In this document: positions 1 through 64,000 of the stretch, one piece after another
Position numbering within the stretch: position 1 is the stretch's first letter
How the letters are laid out: each line of letters begins with the position of its first letter
Source of the DNA: Escherichia phage inny
Sequence record: MN850601.1
Length of the DNA stretch: 64,000 nucleotides
Direction: 5' to 3' (one strand)
Position numbers and translations under genes: made by a program
The notes under the pieces: model-generated
What the model saw: only the letters and a program-made list of their open reading frames with translations
Databases searched by the model: none
Told to the model about the DNA's origin: nothing

Positions 1-2
1 CG

Positions 3-530
3 AAAGGTACAAAAGTAAGTAAGGTTGTTAAAGATTTAGTTAAAGATTTAGGTACTACAGAAGGTAATATTCACGTAGACACAGAGAAAACTTTATCATC
101 TGCAACAGCTATGTGTGGGAACACATCACATTACTTAGAAAGTATCTGTAAAGGTATTGATCACAATGTGTCGATACAAGATGGATCTGTTTACGTAACA
201 CCAAGATCACAAATGTCTAGCGCAAGATGCGCATATATTAGTGCAGAAACAGGTTTAATTGGTAGTCCAGAACCTTTCCACAACGATATTAAACCGACAC
301 AAAAAGTAACTAAATCTTCTAAGAAAGCTAAAAAGCCTACAGATGGTGTTAAGTTCAGATGTGAGATGAACGGTGCTATCCTACCAGAAAAAACTGTTTG
401 GCTCAAGAGCCATAACTACGATGGTGGTTTTAAGGTAGTATCTGTTGTTCATACAGGAGATAGGGAAGGTAAAGACTGGACAACTGAAGTAGAGTCTGTA
501 TCTGTATCTGCAATTATTAAGAAGGGCTAG
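3..530 (+). CDS. structural-module protein, 5' partial (reading frame open to window start; ATG at 111 may be internal)
   Basis: Frame of ORF 111..530 has no stop back to position 3; lies immediately upstream of baseplate genes on same strand. Confidence 0.4.
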   Translation, partial: KGTKVSKVVKDLVKDLGTTEGNIHVDTEKTLSSATAMCGNTSHYLESICKGIDHNVSIQDGSVYVTPRSQMSSARCAYISAETGLIGSPEPFHNDIKPTQKVTKSSKKAKKPTDGVKFRCEMNGAILPEKTVWLKSHNYDGGFKVVSVVHTGDREGKDWTTEVESVSVSAIIKKG

Positions 531-532
531 AA

Positions 533-1270
533 ATGGATGCTTTAAATTTTGTAACAGCAATCCGTGGATTAATCAACGAGCAAGTTGCGGAAGTACATAC
601 ATCTTTACCTGTAAGGGTAATTGGTGTAGATTATGGATCTAAGACAGTAACTTTAGAATCTATCGTAAAAAATACCAGATCTACTGAAGATGAAATAGAT
701 TACCCAACATTCCACGATGTTCCTTTTATGGTAAATGGTGGCGGTACAGGTAGAATTTCATTCCCAATCAAAGCAGGAGATATTGGTGTTGTTGTCTTTT
801 CAGAAAGAGATCCGTCGAATGCTTTCCAGACAGACGGAGATACAGCCAGCAGCGGAACATTAATTCAACCTTGTGGTTTGTATCCAGCCTGTTTTATTCC
901 TAAGATAGCAACAGCTACAGATTCTTCAGAAGAAGTAGACTCTGAAAAAGTTGTTATCTCAAATAATAAGCAAACTTACGCTTCGTTTGATCCTAACGGT
1001 AATATATCTGTGTACAACACACAAGGTATGAAAATAGATATGACACCAAACAGTATCGTTCTTACTGATGCAGGAGGAGGAAAACTTACACTGCAAGGTG
1101 GGACTATGACATATAAAGGTGGTACTGTAAATTTAAACGGTTTAACAATCACACCTGACGGTCGTATGAAAGATAGTGGTGGCATTGGTTTACACACACA
1201 TACACACCCTGTACGCGGTGTTGAAACTGGTGGTAGCACTGTTACTTCCGACAAACCAAATGGAGGTTAA
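533..1270 (+). CDS. baseplate central spike protein (gpV/gp5-like) with His-rich apex motif
   Basis: N-terminal spike-like OB region (VRVIGVDYGS...GDIGVVVF), C-terminal GLHTHTHPV HxH repeat; first of a V-W-J-I style baseplate gene order. Confidence 0.5.
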   Translation: MDALNFVTAIRGLINEQVAEVHTSLPVRVIGVDYGSKTVTLESIVKNTRSTEDEIDYPTFHDVPFMVNGGGTGRISFPIKAGDIGVVVFSERDPSNAFQTDGDTASSGTLIQPCGLYPACFIPKIATATDSSEEVDSEKVVISNNKQTYASFDPNGNISVYNTQGMKIDMTPNSIVLTDAGGGKLTLQGGTMTYKGGTVNLNGLTITPDGRMKDSGGIGLHTHTHPVRGVETGGSTVTSDKPNGG

Positions 1271-1273
1271 CAG

Positions 1274-1909
1274 ATGGGAATACCATTTGATTTAAAACTT
1301 GATGGTTCTAATGATTTAGTGATGGTGGATGGTGATTTAACACTAACCACAACTAAAAGTGAAATTGCATCACAGACGCTTGGAATAACACTTAGAACTT
1401 TCCGTGGAGAATGGTTCCTCAATTCTAATTTTGGGGTTCCATATCTGCAAGAGATTATTGGTGTTGCCAAGAAGAAAGAGATTGTTGATCGCATTTTCTT
1501 ATCAACTATAGCAAGTAATGTTTATATAGATAATATCAATTCCTACACATCCTCTTATGATAGAGATGATAGGTATTACTCAATGAACGTTACTGTTACA
1601 GTTGGTGAACAAGTTGTTAGTGCTCTATTCAGTACACAGCCGTCTGAAGAATATATCTATCCAGAAGCTGGTGATGATAATGCAGCAATCACTTGTGAAG
1701 CATTTGAAATTGTTGAATCTGCAAATAGACTCTATCGCTTTATTAACATTGTTGGTCTTCCTAAAGATACTTATTCTACTTGGTGGAATGAGTGGTCTAA
1801 CGAGGCATTGATTGAAAAATACCTTGTTAACGAAGCCAATAAAGGTCTTGCAACCAATTACAACTATGCTATAACAGCAACAATGGGAGCTACAAATAAT
1901 AATGGCTGA
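1274..1909 (+). CDS. baseplate wedge protein, gp25/GPW-like N-terminal domain
   Basis: TLRTFRGEWFLNSNFGVPYLQEIIG resembles gp25/W family core; 4-nt gap to spike gene. Confidence 0.45.
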   Translation: MGIPFDLKLDGSNDLVMVDGDLTLTTTKSEIASQTLGITLRTFRGEWFLNSNFGVPYLQEIIGVAKKKEIVDRIFLSTIASNVYIDNINSYTSSYDRDDRYYSMNVTVTVGEQVVSALFSTQPSEEYIYPEAGDDNAAITCEAFEIVESANRLYRFINIVGLPKDTYSTWWNEWSNEALIEKYLVNEANKGLATNYNYAITATMGATNNNG

Positions 1910-2375
1910 TTTAACTACAATCAAGGTGACTGATCTACCTGTAACAACATCTGTTTCAGACACAGATTATTTTGTAACAGATCAATCAGGCATCACTAAG
2001 AAAACATCATTACGTGTTCTTCTTGCGGGTGCTGGTGTTACACGAAATCGTCTTTCTGCAAGGGGTACTGTTACAAATACCCTAGCTTTAGATATTAGCA
2101 CGGCAGAGTATTTCTCTGCCACTTTATCTAGTCCAACTTGCAGTATTTCATTTAGTAATGTTCCAGTTACAACTAACATTGTTCAAAACTTTACGCTATC
2201 CCTACGTCAAGGCAGTGGAGCAAATAAAGTAACGTGGCCTCAATCTGTTAAATGGAGTTTTGGTCGCGCTCCTGTTTTGAGTTATAAACAGGGAGCTACA
2301 GATATTTTTGAATTTGTTAGTTATGATAATGGAGCTACCTGGATAGGTAGTTTAGTGATGGCAGGAGTGATTTAA
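1902..2375 (+). CDS. hypothetical structural protein
   Basis: 157 aa ORF, 8-nt overlap with upstream gene, ATGA overlap with downstream gene; inside baseplate block. Confidence 0.4.
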   Translation: MADLTTIKVTDLPVTTSVSDTDYFVTDQSGITKKTSLRVLLAGAGVTRNRLSARGTVTNTLALDISTAEYFSATLSSPTCSISFSNVPVTTNIVQNFTLSLRQGSGANKVTWPQSVKWSFGRAPVLSYKQGATDIFEFVSYDNGATWIGSLVMAGVI

Positions 2376-5251
2376 TGTCAAGAATTAAGCACAGAATTGA
2401 CAATGTTTTTCAACTGATCGATGGACATATTCAGTTCTTAGATCGTAATACAGGTTTAACTGTAGATCCTACAGTGCAACACTATGTATTAAACCCACAA
2501 AACGTTCTAGCTAATAACAGACACTTTATAAACTGGACTGCTCAAGAAGGGCAACCAAACGGGGATGCTACAACAGAAGGTCAATCCGTGCTTATTCTTG
2601 GTTGCGCTTATGCATACCTAGCTTCCGGCGATACAAAGTATTTAGACTCTGCTAAAAAATATTGGCAAGCCTATATAGATTACTTCTTTGGTGGTCAACC
2701 TATCCCAGATCCGCCAGCAAAGTATCGCCCTAACTGGATTATTAACGGTAAAGAACCACGTCTTGCACATTATCCTCTTACAGATGATGGCTACCCTACA
2801 CACGGAGGTTTTAAGGGTAGCTTAATGACGTGGACTAACGGTAGAACAGTTATTCCTCATGGTGCTCCACATTGGGGAGAATACCTTGACAAAGCATGGT
2901 TTGCTTTTAATGGTAATCTAGGATGGAACTCTGTAAACGCTACAGTATATGCTGTTAATGCAGATGGTACAACAGATTGGTCTAAGAAGGGAGATCAATG
3001 GGATGTTGATTGGATCATTGATCGCCTAGGACGTAAAGTTGATTGGGATGGAAATATCTTAGAAGAAGGTTTTCCAACATCTCAATACGGAACAGTTCAA
3101 CTAAAAAATACTTCTGTAAATGGTACATATAAATTTAACTACGCGACTTGTAACCCTGTTGAACACGGTGGTTATTTAATGGAGCGTAACACTATGTGGC
3201 ATAACAGACCAGTTAACGTTCCGGTAGAAATGGGTTTTCAGGATAATGCGTCAGATGCTGAAACTTGGTGGTGTGATGCTAATTACCTGATGTACCAAAT
3301 TACAGGAGAAAGAAAATATTGGCTATGCTGGCAGTCTTCACTGTTAGTGTGTCAAGATTATTCAAACATTGATATGTTTGATAAATTCTTCCGTAAGTCT
3401 ACATATGCAACTATTCCGTTTACAGATGGCATCTCTTACGATTATTCGTATCCATCTACAGCAATACCTAAATATTCAAGAGATACTTTAGGTTATATTG
3501 TTATTAGACAAGATGTTGCTGCTCAAACAACATTAGAACAGCAATCCATTTGGTTTAAAGTTGATCAGAACTCTAAGTTACGAGTTCAGTTCCAAGGTGT
3601 AGATGACGCAGGACATGGTATTCTTTTCCGTCCAGAATTGGAGCTAAGTAAGACCAAAGATGAAAATAACACAGTAACTTACCGTTGTGGCTTACCATTA
3701 GGTACAGCTAATATGACAAGCATGGATATTCCATTATCCAGCTTTATGAGAAGTACCCCTCCAAATGGTGGAACATATATTATCGCAGATCCGCGAATTA
3801 TTGTTGACTGGGGTGACAATACTGTGGTACAATTTAAGTATGTAACAGGTATTACTGGAACTAATGATGACCAGATTGTTACTGCATCAATGGATACGGA
3901 TGGTGGTGTCACTGTTGGTTTTTGGTTAACCCCTACATCAAAAGCTAATGTTAAGTCTATCACATATAGAACATATGAAGATGACTTTAACATGACTATC
4001 ACGGATGCTCAAGGTTGGAGATGGTGGGCTATGCTACCTAAAACGCAAGGAGCATGGAGTACGAAGACTTTATCAGCCTCTGATTTTAAGTTAAGTGCTT
4101 ACCAGCCTAATCATCCAGAAACAGATCCTAAACCTTCAGCAATAAATCTTACTGCTGTAGATCAGGTAAATTTAGTTCTCGATACGGCTCCTGTCAATGG
4201 TTTAACAGGAACAATAGATTTCTATTGTATTAACGATGTGCCTGAAAGATATTCGTCATCTTCTGGTGATGATTATACCATGTACTTCCGTATCACTGTA
4301 CAGGCTTCAAGTCCTCATACTGCTAAGTTAGGTGATTGTACTATTATTGACTATAAGTTAAATAGTCTTAATTACACACCAGGAATAATTCCATTCTCTA
4401 ATATTAGTGACCCAAACACTGCATTGTATGATGGCTGGCGTGGTATTCCATACCCAGGATACCAATACCCTTCCTTATACTGTTTTGCAGGTAGAGATAT
4501 TGATTGGACGCGTTTAAATAACAGTATCAATTTCTTGTATGATTCTCAAATGTGGTTTTATAACACATTCGATCCTGTGATGCCTGGGCCTATGGCACAA
4601 GCGTATGTGTGGGATCGTTGGGATGCAAGAAAATACGGTGAACCAAATACGTTCACAATGAAACACTGGAATGAAAAAGCGTGGGATGGTTATGAAGCTC
4701 GTGCATTCTACTGTGCTTGTCATGCTGTATACGAACTTGTACAAAGAGGAGAAACACCTCCTGAAAAACTAGTAACAGTTTGTAAAAATTGGATCAACTA
4801 TCTTAAATGGTTCCAAGACAATAATGATGGAAGAACACCAACTATCTTTAACCCAGATGGTACAGTTCTTGCGCCTATAGATGACTTTACTAGTCATATG
4901 TCTGCACTGTTTATGGCGGGTTGTTCAATCATGGGCTTGGCAGGTTATGATTCACAAATTCCAAACATTGGTATTGTAGCAGACAGATGTTTTGATCTGA
5001 TTCAGCAAAACTATATTGTGCTTTCCCCTAACCATCCGATGAATGGTTCCTGGAGTGTTGCACCACGCCCAGATTCAGATAACGGAATGTTCTTTGGTTT
5101 CCATGCTGGAGAACTATTACGTGGTTTTGGTTTATATGCCTTGTATCGTAAACTAAACCCTCAAAACGCTTTACCAATTTTGGATAATAGTAACATACCA
5201 ACACTAACTGTTCTAACTATGAATGATATTAGTGTTGATGTAACCAAATAA
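2375..5251 (+). CDS. large baseplate-associated protein, possible (alpha/alpha)6 glycosidase-like domain
   Basis: 958 aa; segment LGCAYAYLASGDTKYLDSAKKYWQ reminiscent of alpha/alpha-toroid glycoside hydrolases; embedded between wedge and J-like genes. Confidence 0.4.
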   Translation: MSRIKHRIDNVFQLIDGHIQFLDRNTGLTVDPTVQHYVLNPQNVLANNRHFINWTAQEGQPNGDATTEGQSVLILGCAYAYLASGDTKYLDSAKKYWQAYIDYFFGGQPIPDPPAKYRPNWIINGKEPRLAHYPLTDDGYPTHGGFKGSLMTWTNGRTVIPHGAPHWGEYLDKAWFAFNGNLGWNSVNATVYAVNADGTTDWSKKGDQWDVDWIIDRLGRKVDWDGNILEEGFPTSQYGTVQLKNTSVNGTYKFNYATCNPVEHGGYLMERNTMWHNRPVNVPVEMGFQDNASDAETWWCDANYLMYQITGERKYWLCWQSSLLVCQDYSNIDMFDKFFRKSTYATIPFTDGISYDYSYPSTAIPKYSRDTLGYIVIRQDVAAQTTLEQQSIWFKVDQNSKLRVQFQGVDDAGHGILFRPELELSKTKDENNTVTYRCGLPLGTANMTSMDIPLSSFMRSTPPNGGTYIIADPRIIVDWGDNTVVQFKYVTGITGTNDDQIVTASMDTDGGVTVGFWLTPTSKANVKSITYRTYEDDFNMTITDAQGWRWWAMLPKTQGAWSTKTLSASDFKLSAYQPNHPETDPKPSAINLTAVDQVNLVLDTAPVNGLTGTIDFYCINDVPERYSSSSGDDYTMYFRITVQASSPHTAKLGDCTIIDYKLNSLNYTPGIIPFSNISDPNTALYDGWRGIPYPGYQYPSLYCFAGRDIDWTRLNNSINFLYDSQMWFYNTFDPVMPGPMAQAYVWDRWDARKYGEPNTFTMKHWNEKAWDGYEARAFYCACHAVYELVQRGETPPEKLVTVCKNWINYLKWFQDNNDGRTPTIFNPDGTVLAPIDDFTSHMSALFMAGCSIMGLAGYDSQIPNIGIVADRCFDLIQQNYIVLSPNHPMNGSWSVAPRPDSDNGMFFGFHAGELLRGFGLYALYRKLNPQNALPILDNSNIPTLTVLTMNDISVDVTK

Positions 5252-5259
5252 GGAAAATA

Positions 5260-7335
5260 ATGAAACAGGCTATTTTTACTGTAACTCGAAATACGAGAGT
5301 AAATGCCAGTTCATTCAGCTATAAGACCGTCGATGGAACGGCGGTCGCTGGTAGAGATTATGTAGCTAAACAGGGAACAGTAACGTTCCCTTCTGATGCA
5401 GATTCTGTTACTGTAGTAGTTGATGTATATGAACGTCCGGCAAACTCTTTAGATCTTTATTTTACTCTTGAGATTACTAGCATAAGTCAAAATAACATGA
5501 TGATCAATGAAGAAATTCGTTGTGTTATTACGACTAATCAATCGAATACAACCCCGCTAACTTGGCCTGTTGTGAAGTCTAGAATGTTTGATCCTAAGTT
5601 TTGGACAATAGATTCTCAAGCAACAGAGAGTTGTTCTATTATCTCTAATGGTGATTCTTTCACAGCAAGAATGGTTAATAGGACAGTGGCTGGTCTTGCT
5701 GGGATTATTTGGTCAACTTACGATAAATATGATCACAAAGGATTAGGCTACCAAGAACATTCTGACTTAAGTAAAGAGAAACTTTGGTTTAAAATGGAAC
5801 TTAGTCAAGGTGTTCCTGGATTAAAAGAAGAAAAATTATTGCCATCCTTAACAGTGACACTGAAGGATGAAACAGTTCATTATGTATCTCTAAACTTTTA
5901 TGCAGAAGAAGTTTCAGAGGACGGTAAAACAGCAATAATCAAATTAGATTTCTCAAATTTAAAATCTGGGCCAGAAAATGATATTGTTGTTGACACTACA
6001 CAGATAGATAACATGTTCTTCTCCTTGATTTCCGCAAGGTATCAAGAAATTGAAGATGTTATACCAGTAGACAATATAGATCTTTCCTTTAAGTTTACCA
6101 TACTAGAGCCTGATACTGGTTACAGTATGATGAATATGGGTAATTTAAATGTTCCGGCGCACACCATAAGAATGTGTACATCTTATGATGATATGTATAA
6201 CCTAACCCCAGAGCGAGTTATTTCTAACACCTATAGATTAGGTTATAGAGATATGATTAACCATTATAATGGTATGTCACACTATTATCAATTTAGTTGG
6301 GATGCTGGATCTAATAAATGGGCTTTGAACAGAACAGAATATTTAAACCCAGCAACAGAAGCCTGGTTTGATAATTTCCACGCTAATGCAAAAGCTATGG
6401 GCTACACAGTAATGAACTCCTTAAGTTTTGAAATTATGAGTACAGTGTGTCCTGTAGAATGGGTACAACATACTTGGAATGATGATCTGGCTGCTACAGG
6501 TTATGAGCCACCAAGTTATGTTTTATCTCCTTCAATTGATGAAGGGATGAATTATTTACAAGGTGTAATAAATAAGATAGCTTCTATATCCGCTGCTAAT
6601 GATCTTCCGGTTATTATTCAGGTTGGTGAACCGTGGTGGTGGTATAACACAGCTACCAATCTACCGTGTATTTATGATTATGCAACCAAAGTTGCATTTA
6701 ATAATGAAACTGGGTTATATGCACAAGATGTTGGTACAGTTAAGAATTATAAAACTGGTACACCATATGATGAATATTATGCATTCCTATCTAAAACATT
6801 AGGACTGCGTGTTGCTAAATTTGCAACAGATACTAAATTAGCCTATCCTGGAGCTAAAGTTACATTATTACCATTTGTGCCATCCATTTTAGGTAATGGT
6901 ATGATGGAGTTTGTTAACTTCCCTAAAGATTATTATATCCCAGAAAACTTTGACTTTTATTGTTCAGAATGTTATGACTGGTTGTTGGAAGGTCAGATGG
7001 AAAGATCTTTCGACGCTATTAAAATACCTAATGAGCAACTAGGTTTTAGTTATGATAAGATACATTATCTTGCAGGGTTTGTTCCAGATGCAACTCTAGC
7101 ACCATTATATGGCTTTGATCCTGAATCAGACTACAGAACATATTTGTGGAAAATGATTATAGGTAATATCGTATTGAACGACCAGAAGTTTGTTGGTTTG
7201 TATCAATACATATGGGCTTATCCACAAATTATGGCAGATTCATTAACTGTTCTTAATTCAAAATCCCAAGTTTTTTATATGGGTAACGTACCTCTGAATG
7301 TCTTTTTACAAGATACAGTATATGTTTCTTCTTAA
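5260..7335 (+). CDS. baseplate-associated protein with N-terminal Calx-beta-like domain
   Basis: 691 aa; N-terminus VDGTAVAGRDYVAKQGTVTFPSDADSVTVVVDVYE matches Calx-beta pattern. Confidence 0.4.
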   Translation: MKQAIFTVTRNTRVNASSFSYKTVDGTAVAGRDYVAKQGTVTFPSDADSVTVVVDVYERPANSLDLYFTLEITSISQNNMMINEEIRCVITTNQSNTTPLTWPVVKSRMFDPKFWTIDSQATESCSIISNGDSFTARMVNRTVAGLAGIIWSTYDKYDHKGLGYQEHSDLSKEKLWFKMELSQGVPGLKEEKLLPSLTVTLKDETVHYVSLNFYAEEVSEDGKTAIIKLDFSNLKSGPENDIVVDTTQIDNMFFSLISARYQEIEDVIPVDNIDLSFKFTILEPDTGYSMMNMGNLNVPAHTIRMCTSYDDMYNLTPERVISNTYRLGYRDMINHYNGMSHYYQFSWDAGSNKWALNRTEYLNPATEAWFDNFHANAKAMGYTVMNSLSFEIMSTVCPVEWVQHTWNDDLAATGYEPPSYVLSPSIDEGMNYLQGVINKIASISAANDLPVIIQVGEPWWWYNTATNLPCIYDYATKVAFNNETGLYAQDVGTVKNYKTGTPYDEYYAFLSKTLGLRVAKFATDTKLAYPGAKVTLLPFVPSILGNGMMEFVNFPKDYYIPENFDFYCSECYDWLLEGQMERSFDAIKIPNEQLGFSYDKIHYLAGFVPDATLAPLYGFDPESDYRTYLWKMIIGNIVLNDQKFVGLYQYIWAYPQIMADSLTVLNSKSQVFYMGNVPLNVFLQDTVYVSS

Positions 7336-7346
7336 GGATCTCTAGT

Positions 7347-7592
7347 ATGAGAAAATTTTTAATAGGTATGTTTTGTACATATCCTGATAATAAAGTCAGT
7401 TCTACTAAAGTTTGGAATGCTATTGGTATGATTGTTATGTCCAGTATGTTTATTTATTTGGGAATTGATAAAGAAATTCCTGAGTGGATGGGCTGGGCTT
7501 TTGTTTTTATGATCACACCATCCAGACTAATGAAGAATTTAATAGATTTACGTTGGGGCAGATCACCTGCCCCTGATAAGGAGGATAACTAA
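7347..7592 (+). CDS. small membrane protein
   Basis: 81 aa, two hydrophobic segments; ATGG/TAATG coupling to downstream J-like gene. Confidence 0.35.
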   Translation: MRKFLIGMFCTYPDNKVSSTKVWNAIGMIVMSSMFIYLGIDKEIPEWMGWAFVFMITPSRLMKNLIDLRWGRSPAPDKEDN

Positions 7593-9079
7593 TGGCAGAT
7601 TATGGTTTAACAGATGCTGGTTTTGTCATTCCAACGTTTGATGATATTTTAAATAATTATATGACAGCATTGAAAAACACTTTTGGTGCAGATACAGCTA
7701 CATCTGAAGATACTGTCTTTGGTCAACTGTTTCGTATTATTGCATATACAGATTACACCCTTTGGGAAGGTATGCAAGGTGTTTACAATACCCAAACCTT
7801 AGATGGTGCAGAAGGTATTTACCTTGATGAAATTTTCTCTAAGAGAGGTTTTTATCGTAAGGCAGCTTCTGCTGGTAGTGGTTATGCTTATGTTAAATCT
7901 AACAATAAGGCAGCTTGGACTTATGAACTAAGCACCGATGTTTATTTTAATGCCGATAACGATTTGACATATTATGTCAGTGCACCAACAATGTTGAATG
8001 CTAAGATTGGAGCATATACCATTTCTAAAGCAAACGCAACAGCTTCTGGTGAAACTTCTATTACTTTCTACATTCAAAGTGCTATTGACGGTGGTCTTAA
8101 CAGTAAAACACTAAGTCCTAGCAATACAAACTTTATTTTAGATCTCACGAATTTCATTAAAGCTAACGTATCAACAACAGATCGTGCTTTAGTATGGAAT
8201 GATGCTAGTAATGTTTACATGGGTTATAATCCAGAAGATAATGTTAACCCAATAGGTCTAGTAACACCAGTGAAATTTTACGCATCTATTGCAATTGGTA
8301 CAAAATGGAGTGAAATTCCAGTTACGTGTTCAGACGTTGGTTATAATCCAGTAGGTACAGAAAGTATTACAGGTATTTCTTCAACGTTTACAGGCTTTTT
8401 AGATACAGGTAACTTCTACCCATTCTCTCCAGGTACGGATGTTGAAACAGATGCAGAATTCCGTTCTCGTTTCAATGATAATATGGATGAAGCTAATGCT
8501 GCTACTCGTGCTGCTATTGTTAAAGCTCTGCTACTGACAGATGGTGTGACAAAGGTTAAGATTTATGATAACCCTACATTACATGATCAGGAACATGCTC
8601 CAGCTATGACATTCCAGACTATTGTGTATGGCGGTACAGCAGAAGAAGTTGCACAGGTTATTTATAATACTAAGCCTATTAACACCTTAACCTATGGTAC
8701 AACAGCAATTACTATTATAACAGAAGACGGCGGTCAAGAAGTAATTCGTTTTTCTCCTGGTGACAATGCTGAATATTCACTTAGACTAGTATATCAAACT
8801 GGCAATGGTAGTGTGTTAAGTACAACAGAAAGAGAAAATATTGTTTCTGCTCTTTCAAATCTACAGGCTTATTTTGAGCTAGGGTCAACAGTAACTAACG
8901 ATCAGATAAAAGGTGTAATTTATTCTGCACTTGCGTTCGGACGCTTGACTTCTCTCCGTGTTTATGTTAAACTTAATACTGAGGATGACAGTAAATATAA
9001 TGAGGGAGATATCACTCCAGCGTACAATGTTGTACCATCCTTTGACCTTGATAATATTTCCTACGAGTACGGAGTCTAA
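7592..9079 (+). CDS. baseplate J-like protein
   Basis: 495 aa; N-terminal GLTDAGFVIPTFDDIL...FGAD...LWEGMQGVY pattern typical of Baseplate_J/gp47 family; followed by I-like gene. Confidence 0.6.
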   Translation: MADYGLTDAGFVIPTFDDILNNYMTALKNTFGADTATSEDTVFGQLFRIIAYTDYTLWEGMQGVYNTQTLDGAEGIYLDEIFSKRGFYRKAASAGSGYAYVKSNNKAAWTYELSTDVYFNADNDLTYYVSAPTMLNAKIGAYTISKANATASGETSITFYIQSAIDGGLNSKTLSPSNTNFILDLTNFIKANVSTTDRALVWNDASNVYMGYNPEDNVNPIGLVTPVKFYASIAIGTKWSEIPVTCSDVGYNPVGTESITGISSTFTGFLDTGNFYPFSPGTDVETDAEFRSRFNDNMDEANAATRAAIVKALLLTDGVTKVKIYDNPTLHDQEHAPAMTFQTIVYGGTAEEVAQVIYNTKPINTLTYGTTAITIITEDGGQEVIRFSPGDNAEYSLRLVYQTGNGSVLSTTERENIVSALSNLQAYFELGSTVTNDQIKGVIYSALAFGRLTSLRVYVKLNTEDDSKYNEGDITPAYNVVPSFDLDNISYEYGV

Positions 9080-9081
9080 AA

Positions 9082-9711
9082 ATGGCAGTGAGTGTTGACC
9101 ATGTGACAACGTGGGATAGTATCAATGAAGATGTTAAAGACCTACTGATTGAAGATTTTAAATCTTCTCCGAACATTGTCAAACTACTCTATATCATTTC
9201 TAGCGAAAAACAAAAGATAGATCAGGCAATGATCTATCTTGCCAAACACCGCTTGATCTCTACTGCAACTGGTAAGTATTTAGATCTTATTGGTGAAGAG
9301 ATGGGGATGGAAAGAAATGGTGCTACAGATGAAGAGTATCGTACAATATTAAAAATCAGGGCTTATCGTGTTGCGTCTTCTGGTACGCGAGATGATATCA
9401 TTGATATGTTCGCTCGTTTTACAGGAACAGAAAAAGAAACGATCAATACATACGTTGGATTAAATAAAACATTCGACGTATTCTTTTATAATTTGTGTCT
9501 ACAATCCGATCAGGCAGTAGCACAGTTACTTAACGTTTTCCCGATCCTAAGTAGTTATCGCTTAGGTGCGAAAGCGGGTTCAGCCTTTGGTTTCACTTCC
9601 TATTATGCCACAACTCCACCTCATGGCATAGGTGGTTTAGGTTCTCTTTACACAGAGGCTGAAGGAGATGATACAGGGCGAATGACTATGCTGATAGCTC
9701 AAATAGAATAA
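9082..9711 (+). CDS. baseplate/tail protein I-like
   Basis: 209 aa; follows J-like gene in canonical order; segment YLDLIGEEMGMERNGATDEEYR resembles gpI-like tail proteins. Confidence 0.5.
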   Translation: MAVSVDHVTTWDSINEDVKDLLIEDFKSSPNIVKLLYIISSEKQKIDQAMIYLAKHRLISTATGKYLDLIGEEMGMERNGATDEEYRTILKIRAYRVASSGTRDDIIDMFARFTGTEKETINTYVGLNKTFDVFFYNLCLQSDQAVAQLLNVFPILSSYRLGAKAGSAFGFTSYYATTPPHGIGGLGSLYTEAEGDDTGRMTMLIAQIE

Positions 9712-9724
9712 GGAGTTACCCTTA

Positions 9725-10705
9725 ATGGCAAAGCCACAATACTACCCTGACTGGGCGACACAAACAGTAACCCTCCCAGGAACGGGAAACACAAACAAGA
9801 TTAGACCAAAAGAAACCATCCGTAATGTTGGTATGGACTTTGGTCAGATTATGACTTGTGAAGAAATGAACTGGATCTTAAACAATATTGGGTCTTGGAT
9901 TCGCTATATGCAAGATGAATTCTTCCCAACATTGCCTACTACATATCTTCCTATAGTCGGTACTAAAATTACAATGGCAGGTGATGCTACAGGTGAAGTT
10001 ACATGGAATGGTAATGCTGCTGTAACATTATCTATTCAAGTAGTAGATAACAGTCATAATCACTTATCAGCTAACATTACAGACGCAACATCGAACCAAG
10101 TTGTAGGAAATGTCCTTGTTAAGCGTGATAATGGTGGTGCTATCTATGCAGGTGATATTTACACTTGTGGTACAGGTGCTACAGATCCTGCAACATTATT
10201 TTTTAGAAACTATAATGGACAAACAGTAGGCAATATGTCTTCTGAACCAGGTGCAGGTGGTCAACTCTATATTTATAGAATAAATCCATCTACTGGAGGA
10301 ACATCTTGTGGAGTCCGTTTGTATGATGCAGGTTATGTTTTAATAGACAATCCTCGTTCTAATTCTGGTCAAGATACTGGCAATGGTAATGCTCTTGTAA
10401 GATTAGATTATCTTAACTCAAGACTAAACTCATTGCAAAGTACACTGCAAAATAATATTAACAACGTTAATAGCAACTTGCAAGGCCAAATTAATAACAT
10501 TAACAACAGAGTTTCTTCTGTTGTGTCTTCTATCCGTCTAGGTACACGTATTAAAGCTGGTGTATCTGAATCTCCTTTCTATGCTGGTCACGTGATCACA
10601 GGTTGGGGTTTTGGTGATAAGAAAGAACTTCGTGGTGCTTGGTATTGGTCTGCTCCGCTACAATATTACATTAATGGTAGCTGGATAACAGTAACCAACG
10701 TTTAG
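9725..10705 (+). CDS. tail fiber protein (short)
   Basis: 326 aa after J/I genes; Asn/Gln-rich coiled segment NNINNVNSNLQGQINNINNR; followed by Tfa-like chaperone gene. Confidence 0.5.
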   Translation: MAKPQYYPDWATQTVTLPGTGNTNKIRPKETIRNVGMDFGQIMTCEEMNWILNNIGSWIRYMQDEFFPTLPTTYLPIVGTKITMAGDATGEVTWNGNAAVTLSIQVVDNSHNHLSANITDATSNQVVGNVLVKRDNGGAIYAGDIYTCGTGATDPATLFFRNYNGQTVGNMSSEPGAGGQLYIYRINPSTGGTSCGVRLYDAGYVLIDNPRSNSGQDTGNGNALVRLDYLNSRLNSLQSTLQNNINNVNSNLQGQINNINNRVSSVVSSIRLGTRIKAGVSESPFYAGHVITGWGFGDKKELRGAWYWSAPLQYYINGSWITVTNV

Positions 10706-10717
10706 TAAGGAGAACAC

Positions 10718-11269
10718 ATGAAAAAAGATGTTATTTACACTGGCTTTGAACTATATCAACCAGAATTGACAGAAGAAAATGTCATCTATCTTTCAATAGG
10801 TGCTGGTTTTCTTAAAGATAAAGATGGTAATGATTGGTACGAAATTCAGAAATATTTATCCAAAAATTACCCTGATGCCTATTTCTTAACTCTAGATCAC
10901 AACAATGTAGTTGTTGCAGCTACGAAAGATGTTTCTACATATTTTCCCGCTGGTCTTACTGTTCTTGTAACATACAATGTTCCAGATAAAATAGAAGAAG
11001 AAAGCAACCTAGGGTCGTGGAGATATGACAATGGTAAGTTTATTTCTCATAATGGGTTTGCAATAGAAGATGCCAACCTTAAAATGGAAAAAGAATTAAC
11101 TTGGGCCACAAATCAAATATCTGCAATTCAAGATTTAGAGGAATTACAAGGTTTATCTGAAGAACAAAAAGATTGGTTAGGAAAAGTTAAACTCTATCGT
11201 GCAACATTAATTCAAATTAACGTTGAAGATGCACCTAATATAACTTGGCCTACAAGACCTAAGAAATAG
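10718..11269 (+). CDS. tail fiber assembly protein (Tfa-like)
   Basis: 183 aa; C-terminal KLYRATLIQINVEDAPNITWPTRP resembles Tfa family C-terminus. Confidence 0.5.
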   Translation: MKKDVIYTGFELYQPELTEENVIYLSIGAGFLKDKDGNDWYEIQKYLSKNYPDAYFLTLDHNNVVVAATKDVSTYFPAGLTVLVTYNVPDKIEEESNLGSWRYDNGKFISHNGFAIEDANLKMEKELTWATNQISAIQDLEELQGLSEEQKDWLGKVKLYRATLIQINVEDAPNITWPTRPKK

Positions 11270-11278
11270 GGGCAATGT

Positions 11279-11620
11279 ATGGAGCTAACAGAAGTATGGG
11301 ATATCGCTAAAGAGGCGATTATCCCTCTTATTGGCGTAATCTGGGTGGTCTTCAAACAGAAGATAGATGATATGGCAAGTGATTTGGATAAAATGGAAGA
11401 CAAATACCGCGAACTAGAAAAGAAGTTGGTGTTTGTTGAATCCACTTATGCTACCAAAGCAGAACTTGCTCAAATGCTTAACCAGATCAACTCTACATTA
11501 ATGGCAAATAATACTGCCTTAGAACAGAAGATTGAAAAAATAATGGATTTAAAAAATGCTCCTGTTCAATTAATGCTAGAGGAGATTACAAAGCGCACAC
11601 AAAGTAAGGACAAAAATTAA
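11279..11620 (+). CDS. hypothetical protein, N-terminal hydrophobic helix plus coiled coil
   Basis: 113 aa; IIPLIGVIWVVF helix then heptad-like charged region; ATGG overlap with next gene. Confidence 0.4.
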   Translation: MELTEVWDIAKEAIIPLIGVIWVVFKQKIDDMASDLDKMEDKYRELEKKLVFVESTYATKAELAQMLNQINSTLMANNTALEQKIEKIMDLKNAPVQLMLEEITKRTQSKDKN

Positions 11621-14034
11621 TGGCGAATTTTCCAACATATCCTGCTACGACACTAGAACAAGGTGTTGATCTGGTTATATTCTCGTCTAACCAGATGCAT
11701 GATGTTATTAATGGGGATGCTACAGCAACTGTAGAAACCGAAACAGGTTTAATACCTACACTGCGTAAAGCACTTGTTGATAACTTCTTCTTTAAGAGTC
11801 CTGTTGCTTGGTCAGCAGGATCAACTGAAACTGTATTTAACCAGTTACGTTATTTTGAAAACGGTATCTTGAGTGGGTACTATTATGCCCCATCTGCCAC
11901 TACTGCGAACCCTGTACCTATGCAGGGCACACCTGTAGGGGACAGTAACTGGACTCTGTACGCTCTTAAAACTGAACAGTTAGCTTCAGATGTGTATCCT
12001 TGGTATTTTAAAGGTGCTACAGGATATGAAACAGAAATCAGTCCTCCTTATATCTTTGATAATGCTATTGTCACCATTAACGGTGTAATTCAGATTCAAG
12101 GTGAAGCATTTACTATCAAAGATAGTAAAATTATTCTGGCAGAACCATTAGGTTTAGATCCGTCTACTGGTCTACCTAACAAATTGTTTGCTTTTATTGG
12201 TAAAACAACAGCCTCTACTTCTTACGTAGAGAAAAACCTTTTGTCATCTACCACTGGTGCAGCAATGGTTGGTCTTCCATCTGGAGGCAACCTGTTACAA
12301 GCTCAATACTTTGTAACGCCTGAGCAGTTTGGTGCAATTGGTGATGGAGTTACCGATGATACTCAAGCAATTTTAAAAACTATTACTTTCGCTAACACGA
12401 ATAACATTCAAGTACGTGCAGATAAGAATTATAGATTCACAAGCTCAATTGCTATGTCTGGTATTCGTTGGTATGGTGGTACATTCACTGGTAACGGTGG
12501 AACAATGATTTCTACTGTGTCCTGTTGGATGGAAAACGTTCGCTTTGAAAAATGTTATGTTAAGATGTTAGGTGGTGATTGCCGATTCTATCGTAATATC
12601 TTCTCCAACGCAACATCTACAGCAGCATTCTTAATGCAAGCAATGACAAGTGAAGGTACGTTGGACTTCAGTTACAACGAAATGTATGGTTGTAAATATG
12701 CGATCCTGCAACAAGGTACTGGAGAAGTAATGACCTACGGGCGTTACTCTAACAACTATATTCACGATATTAAAGGTGATGCTATTGAACTTAACGTAGT
12801 TCAAAAACACTACACTGAAGGTTTGATTATCGAGAATAACCACATTGCTAACGTAGATGCTTCTGGACAAGGGGCAAACTGGGGTATTGGTATTGGTGTA
12901 GCAGGTAGTGGCCCATATGGTGTTGATGTTCCTGATTCACAATATGTACGTAACTTCAGTATCGTTGGGAATAGGGTTTACAATTGCCGTCAATGTTTAC
13001 ACGTTGAAATGGGTAAAAACTTCACAATACGTGATAATGAAGTTTATCCTAACACAGCAGTTTCAACAGGTACAGGTTTAACTACTTGTGGTGTTGCATT
13101 ATACGGATGCCAAGATTTTGAAGTTGATGGTTTAACTGGTTATCTGCTTAATGATCCGTCTGTTTCAACACGCATGGTCTTTATTGATTGGGGTGTTAAC
13201 AGTGGAAGATATGCGGGGCCACCAATTAACTTTACAATTAAGAATTTGGATATTCCAGAATCCTCAATTGAGATTGCAACCTCTGGATCAGATGCTTGGG
13301 AAAACTCTACAATTGTTAGTAATATCAATTGTAATGTTTTTAAATGGCGTGGGCTACCATCTAGCTCTACTTTTAATAATATTCGTTGCCGTAGTATTGA
13401 CTTTATTGGTCAACACGGAAGCGGAGAAGGAAGTGGTGGCGGTTTCTATACTCGCAGCCAATTCACGTATATGAAGTGGGTAGGATGTACAGCACTTAGC
13501 GGAGATGAAACAACAGTTTCTTTTGCTAAAATCTACACTGATCGTTGCGATCAGGTTGGAAATAACTTTGGTGTTCCAACTGCTGTTGATGGTACAGGTC
13601 ATCGTGGGCCAGTTTTAACTACTATTTCTGAACAATATTTTACAGCTTATGATGAATTCCCAGGTGGGCGTGAATTCCCTACTGGAACAGTTATTCATTG
13701 TGCAAGCGGTAAAAAACATGTTGTTACAGTAGGTGGTGCTTTCTTTAGTGCCAACGAGAAAATAAAAGCAACTGTTACAGGTCAAACCTATCTACAGTCT
13801 AATGCTTTAAACTGGGCTAGTAATGGCTACGCTAAAGCAGCAGGTACTAAAATTGTTATTCCAGGTGCAGGTGCAAATGGCGGCGATCTTGTGACAACTA
13901 TAGCACGTGCTACATACGTGACAAATAGTTTGTACACAATAGATATTGCAGATCCAATTGTAACACCTACAGCAGAGAATACACAAATTAAAGCTCTGAA
14001 TCCTGTTACTTTTGTTACTGTCAACAATGCTTAA
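11620..14034 (+). CDS. tailspike with right-handed beta-helix (pectate-lyase-like) domain, putative depolymerase
   Basis: 804 aa; FGAIGDGVTDDTQAI motif typical of pectate lyase superfamily beta-helix proteins; repetitive beta-rich body. Confidence 0.65.
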   Translation: MANFPTYPATTLEQGVDLVIFSSNQMHDVINGDATATVETETGLIPTLRKALVDNFFFKSPVAWSAGSTETVFNQLRYFENGILSGYYYAPSATTANPVPMQGTPVGDSNWTLYALKTEQLASDVYPWYFKGATGYETEISPPYIFDNAIVTINGVIQIQGEAFTIKDSKIILAEPLGLDPSTGLPNKLFAFIGKTTASTSYVEKNLLSSTTGAAMVGLPSGGNLLQAQYFVTPEQFGAIGDGVTDDTQAILKTITFANTNNIQVRADKNYRFTSSIAMSGIRWYGGTFTGNGGTMISTVSCWMENVRFEKCYVKMLGGDCRFYRNIFSNATSTAAFLMQAMTSEGTLDFSYNEMYGCKYAILQQGTGEVMTYGRYSNNYIHDIKGDAIELNVVQKHYTEGLIIENNHIANVDASGQGANWGIGIGVAGSGPYGVDVPDSQYVRNFSIVGNRVYNCRQCLHVEMGKNFTIRDNEVYPNTAVSTGTGLTTCGVALYGCQDFEVDGLTGYLLNDPSVSTRMVFIDWGVNSGRYAGPPINFTIKNLDIPESSIEIATSGSDAWENSTIVSNINCNVFKWRGLPSSSTFNNIRCRSIDFIGQHGSGEGSGGGFYTRSQFTYMKWVGCTALSGDETTVSFAKIYTDRCDQVGNNFGVPTAVDGTGHRGPVLTTISEQYFTAYDEFPGGREFPTGTVIHCASGKKHVVTVGGAFFSANEKIKATVTGQTYLQSNALNWASNGYAKAAGTKIVIPGAGANGGDLVTTIARATYVTNSLYTIDIADPIVTPTAENTQIKALNPVTFVTVNNA

Positions 14035-14037
14035 TTA

Positions 14038-14060
14038 AAAAGGGGCGAAAGCCCCTTTAT
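14038..14060 (+). terminator. rho-independent terminator
   Basis: AGGGGC-GAAA-GCCCCT hairpin followed by TTTAT, directly after tailspike stop. Confidence 0.6.
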
Positions 14061-14075
14061 AAAAGGAGTAGTAAA

Positions 14076-16037
14076 GTGATTTTAACACGTCCAAATAGTG
14101 CCATTGCAGACATGGTAGAGTCTCGCTATAGAAAGCGTAGAAGTTTTGCAAGTGGTTTTACCTTAAGAGATGCTCGTGAAGCATTGCTCTTTGAAACTGA
14201 CGGTAACTACTATCAGTGGAAAGGTTCTCTACCTAAAGTTGTACCTGCTAACTCTACTCCTACATCTACTGGAGGGATTTCAGATACAGCTTGGAAAAAT
14301 GTGGGTAATGCAGATGACATTGCTCAAATAGAATCAGAATTAGATGCTATTGAAGCTGAAATTGAAGATCTTAGAGAATCCATTCCAGAAGCTGGTAAAT
14401 CAGCTTACCAGATTGCCGTAGACAATGGTTTCCAAGGTACTGAGACAGACTGGTTGGCTTCTTTAAAAGGTGATCCAGGTGCTCCATTAAAGCTGCTAGG
14501 GACGCTATCTAATACCAACCAATTACCTACAACTGGAAACAATGCAGGAGATGCATGGATTGTAGGCGAGAATATGTATGCTTGGGATGGTACTGCTTGG
14601 AGAAAAGTAAACTCACAGGGGCCAGAAGGTAAATCAGCTTATCAAGTTTGGCTTGCAGCAGGAAACCAAGGTACAGAACTAGATTATCTTGCTTCAATTA
14701 AAGGTGATAAAGGGGAGCCTGGCCCAGAGGGGCCACAAGGTGTGCCAGGTAACAATGCTAATGGTTTTGATTACCAAGGTGCAGCTAATTCCGTTTCAGA
14801 TCTTCCTTCTGCATCTCCTGGAAACACATCTCAAGCATGGAGTATTGGTACATATCTATACGTGTCAAACGGTGTAGAATGGATCAATATGGGTGCTATA
14901 GTGGGGCCAAAAGGAGATAAAGGCGACAAAGGAGATAAGGGTAACACTGGTGATTCAGCTTATCAAGTCTGGTTAAATGCTGGTAACGTTGGTACTATTG
15001 ACGAATATATTGCCTCTCTGAAAGGAGAAAAAGGTGATAAGGGAGACAAGGGTGATCAAGGTGAGCAGGGTATACAAGGCTTGACGGGGCCAACTGGTGC
15101 AGGGTTGACCATTATTGATATTCTGACTGACACTTCTGAACTACCAGGAACTGGAGAAGATGGTGATGGTTATCTGATCAATAATGAACTTTGGGTTTGG
15201 TTGCAAGGAGCCACACAGTGGACAAATGTTGGTCGTTTAGCTGGTACTCCAATCACTGCAAAAGGACACGTTGCATCTGCAAGTGCACTTCCTCCTACAT
15301 CCAATTACGGTGATGCTTATCTGACGGAAGATACAGGTCATCTTTACATTTACACCTATGATGAACAAACTCAAACTGCTGAATATGTAGATATGGGTAG
15401 TTTGAAAGGTGATAAGGGTGAGAAAGGTGACGCTGGTACTAACGGTACGGATGGCGCAACTTGGATTGTTAAAACAACAGATCCAATCTCTAGGGATGGT
15501 AAACAAGGGGATTATGCCTTTAATATCTCCACTGGCGAGGTGTTCTTAAAAACATCTGCAACTGTCTGGACTTCTCAAGGTACACTACCTAGCATCACAG
15601 ATGCACCTAGTGACGGTAAAATCTATGCTCGTAAAGATGGAGCATGGGAAGAACTCACTAGTTCTGTAGATGGTCAAGATATAGTTCCAACAAAAGTAAC
15701 AACTAATTTTATAGAGGTTACAGCATACACCAACAACTCTGTTACAGGGGACTGGACACCTCCAGGAACACATAACATGAATGTGTTGAATCTTACTGGT
15801 AACTCTACTATAAAAGCATGGCCTGGTGTCGAAGATAGCACAAAACCTAAACCATTCTCTGCAATAGTTTATCTTATCCAAGATGCCACTGGGGGTCGTA
15901 CTGTTACTTTAGACCCATCTTACAAAGTAATTGGTTCTAGTGATATTAATACAGATCCTAACGGAGTAACAATACTACAACTAACATATTGTGGTGTTGG
16001 TGATTACGTGGATGCTATTGTTGCTAAACGCACATAA
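14076..16037 (+). CDS. tail fiber with collagen-like G-X-Y repeats
   Basis: 653 aa, GTG start with AAAAGGAG RBS; runs GDKGDKGDKG and GEKGDKGDKGDQGEQGIQGLTGPTG; threefold repeat of SAYQ(I/V)..(N/D).G.QGTE.D(W/Y)LAS(L/I)KG. Confidence 0.65.
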   Translation: MILTRPNSAIADMVESRYRKRRSFASGFTLRDAREALLFETDGNYYQWKGSLPKVVPANSTPTSTGGISDTAWKNVGNADDIAQIESELDAIEAEIEDLRESIPEAGKSAYQIAVDNGFQGTETDWLASLKGDPGAPLKLLGTLSNTNQLPTTGNNAGDAWIVGENMYAWDGTAWRKVNSQGPEGKSAYQVWLAAGNQGTELDYLASIKGDKGEPGPEGPQGVPGNNANGFDYQGAANSVSDLPSASPGNTSQAWSIGTYLYVSNGVEWINMGAIVGPKGDKGDKGDKGNTGDSAYQVWLNAGNVGTIDEYIASLKGEKGDKGDKGDQGEQGIQGLTGPTGAGLTIIDILTDTSELPGTGEDGDGYLINNELWVWLQGATQWTNVGRLAGTPITAKGHVASASALPPTSNYGDAYLTEDTGHLYIYTYDEQTQTAEYVDMGSLKGDKGEKGDAGTNGTDGATWIVKTTDPISRDGKQGDYAFNISTGEVFLKTSATVWTSQGTLPSITDAPSDGKIYARKDGAWEELTSSVDGQDIVPTKVTTNFIEVTAYTNNSVTGDWTPPGTHNMNVLNLTGNSTIKAWPGVEDSTKPKPFSAIVYLIQDATGGRTVTLDPSYKVIGSSDINTDPNGVTILQLTYCGVGDYVDAIVAKRT

Positions 16038-16039
16038 TC

Positions 16040-16065
16040 AAAGCCCCTTCGGGGGCTTATTGTTT
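16040..16065 (+). terminator. rho-independent terminator
   Basis: AAGCCCC-TTCG-GGGGCTT hairpin followed by ATTGTTT. Confidence 0.55.
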
Positions 16066-16076
16066 AAGGAGATTAA

Positions 16077-18896
16077 ATGTATCCTATTCCTTTATTTATG
16101 TCAACAACATCAGCTTCAGTAGTAACAGCTACATCTATAACTACTTCCTCTATTGGTATTGCAATAGTTGGTGGTAAAAAACAACTGACATACACAGTTA
16201 CACCGGAAGATGGTGCATTATTTGATATAGCTTTTTCATCTTCAGATAATACCAAAATGGTTATAGATAATAGTGGTATGATGGAGTTTGTTGCCGAAGG
16301 TGGTTTTGATGCAATAATGACAGCTAAAAATAATTTAGGTGCTGTCTTAACTGATCAATCTGGTGGTTATGCTTCAGAATTAAGTGTGTACACTGAAAGT
16401 CTATCGGCTATGGATGTAGGCACTACTCAACAGTTGGTTGCTACAATCAGTCCAGAAGGTGCTAAAGACCTTCCAGATATGGTAATTACATACACCACAA
16501 CAGATCCAGAAGTAGCTACTGTAAGCCCTACAGGGTTAATAACTGCTCTTAAAGATGGCGGTTGCCGTATAGGTTGTACTGCAACGTATCAAGGAACAGT
16601 TGTGGCCTCTGATAGTTCTTATTTAGGTGTTAATGCTATTCCTGTTATTTCTAATGTAACAGCCGTGGCAAACAGCTATGGAGACGTTCGTGTTGCTTGG
16701 GATGTAACTGATCCTCTAGATGGTGATACTTATACTGTAGAAGTATTAGATTTAAGTAATAATAGTGTTCAGTGGACTACAACAACCACGAATACTCATG
16801 CTTACTTTGATATCTCTGACTCTATTCCTCTTTATGGGTTTGCTCCAACATACCTTAAAATTAGCGTTAAGAGCACCAAAGCAGCAGCCGTTATCTTTAA
16901 TAACTCAATAGCTACAGATGATTCGTTCATTAAAGAAGTTATTGTCTTTGCTGGACAAGATAACGTAAATGCACACTTTACAGAACTATCTGGTGCAAAT
17001 AAAGCAGCAATGGGTAGCACAACAGCCCGTAATGCATATGCTACGCAACGTGGTTTAGCAAATGCTGAAGTTCTTCCGTTAAATACAGCTTCTGGATCAT
17101 CAGCAGCAGATAAATATGCTGACGATAAAGCTGGAACAGGTACACCAGATAACTACTGGTATGATCTGGATAACACAGCAGATGGGCCATGCTTAACTAA
17201 CTTTATCACTAAAGTCACACCTTATGCAAGTAAGGTTAAAGCAATTATTTGGGGACAAGGTGAAAATGATGCTGTATCAGCATCTTCGACTGTTGCAGGT
17301 AGGTACAGTAACACTACACGTTACCATGATGCTACGATAGCTATCTTTGATAAGATGCGTACAATAGTTCCTGCTTCTCAAGCAAAAATTGTTTGGCAGA
17401 TCCTAGGACGTTCTTATTTATATGGTGTAGAAGTTAATGGTGTGGATTGGCAGAAGTACAGAAATGTACAAAGAACCATCTCTACAGCACGTGATGATGT
17501 TATCATTGGTTCTTGGGTAGATGGTGCTGAACGTTACAGTGGTTATGTTTATGAAGAAGGTATTGATGGTCGTATCCATTATATTTCTTCTGTATACCAA
17601 ACAGCAGCTACAAAACTTGCTAAATCAGCAGCAGACGGTACAGACTTAACATCAACGTCACCTGTTTGGGTTGATATGGCTGTTCCAACTGGAGCAACAG
17701 CTACTTCCCAACCTAATCAAGATACAATTTTAGCATGGGATGCTCAAGGCTATAGTAAACACTACTTCCGTAATATTAACGTCTTAACCGCATCTGTATT
17801 AACTGAACAAACGCTTAATACGAACAGTTATACGTTTACCTATGCAGATCAAGTAGAACAATATGGTTTTGCAGCAGGAACTACTATATTTGATGTTGCA
17901 TATTATGACGAAGCAAATGATGTGTTATCTCCTTTAGTACGTTTTAATGTTAACGTTACAGCAGGAACCGTAGAAGATAAACCTGTCGTGATGGACTATG
18001 ATTTGACGCAAGAAACTCTTCCATCAGATGTTAAGGTTAATGGTGGGAACTCTTTTGCTCGTGCTTCTGGAGATATACTTGTAGCCACTAACACCTTGGT
18101 TGCTCCGTTGGAGTATGTTGGTAATACCCCTGTAGGTAGACGTGTAACAGCTAACACAGCTTCACAAATTTTTGTCAACAACGCCTTAACAAGTGCAAGC
18201 CCGTGGGTAAAGACCAACTTAACTGTTGCAGCTTCATCTGATAAATCTCCGGCTGGAACTACTGCCAATGTATTCAAATTAACTCCGACTACAACCTCTG
18301 GTAGTCATATCTTAACTGCAACATATACTAACGCGTACAACATATCTGCCGGACGTAACTGGTCTGCCTCTGTTTTCTTGAAAGCAAACGGGATTACTAA
18401 GGCCAAACTAAGATTAAAAGCAGGAACTGAAGTTAATGAGGGTACTTTTGATTTAGCAGCAGGTACATTCACAGGAAGTGAAGCTAATATTATATCTATG
18501 GGCAACGGTTGGTATCGTGCTATTCTGCATAAAACAGGGATAGCCAAACAGTCCTTCATAAGTTTTGAAATAATTGCCTTGGATGCAACTGGTGCGGAGA
18601 TTTTCGCTGGAGATGGTACTAGTAACCTTGCAGTTTGGTTGCCACAGCTTGAAGGTGCTTCTACAGGAGAAACATCAAAAGCTGGATCGCCTTATGTCTG
18701 CACATATCCTGGAAATTTAGGAGGAGTATCCTTCACTATACCAAGGAACGGACATACTGGTGTGGATGTTTACTATTCCAACGGAGACGTTGTTCGTGAC
18801 GTATTCTCTGGTACGGCATCTACTTGGACAATAAACTACTCCAGTTTGTACGATTGGGGATCAGTCTTTATTACAGGTTTGAAATATTACGACTAA
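16077..18896 (+). CDS. tail spike/fiber with Ig-like domain and SASA/SGNH-type carbohydrate esterase-like domain
   Basis: 939 aa; Big_2-like segment (TYTTTDPEVATVSPTGLITALKDG); esterase-like VIVFAGQDNVNAHF and IIWGQGENDA. Confidence 0.6.
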   Translation: MYPIPLFMSTTSASVVTATSITTSSIGIAIVGGKKQLTYTVTPEDGALFDIAFSSSDNTKMVIDNSGMMEFVAEGGFDAIMTAKNNLGAVLTDQSGGYASELSVYTESLSAMDVGTTQQLVATISPEGAKDLPDMVITYTTTDPEVATVSPTGLITALKDGGCRIGCTATYQGTVVASDSSYLGVNAIPVISNVTAVANSYGDVRVAWDVTDPLDGDTYTVEVLDLSNNSVQWTTTTTNTHAYFDISDSIPLYGFAPTYLKISVKSTKAAAVIFNNSIATDDSFIKEVIVFAGQDNVNAHFTELSGANKAAMGSTTARNAYATQRGLANAEVLPLNTASGSSAADKYADDKAGTGTPDNYWYDLDNTADGPCLTNFITKVTPYASKVKAIIWGQGENDAVSASSTVAGRYSNTTRYHDATIAIFDKMRTIVPASQAKIVWQILGRSYLYGVEVNGVDWQKYRNVQRTISTARDDVIIGSWVDGAERYSGYVYEEGIDGRIHYISSVYQTAATKLAKSAADGTDLTSTSPVWVDMAVPTGATATSQPNQDTILAWDAQGYSKHYFRNINVLTASVLTEQTLNTNSYTFTYADQVEQYGFAAGTTIFDVAYYDEANDVLSPLVRFNVNVTAGTVEDKPVVMDYDLTQETLPSDVKVNGGNSFARASGDILVATNTLVAPLEYVGNTPVGRRVTANTASQIFVNNALTSASPWVKTNLTVAASSDKSPAGTTANVFKLTPTTTSGSHILTATYTNAYNISAGRNWSASVFLKANGITKAKLRLKAGTEVNEGTFDLAAGTFTGSEANIISMGNGWYRAILHKTGIAKQSFISFEIIALDATGAEIFAGDGTSNLAVWLPQLEGASTGETSKAGSPYVCTYPGNLGGVSFTIPRNGHTGVDVYYSNGDVVRDVFSGTASTWTINYSSLYDWGSVFITGLKYYD

Positions 18897-18897
18897 T

Positions 18898-18928
18898 AAA
18901 AAAGGAGCCATTAGGCTCCTTTTCTTTT
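18898..18928. terminator. bidirectional terminator at structural/early block boundary
   Basis: GGAGCC-ATTA-GGCTCC hairpin flanked by A-run upstream and T-run downstream; sits between convergent genes. Confidence 0.6.
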
Positions 18929-18931
18929 ATC

Positions 18932-19363
18932 TTAATCAGTGAAAATTACGCTTACATCTTCTTTAGAGAAGAGTTTATGATCTTCACCTTTTGTCTCAAG
19001 AGTTTCATACAGGTTAAGAAGTTCTGAAACATCTTTCTCTACCAGTTTCTTCAATGTTGCAATTTTCTGTTTGCGACTCTTAATACGTTCAGCTACAACC
19101 TTACGCTGGTATCCGGCAGTACGATAACCTGAGAAAGTTACACCAGTGAGACTTGCAGTTACAGGATCGTAGTGACGTTCAATCTGAAACTTATTAAAAG
19201 GTACAGCGTCATCACGAATAATCTTACCGCCATTACTTACCTGACGAAGACCAGTAACTTGTTCCAGTCGTGCCATAGAAATCTTTGGAGACAGACCAGA
19301 GTCCAGGTTCATACCGTTGTTAATCAGTGCTTTCAGGGTGATTTTGCTGTTCAGTGTACTCAT
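18932..19363 (-). CDS. hypothetical protein
   Basis: 143 aa; GGAGG RBS located inside 3' end of upstream MTase gene, 44-nt overlap. Confidence 0.45.
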   Translation of the reverse strand: MSTLNSKITLKALINNGMNLDSGLSPKISMARLEQVTGLRQVSNGGKIIRDDAVPFNKFQIERHYDPVTASLTGVTFSGYRTAGYQRKVVAERIKSRKQKIATLKKLVEKDVSELLNLYETLETKGEDHKLFSKEDVSVIFTD

Positions 19364-20051
19364 TTAGTCGTTCCTCCGCTTGCTTAAAAATATTTACATC
19401 GGCTTCACAGCCTAAGTATTCTCTACCTGTTAAAAGTGCCGCAACTTGTGTTGTTGCACTTCCAGAGAAGAAGTCTAAGACTACATCTCCTTCGTTGGTG
19501 TGTATATTAATAAGGTCACAAAACAAAGTCAAGTGTTTTTGTGTTGGATGAAAACGATCTGCTCCTTGATAGATAGGATACTCAAACACACCCTTATGGT
19601 AGGAAGCATTGAAGGTTGGCTTCGAACCTTTAACACAAACAATAGCCATCTCTTTAGCGTTACTAAGATAGTTAACACCACTGTTGATGGGTACAGGGTT
19701 TGTTTTAATCCATTCGATAGTACGGAACATACGAAAACCAAGCGGTTCAAGGATTTCACGTAGCTCCTGGATCTTCCAGATATCATACCAAACTATGCAA
19801 GTACCACCTTTTCTAAGCACCCTGTAGGCTTCTTTGAATACTTCTTTAAAATAAGGAATATCTACAACATCCCAATCACCGAAGTTGTAAGATACACGGA
19901 ATCTATCCGTATCTTTTCCAGTAGGCTCTCCAGACTGAAAATTTGTGTCACGAGAAATAGCATATGGTGGGTCAGTAAGAATCAAATCTACACTATTGCT
20001 TTCGAGGGTTTGCAGGTAGTTTAATGCAGTGTTGTTTACAAATTCGCTCAT
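19320..20051 (-). CDS. DNA methyltransferase (amino-MTase; N6-adenine or N4-cytosine)
   Basis: N-terminal LILTDPPYAI (DPPY motif IV) and C-terminal VVLDFFSGSATT (FxGxG motif I); no adjacent restriction gene seen. Confidence 0.8.
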   Translation of the reverse strand: MSEFVNNTALNYLQTLESNSVDLILTDPPYAISRDTNFQSGEPTGKDTDRFRVSYNFGDWDVVDIPYFKEVFKEAYRVLRKGGTCIVWYDIWKIQELREILEPLGFRMFRTIEWIKTNPVPINSGVNYLSNAKEMAIVCVKGSKPTFNASYHKGVFEYPIYQGADRFHPTQKHLTLFCDLINIHTNEGDVVLDFFSGSATTQVAALLTGREYLGCEADVNIFKQAEERLNEYTEQQNHPESTD

Positions 20052-20065
20052 TATATCTCCTTCAA

Positions 20066-20092
20066 AGAAAAGGAGCCGTTAGGCTCCTTATA
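20066..20092 (-). terminator. rho-independent terminator downstream of SSB gene
   Basis: GGAGCC-(GTTA)-GGCTCC hairpin followed on minus strand by TTTTCTTT. Confidence 0.5.
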
Positions 20093-20111
20093 TTCACACA
20101 ATACTTAACTA

Positions 20112-21059
20112 TTAGAAACAGTGCAGGAAGTTTCGACCATACTGCAAACCAATAGGAGCAAATGGGATATCATCATCGAAATCTTGAACAACAGGTTCTG
20201 GTTCTTTCGGTGCTGGTTCTTTCTTCTCTACTTTTTTAGTTTCTTTCTTAACTTCTTGTACTGGGGTAGACATTCCACGGATAGCAGCAGCTACTTTATC
20301 AGACAAAGCAAGAACTTCACGAGCAGCTTCAATAATCTCTTCTGCCGTTACAGTTTTACCTGTATGATCACGACAAGCGTTAAGAATTGCGTGTCCAACT
20401 GAAGCACCAAGATCATAGTCAGTCACATCAACGCCACGATCTTTAGCAATTTCTGCTTTCAGAGTAACAGTTGCAGATTGTACCACACCAGCCAAGTCGA
20501 AAGCATCACCTTTCACACCAGCACGTAGAAGCTCCAGAGCGCCGTTTACAGCGTGTCCTGTTTCAATCCCTACGGTATCACGTTTTTTGTAGTTAGGCTT
20601 GCTACCTTCGTTATTAGATGGCTTATTTCCACCTTTTGAAGAAGATTGTGCTTGCTGAACACCTTCTGTTGAAAGAATAGTGATTTTACCTTTAGAGGAA
20701 TTGTAGTATGTTTTGCCATTCCATTCAGAAGGTTTAACATCCATAGTTAGTTCTACACCTTTTTCGATAGTAACCCACTTATCACCATCTTTAACTTGCA
20801 GGTTTTCATGTTCTGGGTGCAGTTTAACTTCACCTAGGCTAACCCAAACACCTTTATCATCAGCACCAGCACCTTTCTCTTTAATAAGCAGGGATGCTTT
20901 GTGAGTTGATTCAATTTTCTTATCTGGTTGACCTGCAACCTTAATATAAGAGACTTTCATTTCATCAAACTTATCCAGTTTGACATATTCAACGATACCT
21001 TCAGCCCAGAATGCTTCTTTTTTAGTACGACGGTCGATTTCAGAATTAATTACTGGCAT
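20112..21059 (-). CDS. ssb: single-stranded DNA-binding protein
   Basis: 315 aa; Gly/Ser/Lys-rich linker and acidic DFDDDIPF motif identical to the E. coli SSB C-terminal tip, here followed by 15 extra residues. Confidence 0.7.
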   Translation of the reverse strand: MPVINSEIDRRTKKEAFWAEGIVEYVKLDKFDEMKVSYIKVAGQPDKKIESTHKASLLIKEKGAGADDKGVWVSLGEVKLHPEHENLQVKDGDKWVTIEKGVELTMDVKPSEWNGKTYYNSSKGKITILSTEGVQQAQSSSKGGNKPSNNEGSKPNYKKRDTVGIETGHAVNGALELLRAGVKGDAFDLAGVVQSATVTLKAEIAKDRGVDVTDYDLGASVGHAILNACRDHTGKTVTAEEIIEAAREVLALSDKVAAAIRGMSTPVQEVKKETKKVEKKEPAPKEPEPVVQDFDDDIPFAPIGLQYGRNFLHCF

Positions 21060-21075
21060 AAATTCTCCTCTATAA

Positions 21076-21474
21076 TTACATTACTTTAACACAAAACTCT
21101 CGTAAAAGAGTAGCGTCAGTTTCTTCCAACAGGTATTTACCAAGACCAATACCAAATCCTATTTCACCACTTTCGAAATGGAGGATTTGTATCTTTTCTC
21201 CACCAAGATTAATTACTTTTGCTTTTCCAGGATTATCCAAAACATCTCGTATTGTATCCTGTAGTAACATAAGCTCACGTTTTGTGATAGTGGTTTCAGA
21301 TATCTCTTTGTTTTCTACTCTCACTGTTAAACGATTGTATCCACCAAAGAGACATAGTATTTGAATAAAAAAGGTATTATCTTGAGGTTCAACATCTTTT
21401 TTGGTTAGCTCAAGACGATTAGTTTCTCTACTGTAGAACGTCTCGACTAAGATTTTAGAACGATTATCTGTCAT
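21076..21474 (-). CDS. hypothetical protein
   Basis: 132 aa ORF with GAGGA RBS. Confidence 0.45.
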   Translation of the reverse strand: MTDNRSKILVETFYSRETNRLELTKKDVEPQDNTFFIQILCLFGGYNRLTVRVENKEISETTITKRELMLLQDTIRDVLDNPGKAKVINLGGEKIQILHFESGEIGFGIGLGKYLLEETDATLLREFCVKVM

Positions 21475-21517
21475 TCAAGTCCTCATAATAACACATAATT
21501 ATAATGTTTGTCAACAC

Positions 21518-22111
21518 TTAAATTTTAAATTCTTCATTGTTAAATGAATCCAGTGTACGTACTTCTGGTTCTTTGGGAATGAAAACGTCTTTTACAAAAC
21601 GGAACATAGGGAAACGTTCTGCCATTTTACGGACGTGTGCTTCTTTACCCGTGTATCGGTGATTAATAGTACAAATATTAGTTTTCAGTGCAAATTCAAA
21701 ATCTGGATGATATACGTAATTTTGACCATCCCAGTAACACAAGCAAATAGCTACATCAAAGTTCCATACGATTTCACTGCGTACACCTTCTTCCATGATC
21801 ATAAAGTTAAACTTAAGATCTTTATAGTATGCTTCAAATACCCATTTCAAATGTGGTAGTTCGGCATAAGTGTGTTCTGTTTGCTTAGTAAGTTGTTTAA
21901 CATTACGTGCACCAACACCCAACATCAAAAATTTCTCTACTAGTACGAGTGTATTGTGGTTAGGCATACGCAAGTAAATATCAATATCTTGCGCAGGTTT
22001 CTCTAATCGCCAGTCACGTACAGCGCCGCCAGCTACAATTGCAAACGGATCTACCAGTTGGCACATACGTAATACTTCTAAAGCTCGTACTTTTTGATCT
22101 TCAATATTCAT
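21518..22111 (-). CDS. minimal Pol-beta-superfamily nucleotidyltransferase
   Basis: 197 aa; VAGGAVRDWRLEKPAQDIDIYL = GGxVRD plus DxD catalytic pattern as in CCA-adding/polyA polymerase head domains. Confidence 0.5.
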   Translation of the reverse strand: MNIEDQKVRALEVLRMCQLVDPFAIVAGGAVRDWRLEKPAQDIDIYLRMPNHNTLVLVEKFLMLGVGARNVKQLTKQTEHTYAELPHLKWVFEAYYKDLKFNFMIMEEGVRSEIVWNFDVAICLCYWDGQNYVYHPDFEFALKTNICTINHRYTGKEAHVRKMAERFPMFRFVKDVFIPKEPEVRTLDSFNNEEFKI

Positions 22112-22250
22112 ATTTTCTCCTATCTCTTATGGTCTTTGCGTTATTCTAGATGTTCAAACATCTAATTATGAAATGGTTTAAAAGTGCGGAACAACCTTGG
22201 CAATCACAGATTGTTCCACATAAAAACTCCTTATAAAACAATATGTTAGA

Positions 22251-24830
22251 CTAGTGACAAGACGCCCATGAGTTACCAACATCGTAACCAGCAGTGAGAG
22301 GTACATTAAGATTGTAATACTCACCAGCTTTATTAACAGCGATAGATGCTAATTCTCCAGCACGACTGTAGGCTGTAAACCAACCACCTTTCGGAGATTC
22401 ATGTACGTTAGCCCAAATCTTGCCAGTACGTTTCTCTTCCTCTTCTTTCCAGGCATTAACCTTATCCAAACATTCTTTATCAATTTTCTTTTGTTCTTCT
22501 GGATCATCAACTTGAGTCCAACCTAAAGATTCTTTAGAAAACCATTTAAAATGCACCAGATCACGAGTTACTTCAAGCTGTGCTTCATCGTGATATGCAA
22601 TCATTTGTTGAACGAATGACTTATTTTTCCAGTCATCAACAAAAAAGTCAACAGCTAATCCTTCTTCTTCGATAAGATCGTCGTAGATAACCATTGCTCT
22701 TTTTGCACAAATAACACCACCACTCTGGAACAGAGAGTTAAGTATTGCGTGTGCAGATCGTGTAGGTACTTTTCTACCATCAATACCAAGAATGTATTTC
22801 TTACCTGTTTTAACCCAAAAATCATGCAGACGTTCTTTAAGAAGCGCAAGAGGTTTTGCAGCTTCCCAGAAAGCATCGTATACAAGTTGTCCTGTATACA
22901 TATCACTACCTATAGTTTTTGCTACTTTTGCAGCTTGAGCACCATAAGTAATACCATACTTAACAGATTTAGCAGGGCTTCGTTCAAACTTACGACCAAT
23001 AGTGTCAGAAATACGTCGAGCCATCATTGTATGAACATCATTAGGTTTTTCCAATAATAGAGCATTACAATATTCGTGTGGTTCCTGCTCGTACCGCCAA
23101 CAGTAGTGTGATTCTATTTTTGCCTCAAGAGAATCAAAGTCATAACCAATTTGGAAGTATTTTGGAACTTCTACACCAAATAAGTTACGCATTTCATATC
23201 CGTACAGAGATGTTACACGTGGGATATTTGCTACTAACCTATGTTTCATACGAGACGTAGCTGCATCACACGTTGCAGCAGGGGTTGGTATACGACCATC
23301 AGCCCTTACTGCCGCCAGATAACCTTTATCGTAATCCTCTTCATCTTCTTCCCAATCAGCACCACCACCTAGGATAGAGTTTCTACGATGTTTATACGTA
23401 AGATATTGCACAATCTGCGTAGCATAAGGAAACTTTTCACCCAGTGCTTCCAAGTTAGGACAAATATCTTTCTCTTGCCCTTTTGTAAAGGAAGGGTTAG
23501 TAAGCACTTTAACACCACGACCTTTAGCTTTAGCAATACGATCTCTTAGTTTCCATTCCAAAGTTTCTGGTGTGCACTCCAGATGATCACATCTGTCCTG
23601 GCAGAAGTTAGATGCTAATGTTTGATCAACATAGTCACGAATAGCTTTCTCCATTTGTGCTTCATCTTTCTTAATCTTAGTGCCAGATTTAAGAGTGATA
23701 TCTTTATCTTTATATTCAGATGGACTCCAACCTAAACCAACTAACCAGTTTTTAATATGTGTAGTGTCGTCTAAAGTAGCAGGTACTGTAGGATCACAAA
23801 TAGGTTCTTCTGCTGGAATAGGGAGTTTAAACTCTTTACCTAATGCAAATAGCCACCAACCATCTTCTTTTTGTACAAGTTCACCAGAATGTTTCTCTGC
23901 AAACTTTATCATGTTACTTGAAGGTTCACCATTCTTTTTAAACTGTAGTTTAGGTGGAATGAATGATTTCAAATAACCTTTAGTAGCAGGTTTAGGAGGT
24001 AACACAGGTTCTGCCTCTAAACGACATGCTTCCATTCGAGCATCCAGATCACGAATATTATCTTCTGCTTGTTTCATATTGAAAGCAAAGCCACGGTGCT
24101 CTTGACGTGTAATAATATCAGCTACACGTTGTTCTAAGTTAAAGGGTTCAGACCATTTATTATAATCACCCCACTCTTCCATCAAATAACGGAATACTGC
24201 GGTGTTAGCTTTGTTATCGTAAATACAGTAATACAGCATATCTGCTGCAAATGTTTTAAATCTTTCAGTTTCAGGAATGTTTTTTCTAAAATCAATTTTA
24301 ACATCCCCTCCAGCTTTCTTAGATAACTCTGCCAGACTATGACCACCGAAGCGATCAGGGTTTAGTGTCTTACTTAAGATCATAGTATCACAAATTTCAA
24401 TGTTACTATTACCCCAAGTATTGTACTTAATACTGTAGTTGAGTTTAAAAAATAATTTAATTGCCAGTAAGTCAAAGTTAATGATGTTATGTCCAACTAC
24501 TTTGGTAATTTTATAGTTTGAATTACCTTTAAATTTACCTGTTCCATTTACAAAATCAGGAAAATCTTTAAGAGGGAAATGGGTATATTCTAAATGCTCA
24601 TATTCCTCCAGTCGGTATTCATACTTTCCGTCAGTCTCAACATACGGACGACCATCGAAAAGATATTTATCACCATCATGGAAAGCAATAATCTCTCCAG
24701 TATCATGACTTTCGCACACAATACAGTGCATTGCAAAACTATCTTTTAAACGATATGGACTTGCCAAGTAATCTACACTTTCGTCATTAAGCAAGTTGTT
24801 ACTTTCAATGTCGAAAGTAAAAGCTCCCAT
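22251..24830 (-). CDS. family A DNA polymerase with 3'-5' exonuclease domain
   Basis: 859 aa; exo motif FDIESNNL near N-terminus; polymerase motifs DFDSLEAK, KSVKYGITYG and HDE; AGGAGG RBS. Confidence 0.85.
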   Translation of the reverse strand: MGAFTFDIESNNLLNDESVDYLASPYRLKDSFAMHCIVCESHDTGEIIAFHDGDKYLFDGRPYVETDGKYEYRLEEYEHLEYTHFPLKDFPDFVNGTGKFKGNSNYKITKVVGHNIINFDLLAIKLFFKLNYSIKYNTWGNSNIEICDTMILSKTLNPDRFGGHSLAELSKKAGGDVKIDFRKNIPETERFKTFAADMLYYCIYDNKANTAVFRYLMEEWGDYNKWSEPFNLEQRVADIITRQEHRGFAFNMKQAEDNIRDLDARMEACRLEAEPVLPPKPATKGYLKSFIPPKLQFKKNGEPSSNMIKFAEKHSGELVQKEDGWWLFALGKEFKLPIPAEEPICDPTVPATLDDTTHIKNWLVGLGWSPSEYKDKDITLKSGTKIKKDEAQMEKAIRDYVDQTLASNFCQDRCDHLECTPETLEWKLRDRIAKAKGRGVKVLTNPSFTKGQEKDICPNLEALGEKFPYATQIVQYLTYKHRRNSILGGGADWEEDEEDYDKGYLAAVRADGRIPTPAATCDAATSRMKHRLVANIPRVTSLYGYEMRNLFGVEVPKYFQIGYDFDSLEAKIESHYCWRYEQEPHEYCNALLLEKPNDVHTMMARRISDTIGRKFERSPAKSVKYGITYGAQAAKVAKTIGSDMYTGQLVYDAFWEAAKPLALLKERLHDFWVKTGKKYILGIDGRKVPTRSAHAILNSLFQSGGVICAKRAMVIYDDLIEEEGLAVDFFVDDWKNKSFVQQMIAYHDEAQLEVTRDLVHFKWFSKESLGWTQVDDPEEQKKIDKECLDKVNAWKEEEEKRTGKIWANVHESPKGGWFTAYSRAGELASIAVNKAGEYYNLNVPLTAGYDVGNSWASCH

Positions 24831-24871
24831 TCTCCCTCCTTAAAATATTTCTAAAGTCTTAATTTGTTAAT

Positions 24872-24900
24872 ACTGTACCACAAATTAATTGTTTTGTAAA
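24872..24900 (-). promoter_or_regulatory. candidate sigma70-like promoter upstream of DNA polymerase gene
   Basis: Minus-strand TTTACA, 17-nt spacer, TACAGT; overlaps upstream hairpin. Confidence 0.25.
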
Positions 24901-24922
24901 GGGGCTTTCGCCCCTTCTTGTT
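24898..24922 (-). terminator. hairpin terminator
   Basis: GGGGC-TTTC-GCCCC hairpin between upstream gene stop and polymerase gene. Confidence 0.45.
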
Positions 24923-25316
24923 ATTTATTGTCAGCACTTAGTTGTACTTTAATAAGGCAATTAGGGACACCATTGGTATTTCTCAAGCCTACACGTTCAA
25001 TTTTAACAGTGCCTGTCAAACCATTAAAAGTGGAAACAATGTTATTAATGTTTTCATCCTTACTAGTGATATCAAGAATAACTTTATCACTAACATTTTT
25101 CAACATACGATCTACAAGCTCTCCCACAAAACCACTGGTAGTTTGAATGAGAAGGTATAGACAACCATCTTCAAACCACAAATGTTCACCATAAGCATAA
25201 CCGTATGGTTCTAATTCTGATCCGTCTTGAAATTTAAACTTAGCAATAGTTTTCGTATAATCATACGCTAAAGCAGAAGGGCATACCCCATAGAGGATAT
25301 TTTCGTTGTCTTTCAT
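24921..25316 (-). CDS. hypothetical protein (start moved to internal ATG with GGAG RBS)
   Basis: ORF 24921..25445 overlaps primase-helicase 3' end; ATG at 25316 preceded by TAAGGAGAAAAAT directly after primase stop. Confidence 0.45.
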   Translation of the reverse strand: MKDNENILYGVCPSALAYDYTKTIAKFKFQDGSELEPYGYAYGEHLWFEDGCLYLLIQTTSGFVGELVDRMLKNVSDKVILDITSKDENINNIVSTFNGLTGTVKIERVGLRNTNGVPNCLIKVQLSADNK

Positions 25317-25326
25317 ATTTTTCTCC

Positions 25327-27099
25327 TTAATAAGAACCAGCAGAAATATTTTCTGGGTTACTTGTGTATTGATCGTAATCGTGAAGTGTAGCTGTTTTAA
25401 TCTCATAAAAGAAACTACCTGCTGCACCAGTCTCTGAAAACTCACGGTTCTTTAGAATGTAGCAATATGTGCGGTTACGTTCCATAGGATCTTCAGCTTG
25501 TTTATCACGCTCCAGCGCAATTGTGATACCAGCACCTTTAGCAAGGAAGCTACTACCCATTGCATCATCTTCTACAATATGTTCATTACTATTGTTAGAA
25601 GACTTTTTAACGTGTGAAATTACAACAATGGTTATTGCGTACTCTTTCATAATGCGTTTCAGCCACGTCGCAAGTTCCTCTTGTTGTGACACGTCCATAC
25701 CAGAAAGCAAGTCAGAATAAGGGTCGATAACAAGAATGGTTACTCCGAAATAAATAATCATTTCCAGAACCTTCTCTTTAATCACATCTACGTTAGCTCC
25801 ACGATCATCACAAACATAGAAACGTGGTGTTCCATCTTCTCGTTCGTAAAAATCACGAATCTTTTCTTCATTATCTTTTAAAATCTTTTCCTTCTCTTCT
25901 TTCGTTTTACGGTGAAGAGGGATATGCAAGAATGAAGACAGTAAGTTACGAGAATACTTCTTATACGTTGCCTCCAAAGATAAAATACCAAGAGTATGTT
26001 CTGGGTGTGCAAGAATAATGTGTTTCGTAATCTCGTTAACCAACAGTGTCTTACCGATACTTGTTTTTGCAAGTATAACAGTAATTTCTTCTTCTACCAA
26101 GCCTCCACCTAACATATTTGAAGCAACACGCATGAATGGAGGAAGGGTGATCATTTTAGCTTCCAGGCATTCCAAGGCTGCTTCATACAGTACGTTAGAA
26201 GCGTAAACACCAGCAGGTGTGTACAGTTTAGCTTTGAAAAAGCGATCAATAAAATGATCAATTTTTCCTTCTACTAGTGCCTGGTTAGGATCTTTAACAT
26301 CAGTTAGTTCCATCACGTAAACTTTATTACGTGGTAAGATTTTAACACATTTCTCAACTGCTGCACGTCCAGCTTCATCATTATCCATACATAGAACAAT
26401 CTTTTTAAATTGGTCTAAGAATTTATAACGATGTTGAAGCTGCTTATGCAGAGATGTTTCGCCACAAGTACCAGATACTACAGCAGGAACAGGATATTTA
26501 CCACCCTTGTTATAATCTTTTAGCATCTGTGTTGCAGCCAGCATATCGTGTTCACCACCAACGATTAGAATAGTACCGCTGTGGTTACGATATTTAAACT
26601 CCCCAAAAAGATCACAATCCTTTCCTGTTTCACCGATAGGATGTGAGAAATCTTTTGGATCGATACGTTGTTTATACCCAGCAATATTGTAATCTTTAGT
26701 TGTAGGGTATAGTGTTGAAATTACTTCGCCAGTAGCTTCATCGTACATATAACGTACACCGAAAGGCTTAGAGATATCTTCACGAATACCGCGATAACCT
26801 TTTGGATTAGTTCCAGTGCTGGCTTTTAGTTTATCATGTACTTCTGGATTAAACTCACTACCCAAGATATCCTCCTCTTCAATTTCTTCGCCGTGTGCAT
26901 TTAACCATTTTTGATCAGGGATAGTAAAGCCACAAGAAAAACAATGTGCGCCTCGATGGTCTTCATCGGCATCTAAGCCATATACCATCAAATTGTTTTG
27001 TGATCGATCACGCCCTCCTTTCATACAACGAGGACACCCAGTATGTCCTTCTTGACTCAGATCAATGTTATACCCATATTTATTTACAACATAAGACAC
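25327..27099 (-). CDS. bifunctional primase-helicase (T7 gp4-like)
   Basis: 590 aa; N-terminal zinc-binding CPRC...CFSCGF; central TOPRIM-like region; C-terminal helicase with Walker A ILAKTSIGKT and Walker B ILVIDPYSD. Confidence 0.75.
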   Translation of the reverse strand: MSYVVNKYGYNIDLSQEGHTGCPRCMKGGRDRSQNNLMVYGLDADEDHRGAHCFSCGFTIPDQKWLNAHGEEIEEEDILGSEFNPEVHDKLKASTGTNPKGYRGIREDISKPFGVRYMYDEATGEVISTLYPTTKDYNIAGYKQRIDPKDFSHPIGETGKDCDLFGEFKYRNHSGTILIVGGEHDMLAATQMLKDYNKGGKYPVPAVVSGTCGETSLHKQLQHRYKFLDQFKKIVLCMDNDEAGRAAVEKCVKILPRNKVYVMELTDVKDPNQALVEGKIDHFIDRFFKAKLYTPAGVYASNVLYEAALECLEAKMITLPPFMRVASNMLGGGLVEEEITVILAKTSIGKTLLVNEITKHIILAHPEHTLGILSLEATYKKYSRNLLSSFLHIPLHRKTKEEKEKILKDNEEKIRDFYEREDGTPRFYVCDDRGANVDVIKEKVLEMIIYFGVTILVIDPYSDLLSGMDVSQQEELATWLKRIMKEYAITIVVISHVKKSSNNSNEHIVEDDAMGSSFLAKGAGITIALERDKQAEDPMERNRTYCYILKNREFSETGAAGSFFYEIKTATLHDYDQYTSNPENISAGSY

Positions 27100-27111
27100 A
27101 GGATTCTCCTA

Positions 27112-27381
27112 CTAAAATGATTCGTTTGTCTCCATAATATATTGCATTTCCAAATCTTCCATATGTTTCTTAAATTGGTAAACAATTTCCGATGGGGAAA
27201 TATCTATATCAAAAAGTTCTTTTGTACCAGAATAAAATCTAATACCATCAACAATAAGACCACCATAATAATCCCAATCACTTTCTCGTGAGAAAGGGTT
27301 AGGTTCTTCATAATAGTAATCTACTTCAACAATAATAGGTTCTTTATTATCTTGTTTATACTCAAAATCAAAAGTGTTCAT
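27112..27381 (-). CDS. hypothetical protein
   Basis: 89 aa; TAATG stop/start coupling with upstream glycosyltransferase gene. Confidence 0.4.
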   Translation of the reverse strand: MNTFDFEYKQDNKEPIIVEVDYYYEEPNPFSRESDWDYYGGLIVDGIRFYSGTKELFDIDISPSEIVYQFKKHMEDLEMQYIMETNESF

Positions 27382-28325
27382 TATAAATCCTCGATAAGCA
27401 GTCTGCGGGTTTCATTTAAATCATCAATATTGTAGTTATCTCTTACATACTTAGCAAGAGCCAATCCCTTCTCAATACAAACATCAGGAGATTCGATTAA
27501 GTATTCTACAATATCTTTCCACTCTTTAACTGAATCAGCAAAGAAGATTAGATCTTTAAATTCTTCAGTATAATAGTTCTCTCGTGGTGAACAAACGAGT
27601 GGCAAACCTTTAGCACCAGCTTCAAGAATTTTTAAATTACTTTTGGCATTATTAAAATGATTATTTACTAATGGAGCTATGGAGATTTGATGACCATCGT
27701 ATGCTTCCATATAACACTCATAAGGACGAATACCTTCATAAACACAATCTGGTTGAATATCTTCTTTAATTTGCAACCATTGAGCACTACTTAACTCTTC
27801 GTGATCTCTACGAAATCCACATAAAGTTAAATCTTTACCAAAACCAGGAAGAATTGCTAAATCATGTTTATGTGTTTCACTTCCCGCCCAAACTAGTGGA
27901 CTTTTAGAATAACGGTCTTTCGTAAGAACAAACTGTCCTTCATCAAAAGGTAATCCGTTAGGCACAATATGTACATTATCATTGTATTGGCTTAATTCAA
28001 CCTTTAATGCCGGAGTTGTTGTAGTTACAAGATCGCTTCTTTCAAGGAACCATTTTAGGTCATCTCGGATTTGATTTTCAAATAGTCCTTCAAGCATATG
28101 CCCTTCAGGAATAATTAAAGAATCATCCAGATCCATTACCAATTTAAACCCAAGTTGTTTAAGAGCCAGGAAACCTGGCTTTCCACGTGTTGGTACTCCA
28201 TTGAACACAAAAATATTATGCTTAGGATTAATTGTCAGTTTGCGTTTATATGGCAAAATGATTCTATGAAAATCACATATACTATACTTTTCATTTCCGC
28301 GTGTGTCAAGAATAATATTAGGCAT
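27381..28325 (-). CDS. glycosyltransferase, GT-B fold (GT1/GT4-like)
   Basis: 314 aa; C-terminal NAKSNLKILEAGAKGLPLVCS resembles GT4 E-x7-E region; AAGGAG RBS. Confidence 0.6.
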   Translation of the reverse strand: MPNIILDTRGNEKYSICDFHRIILPYKRKLTINPKHNIFVFNGVPTRGKPGFLALKQLGFKLVMDLDDSLIIPEGHMLEGLFENQIRDDLKWFLERSDLVTTTTPALKVELSQYNDNVHIVPNGLPFDEGQFVLTKDRYSKSPLVWAGSETHKHDLAILPGFGKDLTLCGFRRDHEELSSAQWLQIKEDIQPDCVYEGIRPYECYMEAYDGHQISIAPLVNNHFNNAKSNLKILEAGAKGLPLVCSPRENYYTEEFKDLIFFADSVKEWKDIVEYLIESPDVCIEKGLALAKYVRDNYNIDDLNETRRLLIEDL

Positions 28326-28336
28326 ATATCTCCTTG

Positions 28337-29311
28337 TTAAAGACTTTCAATAACTTGACGACGCAGTTCATTGGCATCTGCAAGATTATAATTAAGACGA
28401 ACGTGTTCTGCAAGCATCATACCACGATCTTCTGTGTATCTAGGGTTCCTCATTAGCTTGACAACTTCATAATGCCAAGATGCTTTAGAGTCTGCATAGA
28501 TAACAGCCTTTGCATCTACCGGATTGAAGTACGGCAGCACAGGAGAACAGATAATAGGAAGACCCTTTGCACCTGCTTCCAAAATCTTCAAATTGCTTTT
28601 ACAGTTGTTGAAGTCATTATCTACCAGGGGAGCAATTGCAATACTGTGACCGTCATACACAGACATATACTCACCTAAATTTTTAATAGCTGGTTTATAC
28701 TGTGCATTTGGAATCTTACGTTTTATTTTAACCCACTCCGCAGTAGTTAGATACTGACTATTATTTCCAACAGGTGCAGAAGGATACACTTCATACCCTG
28801 CAATTGTCAATAGTGTATCATCAAATGTATTAGCTACAAGAGATAAATCAGGTTCGTGGCTTGCTCCTCCAGCCCAGATAATAGGCGTGTCAGAATTACG
28901 GTCTTTTGTCAAAGTAAATTGACCTTCGTCGTAAGGTAGTGCGTTTCTAATAACGACAACATTACGATTTAAATGACGAATTTTGTAAGCTAGGTATTCT
29001 GTTGTTACAGTAACAACATCTGCTAACTTGACCATCTCTACAATAGTCTTTGAGTGATTAGTAAATACGCCAGCCATATAATGTTCAGGATTAAGTGAAT
29101 AAAAATCATCTAAATCAACAATAATCTTAACACCTTGTGCCTTCAGGCGTTTAACCTCGTCTGCTCCACGAGAATACACTCTATTAAAAACTAAAACGTC
29201 TTTCTTAGGTTTAAACGTATTTCCAGCAAATGGCATTACAATACGATGGTAATCACAACCACTGCCTAACTTATTATCACACTTAAGTACAGGAGTATTA
29301 GGATTTACCAT
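28337..29311 (-). CDS. glycosyltransferase, GT-B fold, paralog of 27381..28325 (start set at internal ATG 29311)
   Basis: Colinear similarity to neighbour including CKSNLKILEAGAKGLPIICS; N-terminus aligns from MVNPNTPV; GAGGAGG RBS. Confidence 0.6.
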   Translation of the reverse strand: MVNPNTPVLKCDNKLGSGCDYHRIVMPFAGNTFKPKKDVLVFNRVYSRGADEVKRLKAQGVKIIVDLDDFYSLNPEHYMAGVFTNHSKTIVEMVKLADVVTVTTEYLAYKIRHLNRNVVVIRNALPYDEGQFTLTKDRNSDTPIIWAGGASHEPDLSLVANTFDDTLLTIAGYEVYPSAPVGNNSQYLTTAEWVKIKRKIPNAQYKPAIKNLGEYMSVYDGHSIAIAPLVDNDFNNCKSNLKILEAGAKGLPIICSPVLPYFNPVDAKAVIYADSKASWHYEVVKLMRNPRYTEDRGMMLAEHVRLNYNLADANELRRQVIESL

Positions 29312-29984
29312 ATTTTTGAGCCTCCTCATAAGAGATAAAAGTTTTACCATTGCGAAGATCCTCCAGTGATTGTTTATATTGTTCCCAGTTTACACCAATC
29401 CCCTGTTCTTTCTCTTCTTTTGACAGATTCGCAAAAGGTAAAGGATTATCTCCAAATACATCATCAGGATGGATAAACGCCATAATTCGAATAGGACATG
29501 GCACGCCTTGAATACCTCGGTTCAAACCTGCCAGTGGAACGCGATGAATCCACTCTGCATCTTCATATCCATAACCGTGGGTGTATGAGCGGAAATAGCC
29601 AGCTTTCTCAATAACTGCACGGGAATACATACCAAACTGGCACATACCTAGTTCCCAAATAACCACTTCCCCTTCAATACCTTTTACTTTATCTTTAAAG
29701 TATTCAGGCATACCAAAGAAATCCCAACCATTTTCCTTCGCCTGTTTTACAAAATATGTTTCCCAACCTTGAACAACAGGATAGCAATCATCATCAAAAA
29801 TAAACCAGTAATCATACCCTTCATCATAAAACTTTTTCATCAGTTCATTACGAGCATATGCAACACCTTTTCGTTCACGATCATACTGTACAACAAAAGT
29901 AGCATTAGGATCAGTCACAAGATAATCTTTAAGAGGACGCTTACCTACAGTAATAACACCAACACCAATTTTTGTATTTTCCAA
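29298..29984 (-). CDS. glycosyltransferase, GT-A fold (family 2-like)
   Basis: 228 aa; VGVITVGKR...DYWFIFDDDCYP with DxD-type acidic motif; TTG start after AAGGAG. Confidence 0.55.
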   Translation of the reverse strand: MENTKIGVGVITVGKRPLKDYLVTDPNATFVVQYDRERKGVAYARNELMKKFYDEGYDYWFIFDDDCYPVVQGWETYFVKQAKENGWDFFGMPEYFKDKVKGIEGEVVIWELGMCQFGMYSRAVIEKAGYFRSYTHGYGYEDAEWIHRVPLAGLNRGIQGVPCPIRIMAFIHPDDVFGDNPLPFANLSKEEKEQGIGVNWEQYKQSLEDLRNGKTFISYEEAQKYGKS

Positions 29985-29993
29985 AATAACTCC

Positions 29994-30557
29994 TTAAATA
30001 ATTTTATTCATGTCTTGACAATGTAAAAGGTGTGAAACAGCTTTTCTAGGATCATCATTACCTAAACGGTAGGTGTGAAATAAATATAACCCACGTAATA
30101 AACCTAGCCTTTTGTTGTTAGCATGTAATGCTTTAGAGAAAATTATATCAAACTGTATTGACCTTTCCTCAAAAGGGATTTCATTCCACAGACTCTTACG
30201 AAAGAGAAGAAAGAATCCTGCTAAGATAGCATCTGTAGGTACTTCCTCTATTGAGTTTCCCCATTCTAGATGTGCTCTTTTTGCAATCTCAATGTGGTGT
30301 AATATATTCGGATCTTCACTTCTTTCATTATTAAATAATTGATATGTTGATCCCAATCTGTTACAAGATGCACCAAGAACATCAAAATCAGGATTTGAAC
30401 GGACAATTGATTCCAGCCAAGCAGGTTGTTCTGGAAGAAGAAACATTGTATCAATGTCTCTTAGGCAAATCCAACTATCTTCTGGTAAGACACTTATTGT
30501 GTCATTGATACCTTTTCCAATATCTCCAGAAAGATAGGGAGTTATGTGAAATATCAT
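29994..30557 (-). CDS. putative glycosyltransferase-like protein (GT-A-like N-terminus)
   Basis: 187 aa; N-terminal GDIGKGINDTISVLPEDSWICLRDIDTMF resembles GT-A nucleotide-sugar binding start. Confidence 0.35.
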   Translation of the reverse strand: MIFHITPYLSGDIGKGINDTISVLPEDSWICLRDIDTMFLLPEQPAWLESIVRSNPDFDVLGASCNRLGSTYQLFNNERSEDPNILHHIEIAKRAHLEWGNSIEEVPTDAILAGFFLLFRKSLWNEIPFEERSIQFDIIFSKALHANNKRLGLLRGLYLFHTYRLGNDDPRKAVSHLLHCQDMNKII

Positions 30558-30614
30558 ACTCCCTCCGTATTATTACTTTAGCATTTTTAGACTAAAAAGT
30601 CCAAATGGTTTTAC

Positions 30615-30809
30615 CTATTGATTACGTTTTGCGAGTTCCATTTGGATAGCTAAACTGTGATCTCGTGCTTCCATATACTCTTTATATGTTTCATTAAGAT
30701 GATCACAACAAACATCACGCAGTTTAATCAGTTTATCTGTAGGGATACCACTAAGATCATCCCAAGATTTTACAACTTCACCAGTATCATTGATCCCAAT
30801 GGTTTTCAT
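30615..30809 (-). CDS. hypothetical protein
   Basis: 64 aa; AAGGAGG RBS. Confidence 0.35.
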   Translation of the reverse strand: MKTIGINDTGEVVKSWDDLSGIPTDKLIKLRDVCCDHLNETYKEYMEARDHSLAIQMELAKRNQ

Positions 30810-31017
30810 CTACAACCTCCTTAATTGCTACAGCACAGTTTTTGCAGATACACTGCCCTTTACCTTTAGAAATCTGAATGTAAGGTTCATTTTCATTTTC
30901 GCCCTTACGTGAGTCATATATTACAGTATTGAAGCACACAACGCAAATATTTTTTAAGATTGTATACTTATCAACTTTCTTTTTTGTTTTAAAGTTAACT
31001 TCAATAACATCAGCCAT
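30787..31017 (-). CDS. small Cys-rich zinc-ribbon-like protein (start at internal ATG)
   Basis: CVVCFNTV ... CICKNC paired CxxC motifs; TGATG stop/start overlap with upstream gene. Confidence 0.35.
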   Translation of the reverse strand: MADVIEVNFKTKKKVDKYTILKNICVVCFNTVIYDSRKGENENEPYIQISKGKGQCICKNCAVAIKEVVDENHWDQ

Positions 31018-31295
31018 CAGTGTAACACTCCCAGTATGTTGCTTTGTGACATAACCATAGAACATTCAACATTATCGTGACTACGTGAAAAACGTTCCCA
31101 AACCTCTTCATCGACTCGTAAAGCTATACAAGGATAGACGTTATCATTGATCATTTCAATTGAATAAACATCCATATTGTCTTCGTCTTCGATGAACATC
31201 ATTGCAAACTGTTCTAAATGTTTCCTAATGTAATGTACATCCTCTTCTGTAAGACCAATAACAAGATAACTTGCAACGATAACGCCATCTTTCAT
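31017..31295 (-). CDS. hypothetical protein
   Basis: 92 aa; AAGGAG RBS. Confidence 0.35.
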   Translation of the reverse strand: MKDGVIVASYLVIGLTEEDVHYIRKHLEQFAMMFIEDEDNMDVYSIEMINDNVYPCIALRVDEEVWERFSRSHDNVECSMVMSQSNILGVLH

Positions 31296-31305
31296 CTATA
31301 TCTCC

Positions 31306-31815
31306 TTAGCGATAAAATTGATGTTCTTTGTAGCGGTACACTAGAACCATATCTTTTTCCCAGTGTGCTCTTATTGTAGATTTTTTAAAGTATAATGCTC
31401 CTTTTGTAATATCTAATGCAATTCGTAATTCTGGAAAATGCGTATCGAGATAAAGTAGACGTTCTGCTATAGCCTTAGCTTCCTTCCACTTATCACGTTC
31501 CATAACGTTGAATGTCTTTGTGTAAGAGAATTGTCCTTTTTGAAACAAAACTTCTTTTATAGTATCAGGGAAATATGAATCTCTAGCCCTATTCAATACT
31601 ACATTACCAACAGCAGACATACCGCGCTTTCCTTGATTACGACTTTCTGCATAGATTGCACAAGCTAATAGATTTTCTTTACTATCACGCTTTGTACACT
31701 TGTGAACTACTTTAGCAGTTTTTACGTTTGCAGCTTCGGCTTGCGCCACAACAGGTGTAAATGTAAAAGCAGTTAAGGATAGTAACGCAATTGCGACAAA
31801 GGTTTTTATTGACAA
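31306..31815 (-). CDS. secreted cell-wall hydrolase, SleB/Hydrolase_2 family
   Basis: TTG start after AGGAGG; signal peptide ending VVAQA; core CAIYAESRNQGKRGMSAVGNVVLNRARDSYFPDTIKEVLFQKGQFSY. Confidence 0.65.
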   Translation of the reverse strand: MSIKTFVAIALLSLTAFTFTPVVAQAEAANVKTAKVVHKCTKRDSKENLLACAIYAESRNQGKRGMSAVGNVVLNRARDSYFPDTIKEVLFQKGQFSYTKTFNVMERDKWKEAKAIAERLLYLDTHFPELRIALDITKGALYFKKSTIRAHWEKDMVLVYRYKEHQFYR

Positions 31816-31848
31816 ACTTGCCTCCTATTTTGTTAAACGAACTTTTAT

Positions 31849-31876
31849 TGTAACACAGAAGAGGCTGTTTTGCAAG
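31849..31876 (-). promoter_or_regulatory. candidate sigma70-like promoter for SleB-like gene
   Basis: Minus-strand TTGCAA, 16-nt spacer, TACAAT, about 35 nt upstream of start codon. Confidence 0.4.
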
Positions 31877-31878
31877 TG

Positions 31879-31898
31879 GAGGGGGGATAATCCCCCTC
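31879..31898 (-). terminator. GC-rich hairpin (terminator candidate, no clear U-tract)
   Basis: GAGGGGG-GATAAT-CCCCCTC inverted repeat just downstream of gene 31909..32511. Confidence 0.4.
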
Positions 31899-31908
31899 TT
31901 AGACTCTG

Positions 31909-32511
31909 TTAGATATTGTAAACCTTTGTATGAGTTACTACACCATCTTCTACAAAATCAATACGTTCTTGATCCGTAACTAGTGCAGACAACACTTTAA
32001 ATTTAATTTTTACACGTTCAAAAGCTGGTTGACCATCTTTAAGATAATTATGTTCGGTTGTCACTGTCTTGTTTACAAAATCAACTTTCGCTTTACCGTT
32101 TTCGCGCAAGTGGAATGTTTTTCCTGCTTTATACACAATTTCAACATTACCTTCGAGAGTAATTCCTTCAAAAAGTTCACCCTCTTCTTCATTTTCTTCA
32201 CTTTTGAACAGACGACGAAACTCTTCCATATCAAGATAAACAACATCTTCAGAATAACTATCAGTAAGGTATGTCTTACCATCCATTAACCCGAAATATT
32301 GCCAGATCGCAGAATAAACATCACTAGTTGATCCAAGGGTTTCTCTGAGTTTAGTTCCACGGATTACTTCATAAACTTCAAAATTGAAACCAGACTGCAA
32401 AGCATCAAACAGTACATCACTAACTTCTACAGCATAATCTTGATTGTTGTCAACATCCACAAGAAAATTGCCGCTACGAATAAGTTTTTGACCTTCTAAA
32501 GTAATACCCAT
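31909..32511 (-). CDS. hypothetical protein
   Basis: 200 aa; AGAGGAG RBS; no TerD signature recognised. Confidence 0.45.
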   Translation of the reverse strand: MGITLEGQKLIRSGNFLVDVDNNQDYAVEVSDVLFDALQSGFNFEVYEVIRGTKLRETLGSTSDVYSAIWQYFGLMDGKTYLTDSYSEDVVYLDMEEFRRLFKSEENEEEGELFEGITLEGNVEIVYKAGKTFHLRENGKAKVDFVNKTVTTEHNYLKDGQPAFERVKIKFKVLSALVTDQERIDFVEDGVVTHTKVYNI

Positions 32512-32536
32512 TGTTTTCTCCTCTTTTATTTAAAAT

Positions 32537-32556
32537 ATGCGCCCCGAAGGGCGCTA
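32537..32556 (-). terminator. hairpin terminator downstream of TerD gene
   Basis: GCGCCC-CGAA-GGGCGC hairpin; minus strand followed by ATATTTTAAAT. Confidence 0.45.
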
Positions 32557-32563
32557 TGATTTA

Positions 32564-33160
32564 TTACTCGAACCAATCGTCGCCAGCGCCAAACGCTTTA
32601 ACTACATCGTAAATGTCAAGCCCAGCTTTACCCACACCATACGCTTTCAGTTTCCATTCGCTATCTTCTCGCACCAGGGAGGCAACGTGGCAAATGGTAT
32701 TACCTGCAAGTTCTGGAGCTAAGAAATCAAAATCCAGCAGTTCAACGTTACGTTCATCATCGAAGATTTTAAGGAAACCTTCGGTAGCGTGACCAAGGCG
32801 TTTTTTACCCGTTTCGTCATCAATAGTAATTACGAATGCAATTTCCTGTGCTTCAGCAGAGATATTATCCAGCGTAACATCAATCTGCTCCATCTGTCCT
32901 ACACCGTCACGAACATCTTCACCTGCAAAAGTAGAACGTTCAGGATCAAATTTCTGTGCGTAGCATACCAGGTGGCGAGGAGACAACAGTTCCGGCAGAC
33001 CAGATGCATTGTGTCGGCAAATCAGAGCACTAACATCCAGATCCAGTTTTTCGTTAGATTTCCAAGAGAATTCCAGACGAATGCGTTTCAGTGCTGGTGC
33101 AATCTTTTTCAGAGAAACTTTTTCGCTAGAACCTTTTTTCAGGGAAATTTTCTGAGTCAT
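32564..33160 (-). CDS. terD: TerD-family protein (tellurium-resistance TerD/TerE/TerZ-like)
   Basis: 198 aa; ISLKKGSSEKVSLKK, LDLDVSALI, ITIDD and C-terminal EWKLKAYGVGKAGLDIY closely follow the TerD pattern. Confidence 0.8.
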   Translation of the reverse strand: MTQKISLKKGSSEKVSLKKIAPALKRIRLEFSWKSNEKLDLDVSALICRHNASGLPELLSPRHLVCYAQKFDPERSTFAGEDVRDGVGQMEQIDVTLDNISAEAQEIAFVITIDDETGKKRLGHATEGFLKIFDDERNVELLDFDFLAPELAGNTICHVASLVREDSEWKLKAYGVGKAGLDIYDVVKAFGAGDDWFE

Positions 33161-33232
33161 AATTTATTATCTCCTTTGTTGTTAATTTACGTTGTCTATT
33201 TTACTAATCTTTTCTACAAAGTCAAGCGTTTT

Positions 33233-34027
33233 TTACGCTTTTGCTCCAAATTTTTTAACCCACTCGCCAAACTCTTCGGATAGCAGTTTATCGTAAAGTT
33301 CTTCGTCAGACAAGGACAAATCTGCAATACCGATAAAATCAACATTATCGTATTCTTTTGCCAAGTCTTTCAGGAATTTAAAGTTTGCATTACCTACACC
33401 AACCATAAACCAGTAAACAGGAGTGTTGCGGTGTTTGTTCAGCAAACTACGTACTGCTGAAGTATCCATGTTCTCCCCGTCAGTTTGGAAGAAAATCATT
33501 GCAGGAGTACGATCAACTTGTGCATCAGTATCTACAACCTGTTCTACAACAGTACGTGTAACTTCTACACGTTCTTTTTTACCAGTTAGTTTAGCAAGGA
33601 AGCCCTTAGCCGGAACTTCTTCATACTCAACGACTTCGCGTGTAATATTTTTCATAGGTACACTACCGAAGTATGTATCATAGATCTCTTGCATTACTGG
33701 AGCATAAGCTGTACCACCATTGATGCAAACATTAGACATACAAGAGCCGACATAATCATCATATACATCAGCCGTTGCAGGAGGCAGTTCAAAAGAAGAA
33801 CTATTGAAAGCCCACATGTCAATCTGTGCATTATCATCAAACTTCATACCAAACGGCAGCAGCTTACCTACAAAATCACTGACAGTGCCATCACGATACA
33901 GCTCACACATACTACCCGAAATATCTAAGGCGCTACCTACACGAAGAACAACATCGTTAATCTTTTTCTTACGCAGGGATACAGTAAGAGTTTCTTGACG
34001 TTTTTTAAGACTGATTTTATTGGACAT
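33233..34027 (-). CDS. von Willebrand factor A domain protein (TerY-like)
   Basis: 264 aa; MIDAS motif ALDISGSM, later IFFQTDGEN; adjacent to TerD as in ter-type neighbourhoods. Confidence 0.7.
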   Translation of the reverse strand: MSNKISLKKRQETLTVSLRKKKINDVVLRVGSALDISGSMCELYRDGTVSDFVGKLLPFGMKFDDNAQIDMWAFNSSSFELPPATADVYDDYVGSCMSNVCINGGTAYAPVMQEIYDTYFGSVPMKNITREVVEYEEVPAKGFLAKLTGKKERVEVTRTVVEQVVDTDAQVDRTPAMIFFQTDGENMDTSAVRSLLNKHRNTPVYWFMVGVGNANFKFLKDLAKEYDNVDFIGIADLSLSDEELYDKLLSEEFGEWVKKFGAKA

Positions 34028-34028
34028 A

Positions 34029-34298
34029 TTATTTCTCCTTTCTGACTGTAATGTTAGTAACTTCTAAATCCACTTCTACCACTTCTGTATCATATAAAAT
34101 ACAGTTAAGTTGACCTCTTTGTGAACCGTTCAGACACATTGCTTGGTTTGTATTAACCTTAATAAACACTAAGTTTCTGAACGTATCTAAACCAGCATCT
34201 TGATAGGCAACATAATATACGAATGTATCACCTGTGTCAAGTTCTCCAAAACATTTAGGTTCATCTGATTTGTCGTCTTTGATATTAAATTTAAGCAC
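34029..34298 (-). CDS. hypothetical protein
   Basis: 89 aa; GTG start after AAGGAG, 8-nt overlap with upstream gene. Confidence 0.35.
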   Translation of the reverse strand: MLKFNIKDDKSDEPKCFGELDTGDTFVYYVAYQDAGLDTFRNLVFIKVNTNQAMCLNGSQRGQLNCILYDTEVVEVDLEVTNITVRKEK

Positions 34299-34854
34299 TG
34301 TCTTCTCCTTTACCTGCTCTCAAGCCTAAATAGAAAGCCTCTCTGGTGATCTTTTGCAACTCGTTTAAAGAGATAGTTACAACTAAATCATCTTCAATTT
34401 CTAGCTTTGAGTCTTCTTCTGTCTCAATGCAAGTATTATGCACTTTGTGGTAAGGATTGTCAACACGTTTAAATTTATTATTTTCAGTGCTGAAGAAGCA
34501 ATCTGGATCTTCTTCCCCATCACCCCAACCCTGGTTAGGATCTTCTTCAGATCTTTCTGTTGGGATCTCGCCTGTAAAGTGCTCTTCTAATACCAGAGCA
34601 ATCCCATCTCCAAGATCGGAAGAGAACATCAAATTACAAACTTCTTCCCAAGGCATAGACCACTTAAATCTTTTACGATTGCCATGTTTATCTTCTTCGT
34701 TAGAGAAAACACTACCATAGCTATCATAATTCCCATACATCTCTTCGACAACCTTACCACCTTTCAAAAGAAATAGGTAGCAAGGAGAGCCATCGAAAGA
34801 GGTAGAAAGAGCAGCATTACCAGACTCTTTGCACAAGAAACTAAAACACCCCAT
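34291..34854 (-). CDS. hypothetical acidic protein
   Basis: 187 aa; TAATG coupling with upstream gene. Confidence 0.4.
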   Translation of the reverse strand: MGCFSFLCKESGNAALSTSFDGSPCYLFLLKGGKVVEEMYGNYDSYGSVFSNEEDKHGNRKRFKWSMPWEEVCNLMFSSDLGDGIALVLEEHFTGEIPTERSEEDPNQGWGDGEEDPDCFFSTENNKFKRVDNPYHKVHNTCIETEEDSKLEIEDDLVVTISLNELQKITREAFYLGLRAGKGEDSA

Positions 34855-35054
34855 TATACACCAGCCTTAAGATCAATTAAAGCCAAAGTTGTTTCAGAGT
34901 GTGTTTGCTCGTCTACAGGTGCAGTCATATGATAATACAAAAAATCTTCGGCATCATACCAATCTGATTCTTGACCTTGTTTCCAACCATCAATGAAAGC
35001 ATCTTCCATAATGGTTTGCAATTCTTCACGAGTTAAGTGAATATCTTTACTCAT
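34854..35054 (-). CDS. hypothetical protein
   Basis: 66 aa; TAATG coupling. Confidence 0.35.
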   Translation of the reverse strand: MSKDIHLTREELQTIMEDAFIDGWKQGQESDWYDAEDFLYYHMTAPVDEQTHSETTLALIDLKAGV

Positions 35055-35260
35055 TACACATTTTCCTCTTTTACCAATTCCATTGTTGAATTGTCAAAAC
35101 CATCTTTAGAAGAATAGGTATAGACAGCACGTAGTTCTCGCAGGACAGTGAATACATTAGGATCATCTAACCAAGCATCCTGGAGGAGAACATAACGATC
35201 TTCATTGTCATACTGGACAGCAATCATAGAGCCAGACAGTTTGTAAATTTTAATATTCAT
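35054..35260 (-). CDS. hypothetical protein (start at internal ATG after AAGGAG)
   Basis: ORF 35054..35287 overlaps TelA-like gene; ATG at 35260 has AAGGAG RBS just after TelA stop. Confidence 0.35.
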   Translation of the reverse strand: MNIKIYKLSGSMIAVQYDNEDRYVLLQDAWLDDPNVFTVLRELRAVYTYSSKDGFDNSTMELVKEENV

Positions 35261-35273
35261 AATATATTTCTCC

Positions 35274-36377
35274 TTAAAGTAGACCACGTTTAACAGTTTG
35301 AATCATACCATCTTCAAGAGATTGCACTTCTTGAATGTAATCAATACGAGCAGCACGGGCTTCAGTGTTGATTCGGTTAGTTTCTTCCAACATTTTAACT
35401 AAGTTTTCTTGATCACGACGCAATGTTTCAATATCCAATACTTGACGATTAGCAAGTTGTGTAGCTTCAATCTGGTTTTGTGCAGCCAGATCACTACCCA
35501 TTGCAATAGCAGCATTAAATTCATTCAGTACGTTGTTCTGTGTATCGGCTGCTTTCTTCTGGCGCAGACTTTCAATATACATAGAAAAGTTTGCAGAGTA
35601 AGCAGGAATAACATTGTTCACAATATTACGGGCTGATCGCATCAAACTTGCAGATACTTTCTGCATACTTTGTACACGTGGCCCCATCTGAACGCACAGT
35701 AAGCGTAAGGCTTTCAGGTCTGCAATACGAATTTCAAGCAGATCCATAGTGTCACGAGTACGTTGACGCTCTTCTACTTCATTTTCAGGTAGTGTATTAA
35801 GGCGAACTTCTTCTTTTTCATAAGTAGCTGTTAGAAGCTCTATATCCCTGTTTAAGCTAAGAGCATATTTTGCAATAGCCTCCTCTAAACGTTGCAGATA
35901 TCGTAAAGAATCTTCTTCTTTTTTCAAGTCTGTTTGGAGTGTCTTTACCAAACCCTCAATACGATTATTGATGGTGTCAAATTCTCCAAACAAATCTTCT
36001 TTCATACCTAATACTTTCTTAACTAACTTACCTAAACCTTTAGATTGTTTAATAGAATTAGGATCAAGTTGCTTTGCTTGCTTAATAAGTGCAGTTAAAC
36101 GTTCACTCATTTCATCTCCCTGAGATGAACGCTGGTGTTTAAGCACTTCAGCATTAAGGTTACGAAGAGTAAGTCCTGCATCAGCACCAACTTGTTCAAT
36201 CTCTTCACGAGACATTGGAGGCAGCATTTGTACAGGTCGTGCAACAGCAGGGGCATATACAGGACTTGCATCCATAGCACTTGGAGCAAACAAAGACTTA
36301 CTTTTTTCTGTTGTTGCCGTGAATACACTCATTTCAGACGGTTTGCTTTTTACGGCACTGATAAAAGGACTGGACAT
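35274..36377 (-). CDS. telA: TelA-like protein (toxic anion resistance / KlaA family)
   Basis: 367 aa mostly helical; LDPNSIKQSKGLGKLVKKVLG...FDTINNRIEGL matches TelA layout as recalled; sits in the Ter cluster. Confidence 0.55.
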   Translation of the reverse strand: MSSPFISAVKSKPSEMSVFTATTEKSKSLFAPSAMDASPVYAPAVARPVQMLPPMSREEIEQVGADAGLTLRNLNAEVLKHQRSSQGDEMSERLTALIKQAKQLDPNSIKQSKGLGKLVKKVLGMKEDLFGEFDTINNRIEGLVKTLQTDLKKEEDSLRYLQRLEEAIAKYALSLNRDIELLTATYEKEEVRLNTLPENEVEERQRTRDTMDLLEIRIADLKALRLLCVQMGPRVQSMQKVSASLMRSARNIVNNVIPAYSANFSMYIESLRQKKAADTQNNVLNEFNAAIAMGSDLAAQNQIEATQLANRQVLDIETLRRDQENLVKMLEETNRINTEARAARIDYIQEVQSLEDGMIQTVKRGLL

Positions 36378-36445
36378 TCAATTTCCTCCATATTCTTTAG
36401 TAGATGGTGATACCTCTGTACCACCATCATAACACAAATTAAGTA

Positions 36446-37297
36446 TTAAACAAACATATCTAAATAATTTGTAGTAATAAATGCTCCATCTGCTTCCAGA
36501 TTAACATAACCAGTAGCATTAGTGGTTAAGAAATCCAGATCGAAGGACTCTTTAACACCCCGTACCTCAACACGAGAGATATCGAATACAGGTAGTGTAA
36601 CAGCCTCTTCGTGCAATACCGTACCTTTGTAGGTTGCCTTAATGATAAACTTGATATTACCCGTTCCAGCATCATACAAAACACTTTCAAACCCTTTGAG
36701 AGTATATTTATCACCAGAAGTGAAGTGCAAAGTTGCTTTGTTTACAGTACGTTTTTTACGAGGAGTTCCTTTCACACGTTTATGATCACTACGTTTTTTG
36801 TATTTAGGAATGAATACAAACGATACACTCTCAAGAAAGGTATCAACATCAAGGATTTTAATATCCTCTGTTGCAGCAAATTTTGAAGTCGTTGCATCAA
36901 AATGCTTTTCCCTGCGATCATACATAAAGATATCAAACCGATCTTCTAAATCAAACAAATTATGTATTTTAATTTCAGAATGCTTGCGCATTGCAGCAAC
37001 CTTGAACTCTTCAAAACGTGGGTGTTCTACAAGTTCTTCAAGTTTTACACCAAAGACAGTATATTGCTTCGAAGTCTTTTCTGGTGTTGGCATTACAGAA
37101 GCATAATCACCGATTGCGCTCTTAAAGCAAAATTGTTCTTGACCTGTATTTTTACCAACGAATTTACAGTATTCGTCATTGTGCATACTTTCCTTAGTAG
37201 TACCAACAAACTCAAAACCATCTTTATTCTTCTCAAGGATTTCTTGATTAAAGATCCAACCTTCCAGGCGATATACTTTACCAACTTCTAGTTTCAT
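36446..37297 (-). CDS. hypothetical protein
   Basis: 283 aa; AAGGAG RBS. Confidence 0.45.
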   Translation of the reverse strand: MKLEVGKVYRLEGWIFNQEILEKNKDGFEFVGTTKESMHNDEYCKFVGKNTGQEQFCFKSAIGDYASVMPTPEKTSKQYTVFGVKLEELVEHPRFEEFKVAAMRKHSEIKIHNLFDLEDRFDIFMYDRREKHFDATTSKFAATEDIKILDVDTFLESVSFVFIPKYKKRSDHKRVKGTPRKKRTVNKATLHFTSGDKYTLKGFESVLYDAGTGNIKFIIKATYKGTVLHEEAVTLPVFDISRVEVRGVKESFDLDFLTTNATGYVNLEADGAFITTNYLDMFV

Positions 37298-37332
37298 CTG
37301 TTTCTCCTTCTTATTTAATCTGTATTAAATTA

Positions 37333-37923
37333 TTAACGACGACGTGAGCTACTAAAACTACGTTTCGACGAAGAATAACTTTTCGAAGACTTACTATAAG
37401 AGCTAATAGGGCTTGAGTAAGACTTACGAGCAGAGTAATCACTATTCACTTTTGTTGTTGACGGGCGTGAATACGTTTGTACACTTTGCTGCTTAATTGT
37501 GTTTTGTTTAGTGGTTGTATATTTATTTCCTTGTTTATCATAAAAACTATGCTTTTGTGTTGTATATGCTTTACTGTTAGTTGTAGGAGCAGCGTTGTTA
37601 TTAATAATTGTTGTACTGCTACCACCATCTCTATAACCGCCACCGCCACTATTACCACTCAACATATGACCAAGAAGCATACCTGTAGCAAACTCACCTA
37701 CACCAGAAGAACCACTGCCGCCTCCTTGCACAACAACTGTTGAAGGTTGTGCAGGTGCTGCTTGAACAACTTGAGGTGCAGGTTGATTTACATATTGTTC
37801 ATCTACCATCTGATTTGGTGTTTGTTGGTAACGTTGATTTTGTACATTTTCAGAATCATCACAACCTACCAGCAATGCACTACCTAATACAACTGCAACA
37901 ATAAAAGATTTAATGTTTTTCAT
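37333..37923 (-). CDS. lipoprotein with glycine-zipper segment (start at second ATG)
   Basis: Signal peptide with lipobox LLVGC; Gly-rich GGGSGSSGVGEFATGMLLGHMLSGNSGGGG; Ser/Gln-rich tail. Confidence 0.5.
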   Translation of the reverse strand: MKNIKSFIVAVVLGSALLVGCDDSENVQNQRYQQTPNQMVDEQYVNQPAPQVVQAAPAQPSTVVVQGGGSGSSGVGEFATGMLLGHMLSGNSGGGGYRDGGSSTTIINNNAAPTTNSKAYTTQKHSFYDKQGNKYTTTKQNTIKQQSVQTYSRPSTTKVNSDYSARKSYSSPISSYSKSSKSYSSSKRSFSSSRRR

Positions 37924-38116
37924 TTGTAACCCTCTCATTTAAAGTCTCAACACAATTTTTAAAATCCCTAGAGAAACAATACATCTGTTCTCCGTTCCTG
38001 TTGATAGTAATTGTATGGTTATCAATATATGTTGTCAAGATAAAAATCAAACAAAACAACCCTAGAGCAAAACAAATATTTTCAAACAGAATCCAAAGAA
38101 CACGTAAAACCACCAT
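37910..38116 (-). CDS. small hydrophobic protein
   Basis: 68 aa with one hydrophobic helix. Confidence 0.3.
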   Translation of the reverse strand: MVVLRVLWILFENICFALGLFCLIFILTTYIDNHTITINRNGEQMYCFSRDFKNCVETLNERVTNEKH

Positions 38117-38155
38117 CAGATCACCTCAACAAAGCCCCCGAAGTGGCTTAATGAA

Positions 38156-39133
38156 TTAAGCAACAGTCTGGTCTTCTTTTTCAGGGAAGATTAAACTTGC
38201 AATAACACCCAACCCAAGAGTACCTAACACAATATACATACTGATCGTCGGATCAATGTGTGCTGGCAGGAAACTCACTTTTGCGTGCAGAGTTTCTGCA
38301 AACGGATGATACATCAGTTTTACACCCACAAACACCAGGACTACGATAACTGCTTTCTCCAGATGAACCAAATACTTCAGTGCAACACTAAGAACAAAGA
38401 ACAGAGCACGTAAACCTAAGATTGCACAAAGCATCGAAGAGAACACCAGCAGAGGTTCTTGTGTCACTGCAATTACTGCTGGAACAGAGTCTACTGCAAA
38501 GATTACGTCTACCATTTCCATTACAAACACACAAACCAGAGCCGGAGTTGCTACACGAACACCATTTTTGATTGTGAAGAACTTCTCACCATCCATCTGA
38601 TCAGATACAGGGAACAGCTTACGAACAATACGAGTAGCCCAGTGTTTAGAGTAATCAATTTCTGCATCATTATCCCCAGCGAATACCATTTTAGCCGCAC
38701 AGAAAAGGATGACAGCACCGAAGAAGATATTAACATACCAGCCCAAACTCAACAAGTAAGTACCTACTGCTACAAACACACCTCGGAAGACAATTGCACC
38801 TGCAATACCCCAAAGTAGAATCTTGTGCTGCAAGTGTGTGCTTTTAATACCAAAACTTGCGAAGACTGCCACAAATACTACTAAGTTATCTACAGAAAGA
38901 GATTTCTCCAACACATAACCACTCAAGAACAAGCTCGCAAAATCAGCACCGTGTTGGAAGTATACAAAACCATAGTAGGCTAATGATACCCCAATCCAGA
39001 AAATTGACCAACCAATTGCAGATTTAAATGAGATCTCTTTGTTTTCTCTGTGTCCAAAGAAGTCAATACAAATCGACAAGACTAAAATACCCACTAAAAC
39101 AACCACATCAATAATTGGGAAACCCAGTTGCAT
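38156..39133 (-). CDS. terC: TerC-family integral membrane protein
   Basis: 325 aa polytopic; EKSLSVDNLVVFVAVF and later AVDSVPAVIAVT match TerC/Alx signatures. Confidence 0.8.
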   Translation of the reverse strand: MQLGFPIIDVVVLVGILVLSICIDFFGHRENKEISFKSAIGWSIFWIGVSLAYYGFVYFQHGADFASLFLSGYVLEKSLSVDNLVVFVAVFASFGIKSTHLQHKILLWGIAGAIVFRGVFVAVGTYLLSLGWYVNIFFGAVILFCAAKMVFAGDNDAEIDYSKHWATRIVRKLFPVSDQMDGEKFFTIKNGVRVATPALVCVFVMEMVDVIFAVDSVPAVIAVTQEPLLVFSSMLCAILGLRALFFVLSVALKYLVHLEKAVIVVLVFVGVKLMYHPFAETLHAKVSFLPAHIDPTISMYIVLGTLGLGVIASLIFPEKEDQTVA

Positions 39134-39151
39134 TCTTTTCTCCTCTTTAAT

Positions 39152-39170
39152 GCGGAGGACAATCCTCCGC
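39152..39170 (-). promoter_or_regulatory. 5' leader hairpin immediately upstream of terC RBS
   Basis: GCGGAGG-(5 nt)-CCTCCGC inverted repeat ends 5 nt before the AGAGGAG RBS of terC. Confidence 0.4.
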
Positions 39171-39182
39171 TCTATGTCTTAT

Positions 39183-39210
39183 ACTATAAACTGTTTTTAA
39201 AGAAAGTCAA
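39183..39210 (-). promoter_or_regulatory. candidate sigma70-like promoter for terC
   Basis: Minus-strand TTGACT, 16-nt spacer, TATAGT directly after upstream stop codon. Confidence 0.35.
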
Positions 39211-39459
39211 CTAGTTCAGTTCTGTAATTTTAAGTTTATCTTCTTTGTTAATGATAGGGAAAGCTACAGCATCACCTACGTCATCAATAAAGCAAATAGC
39301 AATACCACCTTCCACTTTGCTAATCTGACCATTAAAGGCATGATACGGGGCAGGAACTTGATCTCCATCTTCAAGGAGAATAGCCTCGTAAACCTTGCCG
39401 ATAGTACAATCACGAGTGTTTCTAAATTTTTCAAGCACTTCAACATTTACTTTACGCAT
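39211..39459 (-). CDS. hypothetical protein
   Basis: 82 aa; GAGAGGA RBS. Confidence 0.4.
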   Translation of the reverse strand: MRKVNVEVLEKFRNTRDCTIGKVYEAILLEDGDQVPAPYHAFNGQISKVEGGIAICFIDDVGDAVAFPIINKEDKLKITELN

Positions 39460-39473
39460 ATAAAAATCCTCTC

Positions 39474-39680
39474 TTATTTGTTAGATTGAAAGATACCACG
39501 AAGTACCGCAAGAATGAACGTCACACAGACTACACTCCAAAACGTTACAGGAACATGATGCCAGTCTAAACCGATAATGTCAATCATATAGTTGTATGCT
39601 AAAAGCAGTAGCCAACTAGGGATTAACACAATCAAGAACACAACAATAAAACAACCTAATACTGCTAAAACACCTGCCAT
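39474..39680 (-). CDS. small membrane protein
   Basis: 68 aa, two hydrophobic helices; AAGGAG RBS. Confidence 0.4.
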   Translation of the reverse strand: MAGVLAVLGCFIVVFLIVLIPSWLLLLAYNYMIDIIGLDWHHVPVTFWSVVCVTFILAVLRGIFQSNK

Positions 39681-39689
39681 ACTTTCTCC

Positions 39690-40406
39690 TTATTTCAGTT
39701 TGTAAACAATTACATTTAAACCTTTGTTCACTAGAGTTTCTTCGATCATAAGTTTTACAATATTCCAAGAACCTCCAGCCAAACCACAACCAAGCATTGG
39801 TAAACCTACAATTTTACCGCCTGAAGATACAACATCGTCTCCCATACTATCTAACGCATTGTAGATAGCTTCATAATTCAGGTCACGCTTACCTTCCTCA
39901 CGACGACTATAACCATATTGTCCATATAAATTATAAATTGTCAAATTGTTTTCTGTATATTTGGTAAACGTACCTAATTTTTTATAATCACCACGTTTAG
40001 TGGCACAATCTGCTTTAAACGCACCAGGCCACTTGCTTTTAATTTTTGGTGCAATACCACTACCCATAGTGCAAAAACAGTTACAGCAGTGTGCTATAGC
40101 GTCTATATCGCCTCTCTCGGCTGCTGCTAAAAGATCACCGTATACCTCAATGATACCTGCCGGATAACTTGTTACAATTTCATCTTCCCAATACATTTTC
40201 TCTACACCACCGATCAGTGCAAAGTTTTGTGTAATGCGATCATCAATATAGTTAAGACCTGAAACATACACAGCGTATTCATCCTGTGCTGTAATACCTT
40301 GCACACGAATTCTTAAGACACCATCTTTATCTGTTGCTACACGCCCAAAATCTTTTTCTGTAATATTGGTGATAGGATCTCCGAAAGTCATTACTTTATT
40401 AGACAT
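39690..40406 (-). CDS. macro-domain protein (ADP-ribose binding/processing), start at internal ATG overlapping upstream stop
   Basis: GDLLAAAERGDIDAIAHCCNCFCTMGSGIA parallels GDIT..DAIVNAAN..GGGV; later GLPMLGCGLAGGSW; ATGTCTAA start/stop overlap with PRTase gene. Confidence 0.6.
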   Translation of the reverse strand: MSNKVMTFGDPITNITEKDFGRVATDKDGVLRIRVQGITAQDEYAVYVSGLNYIDDRITQNFALIGGVEKMYWEDEIVTSYPAGIIEVYGDLLAAAERGDIDAIAHCCNCFCTMGSGIAPKIKSKWPGAFKADCATKRGDYKKLGTFTKYTENNLTIYNLYGQYGYSRREEGKRDLNYEAIYNALDSMGDDVVSSGGKIVGLPMLGCGLAGGSWNIVKLMIEETLVNKGLNVIVYKLK

Positions 40407-41256
40407 AATAATCCCCTTTAACATTAGGTTTGTTGATAATGTTGCTTTCAAAAAATTGACGTAGGAAATCAAAGTTCTCTTTGTATTTTTCAATGTTATT
40501 GTAACCTTCTGCAAGGCAACCAAAGAACAGTTGTTCTACATAATACAAAGGAAGTTGTGAAAGTGCAATTTTAAAATCAACTTCGCTTTGACTCATTAGA
40601 TACTTAATAGGACGAACCAAACATTTAGCATCAGCTTCTTGCTTAATCATTTTAATAAAAGCTGCCAGATTATTGATATAGTTGAAGTTAAGTGCAGCTT
40701 CGGTGTTGGCTTCTGTACCTTCATACTTTGCAAAGTACAGGAAAAACGTATCGTTTTCAACACCTTCTTTGTCTAAAATTTCAATAAGTTTTTCTTCGTG
40801 TGTTCCTGTAATATTAACATCATCAATGAAAATCAGAGTTTTATTACCCCAGAAATCACGATTGATAGAGAAAGTGTCACCATCGATCAAAGCCTTACGA
40901 TCTTCTTTGCTAAGAAATCCATAATCATTGATATAGCTCACTTTACGATGAACGATATCCCACTCCACTGGTTTACCACCTTTGATAGAGATTAGGTAGT
41001 TGAGGTGATCTACAAAATGTTCAGATAACACTGTAGCTGCATTTTTCACATAGTTATATGGAGATGGAATAACAACAAAACTTTCATTTACCAGTCGTTC
41101 TTCATACTTAGAAAAGAAACTTTCAGCCAGAATGCGCCCCATTCTTTTTGCTGCCTGGTTACTACCAAACTTTAGTTTGGAATAATCTGCAATGTTAAAT
41201 TTTGCTTCCTTCAGGTTAGTAAAAGTATTAGCAAAATGTTGAATTTGATTACGCAT
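40399..41256 (-). CDS. type I phosphoribosyltransferase-fold protein
   Basis: 285 aa; KTLIFIDDVNITGTHEE matches the PRPP-binding motif hhhhDDhhTTGxT; 8-nt overlaps with both neighbours. Confidence 0.65.
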   Translation of the reverse strand: MRNQIQHFANTFTNLKEAKFNIADYSKLKFGSNQAAKRMGRILAESFFSKYEERLVNESFVVIPSPYNYVKNAATVLSEHFVDHLNYLISIKGGKPVEWDIVHRKVSYINDYGFLSKEDRKALIDGDTFSINRDFWGNKTLIFIDDVNITGTHEEKLIEILDKEGVENDTFFLYFAKYEGTEANTEAALNFNYINNLAAFIKMIKQEADAKCLVRPIKYLMSQSEVDFKIALSQLPLYYVEQLFFGCLAEGYNNIEKYKENFDFLRQFFESNIINKPNVKGDYYV

Positions 41257-41905
41257 TAATAAGTTCCTCTTTTTTAAGTTTAGCCAACAAGTCTTCTGGA
41301 TTAATAATATGACAGAACTTCATCCCTATGTCAACAGCTTTTCCATCATAAATCAAACTATCTCCAACGTGTAAAATCTCTTCTGGTGCGAGATCAAACG
41401 TCACCATTTCATCAAAAGAGAGTTTAAAAAACCTAGGATCTGGTTTACACAAGCAAAACTCGTCAGAAAAATGCATAAAGTCAAATGGTAATTTTGTTAA
41501 GCCAGAATATACAGCTAAGAAACTACCTGGTACAAAATTAGTATTGCTCTTAATACTCAAAGAGTAGGTTGAACTTAGCTCTTCCAACTTCTTGCAAAGT
41601 TCAGGATTCAATGTTGGAGGATGTTTTATAAACATTGCCAAACAATCTCTTTTTAACCCATCCACTTTATCAAGATCAATGTTCAAACGAGTAGAAAGTG
41701 TTACCCAAGCATCCTTAGACGTTCCACAAATGCCTTTTTCTGCTTTTAAATCCAAGAAAGTTTTTACCTCTTTGTATACGGTAGCTGCTTCTGCCTCAGA
41801 GCAAGAGGCATACTCGGCAATAACCTTGTTGCGCTCTTCTGCATACAAAGGGTTAGCAGTAATAAGAGTATTCCATACATCAAAAGAAATATGCTTAACA
41901 GTCAT
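41249..41905 (-). CDS. HAD-superfamily hydrolase-like protein (non-canonical motif I), start at ATG with GGAGG RBS
   Basis: N-terminal KHISFDVWNTLI in motif I position (second Asp replaced); C-terminal HVGDSLIYDGKA fits GDxxxD motif IV. Confidence 0.5.
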   Translation of the reverse strand: MTVKHISFDVWNTLITANPLYAEERNKVIAEYASCSEAEAATVYKEVKTFLDLKAEKGICGTSKDAWVTLSTRLNIDLDKVDGLKRDCLAMFIKHPPTLNPELCKKLEELSSTYSLSIKSNTNFVPGSFLAVYSGLTKLPFDFMHFSDEFCLCKPDPRFFKLSFDEMVTFDLAPEEILHVGDSLIYDGKAVDIGMKFCHIINPEDLLAKLKKEELINA

Positions 41906-41907
41906 TT

Positions 41908-42063
41908 TTAATCCTCCGTCCAAAAGAATATCATCTGCTTAATTTTATTGATTTCTTGATGTAGTAACTTTCCAGCATGTGATTGATCTTTAATATTGAC
42001 AGCAAGAATTTCAAGTTCCGTTAGTTTTTCTTGGATAGCTTTATATTCATCATCTGTAAGCAT
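41908..42063 (-). CDS. small hypothetical protein (not in ORF track, below 60 aa)
   Basis: 51-codon ORF with AAAGGGGAAG RBS ending 2 nt before HAD start. Confidence 0.25.
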   Translation of the reverse strand: MLTDDEYKAIQEKLTELEILAVNIKDQSHAGKLLHQEINKIKQMIFFWTED

Positions 42064-42074
42064 TTTCTTCCCCT

Positions 42075-42266
42075 TTAGAATGGTAATCTTTGTATGTCAC
42101 TTATCCCCACACCAAGAAGTCTAGCAATATCCTTATCTAAAAGCAACTCTTTTTGTTCTAAAATGTTAATCAGATCTCCTAATACTTCTTTAATGTCACG
42201 ATCATTTTTAGCAACGTGACCACCTGCTGTATCAACTTTATCTTTAAAAACAAAGTAATGATCCAT
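42075..42266 (-). CDS. hypothetical protein (start at ATG after GGAGGG)
   Basis: 63 aa; first gene after terminator 42286..42309. Confidence 0.35.
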   Translation of the reverse strand: MDHYFVFKDKVDTAGGHVAKNDRDIKEVLGDLINILEQKELLLDKDIARLLGVGISDIQRLPF

Positions 42267-42285
42267 AATACCCTCCATATAAATA

Positions 42286-42309
42286 AAGGAGGCTTTCGCC
42301 TCCTTTTAT
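42286..42309 (-). terminator. rho-independent terminator after AAA+ ATPase gene
   Basis: GGAGGC-(TTTC)-GCCTCC hairpin; minus strand followed by TTTATTTAT. Confidence 0.55.
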
Positions 42310-42312
42310 CAC

Positions 42313-43473
42313 TTAGTAAGAACGACCACCAAACACATACTCTGTGTAGTTTTTACGTTCTTTGTTTTTAATAACAACTTCAATGTTGTTGCCTTTATCA
42401 TCGGTGAACACAAAGTGATAACCGTCACCACCCATTGTACGGATGTGTTTTTCATCATACGTCAGCAAGATACGGTCTACACCCCAGTAGTAGTCACCTT
42501 CTTCATCTTTGTCTTCTACTGTAACGACCCCTTCCATTTCAGGAAGATGCTCCTCTCCTAGCTTATGGTCTACAGCTACAACATAACGATTACCGCTAAA
42601 CAAACCCTGTGCTGTCATACCGTCAATATCGGTATCTGCCGAAACATCTCCTGTACGATCTACACCGTTAACTTTCAGGAGTTTAACTTCTTTTGCAGCA
42701 TAGCGGTGTTCAGTAATACTGATACCCATTAATGCAAGTGCATCAGAGAATTTGTCATTAGGGTAACGGTTAAGTTCTTCTACTAGTGACTGAACAATAT
42801 CAAAGTTCAAGTCCACGGAAAGATTATAAAGCGTTTCAAAATCTGGTAAAAAGGCTTTGTTCTCCAGATTTTTAGCCAGATAGTCATCCATAGTAGCTTT
42901 AGGTAGTTTCTTATAGCTAAAACTGTAGAAAATACGGCTAGGACGATTACGCAAAAATTCTGATACATAACCATCATTTTTAGTCAATACAAACAGCTTG
43001 TCATAGCCACCTACACCATCCAGCAGAGTAAGCAAACCATCCTGTGCATCTTTTTCAGCATACAGTTTATCAAATTCATCGATCATAATCATCACAGGTT
43101 GTGTGATTTTAGACATAAAATTGATAAAGCCTTCGCCATTAAAAGCACTACCGATAGAAATAGTAGGAATACCCATTTCACGAAGAGCAGAAGACAGCAT
43201 TTTAGCTTGCAAAGTTTTACCACTACCCTTCGTACCCTCAAGGAGAACACCTGTGTTTTTACCTTTGCGGCTAAGGAACGTCTTGATAATACGTTCTGAT
43301 TTATCATCAGTATCACCGTATGTTACTGAAGGGACTTCCATATCGTTTTTAGGATACAGGAAGAACTCACCACTTTGAGTAACACCTACACCAAAAGTTC
43401 CTGCTGGAATTTCTTCAATATCTGTACCAGATTTCTGACGCAGGAAGATTTGATTGCCGAATACTGTAAACAT
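42313..43473 (-). CDS. AAA+-type ATPase, paralog A
   Basis: 386 aa; Walker A GTKGSGKT, Walker B VMIMIDEFDK, sensor-like LFVLTKND; colinear with 59019..60146. Confidence 0.6.
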   Translation of the reverse strand: MFTVFGNQIFLRQKSGTDIEEIPAGTFGVGVTQSGEFFLYPKNDMEVPSVTYGDTDDKSERIIKTFLSRKGKNTGVLLEGTKGSGKTLQAKMLSSALREMGIPTISIGSAFNGEGFINFMSKITQPVMIMIDEFDKLYAEKDAQDGLLTLLDGVGGYDKLFVLTKNDGYVSEFLRNRPSRIFYSFSYKKLPKATMDDYLAKNLENKAFLPDFETLYNLSVDLNFDIVQSLVEELNRYPNDKFSDALALMGISITEHRYAAKEVKLLKVNGVDRTGDVSADTDIDGMTAQGLFSGNRYVVAVDHKLGEEHLPEMEGVVTVEDKDEEGDYYWGVDRILLTYDEKHIRTMGGDGYHFVFTDDKGNNIEVVIKNKERKNYTEYVFGGRSY

Positions 43474-43493
43474 AGTTTTCTCCTCTATTTAAT

Positions 43494-43964
43494 TTAGTCA
43501 GATTCCCAAATGTTGTCTTTCTTAACCCACATTCGTTGATTATCTGAACCTCTATAACGTTTCGTTGTTGGTTGATTCATATCATACTTACCATCTATCA
43601 CTATGTCAACCAGTTTTTTAATTTTCTCTGGAATTTCTTCAAAAAGATATCCTGTATATAAGACAATATCTTTTTTGTTTCCAAAACAATCTCTTACCTT
43701 CTCAAGAACATACTCTACAGTGTCAATGTTCTCTTTGTCAAGAGGTTCACCACCTAAAACTGTTAATCCTTTAATGAAAGGTCGAGATAAATCTTCCAAG
43801 ATAAGATCTAATGTTTCAGTAGTGAACTCTTGTCCGTAGTTATACGACCAGGCTTTCTGGTTAAAGCAGCCACGGCAACCGTGGCTACAACCGCTCACCC
43901 ACAAAGAGCATCTTACACCATCACCGTTGAGCATGTCAACAGGTTCATATCCGGCGTAATTCAA
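43494..43964 (-). CDS. nrdG: anaerobic ribonucleotide reductase activating protein
   Basis: 156 aa; radical-SAM cluster motif CSHGCRGC near N-terminus; immediately downstream of nrdD with overlapping stop/start. Confidence 0.85.
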   Translation of the reverse strand: MNYAGYEPVDMLNGDGVRCSLWVSGCSHGCRGCFNQKAWSYNYGQEFTTETLDLILEDLSRPFIKGLTVLGGEPLDKENIDTVEYVLEKVRDCFGNKKDIVLYTGYLFEEIPEKIKKLVDIVIDGKYDMNQPTTKRYRGSDNQRMWVKKDNIWESD

Positions 43965-45760
43965 AAATGTTTCTCCCTTTCTAGTACCTCTTGCATTTTA
44001 CCTTTATTATAAGGGCGAGAGTTAGGGGCAGAAAGGTATCCTGACACTCTTCTGATTACAGATATAGATTCTTCCTCATGATTGCCACAACTTGGACACT
44101 CGAAGCCTTTAGCTGTTGCCTTAAATTCACCATGAAAACCACATTTGAAACACTGATCTACAGGTTGGTTCACGCCAAAATAAGGAATTTTGTTGTAGGC
44201 ATAATCTACAAGAGTTTCCAGTGCTTGCAAGTTATTTTTAAGGTTTGGTGTTTCTACATAACCTATGTTCCCACCGTTACTGATTTGTGCAAAACCTTCC
44301 TCATAATCCCACTTTTGGAACGGGGTAGTGTGCATCCACACAGGTTGATGGAAAGAGTTTGTCAAGTAGTCACGATCAATAGAACCAGGATAGCGATCAT
44401 TTAATGCTTTGGCAAATTTATAGCACAAGGATTCTGCTGGTGTTCCATACAAACTAAAAGCTAAACCAGAACGTTCTTTAAATGTGCCACAGATATCCTT
44501 CATATATTGAAGGATGTTTTTACCCATTGCTTTTGGATTGGTGTTACCTGGGTATAAAATCTCCATAGCTTCTGCTAAACCTACATAACCGATACTAATA
44601 GAGGCATAACCACCTTCAAATAGTTTACCAATCTCTTCATTAGCTTCTAGTCGAGCTAAAGCCCCTTCCATAAACAATGTAGGGTTTTGAGATGCTTTGG
44701 TATGTCTAATACGGTTAACACGTAGCATATGTGCCTTATACGCCATCTCCATATGTTGTTCCAACAGTTCAGTAAATAAGATGCCCTTTTCACGGGACTC
44801 TGCTGCAATGATAGGTAAGTTTAAAGAAACTACGCCTAAGTTGAAACGACCATCATATTTTTCACCTTGCTCTGTTGCATAGTATGACAAGAAGCTACGG
44901 CAACCCATGCTTGTGACGCGACCATCTGAAGATCCTGTAACTTCTTTATTTAAAGGTACAGAGATAAAATCAGGATAAATGCGTTCAGCACAACACTCCA
45001 TTGCCAGTTGCTTCAAATCATAGTTTGGATCGCCAGCTTTCATGTTAACACCATCTTCCAAGAAGAAGATAACTTTAGGAAACACAGGAGTTACCCTATC
45101 TTTTCCCAATCCTTGTTTGTGCACCATTAGGTAGTTTTTAGTGATCATTCTACCAAAAGCAGAGGTATCCAAACCTAAACTAATTGTTATAAAAGGTGAC
45201 TGACCATTTACACTCATTAGAGTGTTCACCTGGTAGATTAAAGTTTGCATTGCATCATAGACCTGTTTATCTACCATACGCATAGCAATATCATAATCGC
45301 CAACATCGGCATATATTTTATTAAAACTTGCTTTAACGTATTGACTAAGCCCAGTATCAACATGTGCACAAGTTTGTCCACCATATTGGCTAGAAGCTAC
45401 TGCTTGAATAATTTGAGTTAGGACAGTAGTCGCTACACCGATAGATTTTGGTTTTTCAATATGTGCATTACCAATACGGAAACCGTTCTCAAGCATATCT
45501 TGGTAATTTACCAGGCAACAATTAGTTAAAGGTGAGAGTAAATAATCTAAATCGTGAATGTGACCATACCCACTTTTATGCCATTCTGCCAGATCTTCCG
45601 GTAAAATATGGGTCATTGCCATGTGCTTGCTTAGGATACCTGCTAGTAAGTCTCGGTGAGTATTAACAATCATTGCAGGTTTGTTTGCATTTTCACGAGT
45701 AAATTCTTCGGATGTTTGTTCGAGGAATCCGATTACATCCTCATATAGTTTTTGGGTCAT
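43961..45760 (-). CDS. nrdD: anaerobic ribonucleoside-triphosphate reductase (start set at ATG with GGAGG RBS)
   Basis: About 600 aa; C-terminal Cys4 ribbon CFKCGFHGEF...CPSCGN and glycyl-radical site RRVSGYL. Confidence 0.9.
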   Translation of the reverse strand: MTQKLYEDVIGFLEQTSEEFTRENANKPAMIVNTHRDLLAGILSKHMAMTHILPEDLAEWHKSGYGHIHDLDYLLSPLTNCCLVNYQDMLENGFRIGNAHIEKPKSIGVATTVLTQIIQAVASSQYGGQTCAHVDTGLSQYVKASFNKIYADVGDYDIAMRMVDKQVYDAMQTLIYQVNTLMSVNGQSPFITISLGLDTSAFGRMITKNYLMVHKQGLGKDRVTPVFPKVIFFLEDGVNMKAGDPNYDLKQLAMECCAERIYPDFISVPLNKEVTGSSDGRVTSMGCRSFLSYYATEQGEKYDGRFNLGVVSLNLPIIAAESREKGILFTELLEQHMEMAYKAHMLRVNRIRHTKASQNPTLFMEGALARLEANEEIGKLFEGGYASISIGYVGLAEAMEILYPGNTNPKAMGKNILQYMKDICGTFKERSGLAFSLYGTPAESLCYKFAKALNDRYPGSIDRDYLTNSFHQPVWMHTTPFQKWDYEEGFAQISNGGNIGYVETPNLKNNLQALETLVDYAYNKIPYFGVNQPVDQCFKCGFHGEFKATAKGFECPSCGNHEEESISVIRRVSGYLSAPNSRPYNKGKMQEVLEREKHF

Positions 45761-45778
45761 TAATCCTCCGTGGAAAAT

Positions 45779-45801
45779 AAAAGCCAGCATTAAGCTGGCT
45801 T
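45779..45801 (-). terminator. rho-independent terminator upstream of nrdD RBS
   Basis: AAAGCCAGC-(4 nt)-GCTGGCTTT hairpin, minus strand followed by TATTTT then GGAGG. Confidence 0.5.
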
Positions 45802-45849
45802 TAGGGTGGATCTTTATTTTAAATCTTTTTCGTAAGATTGTCCTTGATC

Positions 45850-46800
45850 TTAGTCAAGGTTTTTGGTAATACGTGTACAACCATCAGAAGTCAAACCGTC
45901 AACTTGAGTTTCCCAAGTGCCATGAATATTTCGGAACAATGTTGTTACACCTTTTGGTTCATTAATAATGATTGCCATAACAAGTTTAGGATCGATAACA
46001 GACATAATCTTTTCCTCAATACCCTCTGTAATAACATTATTACGCACAATATTAATTACATCTTCTTGTACAGAAAGGGTACTTACGTTCTTAAGAGTAT
46101 ATACCTGCTGCGTAGTGTAAATGATACGAACATAACTTACAGAACGAGTAGGCACAGGTTTACGCGGTCGGCGAAAACGTGGTTTTGGTGAAGATTCAGT
46201 CTTACTTTCATTTTTTGAATAATACTCCTCAAACAGTTTAGTAAATGTTTTTACATCAACTACAAACCGATCTTTCCTATATGGAGAATTCTTATGTGCA
46301 CCATTAATACCACTGTTTTCATCGAAGAAAGTAATGTTTTCTTCAGTTGAATATGTTAGATAATGGTTTGCATCTTTCCAATGTGGTTGTGGACAATGCG
46401 GATTACAAACGGAAAGCAGATAACTAATATCTTCTTCCGTTGCACTAGTATCCAAGAAACACGTATTATGCACAGTCAGTTCTACTTTTGCAACCATATC
46501 CATTTCTTTATCCTCATTGGCAAGATATTCAGTACGAATAATCTCCAGAAAACCTTCAGGTGTTACTTCCATAAATGTGTATTCAGGGTGAAGTTCCATA
46601 TATTCAAATCCACAACCATCTAATTGCTGTAGGAAGTTAGGATAGAAGAACAAGTCATTAACACTATGAATCAGATCATTGATTTCTGCTTCAGATGTGT
46701 AACCAAAACTTTTGTGAATTGCTTCATTAAGAATATGCAGGATACCCATCTCTTCTGCTGCTTTTTTAACTTCCAGTTTATTAGCGTAAAATGCAATCAT
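45850..46800 (-). CDS. hypothetical protein
   Basis: 316 aa; AAGGAG RBS. Confidence 0.45.
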   Translation of the reverse strand: MIAFYANKLEVKKAAEEMGILHILNEAIHKSFGYTSEAEINDLIHSVNDLFFYPNFLQQLDGCGFEYMELHPEYTFMEVTPEGFLEIIRTEYLANEDKEMDMVAKVELTVHNTCFLDTSATEEDISYLLSVCNPHCPQPHWKDANHYLTYSTEENITFFDENSGINGAHKNSPYRKDRFVVDVKTFTKLFEEYYSKNESKTESSPKPRFRRPRKPVPTRSVSYVRIIYTTQQVYTLKNVSTLSVQEDVINIVRNNVITEGIEEKIMSVIDPKLVMAIIINEPKGVTTLFRNIHGTWETQVDGLTSDGCTRITKNLD

Positions 46801-46817
46801 TATGTTCTCCTTCTAAA

Positions 46818-47252
46818 TTAGTTTAAAATTTCTTTGGCAATGGTAGAAGCAAGTTTTCCATCATATTGATTAGGATACTCTGCTTTAAGGTGTTTCATCA
46901 TATCTGGCATTTTCTTGCCTGTCAAGGCAAATTCTTCAGCAATCGCTCGAAGGTCATCTTCAGATAGCATTTCTGGTAAATATTTTTCCAGAGTGGTGAT
47001 ATCACGCATAGCTCGCTCACATTTGCTAATGGAAGCATTAACTTTCTTAAGTGAGTCTAGCTCCTCTTTAGCGTGTGCAATACCAATCTTAACAATGTTA
47101 ATCATAATATCATCTTCTGATTTATTTAGATTTGCCTTTTGAGTACGAGCAAGGTCAAACTCACCAATAATATTAGTTAACAAAGCAAAAGCACCCTTAT
47201 CGGTTGTACGTGCTAAGATACGATCTGCTTTCATTTGTGTCACAATAGACAT
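46818..47252 (-). CDS. GatB/YqeY-domain protein
   Basis: 144 aa; LPEMLSEDDLRAIAEEFALTGKKMPDMMKHLKAEYPNQYDGKLASTIAKEIL follows YqeY pattern. Confidence 0.7.
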   Translation of the reverse strand: MSIVTQMKADRILARTTDKGAFALLTNIIGEFDLARTQKANLNKSEDDIMINIVKIGIAHAKEELDSLKKVNASISKCERAMRDITTLEKYLPEMLSEDDLRAIAEEFALTGKKMPDMMKHLKAEYPNQYDGKLASTIAKEILN

Positions 47253-47264
47253 TCTATTCTCCTC

Positions 47265-47837
47265 TTATTTGCTAATGCTTTGAATCTTATTTACAACACG
47301 GTTTATTGCCAGTGAAGCCCTAGGCTCCGCAATACCTGTTGCATAGATATAAGGATGACCTTTTGGAGACTCCCTTATACCGAATGAACCTAATTCTAAA
47401 CCATATTCATCTTCTACGTCAACCCCAATATTAGTGGGTACTAAATATGTTTTAACTCCATAATAAGTAGAGAAGAAACAGCGCATAGAGTTAGCATACT
47501 CTTCAATTGTAGCATCAGGGTAGAACTCAATCAACTCCAATTTCAAGAAAATATTAAAATGAGTATCATCTAAATTTTCTTCTGTACGGTAACATGGTGT
47601 TAGTGCCATATAAGGATTACCTGCTGCAAATTCAAAACCATCCTTCTCCATTTGCAGGAAAGATTGTTCTGCACTGGCTACATAGTATTTACCGTTAGGA
47701 TGCCCTAATGGGCGATCCTCTTTATTTTCTGGTAGTGTGTACGCCAGTATATCAGCATCCACGAGATATGGAACTTCCAACATCTGTGCAAACCGACCAT
47801 AGTAATCAATAGCTTGAGCTATTACTTCAACATTCAT
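47265..47837 (-). CDS. hypothetical protein with possible class II aminoacyl-tRNA-synthetase-like motif 2
   Basis: 190 aa; TPCYRTEENLDDTHFNIFLKLELIEFY resembles class II motif 2 (FRNE...H..EF..lE.y); weak single-motif evidence. Confidence 0.3.
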   Translation of the reverse strand: MNVEVIAQAIDYYGRFAQMLEVPYLVDADILAYTLPENKEDRPLGHPNGKYYVASAEQSFLQMEKDGFEFAAGNPYMALTPCYRTEENLDDTHFNIFLKLELIEFYPDATIEEYANSMRCFFSTYYGVKTYLVPTNIGVDVEDEYGLELGSFGIRESPKGHPYIYATGIAEPRASLAINRVVNKIQSISK

Positions 47838-48085
47838 GAGCGACCTCCATTGCGGAATGCACGTTTAGTAATGTTCGACATAGTGATCAAATCTTGAAGC
47901 GTCATATCAGGAAAATGCTGTTCAAGAACACCTTCAACAGCGCCTACAATATCTGATAACTCGATAAGTTGCATCAGCTTGCAATCTTGATCAATAGCAT
48001 CCTGAAGTTCATAAAGCTCTTCTTGAATTTTAGCAATAGAACCATATTCCTCTTTGCTAATCTCCTTCAAATGATACCCTGCCAC
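47834..48085 (-). CDS. MazG-like nucleotide pyrophosphohydrolase-like small protein
   Basis: 83 aa all-helical; IQEELYELQDA and ELSDIVGAVEG resemble MazG/HisE EExxE...D pattern; GTG start after AAGGGGG. Confidence 0.4.
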   Translation of the reverse strand: MAGYHLKEISKEEYGSIAKIQEELYELQDAIDQDCKLMQLIELSDIVGAVEGVLEQHFPDMTLQDLITMSNITKRAFRNGGRS

Positions 48086-48095
48086 TTTAACCCCC

Positions 48096-49832
48096 TTAGT
48101 TTACCAGTTTATTTATATCTGGTAAAAGATTTATTTCACCTAAAAAATCACCTTCACCTTCCTCTAACCAACTCTCATATGCTTGTGCATGATTATAGTT
48201 ACCATCAAAAGAATCTGCAACAAATTTTTCTACAGCTTTTCGAGATGTGCCAGTGCCAAATACACCAAGTTTAATACCATTGATCGGTAAAGTGGTGCTT
48301 GTTGGTACTTTCTCTGTTGCAACACGGTTAATATCTATAATCTCCTGTACGGTTGTGTTCCATTGTAAGCATTTAACACAACGGGTATGCGCTACATACA
48401 GTAGGTTTCGCTCTGCCTCTTCCAGTCCTATCCATTGACCAGTCTTTTTATCATAGTTGGAAGGAAAATCATTAGCAACAATAACCTGATCCCACTCCAA
48501 ACCTTTAGACTTGTGTGCTGTAGTCAGTGTGACTTTTGCTGTAGGAGAATTTCTATGCGTTCTAAGTGTATGTGCTATAGTGTTTGCCTTACCAGAAACT
48601 ACGATGTTTAACAAGCGTTTAGCATCTGGATCAGCCTCTGCACACTCAACAAATTCATTCCAGTCTGCGTAAGGTAATACAGTTTCATGTTTTACTTTCT
48701 CAATATCTCCTCTCCGAAGAGCATTAACACTATCTACCATAGAGATAAAATCCCTGGTATCTACGTTAATAATAATTTCTTCCCCATCTGCAATACGATC
48801 CATTGCCTCCATAAGCAAGGTTAAATTCTTGCGAAAGATGATAGTGTAAGGTTTTGTATAGTCTACAACATCTGATTTGTAGCTACCTACTACAGTATCA
48901 AAGCCTTTACCAACCAAAGGATGACGCAAAGGTTCTTTATCGCTTAAAATCATATTGGCAATGTTTGCCACTTTGGGGCCAAAACGGAAGCAAGCAGTTA
49001 ATGGAAGCTCTGCCCCATATGTAGAGGTTTCCTTCATCATATTTTGGCTTCCACGGAACTGGTAGATGCTCTGATATTCGTCACCCACCACTACTACTTG
49101 TTTTGCAGATTTAGCATTTCGCAGAATAGACAAGAATGCAGGGTTAACATCCTGAAATTCATCACCAAAAATAATATCATAACCAAGATCAGCACCAGAT
49201 AATTCAAACAATTTTACATAGGTATCATGCGTCATCAAAGTATCTGTATTAGGATCGATGCGCTCTCGCCACAATTGTTTTGCATACTTAACTACTTCTG
49301 TAATTAGTTTGTGTTCGTTAATACCTTTTCTTTTAATATCTGCAAGATGTACACTAGGAAAATGTTTACGGCTGATAAAAGGATCATCCGAAAATTCAAA
49401 CTTACCTACGGTTTGCTTGATCATTAAACCAATCATAGCACGAGTTAAAAGTGTTTTCCCTCGTTTATCAATAAGATTATTAATCTTAAATTTCTTTGCT
49501 ATCTCACTACCTGTACCTGCAACGTTAACATACTGTCCTTCTGGTCGTGACAGTTTTGCACGTAAACGATGATCCAGGAATTGATAGCAAATAGAATGCA
49601 ATGTACGGCATTCTACATTTAGTGGCATCTTACGTCGTGCTTCTTCTGCCATGCTTTTATTGAAAGCTAAGTAAAGAATGCGATCTTCTGTACTGTTAGC
49701 CAGCAAATAAAGTGTTGACGTTTTGCCTGATCCAGATTTAGCTTGGATAGTTAAAAAGCGATGGTCTGGAAAAGCCTCCTTAATAGCTGTTTGCTCTTCT
49801 GTTGGAGTGAAGCTCAACTCTTTCTTAGCCAT
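48096..49832 (-). CDS. UvrD/Rep-type SF1 DNA helicase (start at ATG with AGAGAGG RBS)
   Basis: Walker A QAKSGSGKTSTL and motif II IIFGDEFQD. Confidence 0.8.
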   Translation of the reverse strand: MAKKELSFTPTEEQTAIKEAFPDHRFLTIQAKSGSGKTSTLYLLANSTEDRILYLAFNKSMAEEARRKMPLNVECRTLHSICYQFLDHRLRAKLSRPEGQYVNVAGTGSEIAKKFKINNLIDKRGKTLLTRAMIGLMIKQTVGKFEFSDDPFISRKHFPSVHLADIKRKGINEHKLITEVVKYAKQLWRERIDPNTDTLMTHDTYVKLFELSGADLGYDIIFGDEFQDVNPAFLSILRNAKSAKQVVVVGDEYQSIYQFRGSQNMMKETSTYGAELPLTACFRFGPKVANIANMILSDKEPLRHPLVGKGFDTVVGSYKSDVVDYTKPYTIIFRKNLTLLMEAMDRIADGEEIIINVDTRDFISMVDSVNALRRGDIEKVKHETVLPYADWNEFVECAEADPDAKRLLNIVVSGKANTIAHTLRTHRNSPTAKVTLTTAHKSKGLEWDQVIVANDFPSNYDKKTGQWIGLEEAERNLLYVAHTRCVKCLQWNTTVQEIIDINRVATEKVPTSTTLPINGIKLGVFGTGTSRKAVEKFVADSFDGNYNHAQAYESWLEEGEGDFLGEINLLPDINKLVN

Positions 49833-49833
49833 T

Positions 49834-50310
49834 TCAACCTCTCTTAATTTGTTTAACAAGCATAGGAACAAAATCTCGTTTTAAAATTTGTTCAATAATA
49901 TGATCAGGTAGCTGTTGGAAATTATAATTAAAAGCTACTGTCTCACCTTTAGGTGTTTCTACCCGCACATATAACATGTTACGAAGTTTATCCACTTGTG
50001 CTGTATATTCTAAACCATGTAATTGATGCATTGCAAACATCAAGTCATCAGTTTCAGTTTGGAATCTATCATTTGCTTGCATTAAGGACAAGGTAAAAGG
50101 TAGATTTTCCCTAAGAGCCACCTTCTTAGGAACTAGTGAAGGAAAATACTCACCAATAACTTCCTGTGTAAGCTGGATACACTCTTTTTCAAGTTGGTTT
50201 TGTTCCTTAAGTTCACAAACACTTTTTTGTAAAGTGTTAACCTCTTTTTGCAAAGCTGCTAGTTGAGCACTTAACTTTCTTTTTTGATTACGACCAAAAC
50301 GTTTAGACAT
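49834..50310 (-). CDS. hypothetical coiled-coil protein
   Basis: 158 aa; basic N-terminus then heptad-like region. Confidence 0.45.
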   Translation of the reverse strand: MSKRFGRNQKRKLSAQLAALQKEVNTLQKSVCELKEQNQLEKECIQLTQEVIGEYFPSLVPKKVALRENLPFTLSLMQANDRFQTETDDLMFAMHQLHGLEYTAQVDKLRNMLYVRVETPKGETVAFNYNFQQLPDHIIEQILKRDFVPMLVKQIKRG

Positions 50311-50318
50311 ATTTCCCC

Positions 50319-50834
50319 CTAGTAAAACCCTTTAACAATCTGTATTAACTCGGCACAACGGTTGACCAACTTTTCCTCATACAATACACGTTGTGGCATA
50401 TGTTGTATAATATACTCCATTTGCTCATGCCATGTCCACTTTTCTTTTTTGTCTGGGATAACATCACTAGCACGAGAATTATCTTTTAATGTTTGTATAA
50501 TCCAATTGCTTGGAAAGTGCTCTCCACCTTTCTTAAATGGTTTATAGTGGCCTAGAGTGAATTGAGAATCCCCTGTTAGAGCACCCAATTTATTTAAATG
50601 GATAATCAAACTACGAAACACGTAGTATTCATAGATGTTATCCACCGTATAGCAAGCATAATATTTCAAGATGCCCTTATCTCGCGGATACTTACCAACA
50701 TCCAGATTGCACCAGTTGACATTTTCTGGATCATAGTGGTGTTCCTTAAGCCATATTTCTCTTTCATCAAAGTCTGGATATATTACCGCCCTGCTTACAG
50801 AGTCAACAAGTGGAAATTGAGCATCAAAAAACAT
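50319..50834 (-). CDS. hypothetical protein
   Basis: 171 aa; AAGGAAAATATA RBS. Confidence 0.45.
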   Translation of the reverse strand: MFFDAQFPLVDSVSRAVIYPDFDEREIWLKEHHYDPENVNWCNLDVGKYPRDKGILKYYACYTVDNIYEYYVFRSLIIHLNKLGALTGDSQFTLGHYKPFKKGGEHFPSNWIIQTLKDNSRASDVIPDKKEKWTWHEQMEYIIQHMPQRVLYEEKLVNRCAELIQIVKGFY

Positions 50835-50855
50835 TATATTTTCCTTATTGGTTTG

Positions 50856-51221
50856 TTAAACGTTTTCTAAATCTTTTAAGGCATTACCCAACGTTAGAAC
50901 AATAACATCGTTTGCTGCCTCTTCCCCATTGATATTGGTGAAATTTGGTGTGACAAAAGTAACCATATAAAACTCGTCTACCTGGAAGACAGCAATAACA
51001 CCATCCATCTTAACATCTTGACGAAAGGAAAAACCAATCATCTTCTCTTGCAAAGGCATATCCCCTTCCTTCATTACCGCTAGGGAGTTTTCAGGAATGT
51101 TATATTTATCTGCTCCGATGTAGATGTACGTAATGTTATCTTTATCGTGATGATACAGGGTTGCTTTTTCCATATCTAAACCTGACAGATCAAATACGTT
51201 AATTTCTTGTGTAGTCTTCAT
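50856..51221 (-). CDS. hypothetical protein (start at internal ATG with GGGAGG RBS)
   Basis: ORF 50856..51296 trimmed to ATG at 51221. Confidence 0.4.
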   Translation of the reverse strand: MKTTQEINVFDLSGLDMEKATLYHHDKDNITYIYIGADKYNIPENSLAVMKEGDMPLQEKMIGFSFRQDVKMDGVIAVFQVDEFYMVTFVTPNFTNINGEEAANDVIVLTLGNALKDLENV

Positions 51222-51585
51222 AAATATCCTCCCAAATCCAATAATCATCTGTGTAAGTAGGATGCCTTTTATCCCACTCTGTTCTAGCCCAAGCAACCGC
51301 TGCTACTAACACATCACCATGACAAGGTTGAGGTGAGCAGAAGCAAACTAAGTCTTTCCCTTCTAATTCTAACAAATCCTCAAGAGTGATTTTACCACAA
51401 CGAATTTGTTCCCACAACCACTCTTTATATCTTTGTATAGTTGACCCTCGTGGTTCATCATCCTTTAACTTAAAAGGATTTGCAAACTTTGAGGCTTTTA
51501 ACCCCATATGAGGCATAGCTCTGCCAATGTAAACTGCACCTTCAGGTATTACTTTACCTAAGTGGTAAAAATTTAATACTTTCAT
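51199..51585 (-). CDS. hypothetical Cys/His-motif protein
   Basis: Contains KDLVCFCSPQPCHGDVL; start ambiguous (TTG at 51609 or ATG at 51585). Confidence 0.4.
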   Translation of the reverse strand: MKVLNFYHLGKVIPEGAVYIGRAMPHMGLKASKFANPFKLKDDEPRGSTIQRYKEWLWEQIRCGKITLEDLLELEGKDLVCFCSPQPCHGDVLVAAVAWARTEWDKRHPTYTDDYWIWEDIYEDYTRN

Positions 51586-51586
51586 A

Positions 51587-51937
51587 TTAACCCAAACACA
51601 TCTGTGCAATCAAGCCCTGTATAAATTTATTAGCTTCTTTACTGTCGTAGTCAGTCTCTTCTGGATATCCATCTTCATCGTACACAACTGTACCTTCAAT
51701 ATACCCTGCCTCAATTAAGGCGCGGATCATATCAAATTGCCAGCATGAGTTACCAAATGGACGTTTACCATTAAAACACTCTTCTTCTCTCCATAACGTA
51801 GAGAGTAGTTGTCGGAAATATTCCCGTACAGTGACAGTACCAAGATCTGAATCCTCAAACATAACATCCAAGGCATCAGGATTGCTTTTCTCTACATAAG
51901 GAATATATTTAACACCATTAATAGTTACATCAAGCAT
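51587..51937 (-). CDS. hypothetical protein
   Basis: 116 aa; AAGGAG RBS, start abuts upstream stop. Confidence 0.45.
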   Translation of the reverse strand: MLDVTINGVKYIPYVEKSNPDALDVMFEDSDLGTVTVREYFRQLLSTLWREEECFNGKRPFGNSCWQFDMIRALIEAGYIEGTVVYDEDGYPEETDYDSKEANKFIQGLIAQMCLG

Positions 51938-52300
51938 TTATTTCTCCTTATCATCATATTCTAGGAACATATCTGCACGATATGCTTTACGCTCTTCAAA
52001 CTTAGCAGGATCTACAACAATAAGCAATACAAGGTTAACATCTAAATACTTCTTAACAAATAGAAATAAATCTTTTCCACAGTTAAAACCTACACCAGTA
52101 TAGGCATCCCCATATTGATCTACTGATTTAATCTTCTTACTAACCGTACACTCTATGCTATTCTTTTCTTCTTGGTATAAGGCTTTCCCACCCCAATATG
52201 TAAAGAATTTAGTACCGTCAGCACCAAGTTTAAAACCCTCTGTTGCATGTCCCGCAAATGAAAGTAAACATAACCAAGTGATCATCAGGTACTTTAGCAT
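51938..52300 (-). CDS. predicted secreted protein (start at ATG giving signal peptide)
   Basis: N-terminus MLKYLMITWLCLLSFAGHA signal-peptide-like. Confidence 0.4.
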   Translation of the reverse strand: MLKYLMITWLCLLSFAGHATEGFKLGADGTKFFTYWGGKALYQEEKNSIECTVSKKIKSVDQYGDAYTGVGFNCGKDLFLFVKKYLDVNLVLLIVVDPAKFEERKAYRADMFLEYDDKEK

Positions 52301-52301
52301 T

Positions 52302-52784
52302 TTAACCACCCAATTGCAAATGTTTAGAAAGAACAATATCCCACTGATCACCACAACCGTTATCTATGCGGAACATAATGTACGTATCATCTTCTTCTAC
52401 AACATACCGTACCTCATAGGAGTTACAACAGCCTTCCCAATTTTTAACGGCTTCTGGTGTATGATGTGTAAGAATTTCATTACCATCATATGACCAAAAC
52501 AAAGGGGTAAGGTTTTCGAAGGTCAGTGAAGTAGGGTTTACTTCGTCTTTAACTGCTTCCTCATATTCCTTATGCGTTTGTACTGCTTTAGTTAGTGTAC
52601 TCATGTCTATCTCCTTTTCTCCTTCTTGACTATAGAGGATAGCGAACTCTCTAAACTCCACTTCACGCCATGTTTTCAGGTAGTGCTTTATAATTTTATC
52701 AACATCTGCCTGTTCAACATTACTTTTCAAGCAATAGTAGTCATGGTCTTCACCCATTCTACCCCATATGCTATACATTATCAT
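52302..52784 (-). CDS. hypothetical protein
   Basis: 160 aa ORF. Confidence 0.45.
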   Translation of the reverse strand: MIMYSIWGRMGEDHDYYCLKSNVEQADVDKIIKHYLKTWREVEFREFAILYSQEGEKEIDMSTLTKAVQTHKEYEEAVKDEVNPTSLTFENLTPLFWSYDGNEILTHHTPEAVKNWEGCCNSYEVRYVVEEDDTYIMFRIDNGCGDQWDIVLSKHLQLGG

Positions 52785-53052
52785 CTGATTGATCCTTCAC
52801 ATTGCTCTTGGCATACACAGGAATAACATCATGGTGATCTTTATTACTTTCGTCTGTTAAAGCCCAAAACAACTTACCTGCCGGATGTTTAAAGATGTAA
52901 GCAATAGGTTCCTCTTCCTGTGCCTCTTTGCTACGGATGCCATCCCGCCAGGCAAGCCAAGTGTAGATCATCATCTCTTGACGTTCTTCTTCATTAGGCC
53001 ACAGATGGGGTAGAAAGTTTTTATCAAACCATTGCTTAAATTCTTCAGTCAT
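52771..53052 (-). CDS. hypothetical protein
   Basis: 93 aa; AAGGAG RBS. Confidence 0.4.
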   Translation of the reverse strand: MTEEFKQWFDKNFLPHLWPNEEERQEMMIYTWLAWRDGIRSKEAQEEEPIAYIFKHPAGKLFWALTDESNKDHHDVIPVYAKSNVKDQSDDNV

Positions 53053-53061
53053 AGTCTACTC

Positions 53062-53226
53062 CTTAGCGTACAAAATTAACTTCTGCTTCTTTCAGCTTTG
53101 ACACTTCTACATAACCACCATGATCATCTTTAATCCATTCTTTTCCTTTACGGATGATAACAGGATATGTAGAGTGAGTAAGTTTAGGTACAGATCTTTT
53201 TGTTTTAGTGATAGAAATGTTTTGCA
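53062..53226 (-). CDS. small hypothetical protein (not in ORF track)
   Basis: 54-aa ORF starting ATGCAAAAC with AAGGAG RBS; stop overlaps next RBS. Confidence 0.3.
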
Positions 53227-53287
53227 TAGTAATCTCCTTAGTAAACTTTACATAGAGTTTAGATTATTTAGTAGGTAGAGTCAATAA

Positions 53288-53554
53288 CTAATTACTGTTA
53301 GATCTGTATTCTGTCTTCCATTCACAATGGTAAACTTCAACAGGTTCTAACTTCCAATGTTCAGGAACTAATTCAGGGCAATATCTACAAAAGAGAAATA
53401 GATAGATAACTAAGACAGGTATTAAATAGTAAAATGGTATACGATCATAACCATACTTACGAGATAACATGTAGACATATAGATAGGGTATAACAATTAA
53501 TCCTATAACTATAAGTAAGAAGAGAAGTATAAACCTTAGTGTAGTAACACCCAT
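53288..53554 (-). CDS. small membrane protein
   Basis: 88 aa, two hydrophobic helices; TAGGAGAATGCT RBS. Confidence 0.4.
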   Translation of the reverse strand: MGVTTLRFILLFLLIVIGLIVIPYLYVYMLSRKYGYDRIPFYYLIPVLVIYLFLFCRYCPELVPEHWKLEPVEVYHCEWKTEYRSNSN

Positions 53555-53718
53555 AGCATTCTCCTATACAGTAATATACTCTGTTCCTGCCCCTCCATGA
53601 GTGACAGGAACAATATCTATAGAGAATACTAACTCGCTTCGCTCGTCACCTTTCAGGTTTAGGGTAGCATGTTTTTCTGAAAAAGTCAATACTCTCCACA
53701 AAACTTTACAAAATACTT

Positions 53719-53991
53719 TTACATAGGTACAACAGAGTCTGTTTTGAAGTCGTACATATGATTTACACCTGTGATTTTTGACATAGAGATTGCACGTTTA
53801 GCACCTGCAATTACCTGGTCTGTCTTCTTAATCTCTTCACGGAACTTACGTACAGTTAAAGAGAAGAAACGATGATCCATCCATTGACGATTCACACGAT
53901 CACGCTTGAAGTGACGGAAATCTTCAATCTGTTTATTGCGCAATCGGCGCAGTACATGCAATAGTTTATAGTAAGGGTGTTTATTTTTCAT
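53719..53991 (-). CDS. hypothetical basic protein
   Basis: 90 aa; GGAGAATAAATT RBS. Confidence 0.4.
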   Translation of the reverse strand: MKNKHPYYKLLHVLRRLRNKQIEDFRHFKRDRVNRQWMDHRFFSLTVRKFREEIKKTDQVIAGAKRAISMSKITGVNHMYDFKTDSVVPM

Positions 53992-53994
53992 AAT

Positions 53995-54423
53995 TTATTC
54001 TCCAAATCGAAAATCGTCAATATCATCAAACCATACACAATGGCGAGTCCTTTCTTTTTCTGTTGCAGACATTGTTTCAACAGCTTTAGGACTAAGCACA
54101 ACAGGAATGTAACGAACAGGTCGTTCATAATAGTAGCCATACTTTTCTGTATTAGCTGCCTCAAAGACTTTACGGCGTTCTTCAAGATCTTCTATGGTGA
54201 ATCCTACCATATAACCATCATGTTTGCTACCCCATCCTTCCTCACTTTCAACAATCGGGATATAAAAGCCGTTACGCGTCCCTGACGCTGGTTCTTCTTG
54301 AGCCTGAAGGCAAGCCTCCCATCCTGCTTTAAAGACGTTATAGAGCGATTTACGCACGTTATGAGTGCCGCTTTCGCTTGCTGGATAGAGTTCATTAAAT
54401 TTGTCTTGGATTTGTTGTGTCAT
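53995..54423 (-). CDS. hypothetical protein
   Basis: 142 aa; AAGGGG RBS. Confidence 0.45.
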   Translation of the reverse strand: MTQQIQDKFNELYPASESGTHNVRKSLYNVFKAGWEACLQAQEEPASGTRNGFYIPIVESEEGWGSKHDGYMVGFTIEDLEERRKVFEAANTEKYGYYYERPVRYIPVVLSPKAVETMSATEKERTRHCVWFDDIDDFRFGE

Positions 54424-54566
54424 ACTCGCCCCTTAGTGATTATTTGACCAGCTAAACAAATAGCTTGTAGTACAATAAAGAAGTAGCCTAATTTTACACT
54501 ACCCAATACCCAGAATGCAATGTTTGCAAACAAACAAAAAGCAATATTAAGTCTAAAGAATAACAT
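54420..54566 (-). CDS. small hydrophobic protein (not in ORF track)
   Basis: 48-aa ORF MLFFRLNIAFCLFANIAFWVLG... directly after upstream TAA, overlapping downstream start. Confidence 0.3.
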   Translation of the reverse strand: MLFFRLNIAFCLFANIAFWVLGSVKLGYFFIVLQAICLAGQIITKGRV

Positions 54567-54767
54567 TTAATCCCCTTCATATTTAGGTAAAGGCATATAT
54601 GCCACAATAGGAGGGTAATCAAAGTGAAAATGATGGTTCACCACAATAATCTTACCAGACATACTTTTATGCACTTCACAATACCCTTTTCCACCATCTT
54701 CCATTACCACCACATACTCACCTAGTGGGATATCGTATGGGTCTTCTACTTTTACCCATTCTGTCAT
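54567..54767 (-). CDS. hypothetical protein
   Basis: 66 aa; ATGA start/stop overlap with upstream gene. Confidence 0.35.
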   Translation of the reverse strand: MTEWVKVEDPYDIPLGEYVVVMEDGGKGYCEVHKSMSGKIIVVNHHFHFDYPPIVAYMPLPKYEGD

Positions 54768-55033
54768 TTTGGAAACACCTCTTGTCCATCTTCATGCATT
54801 TGTAGTAAAGTTTCACAGATTTCATACACATCTTGATATGTTACAACTGAGAGATCAGATTCTTGATCTTCGACAAGCATAGCACAAAGAGCTTTAATGT
54901 CAATACCTTTACAATGTTCCGTAGCTATACGGTACATTTCACCATCCTCCCAAACAATTGGTTGCGGAAGCAAAACGTCTGTACCATCTTCACAAGTTAC
55001 AATGTAGTCTGCAATATTATCACGAATTTTCAT
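54764..55033 (-). CDS. hypothetical protein
   Basis: 89 aa; AAGGGGG RBS. Confidence 0.4.
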   Translation of the reverse strand: MKIRDNIADYIVTCEDGTDVLLPQPIVWEDGEMYRIATEHCKGIDIKALCAMLVEDQESDLSVVTYQDVYEICETLLQMHEDGQEVFPK

Positions 55034-55287
55034 TGTACTACCCCCTTAAATCCAGATGTGCTGCCAGTTTTAACTTTTGCTTTAAGATGTTCCAACTCTA
55101 CCATAGGTGTTGCTACTTGTATAGGATTTTCCTCAACCTCATGGATATAATATTCATAATAAGCATACTTACCAATAGAGTGCAGATACTTAATTGCATG
55201 TTCAGGCGAATCTGCTTCGACATACCCTAAATCTTTTGTGGTACGACCTTCGCAATCACCTTCGGTAGTTACATGATAAAGTGTCAT
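55030..55287 (-). CDS. hypothetical protein
   Basis: 85 aa; GAGGAGG RBS. Confidence 0.4.
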   Translation of the reverse strand: MTLYHVTTEGDCEGRTTKDLGYVEADSPEHAIKYLHSIGKYAYYEYYIHEVEENPIQVATPMVELEHLKAKVKTGSTSGFKGVVQ

Positions 55288-55436
55288 AAAACCTCCTCAT
55301 AGTAAGGTAAAGCCTTGATCAGTTGTTCTGAAGTGCCATTTTGTACCCACGTAACACCATTGTCAACAGAAACATACCCTTTTTTGTCAATAAATTTACG
55401 CAGACAGCCAGTGAACTTATTTTTGTAGATAACCAT
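55284..55436 (-). CDS. small hypothetical protein (not in ORF track)
   Basis: 50-aa ORF MVIYKNKFTGCLRKF... with AAGGAG RBS; ATGA overlap with downstream gene. Confidence 0.3.
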   Translation of the reverse strand: MVIYKNKFTGCLRKFIDKKGYVSVDNGVTWVQNGTSEQLIKALPYYEEVL

Positions 55437-55445
55437 GTTTACTCC

Positions 55446-56549
55446 TTAATCAATTTTTTCACTAACAAAATTTTTTATATTTTCATAATCTTCTAGATTA
55501 TATGTTTCTGTATATCCATCCGGTAGCCACTCTTTTAAGCATAAAGAGCGGTTAAAACATTTTTTAACTTCTTTCTCCAAAGCGAAAATAGTAGCATAAT
55601 CTCCACTGAAACTGTCAAGTAGATAATGCTTAAACATGCTGTTTTTACTTTGCTCTTTGATTCTACGATCAATATCTACCGTAATCCCTGCTTTCAAGCA
55701 GGTATAAAACGGAGAAACCAATTTTTGTATATAAAAACACCAATTTGATTGTTGGTTTTCGGTGTACGGAATTTCTTTTACTCTTTTTTGCTTTTTAACA
55801 TTCATCTCTGTAAAGGGTAATGCTTTATAGAGTGATGTTTGACCGTGGCGTGTCTCTACAGAAAGAACTCCCATATCAACAAACATATTTATAATATTGC
55901 GTACCTGACGATCACTAACCATTCCAATATTAGCTAATGTTTTTTGAGTAGCGTAACATTCTTGCCCTTGTTCATTGAATCCAGCTATATAGCTATAGAT
56001 TTCAACGGCTGGCAGTGTAGCGGTGTATTCATTACCAGATGGTGAATACCATTTTTTAAACATTTTCCATTCTGTAGGGGGAAGCTGTTCAGGAACAGCT
56101 TTAACAGTAGATACTTGCTCTGTCTGTGGCTTTTCTGCATTTACAGAGGCTTTCGCTTCTCTTGGGGGAGTAATATGTGCATCTGTGAGAGGTAGCGCAC
56201 GTAATTTTAAAGGACGTTTTGGAATTCGTTCTCCGACCTCTTCTAAAAGACCGATTTTAATCATAATACCAATCAATTCATTAACTGTCTTACGGCTACA
56301 GCTACAAACTTTACTTAACTTCGTTTGTGTTTCAAAACATATTCCCCCTGATTTATCCCAATCTGAAACATAGCAATATAATTTTTGCATTTCTACACTA
56401 AACTTAACTTTTCCACCACCAACACTTGAGGAGTAGATAAACTCAATCTCACAAAAGTAATGAGGTATATTCAAAGTTCGGTCTTTAATTTCTCCTGTTT
56501 GTTTATCAACATACTGGTATTTTTCACGAATCAATTTAATTTTAGACAT
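55446..56549 (-). CDS. hypothetical protein with two helix-turn-helix-like segments (start at ATG with AAGGAG RBS)
   Basis: Segments TVNELIGIMIKIGLL and ATQKTLANIGMVSDRQVRNIINMFVDMGVL resemble winged-helix recognition regions. Confidence 0.45.
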   Translation of the reverse strand: MSKIKLIREKYQYVDKQTGEIKDRTLNIPHYFCEIEFIYSSSVGGGKVKFSVEMQKLYCYVSDWDKSGGICFETQTKLSKVCSCSRKTVNELIGIMIKIGLLEEVGERIPKRPLKLRALPLTDAHITPPREAKASVNAEKPQTEQVSTVKAVPEQLPPTEWKMFKKWYSPSGNEYTATLPAVEIYSYIAGFNEQGQECYATQKTLANIGMVSDRQVRNIINMFVDMGVLSVETRHGQTSLYKALPFTEMNVKKQKRVKEIPYTENQQSNWCFYIQKLVSPFYTCLKAGITVDIDRRIKEQSKNSMFKHYLLDSFSGDYATIFALEKEVKKCFNRSLCLKEWLPDGYTETYNLEDYENIKNFVSEKID

Positions 56550-56586
56550 TAGAATAATCTCCTTATAAATCACGCTTAATGCGCTA

Positions 56587-56769
56587 CTAAAGTGAATGAG
56601 GATCATTTACCTTTTTTTGTTTGATATTCTCTGCTGCTTCAGTAATGATTTCTAACATCAAATCACTGACCATAATTTGCCTTTTCTTGGCTTCAGCAAA
56701 TAAAACCTTGAAGATTTCAGGGTCAACGTGTAGGTAAGTGCGCGGAATTGGTTTCTTAGTTTCGCTCAT
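56587..56769 (-). CDS. small ribbon-helix-helix-like protein (start at internal ATG with AAGGAG RBS)
   Basis: 60 aa; PRTYLHVDPEIFKVLFAEAKKRQIMVSDLMLEII resembles RHH/Arc-type regulators. Confidence 0.35.
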   Translation of the reverse strand: MSETKKPIPRTYLHVDPEIFKVLFAEAKKRQIMVSDLMLEIITEAAENIKQKKVNDPHSL

Positions 56770-56782
56770 AGTTTTCTCCTTA

Positions 56783-57136
56783 TTACATCCACAGATTATG
56801 GAAATACTTAGCAAACAAAATACGACCTTCTAAACGATCTTGCCGCTGTTTTTCATTAACTTCTTCTGGTGGAGTTGAGTCCTTAAAAGAAGACTCCATT
56901 TTTTCAAGAATTTCTAACCAGTGTTCTGCTGCTCGTTCTTCCATATAAGGTAGATAGTCACCTTTAGCGTGTGGGTACATCCGACGAAGTAACCCACTAG
57001 GAATTTTAACATTGTTTGTGGCTATCACTTTTGCACGATATGCAGAAAGTGCATTGTAGATCAGTTTACTTAGTGTCACATCTAGATCAAGAAGATCACT
57101 CTCTTCAAATTGAATTTCATCGTGTACAATTTTCAT
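56783..57136 (-). CDS. hypothetical protein
   Basis: 117 aa; AAGGAGAG RBS. Confidence 0.4.
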   Translation of the reverse strand: MKIVHDEIQFEESDLLDLDVTLSKLIYNALSAYRAKVIATNNVKIPSGLLRRMYPHAKGDYLPYMEERAAEHWLEILEKMESSFKDSTPPEEVNEKQRQDRLEGRILFAKYFHNLWM

Positions 57137-57147
57137 ATCACTCTCCT

Positions 57148-57438
57148 TTATAGTAAAACACGTTTTGCACTGCTTGGTGCATTGTCGAACATGTTTATCA
57201 CTTTGTCAAGTTTGTGTATTAACTCGTTCGTAATGTTCCACTCTTTGTATGATCTCCATTGTTTCTTATTCTCACCTACCTGGTGTAAAACTTTGATTGG
57301 TGCATTCAAACGTACATTGCGTTCTTTGTCCTCTTCAAAAGAGGCTAACCATTTTTCGTTATGCCCATGAACAGCAATAATAATGCCAAAACCATCAAAA
57401 GTTTCTGTAATATTCTTAGTTGCTAGTGTGATGTTCAT
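57148..57438 (-). CDS. hypothetical protein, first gene of minus-strand block
   Basis: 96 aa; AGAGG RBS; preceded by divergent intergenic region. Confidence 0.4.
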   Translation of the reverse strand: MNITLATKNITETFDGFGIIIAVHGHNEKWLASFEEDKERNVRLNAPIKVLHQVGENKKQWRSYKEWNITNELIHKLDKVINMFDNAPSSAKRVLL

Positions 57439-57497
57439 ATCTAACCTCTTTTGTTACGATGCACACAGAGTACCAGAAATTAATTTCAGATCAAGTA

Positions 57498-57526
57498 TTG
57501 ACATACTGTTTTATTGTGCTAATCTT
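57498..57526 (+). promoter_or_regulatory. candidate sigma70-like promoter in divergent intergenic region
   Basis: TTGACA, 16-17 nt spacer, TAATCT/AATCTT, about 30 nt upstream of ATG at 57558. Confidence 0.3.
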
Positions 57527-57557
57527 AATGCATACACAAATGAGAGGAGATAAACGA

Positions 57558-58109
57558 ATGCAAAACATCGATCTGACTTGGATAGAAGCCAAAGAAGCAA
57601 TGTTAAAAGGCAAACGCGTTAAACATAAATACTTCTGCGAAGGAGAATGGTTTGAAATGTGTAACCGATCCATTGTAGATGAAAAAGGGAATGACATGCA
57701 ACAATGGTTCAAAAATGAAATTTGGCAGGGAACAGGTTGGTCTATAGTTGAAGAGCAGCCTAGCTCAAGCGCACTGTTTAGCCCTATTATGTATCGCGTT
57801 ATCGGTGCTTTAGTTGTTGATCACGGGATTGCAGTGGAAAAAGAATGCTGGGAAGAGGTATCTTTTTTCAACCTGGCTTCTTATGCAAAAAGCCATATGC
57901 ACTTGTTTGAAGAAGGGGATGAATTTGTTCTTCGTATGCGATATGGCAAAGAATTCAGATTACCACTTGATAACGATGTAGACACTGTTGTAAAATGGTT
58001 AGCAGAGCATTACGCTTACGATGCAATTTGTGGTCGCAGCTTCGGCAACGAACGCTGGGACATGATTTGTGAAAAATATGATTTTGAGCCGGAGTACGGA
58101 GTTTTATAA
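57558..58109 (+). CDS. hypothetical protein (start at ATG with GAGAGGAG RBS)
   Basis: ORF 57459..58109 trimmed to ATG at 57558. Confidence 0.45.
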   Translation: MQNIDLTWIEAKEAMLKGKRVKHKYFCEGEWFEMCNRSIVDEKGNDMQQWFKNEIWQGTGWSIVEEQPSSSALFSPIMYRVIGALVVDHGIAVEKECWEEVSFFNLASYAKSHMHLFEEGDEFVLRMRYGKEFRLPLDNDVDTVVKWLAEHYAYDAICGRSFGNERWDMICEKYDFEPEYGVL

Positions 58110-58360
58110 TGTTAAGTATCAAACCTAAAATGATAACAGAAGACGAAGCAGACTTTATTTTCAAATGTGGACGTGTATGGAGAGAATTCACAAAAGGGAA
58201 TGAAGTGGTGGTTGTTGTCGAACACAAGATATCTATCCAGGATCTGTTTGGACAATATGTTGATGTTATTAAATTAGGTATTGACAAGGGTTTAGTTGAG
58301 GTGTTAACATTAGATCAAGTTGAAGCAGAGCACCTCGACAAAGTAGTGGTTGAATTTTAA
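58109..58360 (+). CDS. hypothetical protein
   Basis: 83 aa; TAATG coupling. Confidence 0.4.
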   Translation: MLSIKPKMITEDEADFIFKCGRVWREFTKGNEVVVVVEHKISIQDLFGQYVDVIKLGIDKGLVEVLTLDQVEAEHLDKVVVEF

Positions 58361-58380
58361 AATACAGATGGGAGAAAGGT

Positions 58381-58554
58381 ATGAGTTTCTTTGTTACAGT
58401 ATTTATGGCTATCTGGATTGTAGTCTCACTCGTTCTTTTCCTGGTGGGTTGTCTGGAAGAGATTAAGAAAGCGGTTATTTGCGGTTTCTTTGGCTTTATT
58501 ATCTCTCCTGCCTGGATGTGGTTCTTCATTATGATTGGTTTCCTTAAAAGGTAA
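58381..58554 (+). CDS. small membrane protein (not in ORF track)
   Basis: 57-aa ORF MSFFVTVFMAIWIVVSLVLFLVGC... with GGAGAAAGGT RBS. Confidence 0.3.
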   Translation: MSFFVTVFMAIWIVVSLVLFLVGCLEEIKKAVICGFFGFIISPAWMWFFIMIGFLKR

Positions 58555-58568
58555 GTGAGGAATAAAGA

Positions 58569-59006
58569 ATGAGTAAAACAAACGCAATCGCAGATAAAGC
58601 AACTGATGTACTTCTGAACATGGTTAACGTCACTATTCAAACAATGAGTGATGTTGTAGAGTTTGGAAAACAACAAATTCCAGAAGTAATTCATCAATTA
58701 TTAATGTGGAAAGCAGTATCCGCAGGTTTATGGCAACTTTTTAGTATTTGCTTTATGTTTATTACTTTTATTGTTGTGCGGAACCTCATAAAAGCAATTA
58801 AAGATAAAGAATGTCTGTGGTCACGAGATCGCTATGGTGAGGTATCTGCTTTGCCTATTGTTGGTCTTGTTGTCTGTGCTTTCTTTTTCTTTTTAGGATT
58901 TGTTATTTTCTTTTCGAATTTCGATTGGCTAAAAATTATTATTGCACCAAAAGTGTATCTGATTGAATTTGCTGCTGATTTAATTCGTTCATCTCAACAA
59001 AGATAA
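58569..59006 (+). CDS. membrane protein
   Basis: 145 aa with two or three hydrophobic helices; GAGGAATAAAGA RBS. Confidence 0.45.
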   Translation: MSKTNAIADKATDVLLNMVNVTIQTMSDVVEFGKQQIPEVIHQLLMWKAVSAGLWQLFSICFMFITFIVVRNLIKAIKDKECLWSRDRYGEVSALPIVGLVVCAFFFFLGFVIFFSNFDWLKIIIAPKVYLIEFAADLIRSSQQR

Positions 59007-59018
59007 AAGGGGTTTAAA

Positions 59019-60146
59019 ATGAAATACACGATTTATGGTGATATTGTAAGTGTAAATAAAGATATGGGCGTGGAATCTAACTATCTTCCACCTGGATTCT
59101 ATACTGTTAGTCGTGATCCCCTTGGCAATTACTTTTTAAGCCGTGGTAATCTAACAGGTGTACCGGATGTTCTGTATGGTGAAACAGAAAAACGAGCAAA
59201 TCACGTTATTCGTACATTCCATCGCCGGAGTGCACAAGGTAAAAACACAGGTTTGCTCCTGACAGGCACTAAGGGCAGTGGTAAAACTATGTTAGCCAAA
59301 CTCATTAGTCGTGACCTTGTAGAAGAAGGTATTCCAACTATTATGGTTACTCAAGCCTACAGCGATGCTAATTTCATTGAACTTATTAGCAAGATCACCG
59401 ACAAAGCAGTGATTATTTTTGACGAGTTTGATAAAGTATATGAGAAGAAACAAGATCAAGAAGCACTTCTCACTTTGTTAGATGGTACTGGCAGTGGTAA
59501 TAAACTGTTTATTCTAACTAAAAACAGTGGCTTTATCTCTGAATTCTTTCTAAATCGTCCTAGTCGTGTGTTTTATAATTTTAATTATGATAAAATCTCA
59601 CTAGAAACTATGATTGACTATTTAGATAAAAACCTGGATAACAAAGCACACTTTGATAATTTCCAAAGGCTTTGGGATGTAAGTTTAGAGTTGTCCTTTG
59701 ATGTGATCCAAGGTATAGTAGAAGAACTTAATTTCTACCCTGATTTATCCTTTAAAGAATGCATCTCTATGATGGGCGTTTCTTTGGGTGGTGGTAATAA
59801 GTGGGATATCAGCAGCGTTGTTATTAATGGGAAACTTCAGAAAGTTAGCTGGGTATCTAGTTGGCATAACTTCACACCTGCAATCTTTTTAGGTGGCTCG
59901 TGCACACTAGACGTGTACTTGTCATCTCCAAGTGATGCAGACTCTAAAGAAGCCCTTGCTAATAGCTCTTACGTGGTTTTTGATGATGAAGGAGATGCTC
60001 GAATTCCATTGAATGCGACAAAAATGAAAGCAGATCTTATTACAGGCGGTAAAATCGTTGTGTTTAGTGATGATCCAGAAGATTCTTTCCGTATTGTTCT
60101 GGAACCAACTATCACCAATGGTGCAACTTTGGCAAGCGTGTTTTAA
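59019..60146 (+). CDS. AAA+-type ATPase, paralog B
   Basis: 375 aa; Walker A GTKGSGKT, Walker B VIIFDEFDK, LFILTKNS; colinear with 42313..43473 over the first ~250 residues. Confidence 0.6.
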   Translation: MKYTIYGDIVSVNKDMGVESNYLPPGFYTVSRDPLGNYFLSRGNLTGVPDVLYGETEKRANHVIRTFHRRSAQGKNTGLLLTGTKGSGKTMLAKLISRDLVEEGIPTIMVTQAYSDANFIELISKITDKAVIIFDEFDKVYEKKQDQEALLTLLDGTGSGNKLFILTKNSGFISEFFLNRPSRVFYNFNYDKISLETMIDYLDKNLDNKAHFDNFQRLWDVSLELSFDVIQGIVEELNFYPDLSFKECISMMGVSLGGGNKWDISSVVINGKLQKVSWVSSWHNFTPAIFLGGSCTLDVYLSSPSDADSKEALANSSYVVFDDEGDARIPLNATKMKADLITGGKIVVFSDDPEDSFRIVLEPTITNGATLASVF

Positions 60147-60163
60147 GTAAGCCAGCAAATAAA

Positions 60164-60186
60164 AACCCGCTCCGGCGGGTTTTCTT
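60164..60186 (+). terminator. rho-independent terminator
   Basis: AAAAACCCGC-TCC-GGCGGGTTTTCTTGTAT. Confidence 0.6.
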
Positions 60187-60220
60187 GTATTGATGCCAGA
60201 TTTAATAAGAGGAGTAATAG

Positions 60221-61393
60221 ATGACAGCACCAAAATCATGGGAACAATATAAAGAAGAATTAACACCCCTTGCTAAAAATCGCAATATTCAAATCCGGGG
60301 TTATGTTGGTGAATGGAAAGGGAACAAGACTAAACTTAAGCTATCTTGCCCTAAACATGGAGAGTGGAACACCACGAACATTAATGATTTTAAGAAGGGA
60401 CGTGGTTGTCCTATCTGTTCTGGTAAGAAGCCGTTAACATGGGAAACAGAATTGCCGATCTTGGAAGAGATAGCACAGAAGAGGGGGTATCAGGTGTTAG
60501 GGTACGTGGGAGAATGGAAAGGGAATAAAACAAAACTTGATTTGTTGTGTCATTGTGGTAATAAATGGGATACTACAAGTATTAACAATTTTAAACGTGG
60601 TAGCGGTTGTCCACAATGTAAGAGGGAGAGACAAACAATGTCCGACGATCAACATATTGCAGATTTCTTTTCTACAGGGGAATTTAAGGAAGGCACTATC
60701 TTCACCAATACAGGGAAACGTAACAAGCGTGATGCAGTATGGATGGTTGAGTGTCCTGTTTGCTCCCATGATGAATATGTTCAAGCAGGTGTTTGTGATG
60801 GTAAATTTTACTCTGCAGGACATAACCTTAAACAAGGGTATATTCCGTGTCGTTGTGGGAACTATCAGTATACAGAAGACCAGATCACCTATAGGGTAAA
60901 AAAGGAAGTAGAAGGGAAAGGGTATGTCTGGGTAGATTGGATTACCAAACCCTCTTCTATAGGTAAGTTTAAATATCTTTGTCTTGTGCATGGTGAGCAG
61001 ATAGGGAGTGCTCGTAATTTATTAAGCCTCGGTCAAGGTTGTCCACAGTGTGCTGGTCATAATCAACAGCAATTATATATTAATATTGTTAAAGATAATG
61101 ATATTATAGTTGCTCTTAAGTTTGGTATATCTAAAGATAGCGATAGACGATTAAACGGTCAAAATAGCCGTAATCTGTTTTTTATGGAGCGTATTTGTTT
61201 ATATGATTTTAGCACAGTGAAACAATGTAGGGCTGCTGAAAGAGCTATAAAGAAAAAATTAAAAACTGGTATTTTAACGGCAAGAGAGTTGAAAGATGGT
61301 TATACAGAAACAGTAAGTGTTTCTGATTTGGAAAATCTTCAAAAAATTATTACACAATATGGTGGCAAATTAGTATACAGTAAGGAGATGTAA
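60221..61393 (+). CDS. zinc-ribbon repeat protein with C-terminal T5orf172/GIY-YIG-like region (tentative)
   Basis: Repeated module Y(V/L)GEWKGNKTKL..C..HG.W.TT.IN.FK.G.GCP.C three times (CPIC, CPQC, CPQC); C-terminus IVALKFGISKDSDRRL. Confidence 0.5.
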   Translation: MTAPKSWEQYKEELTPLAKNRNIQIRGYVGEWKGNKTKLKLSCPKHGEWNTTNINDFKKGRGCPICSGKKPLTWETELPILEEIAQKRGYQVLGYVGEWKGNKTKLDLLCHCGNKWDTTSINNFKRGSGCPQCKRERQTMSDDQHIADFFSTGEFKEGTIFTNTGKRNKRDAVWMVECPVCSHDEYVQAGVCDGKFYSAGHNLKQGYIPCRCGNYQYTEDQITYRVKKEVEGKGYVWVDWITKPSSIGKFKYLCLVHGEQIGSARNLLSLGQGCPQCAGHNQQQLYINIVKDNDIIVALKFGISKDSDRRLNGQNSRNLFFMERICLYDFSTVKQCRAAERAIKKKLKTGILTARELKDGYTETVSVSDLENLQKIITQYGGKLVYSKEM

Positions 61394-61945
61394 ATGCGGA
61401 TTACTGATAAGTATGTGTTCTTCTTCTCGGCAAAAGATGAATTTAGCAACTGGTATCTATCATCTTTTATTGAACCTTTAGCTCCCAAGTATAATAATTC
61501 TATTACAAGTTCTGTTGAATTTACTTGTGTGGAACAATATATGATGTGGAGAAAAGCATGTTTGTTTTATGATTACAACATTGCATCTTCTATTTTAACC
61601 GGAGATCTAAGATATACAGGAGAAAAAGAACAGGCATATTATAAGCGACTAGGTAGATTAGTTAAAGATTACGATGAAGCTACTTGGACTTCTTTACGGG
61701 AGAAGATTGTCAAGCGTGGTTTGTATCTTAAATACACACAAAATGAAGATCTCAAAAATAAACTTATCGCTTACGCAGATAAGGAGTTCGTAGAGGCAAG
61801 CCCTTATGATTCTATTTATGGTATCAAAATGGGAATGTGGGATCGTGATGTGGAAAATAAGGACTGTTGGAAAGGACAAAATCTTTTAGGAAAATGGCAT
61901 ACAGACCTTGCTGTTTATCTAAAAGCACAATCTGATATTTCCTGA
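61394..61945 (+). CDS. NADAR-domain protein (YbiA/DUF1768-like)
   Basis: 183 aa; FFFSAKDEFSNWY, EQYMMWRKA, LVKDYDEATW, EFVEASPYDSIYGIKMG and GQNLLGK are colinear with E. coli YbiA; TAAATG coupling. Confidence 0.8.
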   Translation: MRITDKYVFFFSAKDEFSNWYLSSFIEPLAPKYNNSITSSVEFTCVEQYMMWRKACLFYDYNIASSILTGDLRYTGEKEQAYYKRLGRLVKDYDEATWTSLREKIVKRGLYLKYTQNEDLKNKLIAYADKEFVEASPYDSIYGIKMGMWDRDVENKDCWKGQNLLGKWHTDLAVYLKAQSDIS

Positions 61946-62160
61946 TATTTTGAAAATTTTTATTTTTATAAAAAGGGGTGTGGGTTTCATGTACGGAAAT
62001 CCACCCTCTGAATAATATATCCAGAGTAAATATTATTCTGTACTCTGTTAATAAAGTATTTAATTTGTTTGTTTGACTATGGTATCTGATCTTTAAAAGA
62101 CATACTATCTCTTAACTACTACTTATAACAGAACAGTAAAATCATTTTTATAAAAAGTAC

Positions 62161-62365
62161 AAAATTATTTAAAGTTTTTACAGATTTTTGGGTACAAATT
62201 TTGAAAATGAAAAGTTCAAGTTTGGTCAAAATTATTTAAAGTTTTTGTACGTATTTCTGTCCAGATTTTGAAAATGAAAACTTCAATTTTTTAAAAATTC
62301 CCCAGTTTATTTAAAGTTTTTTTGCCTTTTTCCGTAGAAAAATCAAAAATGAAAAGTTCAATTTC
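62161..62365. repeat. three imperfect tandem direct repeats (~67-78 bp period)
   Basis: Each unit holds ATTATTTAAAGTTTTT and GAAAATGAAAAGTTCAA cores (units at about 62161, 62228, 62306); AT-rich, no ORF. Confidence 0.6.
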
Positions 62366-62385
62366 GTGTTTTTATAGGTGTGTTA

Positions 62386-62497
62386 ATGAGAATCATTTTC
62401 GTTTGTAAATGAGAATCATTATCATTTAACTATGTAAGTGATAATCATTCTCAGTAAGAGAATGAGAATCATTAGCAAATGAGAATTTTCTCATTTA
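62386..62497. promoter_or_regulatory. array of Fur-box-like palindromes (candidate iron-responsive operator cluster)
   Basis: AATGAGAATCATT at 62386, 62409 and 62462, GATAATCATTCTC at 62441 and AATGAGAA-TT-TTCTCATT at 62480; 62409..62425 matches the Fur box core at 15 of 16 positions. Confidence 0.5.
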
Positions 62498-62731
62498 GAG
62501 AATAACGCGCAGGGGCGGTGTTTGTCTCGCGCTCCCGTGTCCCCTCGCCATACAATAAGAATAGCATAACCAACAACAAAAGCAAGCGATTATTTTTATC
62601 TTTACATTTCTTTACAAATTTATTTTAGACGAGCTACCGGCGATCAACCTTCCAACCAGTGCCCCCTGGTATGTTAGCCCCGCCTTTACGCCGTGGGGGT
62701 GGCGTTTCCTCTTCTGTATGTAAAACAGTAT

Positions 62732-62750
62732 AAGCCCGATCCCTGGGCTT
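62732..62750. terminator. bidirectional hairpin terminator
   Basis: AAGCCC-GATCCCT-GGGCTT; T-rich on plus side (ATTATTTTTTGTTTT) and directly downstream of minus-strand ORF 62758..63024. Confidence 0.45.
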
Positions 62751-62757
62751 GTCAAGA

Positions 62758-63024
62758 TTATTTTTTGTTTTCTTGCCAGGATAGGACACCTAACCAAAAA
62801 TACATGTCGCCCCGCGCCCCTGGCGGGATCTTGCTTTCCCCGCCGCCACTACAAGCCCATAGATAACCATTAGCGAACGGATCAAAATGATCTATTTCTT
62901 CCACCTTATGATCGCCCAGGTTGAGAACGGTTTCAACCTTTAAGCCCGTTGCGCTTGCTACCTGGTGCACCGTGCCGCCTTGCCAGCCTAATGAGTGCAT
63001 GAGGTGTAGAGTAGTATTTGTCAT
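62758..63024 (-). CDS. hypothetical protein in GC-richer segment
   Basis: 88 aa; AAGG-type RBS; codon usage visibly GC-richer than the phage core. Confidence 0.4.
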   Translation of the reverse strand: MTNTTLHLMHSLGWQGGTVHQVASATGLKVETVLNLGDHKVEEIDHFDPFANGYLWACSGGGESKIPPGARGDMYFWLGVLSWQENKK

Positions 63025-63137
63025 GGTATCGCCCTTTCTTTGATGTGCGCCCTGGTTGGCGCGGTAGAAAGATAATAGCCCTTTCCTTTATAGATAGCAA
63101 GCAAAAAAAAGAAATGAAAAAAAGATTAAAAAAGGGG

Positions 63138-63166
63138 TTGACGTTCCTCACCTGGTAGCGTATTAT
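63138..63166 (+). promoter_or_regulatory. candidate sigma70 promoter
   Basis: TTGACG, 17-nt spacer, TATTAT, preceded by A-rich tract. Confidence 0.4.
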
Positions 63167-63293
63167 TCATCTTGTCGAGGGGGGCGAGGCACAACGACAA
63201 TAAACAAAAGGAGGGCGCAATGTAGGACGGGCAAAGGTGAGGATCTCCATAATCCACCGTCACAATAACATTACTTATAAAAGGTTGATAACG

Positions 63294-63389
63294 ATGATCA
63301 AGAAAGAAAACAGCTTGACGGTTGGAACGATTAACGCTATCATTCTTGCCGTTCCATTTTGGATTGTAGTTGCGGTTATTATTTTTTAA
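63294..63389 (+). CDS. small hydrophobic peptide (not in ORF track)
   Basis: 31-aa ORF MIKKENSLTVGTINAIILAVPFWIVVAVIIF with AAGG upstream. Confidence 0.3.
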   Translation: MIKKENSLTVGTINAIILAVPFWIVVAVIIF

Positions 63390-63397
63390 AAATATTC

Positions 63398-63425
63398 TTG
63401 ACAACGTTTTTTAATCTGATAAGAT
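63398..63425 (+). promoter_or_regulatory. candidate strong sigma70 promoter
   Basis: TTGACA, 16-nt spacer, TAAGAT, about 50 nt upstream of ATG at 63478. Confidence 0.45.
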
Positions 63426-63477
63426 GTATCACATAGGGCGGCAATAGTGCCGCTCATAACAGAAGAGAGAAATAATC

Positions 63478-63750
63478 ATGGCATCATATAGCGCATCAAT
63501 GATCGTAATGGGCATCACTGGTAAACCTATGCGCGGTGGCGGATCTTTCGCTAACATCAATATTGATGGGCGTTTATCCCTGGATGCAGCGATCACCGTG
63601 GCACGGGAAACATTTAAAAAAGAATGTAATTTCAATAAACAAGATTATCTCGGTTTCGCTATTGAAAAAACCGCGCGATTTGTGGATTATAAAAGCCCGA
63701 AAATGATCGACACTACACTAAAAGCGCAAGATGTAGCGTTTTTGCTTTAA
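63478..63750 (+). CDS. hypothetical protein
   Basis: 90 aa; GAGAGAAATAATC RBS; downstream of TTGACA promoter. Confidence 0.45.
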   Translation: MASYSASMIVMGITGKPMRGGGSFANINIDGRLSLDAAITVARETFKKECNFNKQDYLGFAIEKTARFVDYKSPKMIDTTLKAQDVAFLL

Positions 63751-63753
63751 GTC

Positions 63754-63781
63754 TTGACACTGAAAAATAATTTGGTAATAT
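63754..63781 (+). promoter_or_regulatory. candidate strong sigma70 promoter
   Basis: TTGACA, 16-nt spacer, TAATAT, about 55 nt upstream of ATG at 63839. Confidence 0.4.
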
Positions 63782-63838
63782 ATACTCCATAAGGCGGGAA
63801 ATGGTTTCCCGCCAGGCCATCAAAGAAAGGGTAACACA

Positions 63839-64000
63839 ATGAGCAAGCAAATCAATACTATCATGTTAAACCTGGTATCTTTCCGCGACGACGTGAAAAA
63901 TCTTCCACGTGATGCAGTGGATGCACGGATCGAAAGCTATCGCTCACAGATCGCAACGCTACCGCTAAAACGTGATCAACATGCCGCTAATATGATGCTT
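63839..64000 (+). CDS. hypothetical protein, 3' partial (runs off window end)
   Basis: ATG at 63839 with AAAGGG RBS; frame open to window end. Confidence 0.4.
   Translation, partial: MSKQINTIMLNLVSFRDDVKNLPRDAVDARIESYRSQIATLPLKRDQHAANMML

Follow-up and report, generated by a model that had tools for sequence, protein, structure and literature searches.

Gene content and relatives of the module

The window considered here is the whole stretch of 64,000 nucleotides of Escherichia phage inny DNA (record MN850601.1), and its segment from 9725 to 18896 holds six genes, all on the plus strand. A sequence-only reading had proposed four receptor-binding proteins in series, accompanied by a chaperone, and all five are present on that strand where it placed them. 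The six genes are not chance open reading frames, because the block is kept at at least 95% identity in 56 phage records.

9725-10705, plus strand: gp147 ortholog, short tail fibre (fibre III), 326 aa, 99.1% identity to phi92 gp147
10718-11269, plus strand: gp148, tail fibre assembly chaperone, 183 aa, 100% identity to phi92 gp148
11279-11620, plus strand: gp149, 113 aa, 99% identity to phi92 gp149
11620-14034, plus strand: gp150, colanidase tailspike by homology, 804 aa, 99.6% identity to phi92 gp150
14076-16037, plus strand: gp151, collagen-like, foldon-containing fibre, 653 aa, 97.9% identity to phi92 gp151
16077-18896, plus strand: 939-aa modular protein, long allele of the gene fragmented as gp152/gp153 in phi92

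Further components of the host-recognition apparatus lie just upstream, outside this segment:

1902-2375, plus strand: gp140, fibre component
2375-5251, plus strand: gp141, fibre component
5260-7335, plus strand: gp142-like protein, 691 aa, with Calx-beta, NCTSP_N and TIM-barrel domains, related to N4 gp64/gp65
7592-9711, plus strand: gp145 (Baseplate_J) and gp146 (DUF2612), baseplate wedge and fibre attachment (wedge assignment, PMC13450770)

The window is of the Justusliebigvirus type, with 98% identity to phi92 over 20 kb. The proteins gp147 to gp151 are 97.9-100% identical to those of phi92 (collinear DNA, 98.7%), and their order and strand are preserved, adjoining the wedge genes gp145/gp146. 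The gene order of the Phapecoctavirus ESCO37 also matches. Judged by these orthologs in phi92 order, the segment is a phi92-type (Justusliebigvirus) tail-fibre module, and the region is very probably the distal half of the baseplate and host-recognition module of a phi92-like myovirus with several different host-binding proteins per baseplate.

Phi92 (Stephanstirmvirinae) shares with the window gp147-gp151, the upstream gp140, gp141 and gp142-like genes, and the wedge genes. The two differ in the last gene, intact here and fragmented in phi92, and in the endosialidase gene gp143. The gp143 slot is empty in the window: it is absent between 7315 and 7352, and the phi92 locus 8315-11259 has no counterpart. 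The endosialidase forms the tip of fibre I and is specific to phi92 itself, this slot varying within the genus; because ESCO32 likewise has no gene at this position (PMC10269720), gp143 is not genus-defining. The closest relatives of the window are phiWec187 (99.0% DNA identity over window positions 1-20000) and, grouped with it, KMB37, PaulScherrer/Bas60 and alia. PhiWec187 has the same gene boundaries, the same empty gp143 slot and the same long allele of the 939-aa gene, with point differences only, whereas in PaulScherrer and KMB37 extra genes fill the gp143 slot.

The multi-fibre design of the window is real, but the phi92 apparatus is already known; Schwarzer et al. reportedly described it in 2012 as a multivalent “Swiss army knife” of several co-displayed host-binding proteins. 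The branched apparatus aimed at several surface glycans that had been predicted from the window is the one published for phi92 (PMC13450770, PMC8594841, PMC5380687), and the co-display of the fibres on a single phi92 virion comes from cryo-EM (PMC13450770, PMC8594841). Four proteins in series is too low a count, given gp140, gp141 and the gp142-like protein of the N4 gp64/gp65 type just upstream.

Short tail fibre, chaperone and gp149

The gp147 ortholog (PHROG 4465, tail fibre, E 6e-109) contains 11.0% Asn, including 10 Asn within residues 241-270, and its residues 225-270 form an Asn-rich coiled segment. Starting 12 nt past the end of gp147, gp148 matches Caudo_TAP (PF02413; E 3.2e-11, with 43.9 bits exceeding the cut-off of 22.1) and PHROG 136 (E 4e-44), which bears out the predicted pairing of an Asn-rich short fibre with a Tfa chaperone directly downstream. 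Residues 2-72 of gp147 match the N-terminus of the phiTE short tail fibre (PDB 9CUY, E 1.7e-11), which docks on wedge 1 (PMC11972413). Cryo-EM identifies gp147 as fibre III of phi92, with a role in triggering (PMC13450770), and near-identity to this studied protein strongly supports the same role here. Folded with the help of gp148, gp147 would form a downward-pointing short fibre that binds a wedge protein, and its rearrangement would accompany sheath contraction. The 113-aa gp149, which the earlier reading had omitted, has a hydrophobic N-terminal helix and a coiled coil (PHROG 15210, labelled “lipoprotein”); its stop overlaps the start of gp150.

Colanidase tailspike gp150

aa ~12-126, plus strand: baseplate-docking N-terminus, match to the phiTE long tail fibre N-terminus (9CUY)
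aa 180-804, plus strand: enzymatic body, near-identical to PDB 6E0V (phi92 gp150)

The tailspike had been predicted to be a depolymerase, and this assignment stands: gp150 corresponds to a protein whose colanic-acid hydrolase activity in phi92 is cited in PMC13450770, and it also matches TSP_Ig-like (E 2e-14) and PHROG 6117, colanic acid degradation (E 5e-270). The pectate-lyase-type signature did not reach significance: the match to Pect-lyase_RHGA_epim has E 0.037 and scores 14.3 bits, below the cut-off of 27. The fold assignment rests on near-identity to the solved 6E0V; a GenBank note gives a “phi29 gp12-type” fold.

Docking is suggested by the match of aa 12-126 to the phiTE long tail fibre (PDB 9CUY, E 9.4e-18) and by the ESCO37 counterpart, in which aa 1-212 are 75% identical and the body only 32%. 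Both gp147 and gp150 share their N-terminal docking domains with phiTE tail fibres (the short and the long one, respectively), but the distal parts of the phiTE fibres are unrelated to the window; in phiTE, a flagellotropic phage, the long tail fibre is an extended beta-helical fibre and not a colanidase. Near-identity to studied proteins strongly supports gp150 as a trimeric tailspike that would hydrolyse colanic acid, docked through its conserved N-terminal domain. On the phi92 baseplate gp150 and gp151 have no settled place, and AlphaFold3 models did not fit fibre II (PMC13450770).

Collagen-like fibre gp151

aa 11-77, plus strand: Tail_spike_N (Pfam E 3.6e-21)
about aa 80-105, plus strand: coiled coil
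aa 507-528, plus strand: foldon-like motif (Pfam Fibritin_C), match to the T4 fibritin foldon
aa ~526-653, plus strand: C-terminal domain

The collagen-like character claimed for gp151 is confirmed by a Collagen match above cut-off (PF01391; E 7.7e-8, 32.4 bits against 27.2) and by four G-X-Y runs of 6-9 triplets each (aa 210-227, 277-294, 317-343 and 445-462). Because these runs are short and interrupted, they represent collagen-like segments rather than one long helix. The protein, assigned to PHROG 15437 (tail fibre), would thus appear to be a trimeric fibre of collagen-like triple-helix segments and foldon-like hairpins ending in a small C-terminal binding domain.

The same foldon-like motif and collagen-like segments resemble those of fibritin-type fibres, and a GenBank note on phi92 describes the gp151 N-terminus as a potential capsid-binding domain, so gp151 could instead be a whisker-like head or neck fibre rather than a receptor-binding fibre of the baseplate. 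This location is improbable. The CBA120 and G7C tailspikes, which are bound to a baseplate or an adaptor, use the Tail_spike_N domain, the extra tailspike gene in the PaulScherrer gp143 slot contains a stretch 35.6% identical to gp151 aa 23-102, the gene is flanked by two baseplate-module genes, and the phi92 literature counts gp151 among the tail fibres (PMC5380687).

Stem-loops and gene spacing

14039-14058, plus strand: GC-rich stem-loop after gp150 (MFE -14.7 kcal/mol, z -3.4)
16041-16058, plus strand: stem-loop after gp151, terminator-like in the scan (MFE -13.3 kcal/mol, z -2.4)
18900-18923, no strand assigned: strong stem-loop after the 939-aa gene (MFE -15.4 kcal/mol, z -4.0)

The proposal that the genes are separated by terminators holds for the last three (gp150, gp151 and the 939-aa gene) and fails for the packed genes at 9725-14034, between which there is no hairpin and the gaps are 12, 9 and -1 nt. 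All three stem-loops are rich in GC. The first has a GGGGC-GAAA-GCCCC core followed by UUUAUAAAA, and was missed by the terminator scan because its U-tract is weak. The second reads AAGCCCC-UUCG-GGGGCUU. The third, with a 10-bp stem, is the first-listed terminator-like site in the scan and lies between convergent genes, where the end of the structural module meets the end of a minus-strand gene (18932-19363).

Architecture and relatives of the 939-aa protein

16134-16634, plus strand: two Big_2 Ig-like domains, aa ~20-186 (Big_2 E 1.6e-13; pLDDT about 90)
16929-17636, plus strand: SGNH/SASA-fold domain, aa ~285-520
18204-18896, plus strand: C-terminal CBM-like beta-sandwich, aa ~710-939, long allele only

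The last gene of the module encodes, in order, two Big_2 domains, an Ig-like domain, an SGNH fold, a second Ig-like domain and a CBM-like beta-sandwich; the structure model is of moderate confidence (mean pLDDT 69.8). The Ig-like domains predicted earlier are borne out (Big_2 match), whereas the description of the protein as a spike does not suit a multi-domain arm of Ig, enzyme-fold and CBM parts that is related to N4 gp65 and not built as a trimeric spike. The Big_2 module is conserved and common to RCC1-type Phapecoctavirus proteins (55-74% identity to their Big_2 regions). A domain similar to the CBM-like tip occurs in the baseplate wedge-2 protein of Pa193. The long 3' extension is present at at least 95% in 20 phage records, and muut carries a short allele of 628 aa. 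In phi92 the gene is dispensable, being fragmented there, and because of this fragmentation the protein has never been studied; phi92 is the sole phi92-like phage imaged by cryo-EM in the literature searched, and it has no intact copy.

At its centre (Ig-like, SGNH, Ig-like) the protein shares homology with gp65, the non-contractile sheath and receptor-binding protein of N4 (PDB 9LC0, 9YF4; profile E 1.6e-34, Foldseek E 1e-23). Of the two SGNH-like copies in N4 gp65, the first has Ser (GES) aligned with the nucleophile position, which is Asp in the window protein; in gp65 no counterpart of the N-terminal Big_2 pair or of the CBM-like tip was identified. N4 gp64 and the NCTSP domains of gp65 are matched by the upstream 691-aa protein, and other phages fuse both parts into one protein. 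In N4 the module belongs to a podovirus sheath, in contrast to the myovirus baseplate of the window, where it is split over two genes. A full gp65-type sheath protein was considered and rejected for the 939-aa product: NCTSP_N and TIM-barrel_NCTSP reside in the separate protein at 5260-7335, and only the SGNH/Ig part is common. Modules are also shuffled, the central one being fused in other phages to wedge proteins (Mu gp48) and to gp142-like fibre proteins.

Esterase or glycan-binding arm

The SGNH alpha/beta fold that had been proposed is present in the model, but the esterase-like half of that claim is not sustained: Pfam SASA (PF03629) in the 939-aa protein stays below its gathering threshold (15.1 against 24.8 bits, E 0.017, block III only), and the block I serine is absent. 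Block I reads FAGQD295N in the window and in all close relatives, placing Asp295 at the position of the nucleophile, where 58 of the 76 aligned domain copies from relatives have Ser and most relatives read GQSN. SGNH esterases of the SASA/CE6 type (1ZMB, At4g34215 2APJ, NanS 3PT5) also carry the GQSN serine. The removal of O-acetyl groups that had been attributed to the protein is thereby not supported.

An esterase that acts through Asp295 or another residue of an unconventional active site, with the O-acetyl groups of colanic acid or O-antigen as a plausible substrate alongside gp150, is unlikely but has some points in its favour. Block III (WGQGEND, aa 392-398, with the GxND motif) and block V His501 are retained, a clade reaching down to 44% identity conserves Asp295, the colanidase gene gp150 stands two genes upstream in the same block, and colanic acid bears O-acetyl groups. 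Given this conservation Asp295 may serve some function, possibly a catalytic one. Besides the replaced serine and the low SASA score, His501 is Gln in the close relatives P0032 and P0033, and SGNH esterases are not known to use an Asp nucleophile. Slightly less likely still is a reading in which the 939-aa protein sits on the virion away from the baseplate, as a decorating or accessory Ig-domain protein comparable to Hoc or to the Ig-like domains in major tail proteins, and helps the phage adhere weakly to mucus or environmental glycans. The Big_2 domains do resemble the PHROGs labelled “structural protein with Ig domain” and the Ig-like C-termini of major tail proteins in siphoviruses, neither a trimerisation nor a baseplate-anchor motif was found in the protein, and phi92 can dispense with the gene, which in muut is shortened; yet it is the last gene of a baseplate/fibre module that is syntenic across Stephanstirmvirinae, and both its central module and its tip have their counterparts in baseplate wedge or fibre proteins (Mu gp48, gp142-like and Pa193 wedge-2).

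The 939-aa protein is probably an accessory, glycan-binding arm without catalysis. The Big_2 pair would be a conserved attachment or spacer module, followed by an N4-gp65-type SGNH domain minus its nucleophile serine and then by an optional CBM-like tip, and the whole would probably raise avidity for surface polysaccharide rather than deacetylate it. More tentatively, the gp142-like and 939-aa proteins could together be the N4 gp64/gp65 glycan-recognition device in a split form carried by a myovirus, its SGNH domain turned into a lectin-like pseudo-enzyme (Ser to Asp) with a swappable CBM tip; such an extra receptor-binding arm, lost in phi92, might contribute to recognition of NGR or another surface glycan.

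Receptors and significance

Genetics on relatives point to the receptors of the window phage. PhiWec187 does not infect nfrB, waaG or waaF mutants, and the phi92-like phages of the BASEL collection require wecB/nfrB and the LPS core; the terminal receptor would be the LPS outer core, and the primary receptor on K-12 the NfrB-dependent NGR glycan. It is established that phi92-like phages owe their unusually broad host range to the multi-fibre design, which is also of relevance to host-range engineering. What the window adds is the closing gene of the module, the one studied least, intact here and in about 20 sequenced relatives and broken in the type phage phi92; those relatives are therefore where it should be studied. 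Some GenBank records label proteins of this type “tail carbohydrate esterase”, a label that probably misleads, since the sequence lacks the catalytic serine.

Organisation of the fibre module

Six closely packed genes on the + strand, each preceded by a GGAG-type ribosome-binding site, occupy positions 9725-18896 of the window and encode proteins of 326, 183, 113, 804, 653, and 939 aa. The first five are orthologs of genes of the type phage phi92 and carry its gp numbers here.

Genes of the fibre module
9725-10705, + strand: gp147, short tail fibre; 99.1% identical to the phi92 protein
10718-11269, + strand: gp148, chaperone; 100% identical
11279-11620, + strand: gp149; 99.1% identical
11620-14034, + strand: gp150, tailspike; 99.6% identical
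14076-16037, + strand: gp151, collagen/foldon fibre; 97.9% identical
16077-18896, + strand: 939-aa protein; matched in phi92 by fragments only, gp152 (aa 1-198) and gp153 (aa 335-628)

The block as a whole is at least 95% identical to 56 sequenced phage genomes, and the matching phages belong to the genus Justusliebigvirus (subfamily Stephanstirmvirinae). Over positions 1-20000, the closest is Escherichia phage phiWec187 (99.0%), and phi92 is about 98% identical. A sequence-only reading had proposed that several receptor-binding proteins form a branched adsorption apparatus here. Every element it named lies within 9725-18896, and its central inference is both correct and already published, because the multivalent apparatus of phi92 is in the literature. 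The module is real and its outline was read correctly, yet it is not new: deposited genomes match it at 99% identity, and the idea goes back to 2012, when the multivalent adsorption of phi92 was reportedly described (Schwarzer 2012). In phi92, several tailspikes and fibres are co-expressed on one baseplate, an arrangement likened to a Swiss army knife (PMC8594841, PMC5380687, PMC11984140).

The genes had also been described as separated by terminators, which is true of the distal part of the block only. Stable GC-rich hairpins follow gp150 (-14.7 kcal/mol), gp151 (-13.3 kcal/mol), and the 939-aa gene (-15.4 kcal/mol), the first two with weak U-tracts; upstream of these, the genes gp147-gp150 adjoin or overlap, with no hairpin between them.

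Short fibre, tailspike, and collagen-like fibre

The short fibre gp147 is rich in Asn, as predicted (11%, with 10 Asn within residues 241-270), and gp148 scores above the Caudo_TAP threshold, in keeping with a Tfa-type chaperone. In a 2026 cryo-EM study, fibre III of phi92 is gp147, attached under the wedge protein gp145; it rearranges alongside sheath contraction (PMC13450770), and gp147 is shown to be the fibre whose rearrangement goes with contraction. The chaperone gene (10718-11269) exists in two alleles: the proteins of phages PaulScherrer and muut are only 81% identical, though gp147, which gp148 should serve, is still 98-99% identical in both. Two small predicted membrane proteins are encoded within the baseplate and fibre module, namely gp149 (11279-11620), with a hydrophobic helix, a coiled coil, and a stop codon that overlaps the gp150 start, and gp144 (7347-7592; 81 aa; PHROG "membrane protein").

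The tailspike gp150 had been read as pectate-lyase-like and a likely depolymerase. Its match to a pectate-lyase-type HMM is not significant (E 0.037), but the enzymatic role stands: gp150 is assigned to the PHROG "colanic acid degradation", residues 180-804 are near-identical to phi92 gp150 as crystallised (PDB 6E0V), and experimental characterisation of this colanic-acid-degrading hydrolase (PMC13450770) shows that it depolymerises colanic acid. Compared with Phapecoctavirus ESCO37, residues 1-212 are 75% identical and the enzymatic body only 32%, the usual pattern of receptor-binding proteins. The parts of the short and long tail fibres of phage phiTE (PDB 9CUY) that dock on the wedge and sheath initiator match the N-termini of gp147 and gp150, respectively, which supports direct baseplate attachment of both.

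The expected collagen-like fibre is gp151 (653 aa), which exceeds the Collagen threshold and contains four G-X-Y runs. Its N-terminus is a Tail_spike_N domain (E 3.6e-21), and the motif ITDAPSDGKIYARKDGAWEELT matches the foldon of T4 fibritin. From this composition, gp151 would be a trimeric collagen/foldon fibre whose small binding domain lies at the distal end; that it belongs to the head or neck instead is quite improbable. Neither gp150 nor gp151, as modelled by AlphaFold3, fits fibre II of phi92 (PMC13450770). The foldon motif is near-canonical at 15594-15659 (aa 507-528), and, on visual inspection, several weaker foldon-like hairpins seem to alternate with the collagen-like runs.

The 939-aa protein

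The domain layout of the last protein of the module was taken from an AlphaFold2 model with a mean pLDDT of 69.8.

Domains of the 939-aa protein
20-186: two Big_2 domains (pLDDT about 90)
190-277: Ig-like domain
285-520: alpha/beta domain
541-626: Ig-like domain
630-744: linker, poorly modelled
745-938: C-terminal beta-sandwich

The Ig-like domains proposed for this protein are confirmed (Big_2, E 1.6e-13). For the central domain, proposed to be SASA/SGNH esterase-like, the SGNH fold holds; the SASA match is sub-threshold (E 0.017), and the esterase assignment fails at a defining residue, as the nucleophile position of block I is Asp (FAGQD295N). Because word-indexed searches returned only 6 matches to the SGNH domain and 4 to the C-terminal domain, the family was sampled by an exhaustive HMMER scan of 1.84 billion cluster representatives. 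In that scan, 58 of the 76 aligned domain copies have Ser at this position, and Asp is essentially limited to the clade of the 939-aa protein. Fused N4-type homologs have GQSN. Asp295 is common to all close relatives and to a sister clade (GGDN; about 44% identical), which rules out a sequencing error. Block III (GxND) and His501 are kept, and the His is replaced by Gln in some relatives.

A PDB search with the single sequence of the central part gave no match at E up to 10; a six-sequence profile found N4 gp65, a non-contractile sheath and receptor-binding protein. In three homologs (P0037, P0043, P0044), a gp142-like protein carries this central module as a fusion, and in a Mu-like tail module it lies within a Mu gp48 wedge protein (P0036). 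RCC1-repeat proteins contain the Big_2 pair too, at 55-74% identity, and in Phapecoctavirus one of them is likewise encoded by the final gene of the fibre module; the CBM-like tip directly follows Big_2 in P0114 and is C-terminal in the RCC1 proteins. From these fusions, the module belongs at the periphery of the baseplate. In the metagenomic Mu-like tail module (L006, 7631-11152), a 1173-aa protein joins a Mu gp48 wedge domain, NCTSP_N, SGNH with GQSN intact, and an NCTSP TIM barrel, a complete N4-type enzyme set built into a wedge protein; a fibre gene and then a chaperone gene lie 3' of it.

Sequence and model together argue for a non-catalytic, multi-domain glycan-binding arm. An active but unconventional esterase, which would retain block III and His501 and use Asp295 or another residue in place of Ser, is unlikely. 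It is still less probable that the protein is an Ig-domain decoration protein located away from the baseplate, the site to which the module fusions point.

Within the genus, the gene occurs as a long allele of 939 aa (20 records at 95% identity or more), a short one of 628 aa (e.g., muut), and in fragments in phi92. There (L003, 19984-21646), gp152 and gp153 are remnants of the gene. Residues 1-198, 273-335, and 335-628 are each encoded in a different frame, and nothing corresponds to the final 949 nt. phi92 therefore lacks the protein, which marks it as accessory and explains why the gene escaped study. It is likewise ruled out as fibre II, as phi92 has no intact copy. Virion proteomics that include the protein or a homolog were not found in the literature: the mass-spectrometry data on rV5 include only the homolog of the short fibre, and a paper on O177 phage "proteomics" reports computation alone. 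No paper analysing the gene was found in the literature, and some database records already carry a label for it from structure-based annotation pipelines, either "tail carbohydrate esterase" or "non-contractile tail sheath". The loss of the SGNH nucleophile and the relationship to a split N4 gp65 may be the new part.

Upstream genes and receptors

The module extends upstream of the proteins first named, to gp140, gp141, and a 691-aa gp142-like protein with Calx-beta, NCTSP_N, and TIM-barrel domains; this protein is related to N4 gp64 and gp65. The variable gp143 tailspike slot, which holds an endosialidase in phi92, is empty in the window (7315-7352), as in ESCO32 (PMC10269720). PaulScherrer and KMB37 carry other genes in it. 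At the empty slot, the gp142-like protein stops after 691 aa rather than 719.

BASEL phi92-like phages (PMC8594841) and phiWec187 require the LPS core (waaG, waaF) and NfrB/WecB, which points to the NGR glycan as the primary receptor on K-12. Going by the genetics of these relatives, the NfrB-dependent glycan would be contacted first on K-12, probably by the gp142-like protein; the terminal receptor would lie in the LPS outer core, with gp147 as the putative binding fibre.

Other features of the window

No tRNA genes were found in the 64-kb window. The sign of the GC skew flips at about 18900-20000, between the + strand structural module and the minus-strand replication genes, and a strong hairpin separates the convergent genes. 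The minus-strand ORF 22251-24830 (859 aa), which is in the DNA polymerase position of relatives by synteny only, has no intein, as in KMB37; the PaulScherrer ortholog contains one. Four records named "Campylobacter phage" (MG065639, MG065656, MG065689, MG065645) are about 97.5% identical to the coliphage module over 17-20 kb, and their listed host, Campylobacter jejuni, looks doubtful.

Follow-up and report, generated by a model that had tools for sequence, protein, structure and literature searches.

A stand-alone nucleotidyltransferase of probable class II lineage in the DNA-replication module of phi92-like phages

In class II CCA-adding enzymes as well as poly(A) polymerases, the motifs RRD and EDxxR position and select CTP or ATP. 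These are large proteins (340–520 aa for e.g. 1miv, 4wc2 and 3aql), in which binding of the tRNA or RNA primer falls to neck, body and tail domains. Several much smaller proteins with likeness to their catalytic head have been described. The 191-aa Streptococcus pneumoniae protein NP_344798.1 (2la3) is a stand-alone "CCA-adding enzyme head domain" protein. Small "tRNA nucleotidyltransferases" occur in 37 of 46 Pectobacterium Autographiviridae, with their role unreported (PMC7693777), and Klebsiella phage fHe-Kpn01 (Drulisvirus) encodes Gp22, a CCA-nucleotidyltransferase-like protein of 182 aa that is toxic when expressed in E. coli and for which HHpred and Phyre2 return CCA-adding enzymes (PMC7291057). 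The toxicity of Gp22 is the only experimental datum we found for such small CCA-nucleotidyltransferase-like phage proteins, and toxic proteins of this type may be of interest for phage-derived growth inhibitors. A further set of minimal enzymes, the MNT-like nucleotidyltransferases of phages BCP1 and Av05, is reported to make 3'3'-cGAMP and c-di-AMP and to block TIR-STING (preprint doi 10.1101/2022.06.09.495361).

Here we describe a small nucleotidyltransferase (NTase) gene within a stretch of 64,000 nucleotides of Escherichia phage inny (MN850601.1), referred to below as the window. The phage is a phi92-like myophage (Justusliebigvirus, Stephanstirmvirinae): over bases 20000–25000 the window shares 99.0% identity with Escherichia phage ALITA and 98–99% with phi92 and dozens more isolates. 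The open reading frame occupies positions 21518..22111 on the reverse strand, exactly where the initial annotation had placed a 197-aa protein, and has an ATG start; 5 nt ahead of the ATG lies the ribosome-binding site AGGAG (22117..22121, reverse strand), which is also annotated as such in phi92. The product is a stand-alone, class II-like NTase of the Pol-beta type and the orthologue of phi92 gp158, which carries the RefSeq label "nucleotidyltransferase"; members of its 90%-identity cluster also go under the name "putative tRNA nucleotidyl transferase/poly(A) polymerase". At the annotation level (GenBank/RefSeq) the protein is therefore already known, under the same label that the initial annotation had given it, and a literature search for a characterised member of the family found no biochemical study. 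As a feature of the genome the gene is ordinary. The NTase is 98.5–100% identical across dozens of phi92-like phages and 30–53% identical in distant phages, and its residues G28, G29, D42 and D44 are each kept in 257 of 258 family members; such conservation in near and distant phages marks the reading frame as a genuine gene, not one that arose by chance.

Compared with the systems above, the window NTase is a member of the small phage NTases of PHROG 1614/10174, which are annotated "tRNA nucleotidyltransferase" and include those of Autographiviridae, and from which it shows no family-level difference. Gp03 of the T7-like Aeromonas phage phiAS7 belongs to the same PHROG 1614 (E=2e-37; 6e-5 over 121 columns with hhalign against our family profile) and likewise adjoins a DNA polymerase gene; by that hhalign value, the T7-like members have only remote similarity to the group from phi92 and Vibrio phages. 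Gp22 of fHe-Kpn01 is a putative relative, with hG[GS] and [DE]h[DE]h at similar positions; in the first 25 kb of KP34, a relative of fHe-Kpn01, no NTase homologue was found. The pneumococcal 2la3 resembles the window NTase in being small and stand-alone, but it is bacterial, only 9% identical and without a common Pfam or PHROG match in our scans. MNT-like phage NTases are likewise minimal members of the Pol-beta superfamily encoded by lytic phages.

The catalytic signature is intact. The initial annotation had reported GGAVRD...DIDI, and both parts are present: A27-G28-G29-A30-V31-R32-D33 (22013..22033, reverse strand), the glycine-rich part of motif A, runs directly into a virtually invariant W34, and D42-I43-D44-I45 starts from 21988 on the same strand, giving the full spacing AGGAVRD-x8-DID. 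D42-I43-D44 (21980..21988, reverse strand) are the catalytic carboxylates (DxD) of strand beta2, which spans residues 43–48 in the structural model; the protein thus displays the Pol-beta signature, in which hG[GS] and a helix precede a strand with [DE]h[DE]h. We infer from the model that E93 (21833..21835, reverse strand; strand beta4, residues 88–96) occupies the place where a Pol-beta fold would have its third metal-binding carboxylate; this position holds E or D in 205 of the 258 family members and N or Q in 34 (13%). High conservation extends to W34 (256 of 258), Y82 (252), R32 (251) and K162 (249, with R in 7 more). With its catalytic residues conserved across 258 members, the NTase is probably active as an enzyme.

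Profile searches give a graded picture of what kind of NTase this is. The Pfam family PolyA_pol (PF01743) reaches 19.1 bits, below its gathering cut-off of 23, and aligns only NTase residues 26–81 with profile positions 3–59 of 126; the NCBIfam CCA models score 14–15 bits against cut-offs of 281–290. PHROG 1614 ("nucleotidyltransferase") in turn matches residues 7–193 with E=2e-34, and PHROG 10174 follows with 2e-26. Pfam PF26128 is the precomputed domain for a 99%-identical protein (P0001) and for many homologues; no paper mentioning this accession came up in a literature search for it. An AlphaFold2 model built with 75 homologues (pLDDT 88.2, pTM 0.83) is ordered until about residue 175 and contains the minimal NTase fold, alpha-beta-alpha-beta-alpha-beta. 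In a Foldseek search against the PDB, each of the best 39 matches was E. coli poly(A) polymerase I or a class II enzyme of the CCA-adding or A-adding kind, aligned over 165–200 columns. Motif A aligns with that of the CCA-adding enzymes 6ibp and 7otr, of A. thaliana 9kma and of E. coli Cca and PcnB. The head domain of the CCA/poly(A) polymerase type proposed in the initial annotation is therefore upheld as regards the superfamily, the PHROG 1614 match and the fold, but not by PolyA_pol itself, which stays below its cut-off; profile searches, named beforehand as the test that could overturn a placement in the Pol-beta superfamily, did not contradict it. We consider it very likely that the protein is a member of this superfamily from the class II lineage.

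The same comparisons weigh on the idea that the protein is a template-directed gap filler of the Pol X type, serving in DNA repair or in the completion of Okazaki fragments. The African swine fever virus (ASFV) Pol X, with 174 aa, is comparably small, but its motif A (GGAVRD) and its N-terminal helix are typical of class II, whose enzymes also give the better scores, and the Pfam scan of the NTase contained no Pol X family at E<=1, so that no helix-hairpin-helix or thumb-type DNA-binding element is detected. This makes a Pol X-like role very unlikely.

Membership of the class II lineage does not make the protein a class II enzyme proper, and by the tests for one it fails. The initial annotation had judged it far too short for the usual body and tail domains, and indeed it has 197 aa against 342–517 aa in the matched enzymes, and lacks the neck, body and tail domains with which those enzymes engage tRNA or primer. 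Motif B (RRD) was found in one of 258 family members and motif D (ED..R) in 17; the window NTase has neither. Aligning the family profile with E. coli Cca and PcnB by hhalign and hmmalign brought only motif A into register, and a profile of residues 108–176 found no match in Cca or PcnB, performing no better than shuffled sequences. By eye, WNFDVAIC can be placed onto RRDLTINA of motif B and GKEAHVRKMAERF onto GEDPLRVLRVARF of motif D, but in view of the failed profile match of the C-terminal half to these two enzymes, both mappings were dropped as evidence and are kept as leads only. The missing domains, the missing RRD and ED..R motifs and the restriction of similarity to motif A together set the protein apart from class II enzymes proper.

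These features also bear on the function that the name would suggest, that of a minimal but genuine tRNA nucleotidyltransferase which restores or finishes the 3'-CCA on tRNAs of the phage or the host, e.g. after damage by a host defence nuclease. The initial annotation had listed tRNA 3'-end repair first among its candidate roles, ahead of RNA tailing and the synthesis of signalling nucleotides. Phi92-like phages do carry 15–16 tRNA genes, located elsewhere in the genome than the window (PMC12210895), and there are none in the window. However, all 15 of the 15 tRNA genes of the 99% identical ALITA encode their 3'-CCA, so de novo CCA addition is not needed for them, and the host possesses its own Cca. 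A look at related phages for tRNA genes, as the initial annotation had advised, thus gave a divided answer: they are present in the phi92-like phages (15 in ALITA), but absent from the complete genomes of Vibrio phage 402E50-1, whose family member is 31.6% identical, and of phiAS7, whose NTase falls into the same PHROG. Furthermore, no RNA ligase cluster is found among the recurrent neighbours of the NTase. Given the encoded CCA, the tRNA-free phages and the missing motifs and domains, a dedicated role in tRNA-CCA maintenance is unlikely, and we regard a minimal tRNA nucleotidyltransferase as quite improbable. Action on host tRNA ends in some other manner is possible by analogy, because MenT toxins act there without body or tail domains. 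For MenT/AbiEii (DUF1814) itself, neither a match to the sequence family nor an adjacent antitoxin-like gene was found; MenT/AbiEii proteins form toxin-antitoxin loci, whereas the window NTase is part of a phage replication module. PADLOC returned no hits.

The family to which the NTase belongs is very large and, in essence, restricted to phages. Searching 1.84 billion representative sequences with its profile returned 2,413 clusters (at 50% identity) with E<=1e-3 and 896 with E<=1e-10. Nearly all of the proteins are stand-alone and 175–230 aa long; longer homologues (284–400 aa) carry N-terminal extensions that match only an unknown small-ORF PHROG or nothing and are probably merged gene calls. 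Members from isolates come from Stephanstirmvirinae, many Vibrio phages, Zobellviridae, Aeromonas phages and a cyanophage, the one of ICP1 being truncated to about 137 aa. In BFVD, the same fold occurs in proteins of 165–225 aa from phages of Pectobacterium, Dickeya, Providencia, Pseudomonas, Caulobacter and Aeromonas, and from giant viruses; gp03 of phiAS7 is one of them. A peptide-pattern scan of 185,579 species genomes yielded a single copy, on an 8-kb MAG contig; as the scan used one peptide pattern, this is suggestive rather than proof of absence from bacteria.

What is conserved next to the gene is the machinery of DNA replication. Upstream and co-oriented in the window lies a family A (T7-type) DNA polymerase of 859 aa (22251..24830, reverse strand; Pfam DNA_pol_A 3e-13, PHROG 17 at 1e-111), and further upstream a 590-aa protein (25327..27099) that falls into a cluster of primase-helicases, whose representative has Toprim and DnaB_C domains. 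The next gene downstream encodes a 132-aa protein of PHROG 16560 (21076..21474, reverse strand) with no PDB or Pfam match, followed by a 315-aa SSB-like protein with an internal DFDDDIPF (20112..21059, reverse strand). The latter belongs to PHROG 4477, which has no assigned function; a weak SSB PHROG match covers its C-terminus only and some GenBank records call it SSB, so its identity as a single-strand binding protein is weakly supported. The location "between SSB and DNA polymerase" given in the initial annotation consequently holds on the polymerase side, while on the other side the 132-aa ORF intervenes and the SSB assignment is a weak one. In the 10 phi92/rV5-like loci, which represent 6 lineages, the 132-aa gene is always at position +1 and the SSB-like gene always at position +2. 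Klebsiella phage FKP3, Citrobacter phage Tr1, Pseudomonas phage PsgM04F and Phapecoctavirus nepoznato share the order polymerase, small ORFs, NTase, 132-aa protein, SSB-like protein; their NTases are only 35–53% identical to that of the window.

To quantify this, we called ORFs and clustered proteins around 80 IMG/VR and 9 isolate loci, dereplicated the NTases at 70% identity to 51 lineages and restricted the counts to the 35 lineages with at least 4.5 kb on each side and contigs of at least 30 kb. Within 5 kb of the NTase, a DNA polymerase is found in 24 of these 35 lineages (5.6 expected from random placement), a primase-helicase in 20, an exonuclease in 7 and an ATP-dependent DNA ligase in 3. 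The NTase of phiAS7 lies between ligase and polymerase, and the ligase is preceded by primase, helicase and a small hypothetical ORF. The NTase is thus a conserved gene of the phage DNA-replication module; as phage genes cluster by time of expression, proximity to the polymerase is no proof of a role in replication.

The neighbourhood and the structural matches together speak to the possibility that the NTase nucleotidylates a protein or a small molecule, e.g. by AMPylation of a host or phage protein as with MntA or GlnE, or by modification of a metabolite as with aminoglycoside and lincosamide NTases. Minimal NTases from other families act on proteins or small molecules in this way or produce cyclic dinucleotides, and the window NTase could act likewise. 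The structures of protein- and small-molecule-modifying NTases, however, are a clearly poorer match than the class II RNA-end enzymes, and the 132-aa neighbour is present in only 6 of 51 NTase lineages and missing from most. We hold this activity to be distinctly unlikely.

Another possibility is that the enzyme needs only NTPs and releases a free nucleotide product, such as an oligonucleotide (cyclic or linear) or another molecule of the signalling type, which interferes with host defence. For the minimal phage NTases of the preprint cited above, DNA methyltransferase and NAD-salvage genes are reported in the vicinity (doi 10.1101/2022.06.09.495361); in the window a DNA methyltransferase (19320..20051) is located 1.5 kb downstream of the NTase, and the ICP1 homologue has PRPP synthetase and nadV at a distance of about 2 kb. 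This signalling precedent nevertheless concerns a different minimal NTase family, whose motif, GS-x-AY[GAN]T-x4-SDxD (taken from the preprint), occurs in 0 of 258 members here. Membership of the MNT-like NTases that make cyclic dinucleotides was rejected on this ground; they represent the MNT/KNT branch of the superfamily as against the class II CCA/poly(A) polymerase branch. Neither closest similarity to CD-NTases (cGAS/DncV-like) nor a CBASS-type context was found. We accordingly rate a signalling product as unlikely.

Our favoured explanation combines the lineage with the location: an NTase of class II descent which would add nucleotides to 3' ends as part of the replication module. As a whole we find this plausible, though falling just short of probable; the tailing mechanism taken by itself is a tentative proposal. 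The protein retains the catalytic head, carries in addition a short C-terminal alpha/beta subdomain and has neither the body and tail that hold the tRNA nor the motifs that select C and A. While the infecting phage replicates, it would transfer nucleotides without a template to nucleic acids with a free 3'-OH. Homology favours RNA 3' ends as acceptor, and primer or DNA ends may serve as well; the enzyme would not be dedicated to rebuilding tRNA-CCA. By analogy, the toxicity of Gp22 in E. coli would fit unregulated tailing of nucleic acids, Gp22 being only a putative member of the family. The interest of the protein lies in a very large phage-restricted family with intact catalytic residues and a reproducible place beside the polymerase gene in phage groups that are not related; if it acted on replication intermediates or on the 3' ends of host RNA, it would represent a new enzymatic step in phage replication or host takeover.

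The C-terminal tail offers a possible link between this proposed 3'-end tailing enzyme and the replication proteins. Residues 176–197 (21521..21586, reverse strand), ending in ..LDSFNNEEFKI, are acidic and aromatic and modelled with low confidence; over the last 20 residues pLDDT drops to 53 and then 48, and the segment is predicted to be disordered. In related lineages the tails end in ..DIPW or ..DDIPW (Tr1, PsgM04F, nepoznato), in others in ..DVFNF or ..DDAWDDDKI. A terminal F, W or Y is found in 20% of 150 family representatives compared to 10% of 2,371 neighbouring ORFs (Fisher p=5e-4, odds ratio 2.2), and an acidic stretch with a terminal aromatic residue in 8% compared to 3.6% (p=0.013); the enrichment is modest and the sequences are not phylogenetically independent. 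The tail of the window NTase itself, ..EEFKI, has no terminal aromatic residue and fits this pattern imperfectly. In the same loci the tips of the primase-helicase and the SSB-like protein are also acidic and aromatic, and the ..DDIPW tails of several NTase lineages resemble the ..DDDIPF tip of the adjacent SSB-like protein. In T7, gp2.5 and gp4 have tails of this type, by which they bind to the DNA polymerase. The T7-like acidic and aromatic tails in the NTase family and its neighbours suggest that the NTase may join the same polymerase interaction network, to which its tail may tether it.

A more specific version of the proposal would make the protein a replisome-associated terminal transferase, recruited through its tail to the T7-type polymerase, the primase-helicase or the SSB network, where primers, nascent strands or exposed 3' ends would receive nucleotides from it without a template. 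This version draws on the two divergent branches (phi92/Vibrio-phage and T7-like) that adjoin a polymerase and on the SSB-like ..DDIPW tips of some members. It appears improbable to us; if true, it would give the replisome an accessory activity that is not described from any phage.

The intergenic regions around the gene contain several smaller features. Directly past the stop codon of the polymerase lies a terminator-like hairpin (22185..22220, reverse strand) with 13-nt arms that are 85% complementary, followed by CUUUU. Between it and the NTase, 35 nt upstream of the start, is the perfect palindrome TAGATGTT-CA-AACATCTA (22147..22164; 8-nt arms, 2-nt spacer). An inverted repeat had been noted here before at about 22149..22164; it exists, but those bounds were slightly off by a base and the repeat is a little longer than described. 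The palindrome sits within the spacer of a weak promoter-like match (9/12), and such matches are not commoner in the region than in shuffled sequences. Within the window 21 perfect repeats of its class are found, compared to 7.3 in shuffles, and among 97 loci this one recurs in phi92 only, i.e. in near-identical phages. The RNA fold of the intergenic region is no better than those of shuffled sequences (z = -1.17). As one of 21 in the window that recurs only in phi92, the palindrome is not evidence of regulation; a role as an operator was set aside in view of these 21 repeats, the absence from diverged relatives and the weakness of the overlapping promoter match, and we regard the palindrome as real yet unremarkable. 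On the other side of the gene, between the NTase stop codon and the 132-aa gene, there is a near-consensus sigma70-type promoter match, TTGACA-18-TATTAT with TG (21485..21514, reverse strand), which agrees with the consensus at 11 of 12 positions and is a consensus match only.

Terminal aromatic residues are enriched in the nucleotidyltransferase (NTase) family, being present in 20% of its C-terminal tails compared to 10% of those of neighbouring ORFs; the tail of the window NTase itself is encoded at 21521..21586 on the minus strand. Several NTase lineages have C-termini of the form ..DDIPW or ..IPF, which resemble SSB tips, and acidic, aromatic C-terminal tips also occur on primase-helicases encoded in NTase loci. 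In the SSB-like protein of the window (20112..21059, minus strand) the SSB-type tip DFDDDIPF is internal, as it is followed by 15 further residues (APIGLQYGRNFLHCF). The SSB-like proteins of Citrobacter phage Tr1 and Pseudomonas phage PsgM04F also carry this same appendix after the tip; those of Klebsiella phage FKP3, the Phapecoctavirus nepoznato and several metagenomic relatives stop exactly at ..DDDIPF. Burying the tip would be expected to change the partner binding of the SSB-like protein.

The homologue in Vibrio phage ICP1_2006_A, ORF223 (4959..5378 of locus L010), is only 137–139 aa long. It aligns to residues 3–126 of the window NTase and therefore lacks the C-terminal subdomain, i.e. 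the part in which the near-invariant residue K162 is located. About 2 kb from this ORF we found a pair of genes for PRPP synthetase and nadV, similar to a pair in phage ALITA, the closest relative (94..6648 of its locus, L097). The ALITA genes, which encode ribose-phosphate pyrophosphokinase and nicotinamide phosphoribosyltransferase, are an NAD-salvage pair, and directly downstream of them lies a cluster of 15 tRNA genes, all of which have an encoded CCA. In the T7-like Aeromonas phage phiAS7, the NTase of PHROG 1614 (the phage 'nucleotidyltransferase' family that also includes the window protein) adjoins the polymerase, and adjacent genes for a polynucleotide kinase and a metallophosphoesterase are located elsewhere in the genome (12022..14121 of locus L099). 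These two are possible end-healing enzymes, and the pair could bear on the substrate of the NTase.

Within the window, a sigma70 promoter close to the consensus is predicted on the minus strand at 21485..21514; its sequence, TTGACA-18-TATTAT with TG upstream, agrees with the consensus at 11 of 12 positions. It lies within the 43 nt that separate the stop codon of the NTase from the gene for the 132-aa protein, so that the NTase may belong to a different transcription unit from its downstream neighbours. On the other side of the NTase, the DNA polymerase gene (22251..24830, minus strand) is uninterrupted and encodes 859 aa. The corresponding region is ~733 bp longer in several phages, including phi92, UAB_1 and cardinal, and its matches to the window are split into two pieces; the phi92 gene, gp159, spans 3315 bp (14250..17564 of locus L001), and that of nepoznato 3570 bp. 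From sequence comparison, this extra length, variable among isolates, looks like a mobile insertion (an intein or a homing element). Directly 3' of the polymerase stop codon a hairpin with 13-nt arms is followed by CUUUU (22185..22220, minus strand). The record of phage Paula contains a 'terminator' feature somewhere within a 5-kb stretch matching the window.

The whole window contains 21 inverted repeats in which the 8-nt arms pair perfectly and the spacer is 0–4 nt long, compared to a mean of 7.3 (range 1–14) in mononucleotide shuffles. Relative to this background, short palindromes are enriched about threefold in this 64-kb phage segment.

Follow-up and report, generated by a model that had tools for sequence, protein, structure and literature searches.

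Phage and bacterial glycosylation systems related to the locus

In the mycobacteriophage Corndog, an O-methyltransferase gene and glycosyltransferase (GT) genes lie between those for portal and protease (PMC4351075), and Corndog gp38 as well as Che8 gp110 were reported to be essential for capsid glycosylation (PMC12363180). Phage GTs may also act on DNA, as in the glucosylation of 5-hydroxymethylcytosine (5-hmC) in T4, and the T-even system is defined by a ThyA-family hydroxymethylase or 5hoC synthase. In bacteria, a typical O-antigen locus combines an rml operon with several GT-B enzymes of the GT4-like fold and GT2-like GT-A enzymes, and the Gtr systems, by which temperate phages convert the serotype, are bound to the membrane. 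The RB69-type system, which forms arabinosyl-5hoC, includes a phage-encoded sugar-nucleotide pathway too (PMC13326640). For the phages related to the one described below, Olsen et al. (2020) speculated on the rhamnosylation of hydroxymethylated nucleotides (PMC7552041).

A cluster of four glycosyltransferase genes in Escherichia phage inny

The window, i.e., the whole stretch of 64,000 nucleotides analyzed here (sequence record MN850601.1), comes from a Justusliebigvirus, a phi92-like E. coli myophage. The original prediction had placed four consecutive GT genes at 27381-30557, between the primase-helicase gene and the lysis/Ter region; four consecutive minus-strand ORFs are located at these positions and their neighbors agree with that description. 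The cluster genes, listed in transcription order with GT4 as the first, and other genes of the window referred to in the text are the following:

29994-30557, minus strand: GT4, minimal GT-A-fold glycosyltransferase, 187 aa (phi92 gp166; PHROG 14179)
29298-29984, minus strand: GT3, GT-A enzyme with a DDD (DXD-type) motif, 228 aa (phi92 gp165; PHROG 2456)
28337-29311, minus strand: GT2, GT-B enzyme, paralog of GT1, 324 aa (phi92 gp164; PHROG 7162)
27381-28325, minus strand: GT1, GT-B enzyme with a GT4-like fold, 314 aa (phi92 gp163; PHROG 7162)
25327-27099: primase-helicase, neighbor of the cluster
31306-31815: cell-wall hydrolase, neighbor of the cluster
from 32564: TerD/vWA, neighbor of the cluster
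19320-20051: N6/N4 DNA methyltransferase, a base-modifying enzyme inside the window

GT4 and GT3 are separated by 9 nt, GT3 and GT2 overlap by 14 nt, GT2 and GT1 are 11 nt apart and the cluster overlaps the next gene by 1 nt. Each of the four genes is preceded by a Shine-Dalgarno sequence, and no terminator-like sites were found within the cluster. This arrangement agrees with the tight coupling proposed initially, and GT1-GT4 are confirmed as real, translationally coupled minus-strand genes. GT3 starts with a TTG codon (RBS AAGGAG). The start of GT2 at 29311 is preceded by the RBS GAGGAGG and agrees with the phi92 annotation; an in-frame upstream ATG at 29350 would extend the product to 337 aa. 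In line with the cytoplasmic location that had been deduced for the enzymes, no signal peptides or transmembrane (TM) segments were detected in GT1-GT4 (maximal 19-residue Kyte-Doolittle mean ≤1.21), and the proteins are soluble and mostly acidic (three of the four).

The genes themselves were known before, as they correspond to gp163-166 of phi92, whose record names glycosyltransferase folds in an annotation that dates from 2012. The cluster is 98-99% identical across 55 Justusliebigvirus records and ~69% identical across ~70 Phapecoctavirus records; in the large-myovirus relatives, as in the window, it adjoins the genes for primase-helicase and DNA polymerase, not head genes. The window also encodes a collagen-like tail fiber.

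Folds and conserved motifs of the four enzymes

The enzyme types assigned originally, two GT-B paralogs, one GT-A enzyme with a DDD motif and one GT-A-like protein, were all recovered. GT1 and GT2 (41% identity, E 2e-81) contain two Rossmann-like domains, with a fold similar to that of GT4-family enzymes. GT1 scored 26.9 bits on the Pfam family Glyco_trans_1_2 (cut-off 25), and the scores of GT2 on Glyco_trans_1_4 and Glyco_trans_1_2 (14.4-17.9 bits) were under the cut-offs. The complete C-terminal E-x7-E motif was not found in this GT-B family: of its two Glu residues, the second (E235) alone is invariant, Ala227 stands in place of the first as read from the GT1 sequence, and K228-S229 and K232 are invariant instead. 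Sucrose-phosphate synthase, BshA, TreT and GlgM, whose acceptors are small and soluble, are among the best fold neighbors of GT1. Its fold neighbors also include enzymes with lipid-linked acceptors (PglH/WlaC, PglA, PimA, WbnH, WaaG and WaaB) and TarM. The charge of the N-domains was considered as a proxy for membrane association and dropped, as the pI values of 6.4 (GT1) and 8.8 (GT2) were uninformative.

GT3 has a GT-A fold in which D64-D65-D66 and Y138-G139-x-E141-D142 (YGxED) are invariant among 18 homologs. Members of this set matched the Pfam families TAGT (16 of 18), Glycos_transf_2 (11 of 18) and Glyco_transf_7C (10 of 18), mostly under the curated cut-offs. For GT4, a fold search of BFVD returned a Cellulophaga homolog as the sole close match. 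No meaningful match was obtained when the PDB was searched by sequence with GT1, GT3, GT4 or the GT3 profile, and the NCBIfam search gave no matches.

The dTDP-rhamnose pathway

In PaulScherrer, a 98%-identical relative, all four proteins RmlABCD gave strong Pfam matches, evidencing a complete dTDP-rhamnose pathway. The rml genes of this phage are located at 119.2-122.5 kb, a region outside the window, and in the relatives they lie ~70 kb from the GT cluster. In the phage collection, the number of records with RmlC equals that of records with the GT cluster in Escherichia phages (105 each) and is close to it in Klebsiella phages (8 vs 9), a co-distribution that is confounded by shared ancestry. 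One phage, ESCO37, is missing rmlA and rmlB and has kept all four GTs. RmlABCD is the likely sugar-donor pathway of the cluster.

A three-family module in unrelated phages

What is new here is the observation that GT4, GT3 and the GT-B enzyme constitute a conserved, rearranging module in many unrelated viral contigs, also present in a Paraburkholderia prophage. The order 4-3-B(-B) is found in Stephanstirmvirinae and in the loci L037/L058, L070, L028/L051 and L105, the order 3-B-4 in L032, L060, L062-65, L067, L068, L071 and L106, and the pairs 3-B, B-3 or B-4 in other loci. That the adjacency of the three families is kept despite reordering is a classical signature of one pathway.

The trio occurs in phages from many metagenomes, the viral contigs being about 17-60 kb long, in prophage-like loci of Paraburkholderia and Devosia assemblies and in Cellulophaga phages. 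The three families comprise 18, 47 and 57 clusters among 5.8 billion proteins, almost none of them named, and the 185,579 species genomes searched contained no more than 7 loci. The families are essentially phage-only, and relatives in bacterial polysaccharide loci are nearly absent; the clustering with lipopolysaccharide (LPS) or teichoic-acid GT families that had been named among the grounds for refuting the original prediction was not observed at the family level. One bacterial GT-B homolog adjoins the gene of an inverse-autotransporter adhesin, a hint that acceptors could, in general, be proteins.

The genomic context of the module in these phages often differs from that in the window. In the HK97-like contigs L060, L062, L068 and L071, the genes for portal, prohead protease and major capsid protein are followed by GT3-GTB-GT4 and a head completion protein, and in the Paraburkholderia prophage the genes for protease, capsid, portal and a collagen-repeat protein precede GT4-GT3-GTB, with those for an HK97 gp10-like protein and the tail tube after it. 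An HK97-type gene for capsid, portal or protease was present within flanks of up to 6 kb in 19 of the 34 non-redundant loci of the GT4 gene family, a proximity that is weak evidence alone because flanks of 6 kb in a phage of 40 kb would reach a head gene by chance from ~40% of positions. The module begins less than 700 bp from the major capsid gene in nine loci, several of the capsid-adjacent loci coming from one phage group. The loci that carry the trio inside or beside head genes include L060, L062, L068, L071 and L105. Accessory genes commonly insert at head-module boundaries. The closest neighbors of the GT4-family loci encode further GTs, sugar O-methyltransferases or head proteins, and no replication or nucleotide-metabolism families were found among the top 25 neighbor families. 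A sugar O-methyltransferase of the TylF/Methyltransf_24 type adjoins the GT4 homologs in Cellulophaga phage phi18:2 and in L007. A link with the neighboring Ter-family genes was among the options considered; in small phages the trio is present without Ter genes.

Comparison with the mycobacteriophage loci

The cluster shares several features with Che8 gp108-110 and Corndog gp35-38, loci in which soluble phage GTs are also clustered. In Corndog the GT genes are inside the head-gene block, like the trio of many small phages but not that of the window, and Corndog gp35 and the C-terminal half of Che8 gp108 represent the TylF/Methyltransf_24 sugar O-methyltransferase that distant loci with GT4 homologs also encode. 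In addition, GT3 is homologous to the GT-A domain at the N-terminus of Moonbeam gp104 (hhalign probability 99.2%), whose gene occupies the position of Che8 gp108 in the cluster-F glycosylation locus. GT3 gave matches in mycobacteriophages, but an orthology with the experimentally implicated enzymes of Che8 (gp108-110) and Corndog (gp36-38) was rejected, as Moonbeam gp104, a different cluster-F allele, is the only one that matches: BLASTP against Che8 gp108-110 gave no match at E<1, and hhalign of the GT families against the Che8 and Corndog enzymes gave a probability below 2% in all nine pairs. The mycobacteriophage loci use a GT25-like enzyme that is absent from the GT1-GT4 cluster, whereas GT-B enzymes, present in the cluster, were not detected in them. 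Moreover, the phage described here has a Gram-negative host, and its GT genes lie by replication genes, without an O-methyltransferase and paired with a dTDP-rhamnose pathway. From these sequence comparisons, the likeness to mycobacteriophage virion glycosylation would be one of analogy, not homology. The resemblance to the fibril glycosylation of Mimivirus, which belongs to another virus realm and has a different host, is generic and restricted to the GT-A level.

Possible acceptors of the glycan

It can be tentatively hypothesized that virion proteins receive a glycan with rhamnose from the module. The four genes would encode a soluble, cytoplasmic, multi-step glycosylation pathway, the conserved, phage-specific core of which is formed by a minimal GT-A enzyme (GT4), a DDD GT-A enzyme (GT3) and a GT-B enzyme of the GT4-like fold, duplicated as GT1/GT2. 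These enzymes would most likely act sequentially on one acceptor to produce a short oligosaccharide by up to four transfers, using host UDP-sugars and, presumably, dTDP-L-rhamnose supplied by the phage RmlABCD. The most likely acceptor would be at least one virion structural protein, the capsid being the first candidate, and the outcome a glycan coat analogous to that of mycobacteriophages Che8 and Corndog. Virion proteins were among the targets considered in the original prediction, and this option gains contextual support from the placement of the same trio in head modules of other phages; DNA bases, also proposed then, are disfavored. The position of the cluster next to replication genes in this phage speaks against a virion acceptor. 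In PaulScherrer, terminal extensions rich in Ser/Thr are absent from the major capsid, decoration and tail-tube proteins, and the S/N-rich C-terminus of its sheath, the only such terminus among capsid, decoration, tube and sheath, was not convincing as an acceptor site. Collagen-like proteins were considered as acceptors because they are encoded near the module in L105 and in the Cellulophaga phage and because of the collagen-like tail fiber of the window, but were set aside, the L105 repeats containing no Ser/Thr. The literature searched contained no functional study of the GT genes in phi92, Justusliebigvirus or Phapecoctavirus and no report of glycosylated virions in any phi92-like phage.

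Alternatively, the enzymes could glycosylate (e.g., rhamnosylate) modified bases of the phage DNA, in the manner of T4 5-hmC glucosylation. Such a function would be consistent with the speculation of Olsen et al. and with the location of the cluster beside replication genes. In T-even phages, GT-B enzymes are likewise near DNA-metabolism genes; however, the ThyA-family hydroxymethylase or 5hoC synthase that defines the T-even system was found neither in the window nor among the scanned proteins of PaulScherrer, whose thymidylate synthase is of the ThyX type (PF02511), with no PDB ThyA match. The domain scan (E≤0.01) covered 34 unassigned proteins of at least 130 aa encoded in the region 38-137 kb of that phage and detected no TET/JBP, 2OG oxygenase or ThyA domain. 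The search for a hydroxymethylase elsewhere in the genome, suggested at the outset and run in this relative, was negative within this scope, and the statement that the window lacks base-modifying enzymes holds for hydroxymethylases but not for other types, given the N6/N4 methyltransferase. A Dcm-like C5 cytosine methyltransferase encoded in relatives could in principle feed a TET route, and GT3, like the family members mentioned above, matches TAGT (PF20691) weakly over the DXD region; yet the score of GT3 (24.1 bits) is under the curated cut-off of 27.5, and the alignment, limited to profile positions 37-100 of 205, does not extend beyond the generic part that binds nucleotide sugars. In its fold, the GT-B enzyme is as close to other GT4 enzymes as to the T4 glucosyltransferases or closer, T4 AGT, T4 BGT and the HY126 DNA arabinosyltransferase ranking 18th, 29th and 38th, respectively, among the fold neighbors of GT1. 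The acidic character of most of the enzymes and the presence of the trio on small viral contigs, with no nucleotide-metabolism family among the top 25 neighbor families, argue in the same direction. Furthermore, phi92-like phages were reported to show an exceptional susceptibility to restriction of types I, II and III (PMC8594841), although a sequence-specific DNA modification would give no protection from the restriction enzymes tested. Overall, DNA glycosylation by GT1-GT4 is unlikely, a glycosylation of modified bases on the T4 pattern being very improbable.

A function in the host envelope has somewhat more in its favor but is still quite improbable. It would imply that the GTs and the phage dTDP-rhamnose assemble or modify a lipid-linked glycan at the cytoplasmic membrane face (an O-antigen-like unit, ECA, NGR glycan or LPS core), blocking superinfection or preventing progeny from sticking to debris. 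The combination of rml with GT4-like GT-B and GT2-like GT-A enzymes is typical of O-antigen loci, the fold neighbors of GT1 include TarM as well as WaaG, WbnH, PglH and the other enzymes with lipid-linked acceptors named above, and phi92-like phages recognize surface glycans (PMC8594841, PMC11990801). Unlike the O-antigen and LPS clusters with rmlBDAC and the phage Gtr systems, the GT genes are here distant from rml, belong to phage-specific sequence families and lack a flippase, polymerase, bactoprenol-linked component, membrane-embedded GT or other Gtr-type partner, and the N-domains are not strongly basic. In addition, this phage is strictly lytic, and the late head operon in which small or temperate phages carry the trio, silent in lysogens, is the wrong place for surface conversion, which argues against lysogenic conversion. 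Unlikely, but less so, is an acceptor of another kind, i.e., a non-structural host or phage protein, RNA or a small molecule, with a role in anti-defense, in takeover or in the synthesis of a rhamnosylated metabolite, the head placement being incidental. The location of these soluble enzymes among early/middle replication genes, the small-molecule enzymes among the best fold neighbors of GT1, the many host-takeover genes of the phage (sirtuin, macrodomain protein, NAD salvage and Ter-family genes) and the adhesin-linked bacterial homolog would fit such a role. It leaves unexplained, however, the frequent placement of the trio between capsid and head-completion genes and its co-occurrence with TylF-type O-methyltransferases, as in proven virion-glycosylation loci, and no specific acceptor candidate emerged.

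Concluding remarks

Returning to the virion proteins as acceptors, the trio may represent, with a little more reserve than for the glycan itself, a previously unrecognized phage-specific virion-glycosylation module that has no sequence relationship to the enzymes of mycobacteriophages and decorates phi92-like and phAPEC8-like particles with a rhamnose glycan. These phages have host ranges among the broadest of coliphages and are encountered repeatedly in collections for therapy and biocontrol, and the virion glycan coat of mycobacteriophages alters antibody binding and neutralization. If confirmed, these virions would be the first with a glycan coat in E. coli phages, and the antibody recognition of broad-host-range therapy candidates, their pharmacology and the choice of phages would be affected. 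The analysis also speaks against the standing speculation of DNA rhamnosylation in these phages, and the portable three-enzyme module, often located beside capsid genes, provides a testable handle on uncharacterized phage GT families.

Identity of the window and organization of the cluster

Over 27000-31000 the window shares 99.4% identity with Escherichia phage AV123 and 98-99% with phi92, alia, PaulScherrer (Bas60) and some 50 further Justusliebigvirus genomes; these identities place the sequence among the phi92-like E. coli myophages (subfamily Stephanstirmvirinae). As proposed in the original prediction, four consecutive glycosyltransferase genes, all on the minus strand, fill the interval 27381-30557, and their neighbours agree with a placement between the primase-helicase gene and the lysis/Ter region. 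The cluster is a real feature that had been annotated before and is not new. Negative GC skew from about 18 to 56 kb is in agreement with minus-strand transcription of this block.

Glycosyltransferase cluster and neighbouring genes
29994-30557, minus strand: GT4, minimal GT-A enzyme, 187 aa, ATG start
29298-29984, minus strand: GT3, GT-A enzyme with a DDD motif, 228 aa, TTG start
28337-29311, minus strand: GT2, GT-B enzyme, 324 aa, starting at an internal ATG as annotated in phi92, with a GAGGAGG ribosome-binding site
27381-28325, minus strand: GT1, GT-B enzyme, 314 aa
25327-27099: primase-helicase
22251-24830, minus strand: DNA polymerase, 859 aa
31306-31815: SleB-like cell-wall hydrolase
from 32564: TerD/vWA proteins

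Given the phi92 annotation and the GAGGAGG site, a longer GT2 reading frame reaching 29350 is probably not used. Spacings in the cluster are +9, -14, +11 and -1 nt, a Shine-Dalgarno sequence precedes each of the four genes, and no terminator-like hairpin was found inside the cluster, the nearest on the minus strand being at 32554-32539.

Each of the four proteins aligns over its whole length with a PHROG 'glycosyltransferase' family. At 41% identity (E 2e-81) GT1 and GT2 are paralogues, the former scoring above and the latter below the Pfam Glyco_trans_1_2 threshold; GT3 and GT4 share no sequence relationship. Residues 64-66 (DDD) and 138-142 (YGxED) of GT3 are invariant in 18 homologues, which as a family show weak matches to TAGT (16/18 members), Glycos_transf_2 (11/18) and Glyco_transf_7C (10/18). 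Neither a signal peptide nor a hydrophobic segment was found in any of the four enzymes, whose pI values are 5.2, 8.2, 5.2 and 5.6. Identity, motifs and sequence scan thus bear out the predicted set of two GT-B paralogues, a DDD-containing GT-A enzyme and a GT-A-like protein, all devoid of signal peptides. In the phi92 GenBank record the corresponding products (gp163-166) are labelled 'trehalose-synthase TreT fold', 'GT-B fold', 'polypeptide GalNAc-transferase 2 fold' and 'glycosyl-transferase fold', and the literature searched contained no paper reporting a function for these phi92-like genes.

Other features of the window and its relatives

The DNA polymerase gene (22251-24830, minus strand) is free of the 735-nt intein carried by the PaulScherrer and phi92 polymerases, and the intein of the PaulScherrer UvrD/Rep helicase is likewise missing; in the alignment both absences show up as breaks, at window positions 23100 and 49043-49076. 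An insertion of about 1.3 kb (55447-56771), not present in PaulScherrer, encodes a 386-aa protein (55446-56606, minus strand) that has two HTH_36 domains and resembles MUG113/T5orf172 at its C-terminus; the gene may be mobile or regulatory. Within the Ter/TelA-like gene block, a predicted lipoprotein (37333-37938, minus strand; signal peptide ending LLVGC) has a long low-complexity tail rich in Ser/Thr/Tyr/Lys (...SYSSPISSYSKSSKSYSSSKRSFSSSRRR). Five 'Campylobacter phage' records with C. jejuni as host (A145, A150, B15, C3 and one more; MG065639, MG065645, MG065650, MG065656 and one more) match Justusliebigvirus or Phapecoctavirus coliphages: A150 and C3 share about 98% DNA identity with the cluster, the GT4 protein of A145 is 99.5% identical, and B15 shows Phapecoctavirus-level identity (GT4 66%). 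The host attribution looks doubtful.

A conserved module of three enzyme families

Each enzyme has few homologues, with 18, 47 and 57 clusters in a set of 5.8 billion proteins, and nearly all are unnamed and metagenomic; non-exhaustive pattern scans of IMG/VR recovered 23 GT3-family and 65 GT4-family loci. Mapping all four proteins onto the recovered loci by tblastn revealed that the three families remain neighbours although gene order varies.

Gene orders of the module (4, GT4; 3, GT3; B, GT-B)
4-3-B-B: Justusliebigvirus, Phapecoctavirus and related large contigs
4-3-B, single GT-B: L008, Klebsiella phage 05F01, L037/L058, L070, L028/L051
3-B-4: L032, L060, L062-65, L067, L068, L071
3-B, B-3 and B-4 pairs: other loci
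4-B-B, GT3 missing: some close relatives, L041-44

From this distribution it follows that the ancestral unit held each family once, with GT-B duplicated in the lineage of the window. Adjacency that persists while the order shifts is standard evidence that the GT4, GT3 and GT-B products act in one pathway. The new finding is a portable module of two GT-A families and one GT-B family, conserved though rearranging, and associated with capsid genes.

Genomic position of the module in other phages

Four HK97-like contigs, each from a different metagenome, place GT3-GTB-GT4 after the portal, prohead protease and major capsid genes, in this order, and ahead of the head completion gene. A search of 185,579 species genomes gave only seven hits, one of them in Paraburkholderia sp. 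J67; there a prophage has protease, capsid, portal and a collagen-repeat protein ahead of GT4-GT3-GTB, with an HK97 gp10-like protein and the tail tube behind it. In Cellulophaga phage phi18:2 the C-terminal half of gp39 is a GT4 domain, with portal/minor-capsid genes on one side and protease/capsid on the other, adjoining a Methyltransf_24 protein. The latter, gp38 (L005, 6868-7335), is annotated as 'DNA methylase' but matches Pfam Methyltransf_24, the family of the sugar O-methyltransferase Corndog gp35 and of Che8 gp108 in its C-terminal half; a role as sugar O-methyltransferase, partnering gp39, is more likely. At locus L007 the GT4 homologue stands between the terminase and portal genes, accompanied by a family GT2 glycosyltransferase, a polysaccharide deacetylase, UDP-galactopyranose mutase and two genes of the Methyltransf_24 family, and in L010 terminase genes directly follow a GT3-GTB pair.

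For 34 distant loci of the GT4 family, made non-redundant, the two closest ORFs to either side were surveyed (132 ORFs in all); they comprised methyltransferases, other glycosyltransferases (family GT2, 11; 7C, 8; TOD1/MUCI70, 7; GT-D, 4; GT-B, 4) and head genes (head completion, 7; capsid, 4; connector, 4; TerL, 3), with no replication or nucleotide-metabolism family in the top 25. HK97-type capsid, portal or protease genes (home-made HMMs) occurred in the available flanks of 19/34 loci, to be read against chance, by which roughly 40% of positions in a phage of 40 kb would have a head gene within a flank of 6 kb. The first glycosyltransferase hit starts within 700 bp of the capsid gene end in nine loci, several of the capsid-adjacent loci belonging to one phage group, and head-module boundaries are common landing sites for accessory genes. 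GT3-only loci were more often found near terminase, NinG, Q antiterminator and lysis genes.

A metagenomic phage contig (L012, 10001-17873) has a glycosylation island adjoining replication genes, with two GT-B, one family GT2 enzyme, an NDP-sugar epimerase/dehydratase, a radical-SAM/SPASM enzyme, a DegT aminotransferase and two other genes, whose product would be an unusual amino- or deoxy-sugar. In Burkholderia dolosa contig JAIMDN010000082.1 (L009, 3025-8440) the only named bacterial GT-B homologue (P0110, 411 aa, 35% identity) directly follows the genes for an inverse-autotransporter/invasin-like adhesin (IAT_beta, Invasin_D3) and a 571-aa protein, a setting that suggests a protein-glycosylating role there.

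Sugar donor

PaulScherrer encodes RmlB, RmlA, RmlC and RmlD at 119.2-122.5 kb, all with strong Pfam matches, about 70 kb away from the cluster and beyond the window. In the phage collection 167 records have RmlC and 141 have GT4; among enterobacterial phages the two sets nearly coincide (105 Escherichia each, 8 versus 9 Klebsiella), with identical Justusliebigvirus and Phapecoctavirus entries. This agreement fits rhamnose as one donor, the co-distribution being confounded by common descent. The intermediate dTDP-4-keto-6-deoxyglucose is made by E. coli itself, which makes it plausible that a phage keeps its glycosyltransferases when rmlA and rmlB are lost. Such is the case of phage ESCO37, in which both genes are missing (PMC10269720) and all four glycosyltransferase genes are retained.

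Candidate acceptors

A complete dTDP-rhamnose pathway was described in phi92-like and phAPEC8-like phages, with the speculation that hydroxymethylated nucleotides are rhamnosylated (Olsen et al., 2020; PMC7552041), and DNA bases were also among the targets considered in the original prediction. The characterised pyrimidine glycosylations all begin at a hydroxylated base, produced by a ThyA homologue or a TET/JBP oxygenase (PMC13326640). In PaulScherrer (97.5-98.6% identical over the blocks aligned to the window), the sole thymidylate synthase is ThyX-type (Pfam Thy1), with no ThyA match in PDB, and a Pfam scan of its 34 unassigned proteins of at least 130 aa found no ThyA, TET_JBP or 2OG-oxygenase domain. 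The TAGT match of GT3 is below threshold and confined to about a third of the profile, the generic part that binds nucleotide sugars, and among GT1 fold neighbours the T4 alpha- and beta-glucosyltransferases rank 18th and 29th and the HY126 DNA arabinosyltransferase 38th. Vequintavirinae and phi92-like phages were moreover reported as 'exceptionally susceptible' to restriction-modification 'despite ... a putative dTDP glycosylation machinery' (Maffei et al., 2021; PMC8594841). Altogether, this evidence makes bulk glycosylation of phage DNA unlikely. A rare, sequence-specific modification is formally possible; the genes of relatives include Dam-like, Dcm-like and additional methyltransferases. 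The window itself contains a 243-aa N6/N4 DNA methyltransferase (19320-20051, minus strand; DPPY motif; Pfam N6_N4_Mtase E 2e-30), the Dam-like enzyme of the PaulScherrer annotation, which had been overlooked when the window was described as having no visible base-modifying enzyme, a statement that was inexact to this extent. With no hydroxylated-base-forming enzyme detected in the PaulScherrer domain scan and no nucleotide-metabolism families seen adjoining the module in smaller contigs, DNA is a very improbable acceptor.

Remodelling of host envelope glycans is improbable as well, the late head-operon position of the module in a prophage speaking against this role and against lysogenic conversion, and another cytoplasmic acceptor (protein, RNA or metabolite) seems rather unlikely. 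The reading tentatively preferred is that GT1-GT4 would glycosylate virion proteins, where we infer acceptor, donors and order of action alike. The closest functional precedent, by analogy, would be mycobacteriophage virion glycosylation: in Corndog an O-methyltransferase and three glycosyltransferase genes sit between portal and protease (PMC4351075), Che8 gp110 and Corndog gp38 were reported essential for capsid glycosylation (PMC12363180), and the modification shields virions against antibodies (PMC12363180, PMC11256854). The TylF/Methyltransf_24 sugar O-methyltransferase of these loci is of the family found beside GT4 homologues in the Cellulophaga phage and L007, and GT3 is homologous to the GT-A domain of cluster-F Moonbeam gp104 (hhalign probability 99.2%), which occupies the Che8 gp108 position. 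Conversely, Che8 gp108-110 and Corndog gp36-38 have no detectable relationship to any of GT1-GT4, and the GT25-like enzyme of those systems is absent from the cluster; membership in the Che8/Corndog system was therefore rejected, and the tentative proposal is that the cluster works like a virion-glycosylation system without belonging to that one.

Against virion glycosylation, the cluster of the window lies in the replication block, outside the head block, and no obvious Ser/Thr-rich acceptor tail was found in the PaulScherrer capsid, decoration and tube proteins. When the sheath is included, it has the only Ser-rich terminus: the PaulScherrer tail sheath (L103, 10170-11576, outside the window) has an S/N-rich C-terminus (...TNRTANSQNSNSSTVSS), possible but unsupported as a glycosylation site. 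The lateral tail-fibre protein of the window (14076-16037, plus strand) has several short collagen-like G-X-Y runs (GDKGDKGDKG..., GEQGIQGLTGPTG); a collagen-repeat protein also lies beside the trio in the Paraburkholderia prophage (L105, 4583-6325), its repeats containing no Ser/Thr, and near it in phi18:2 (gp50). Such collagen-like proteins were considered as conceivable acceptors. Recognition of the module turns virion glycosylation in these coliphages into a concrete hypothesis that is easy to test.
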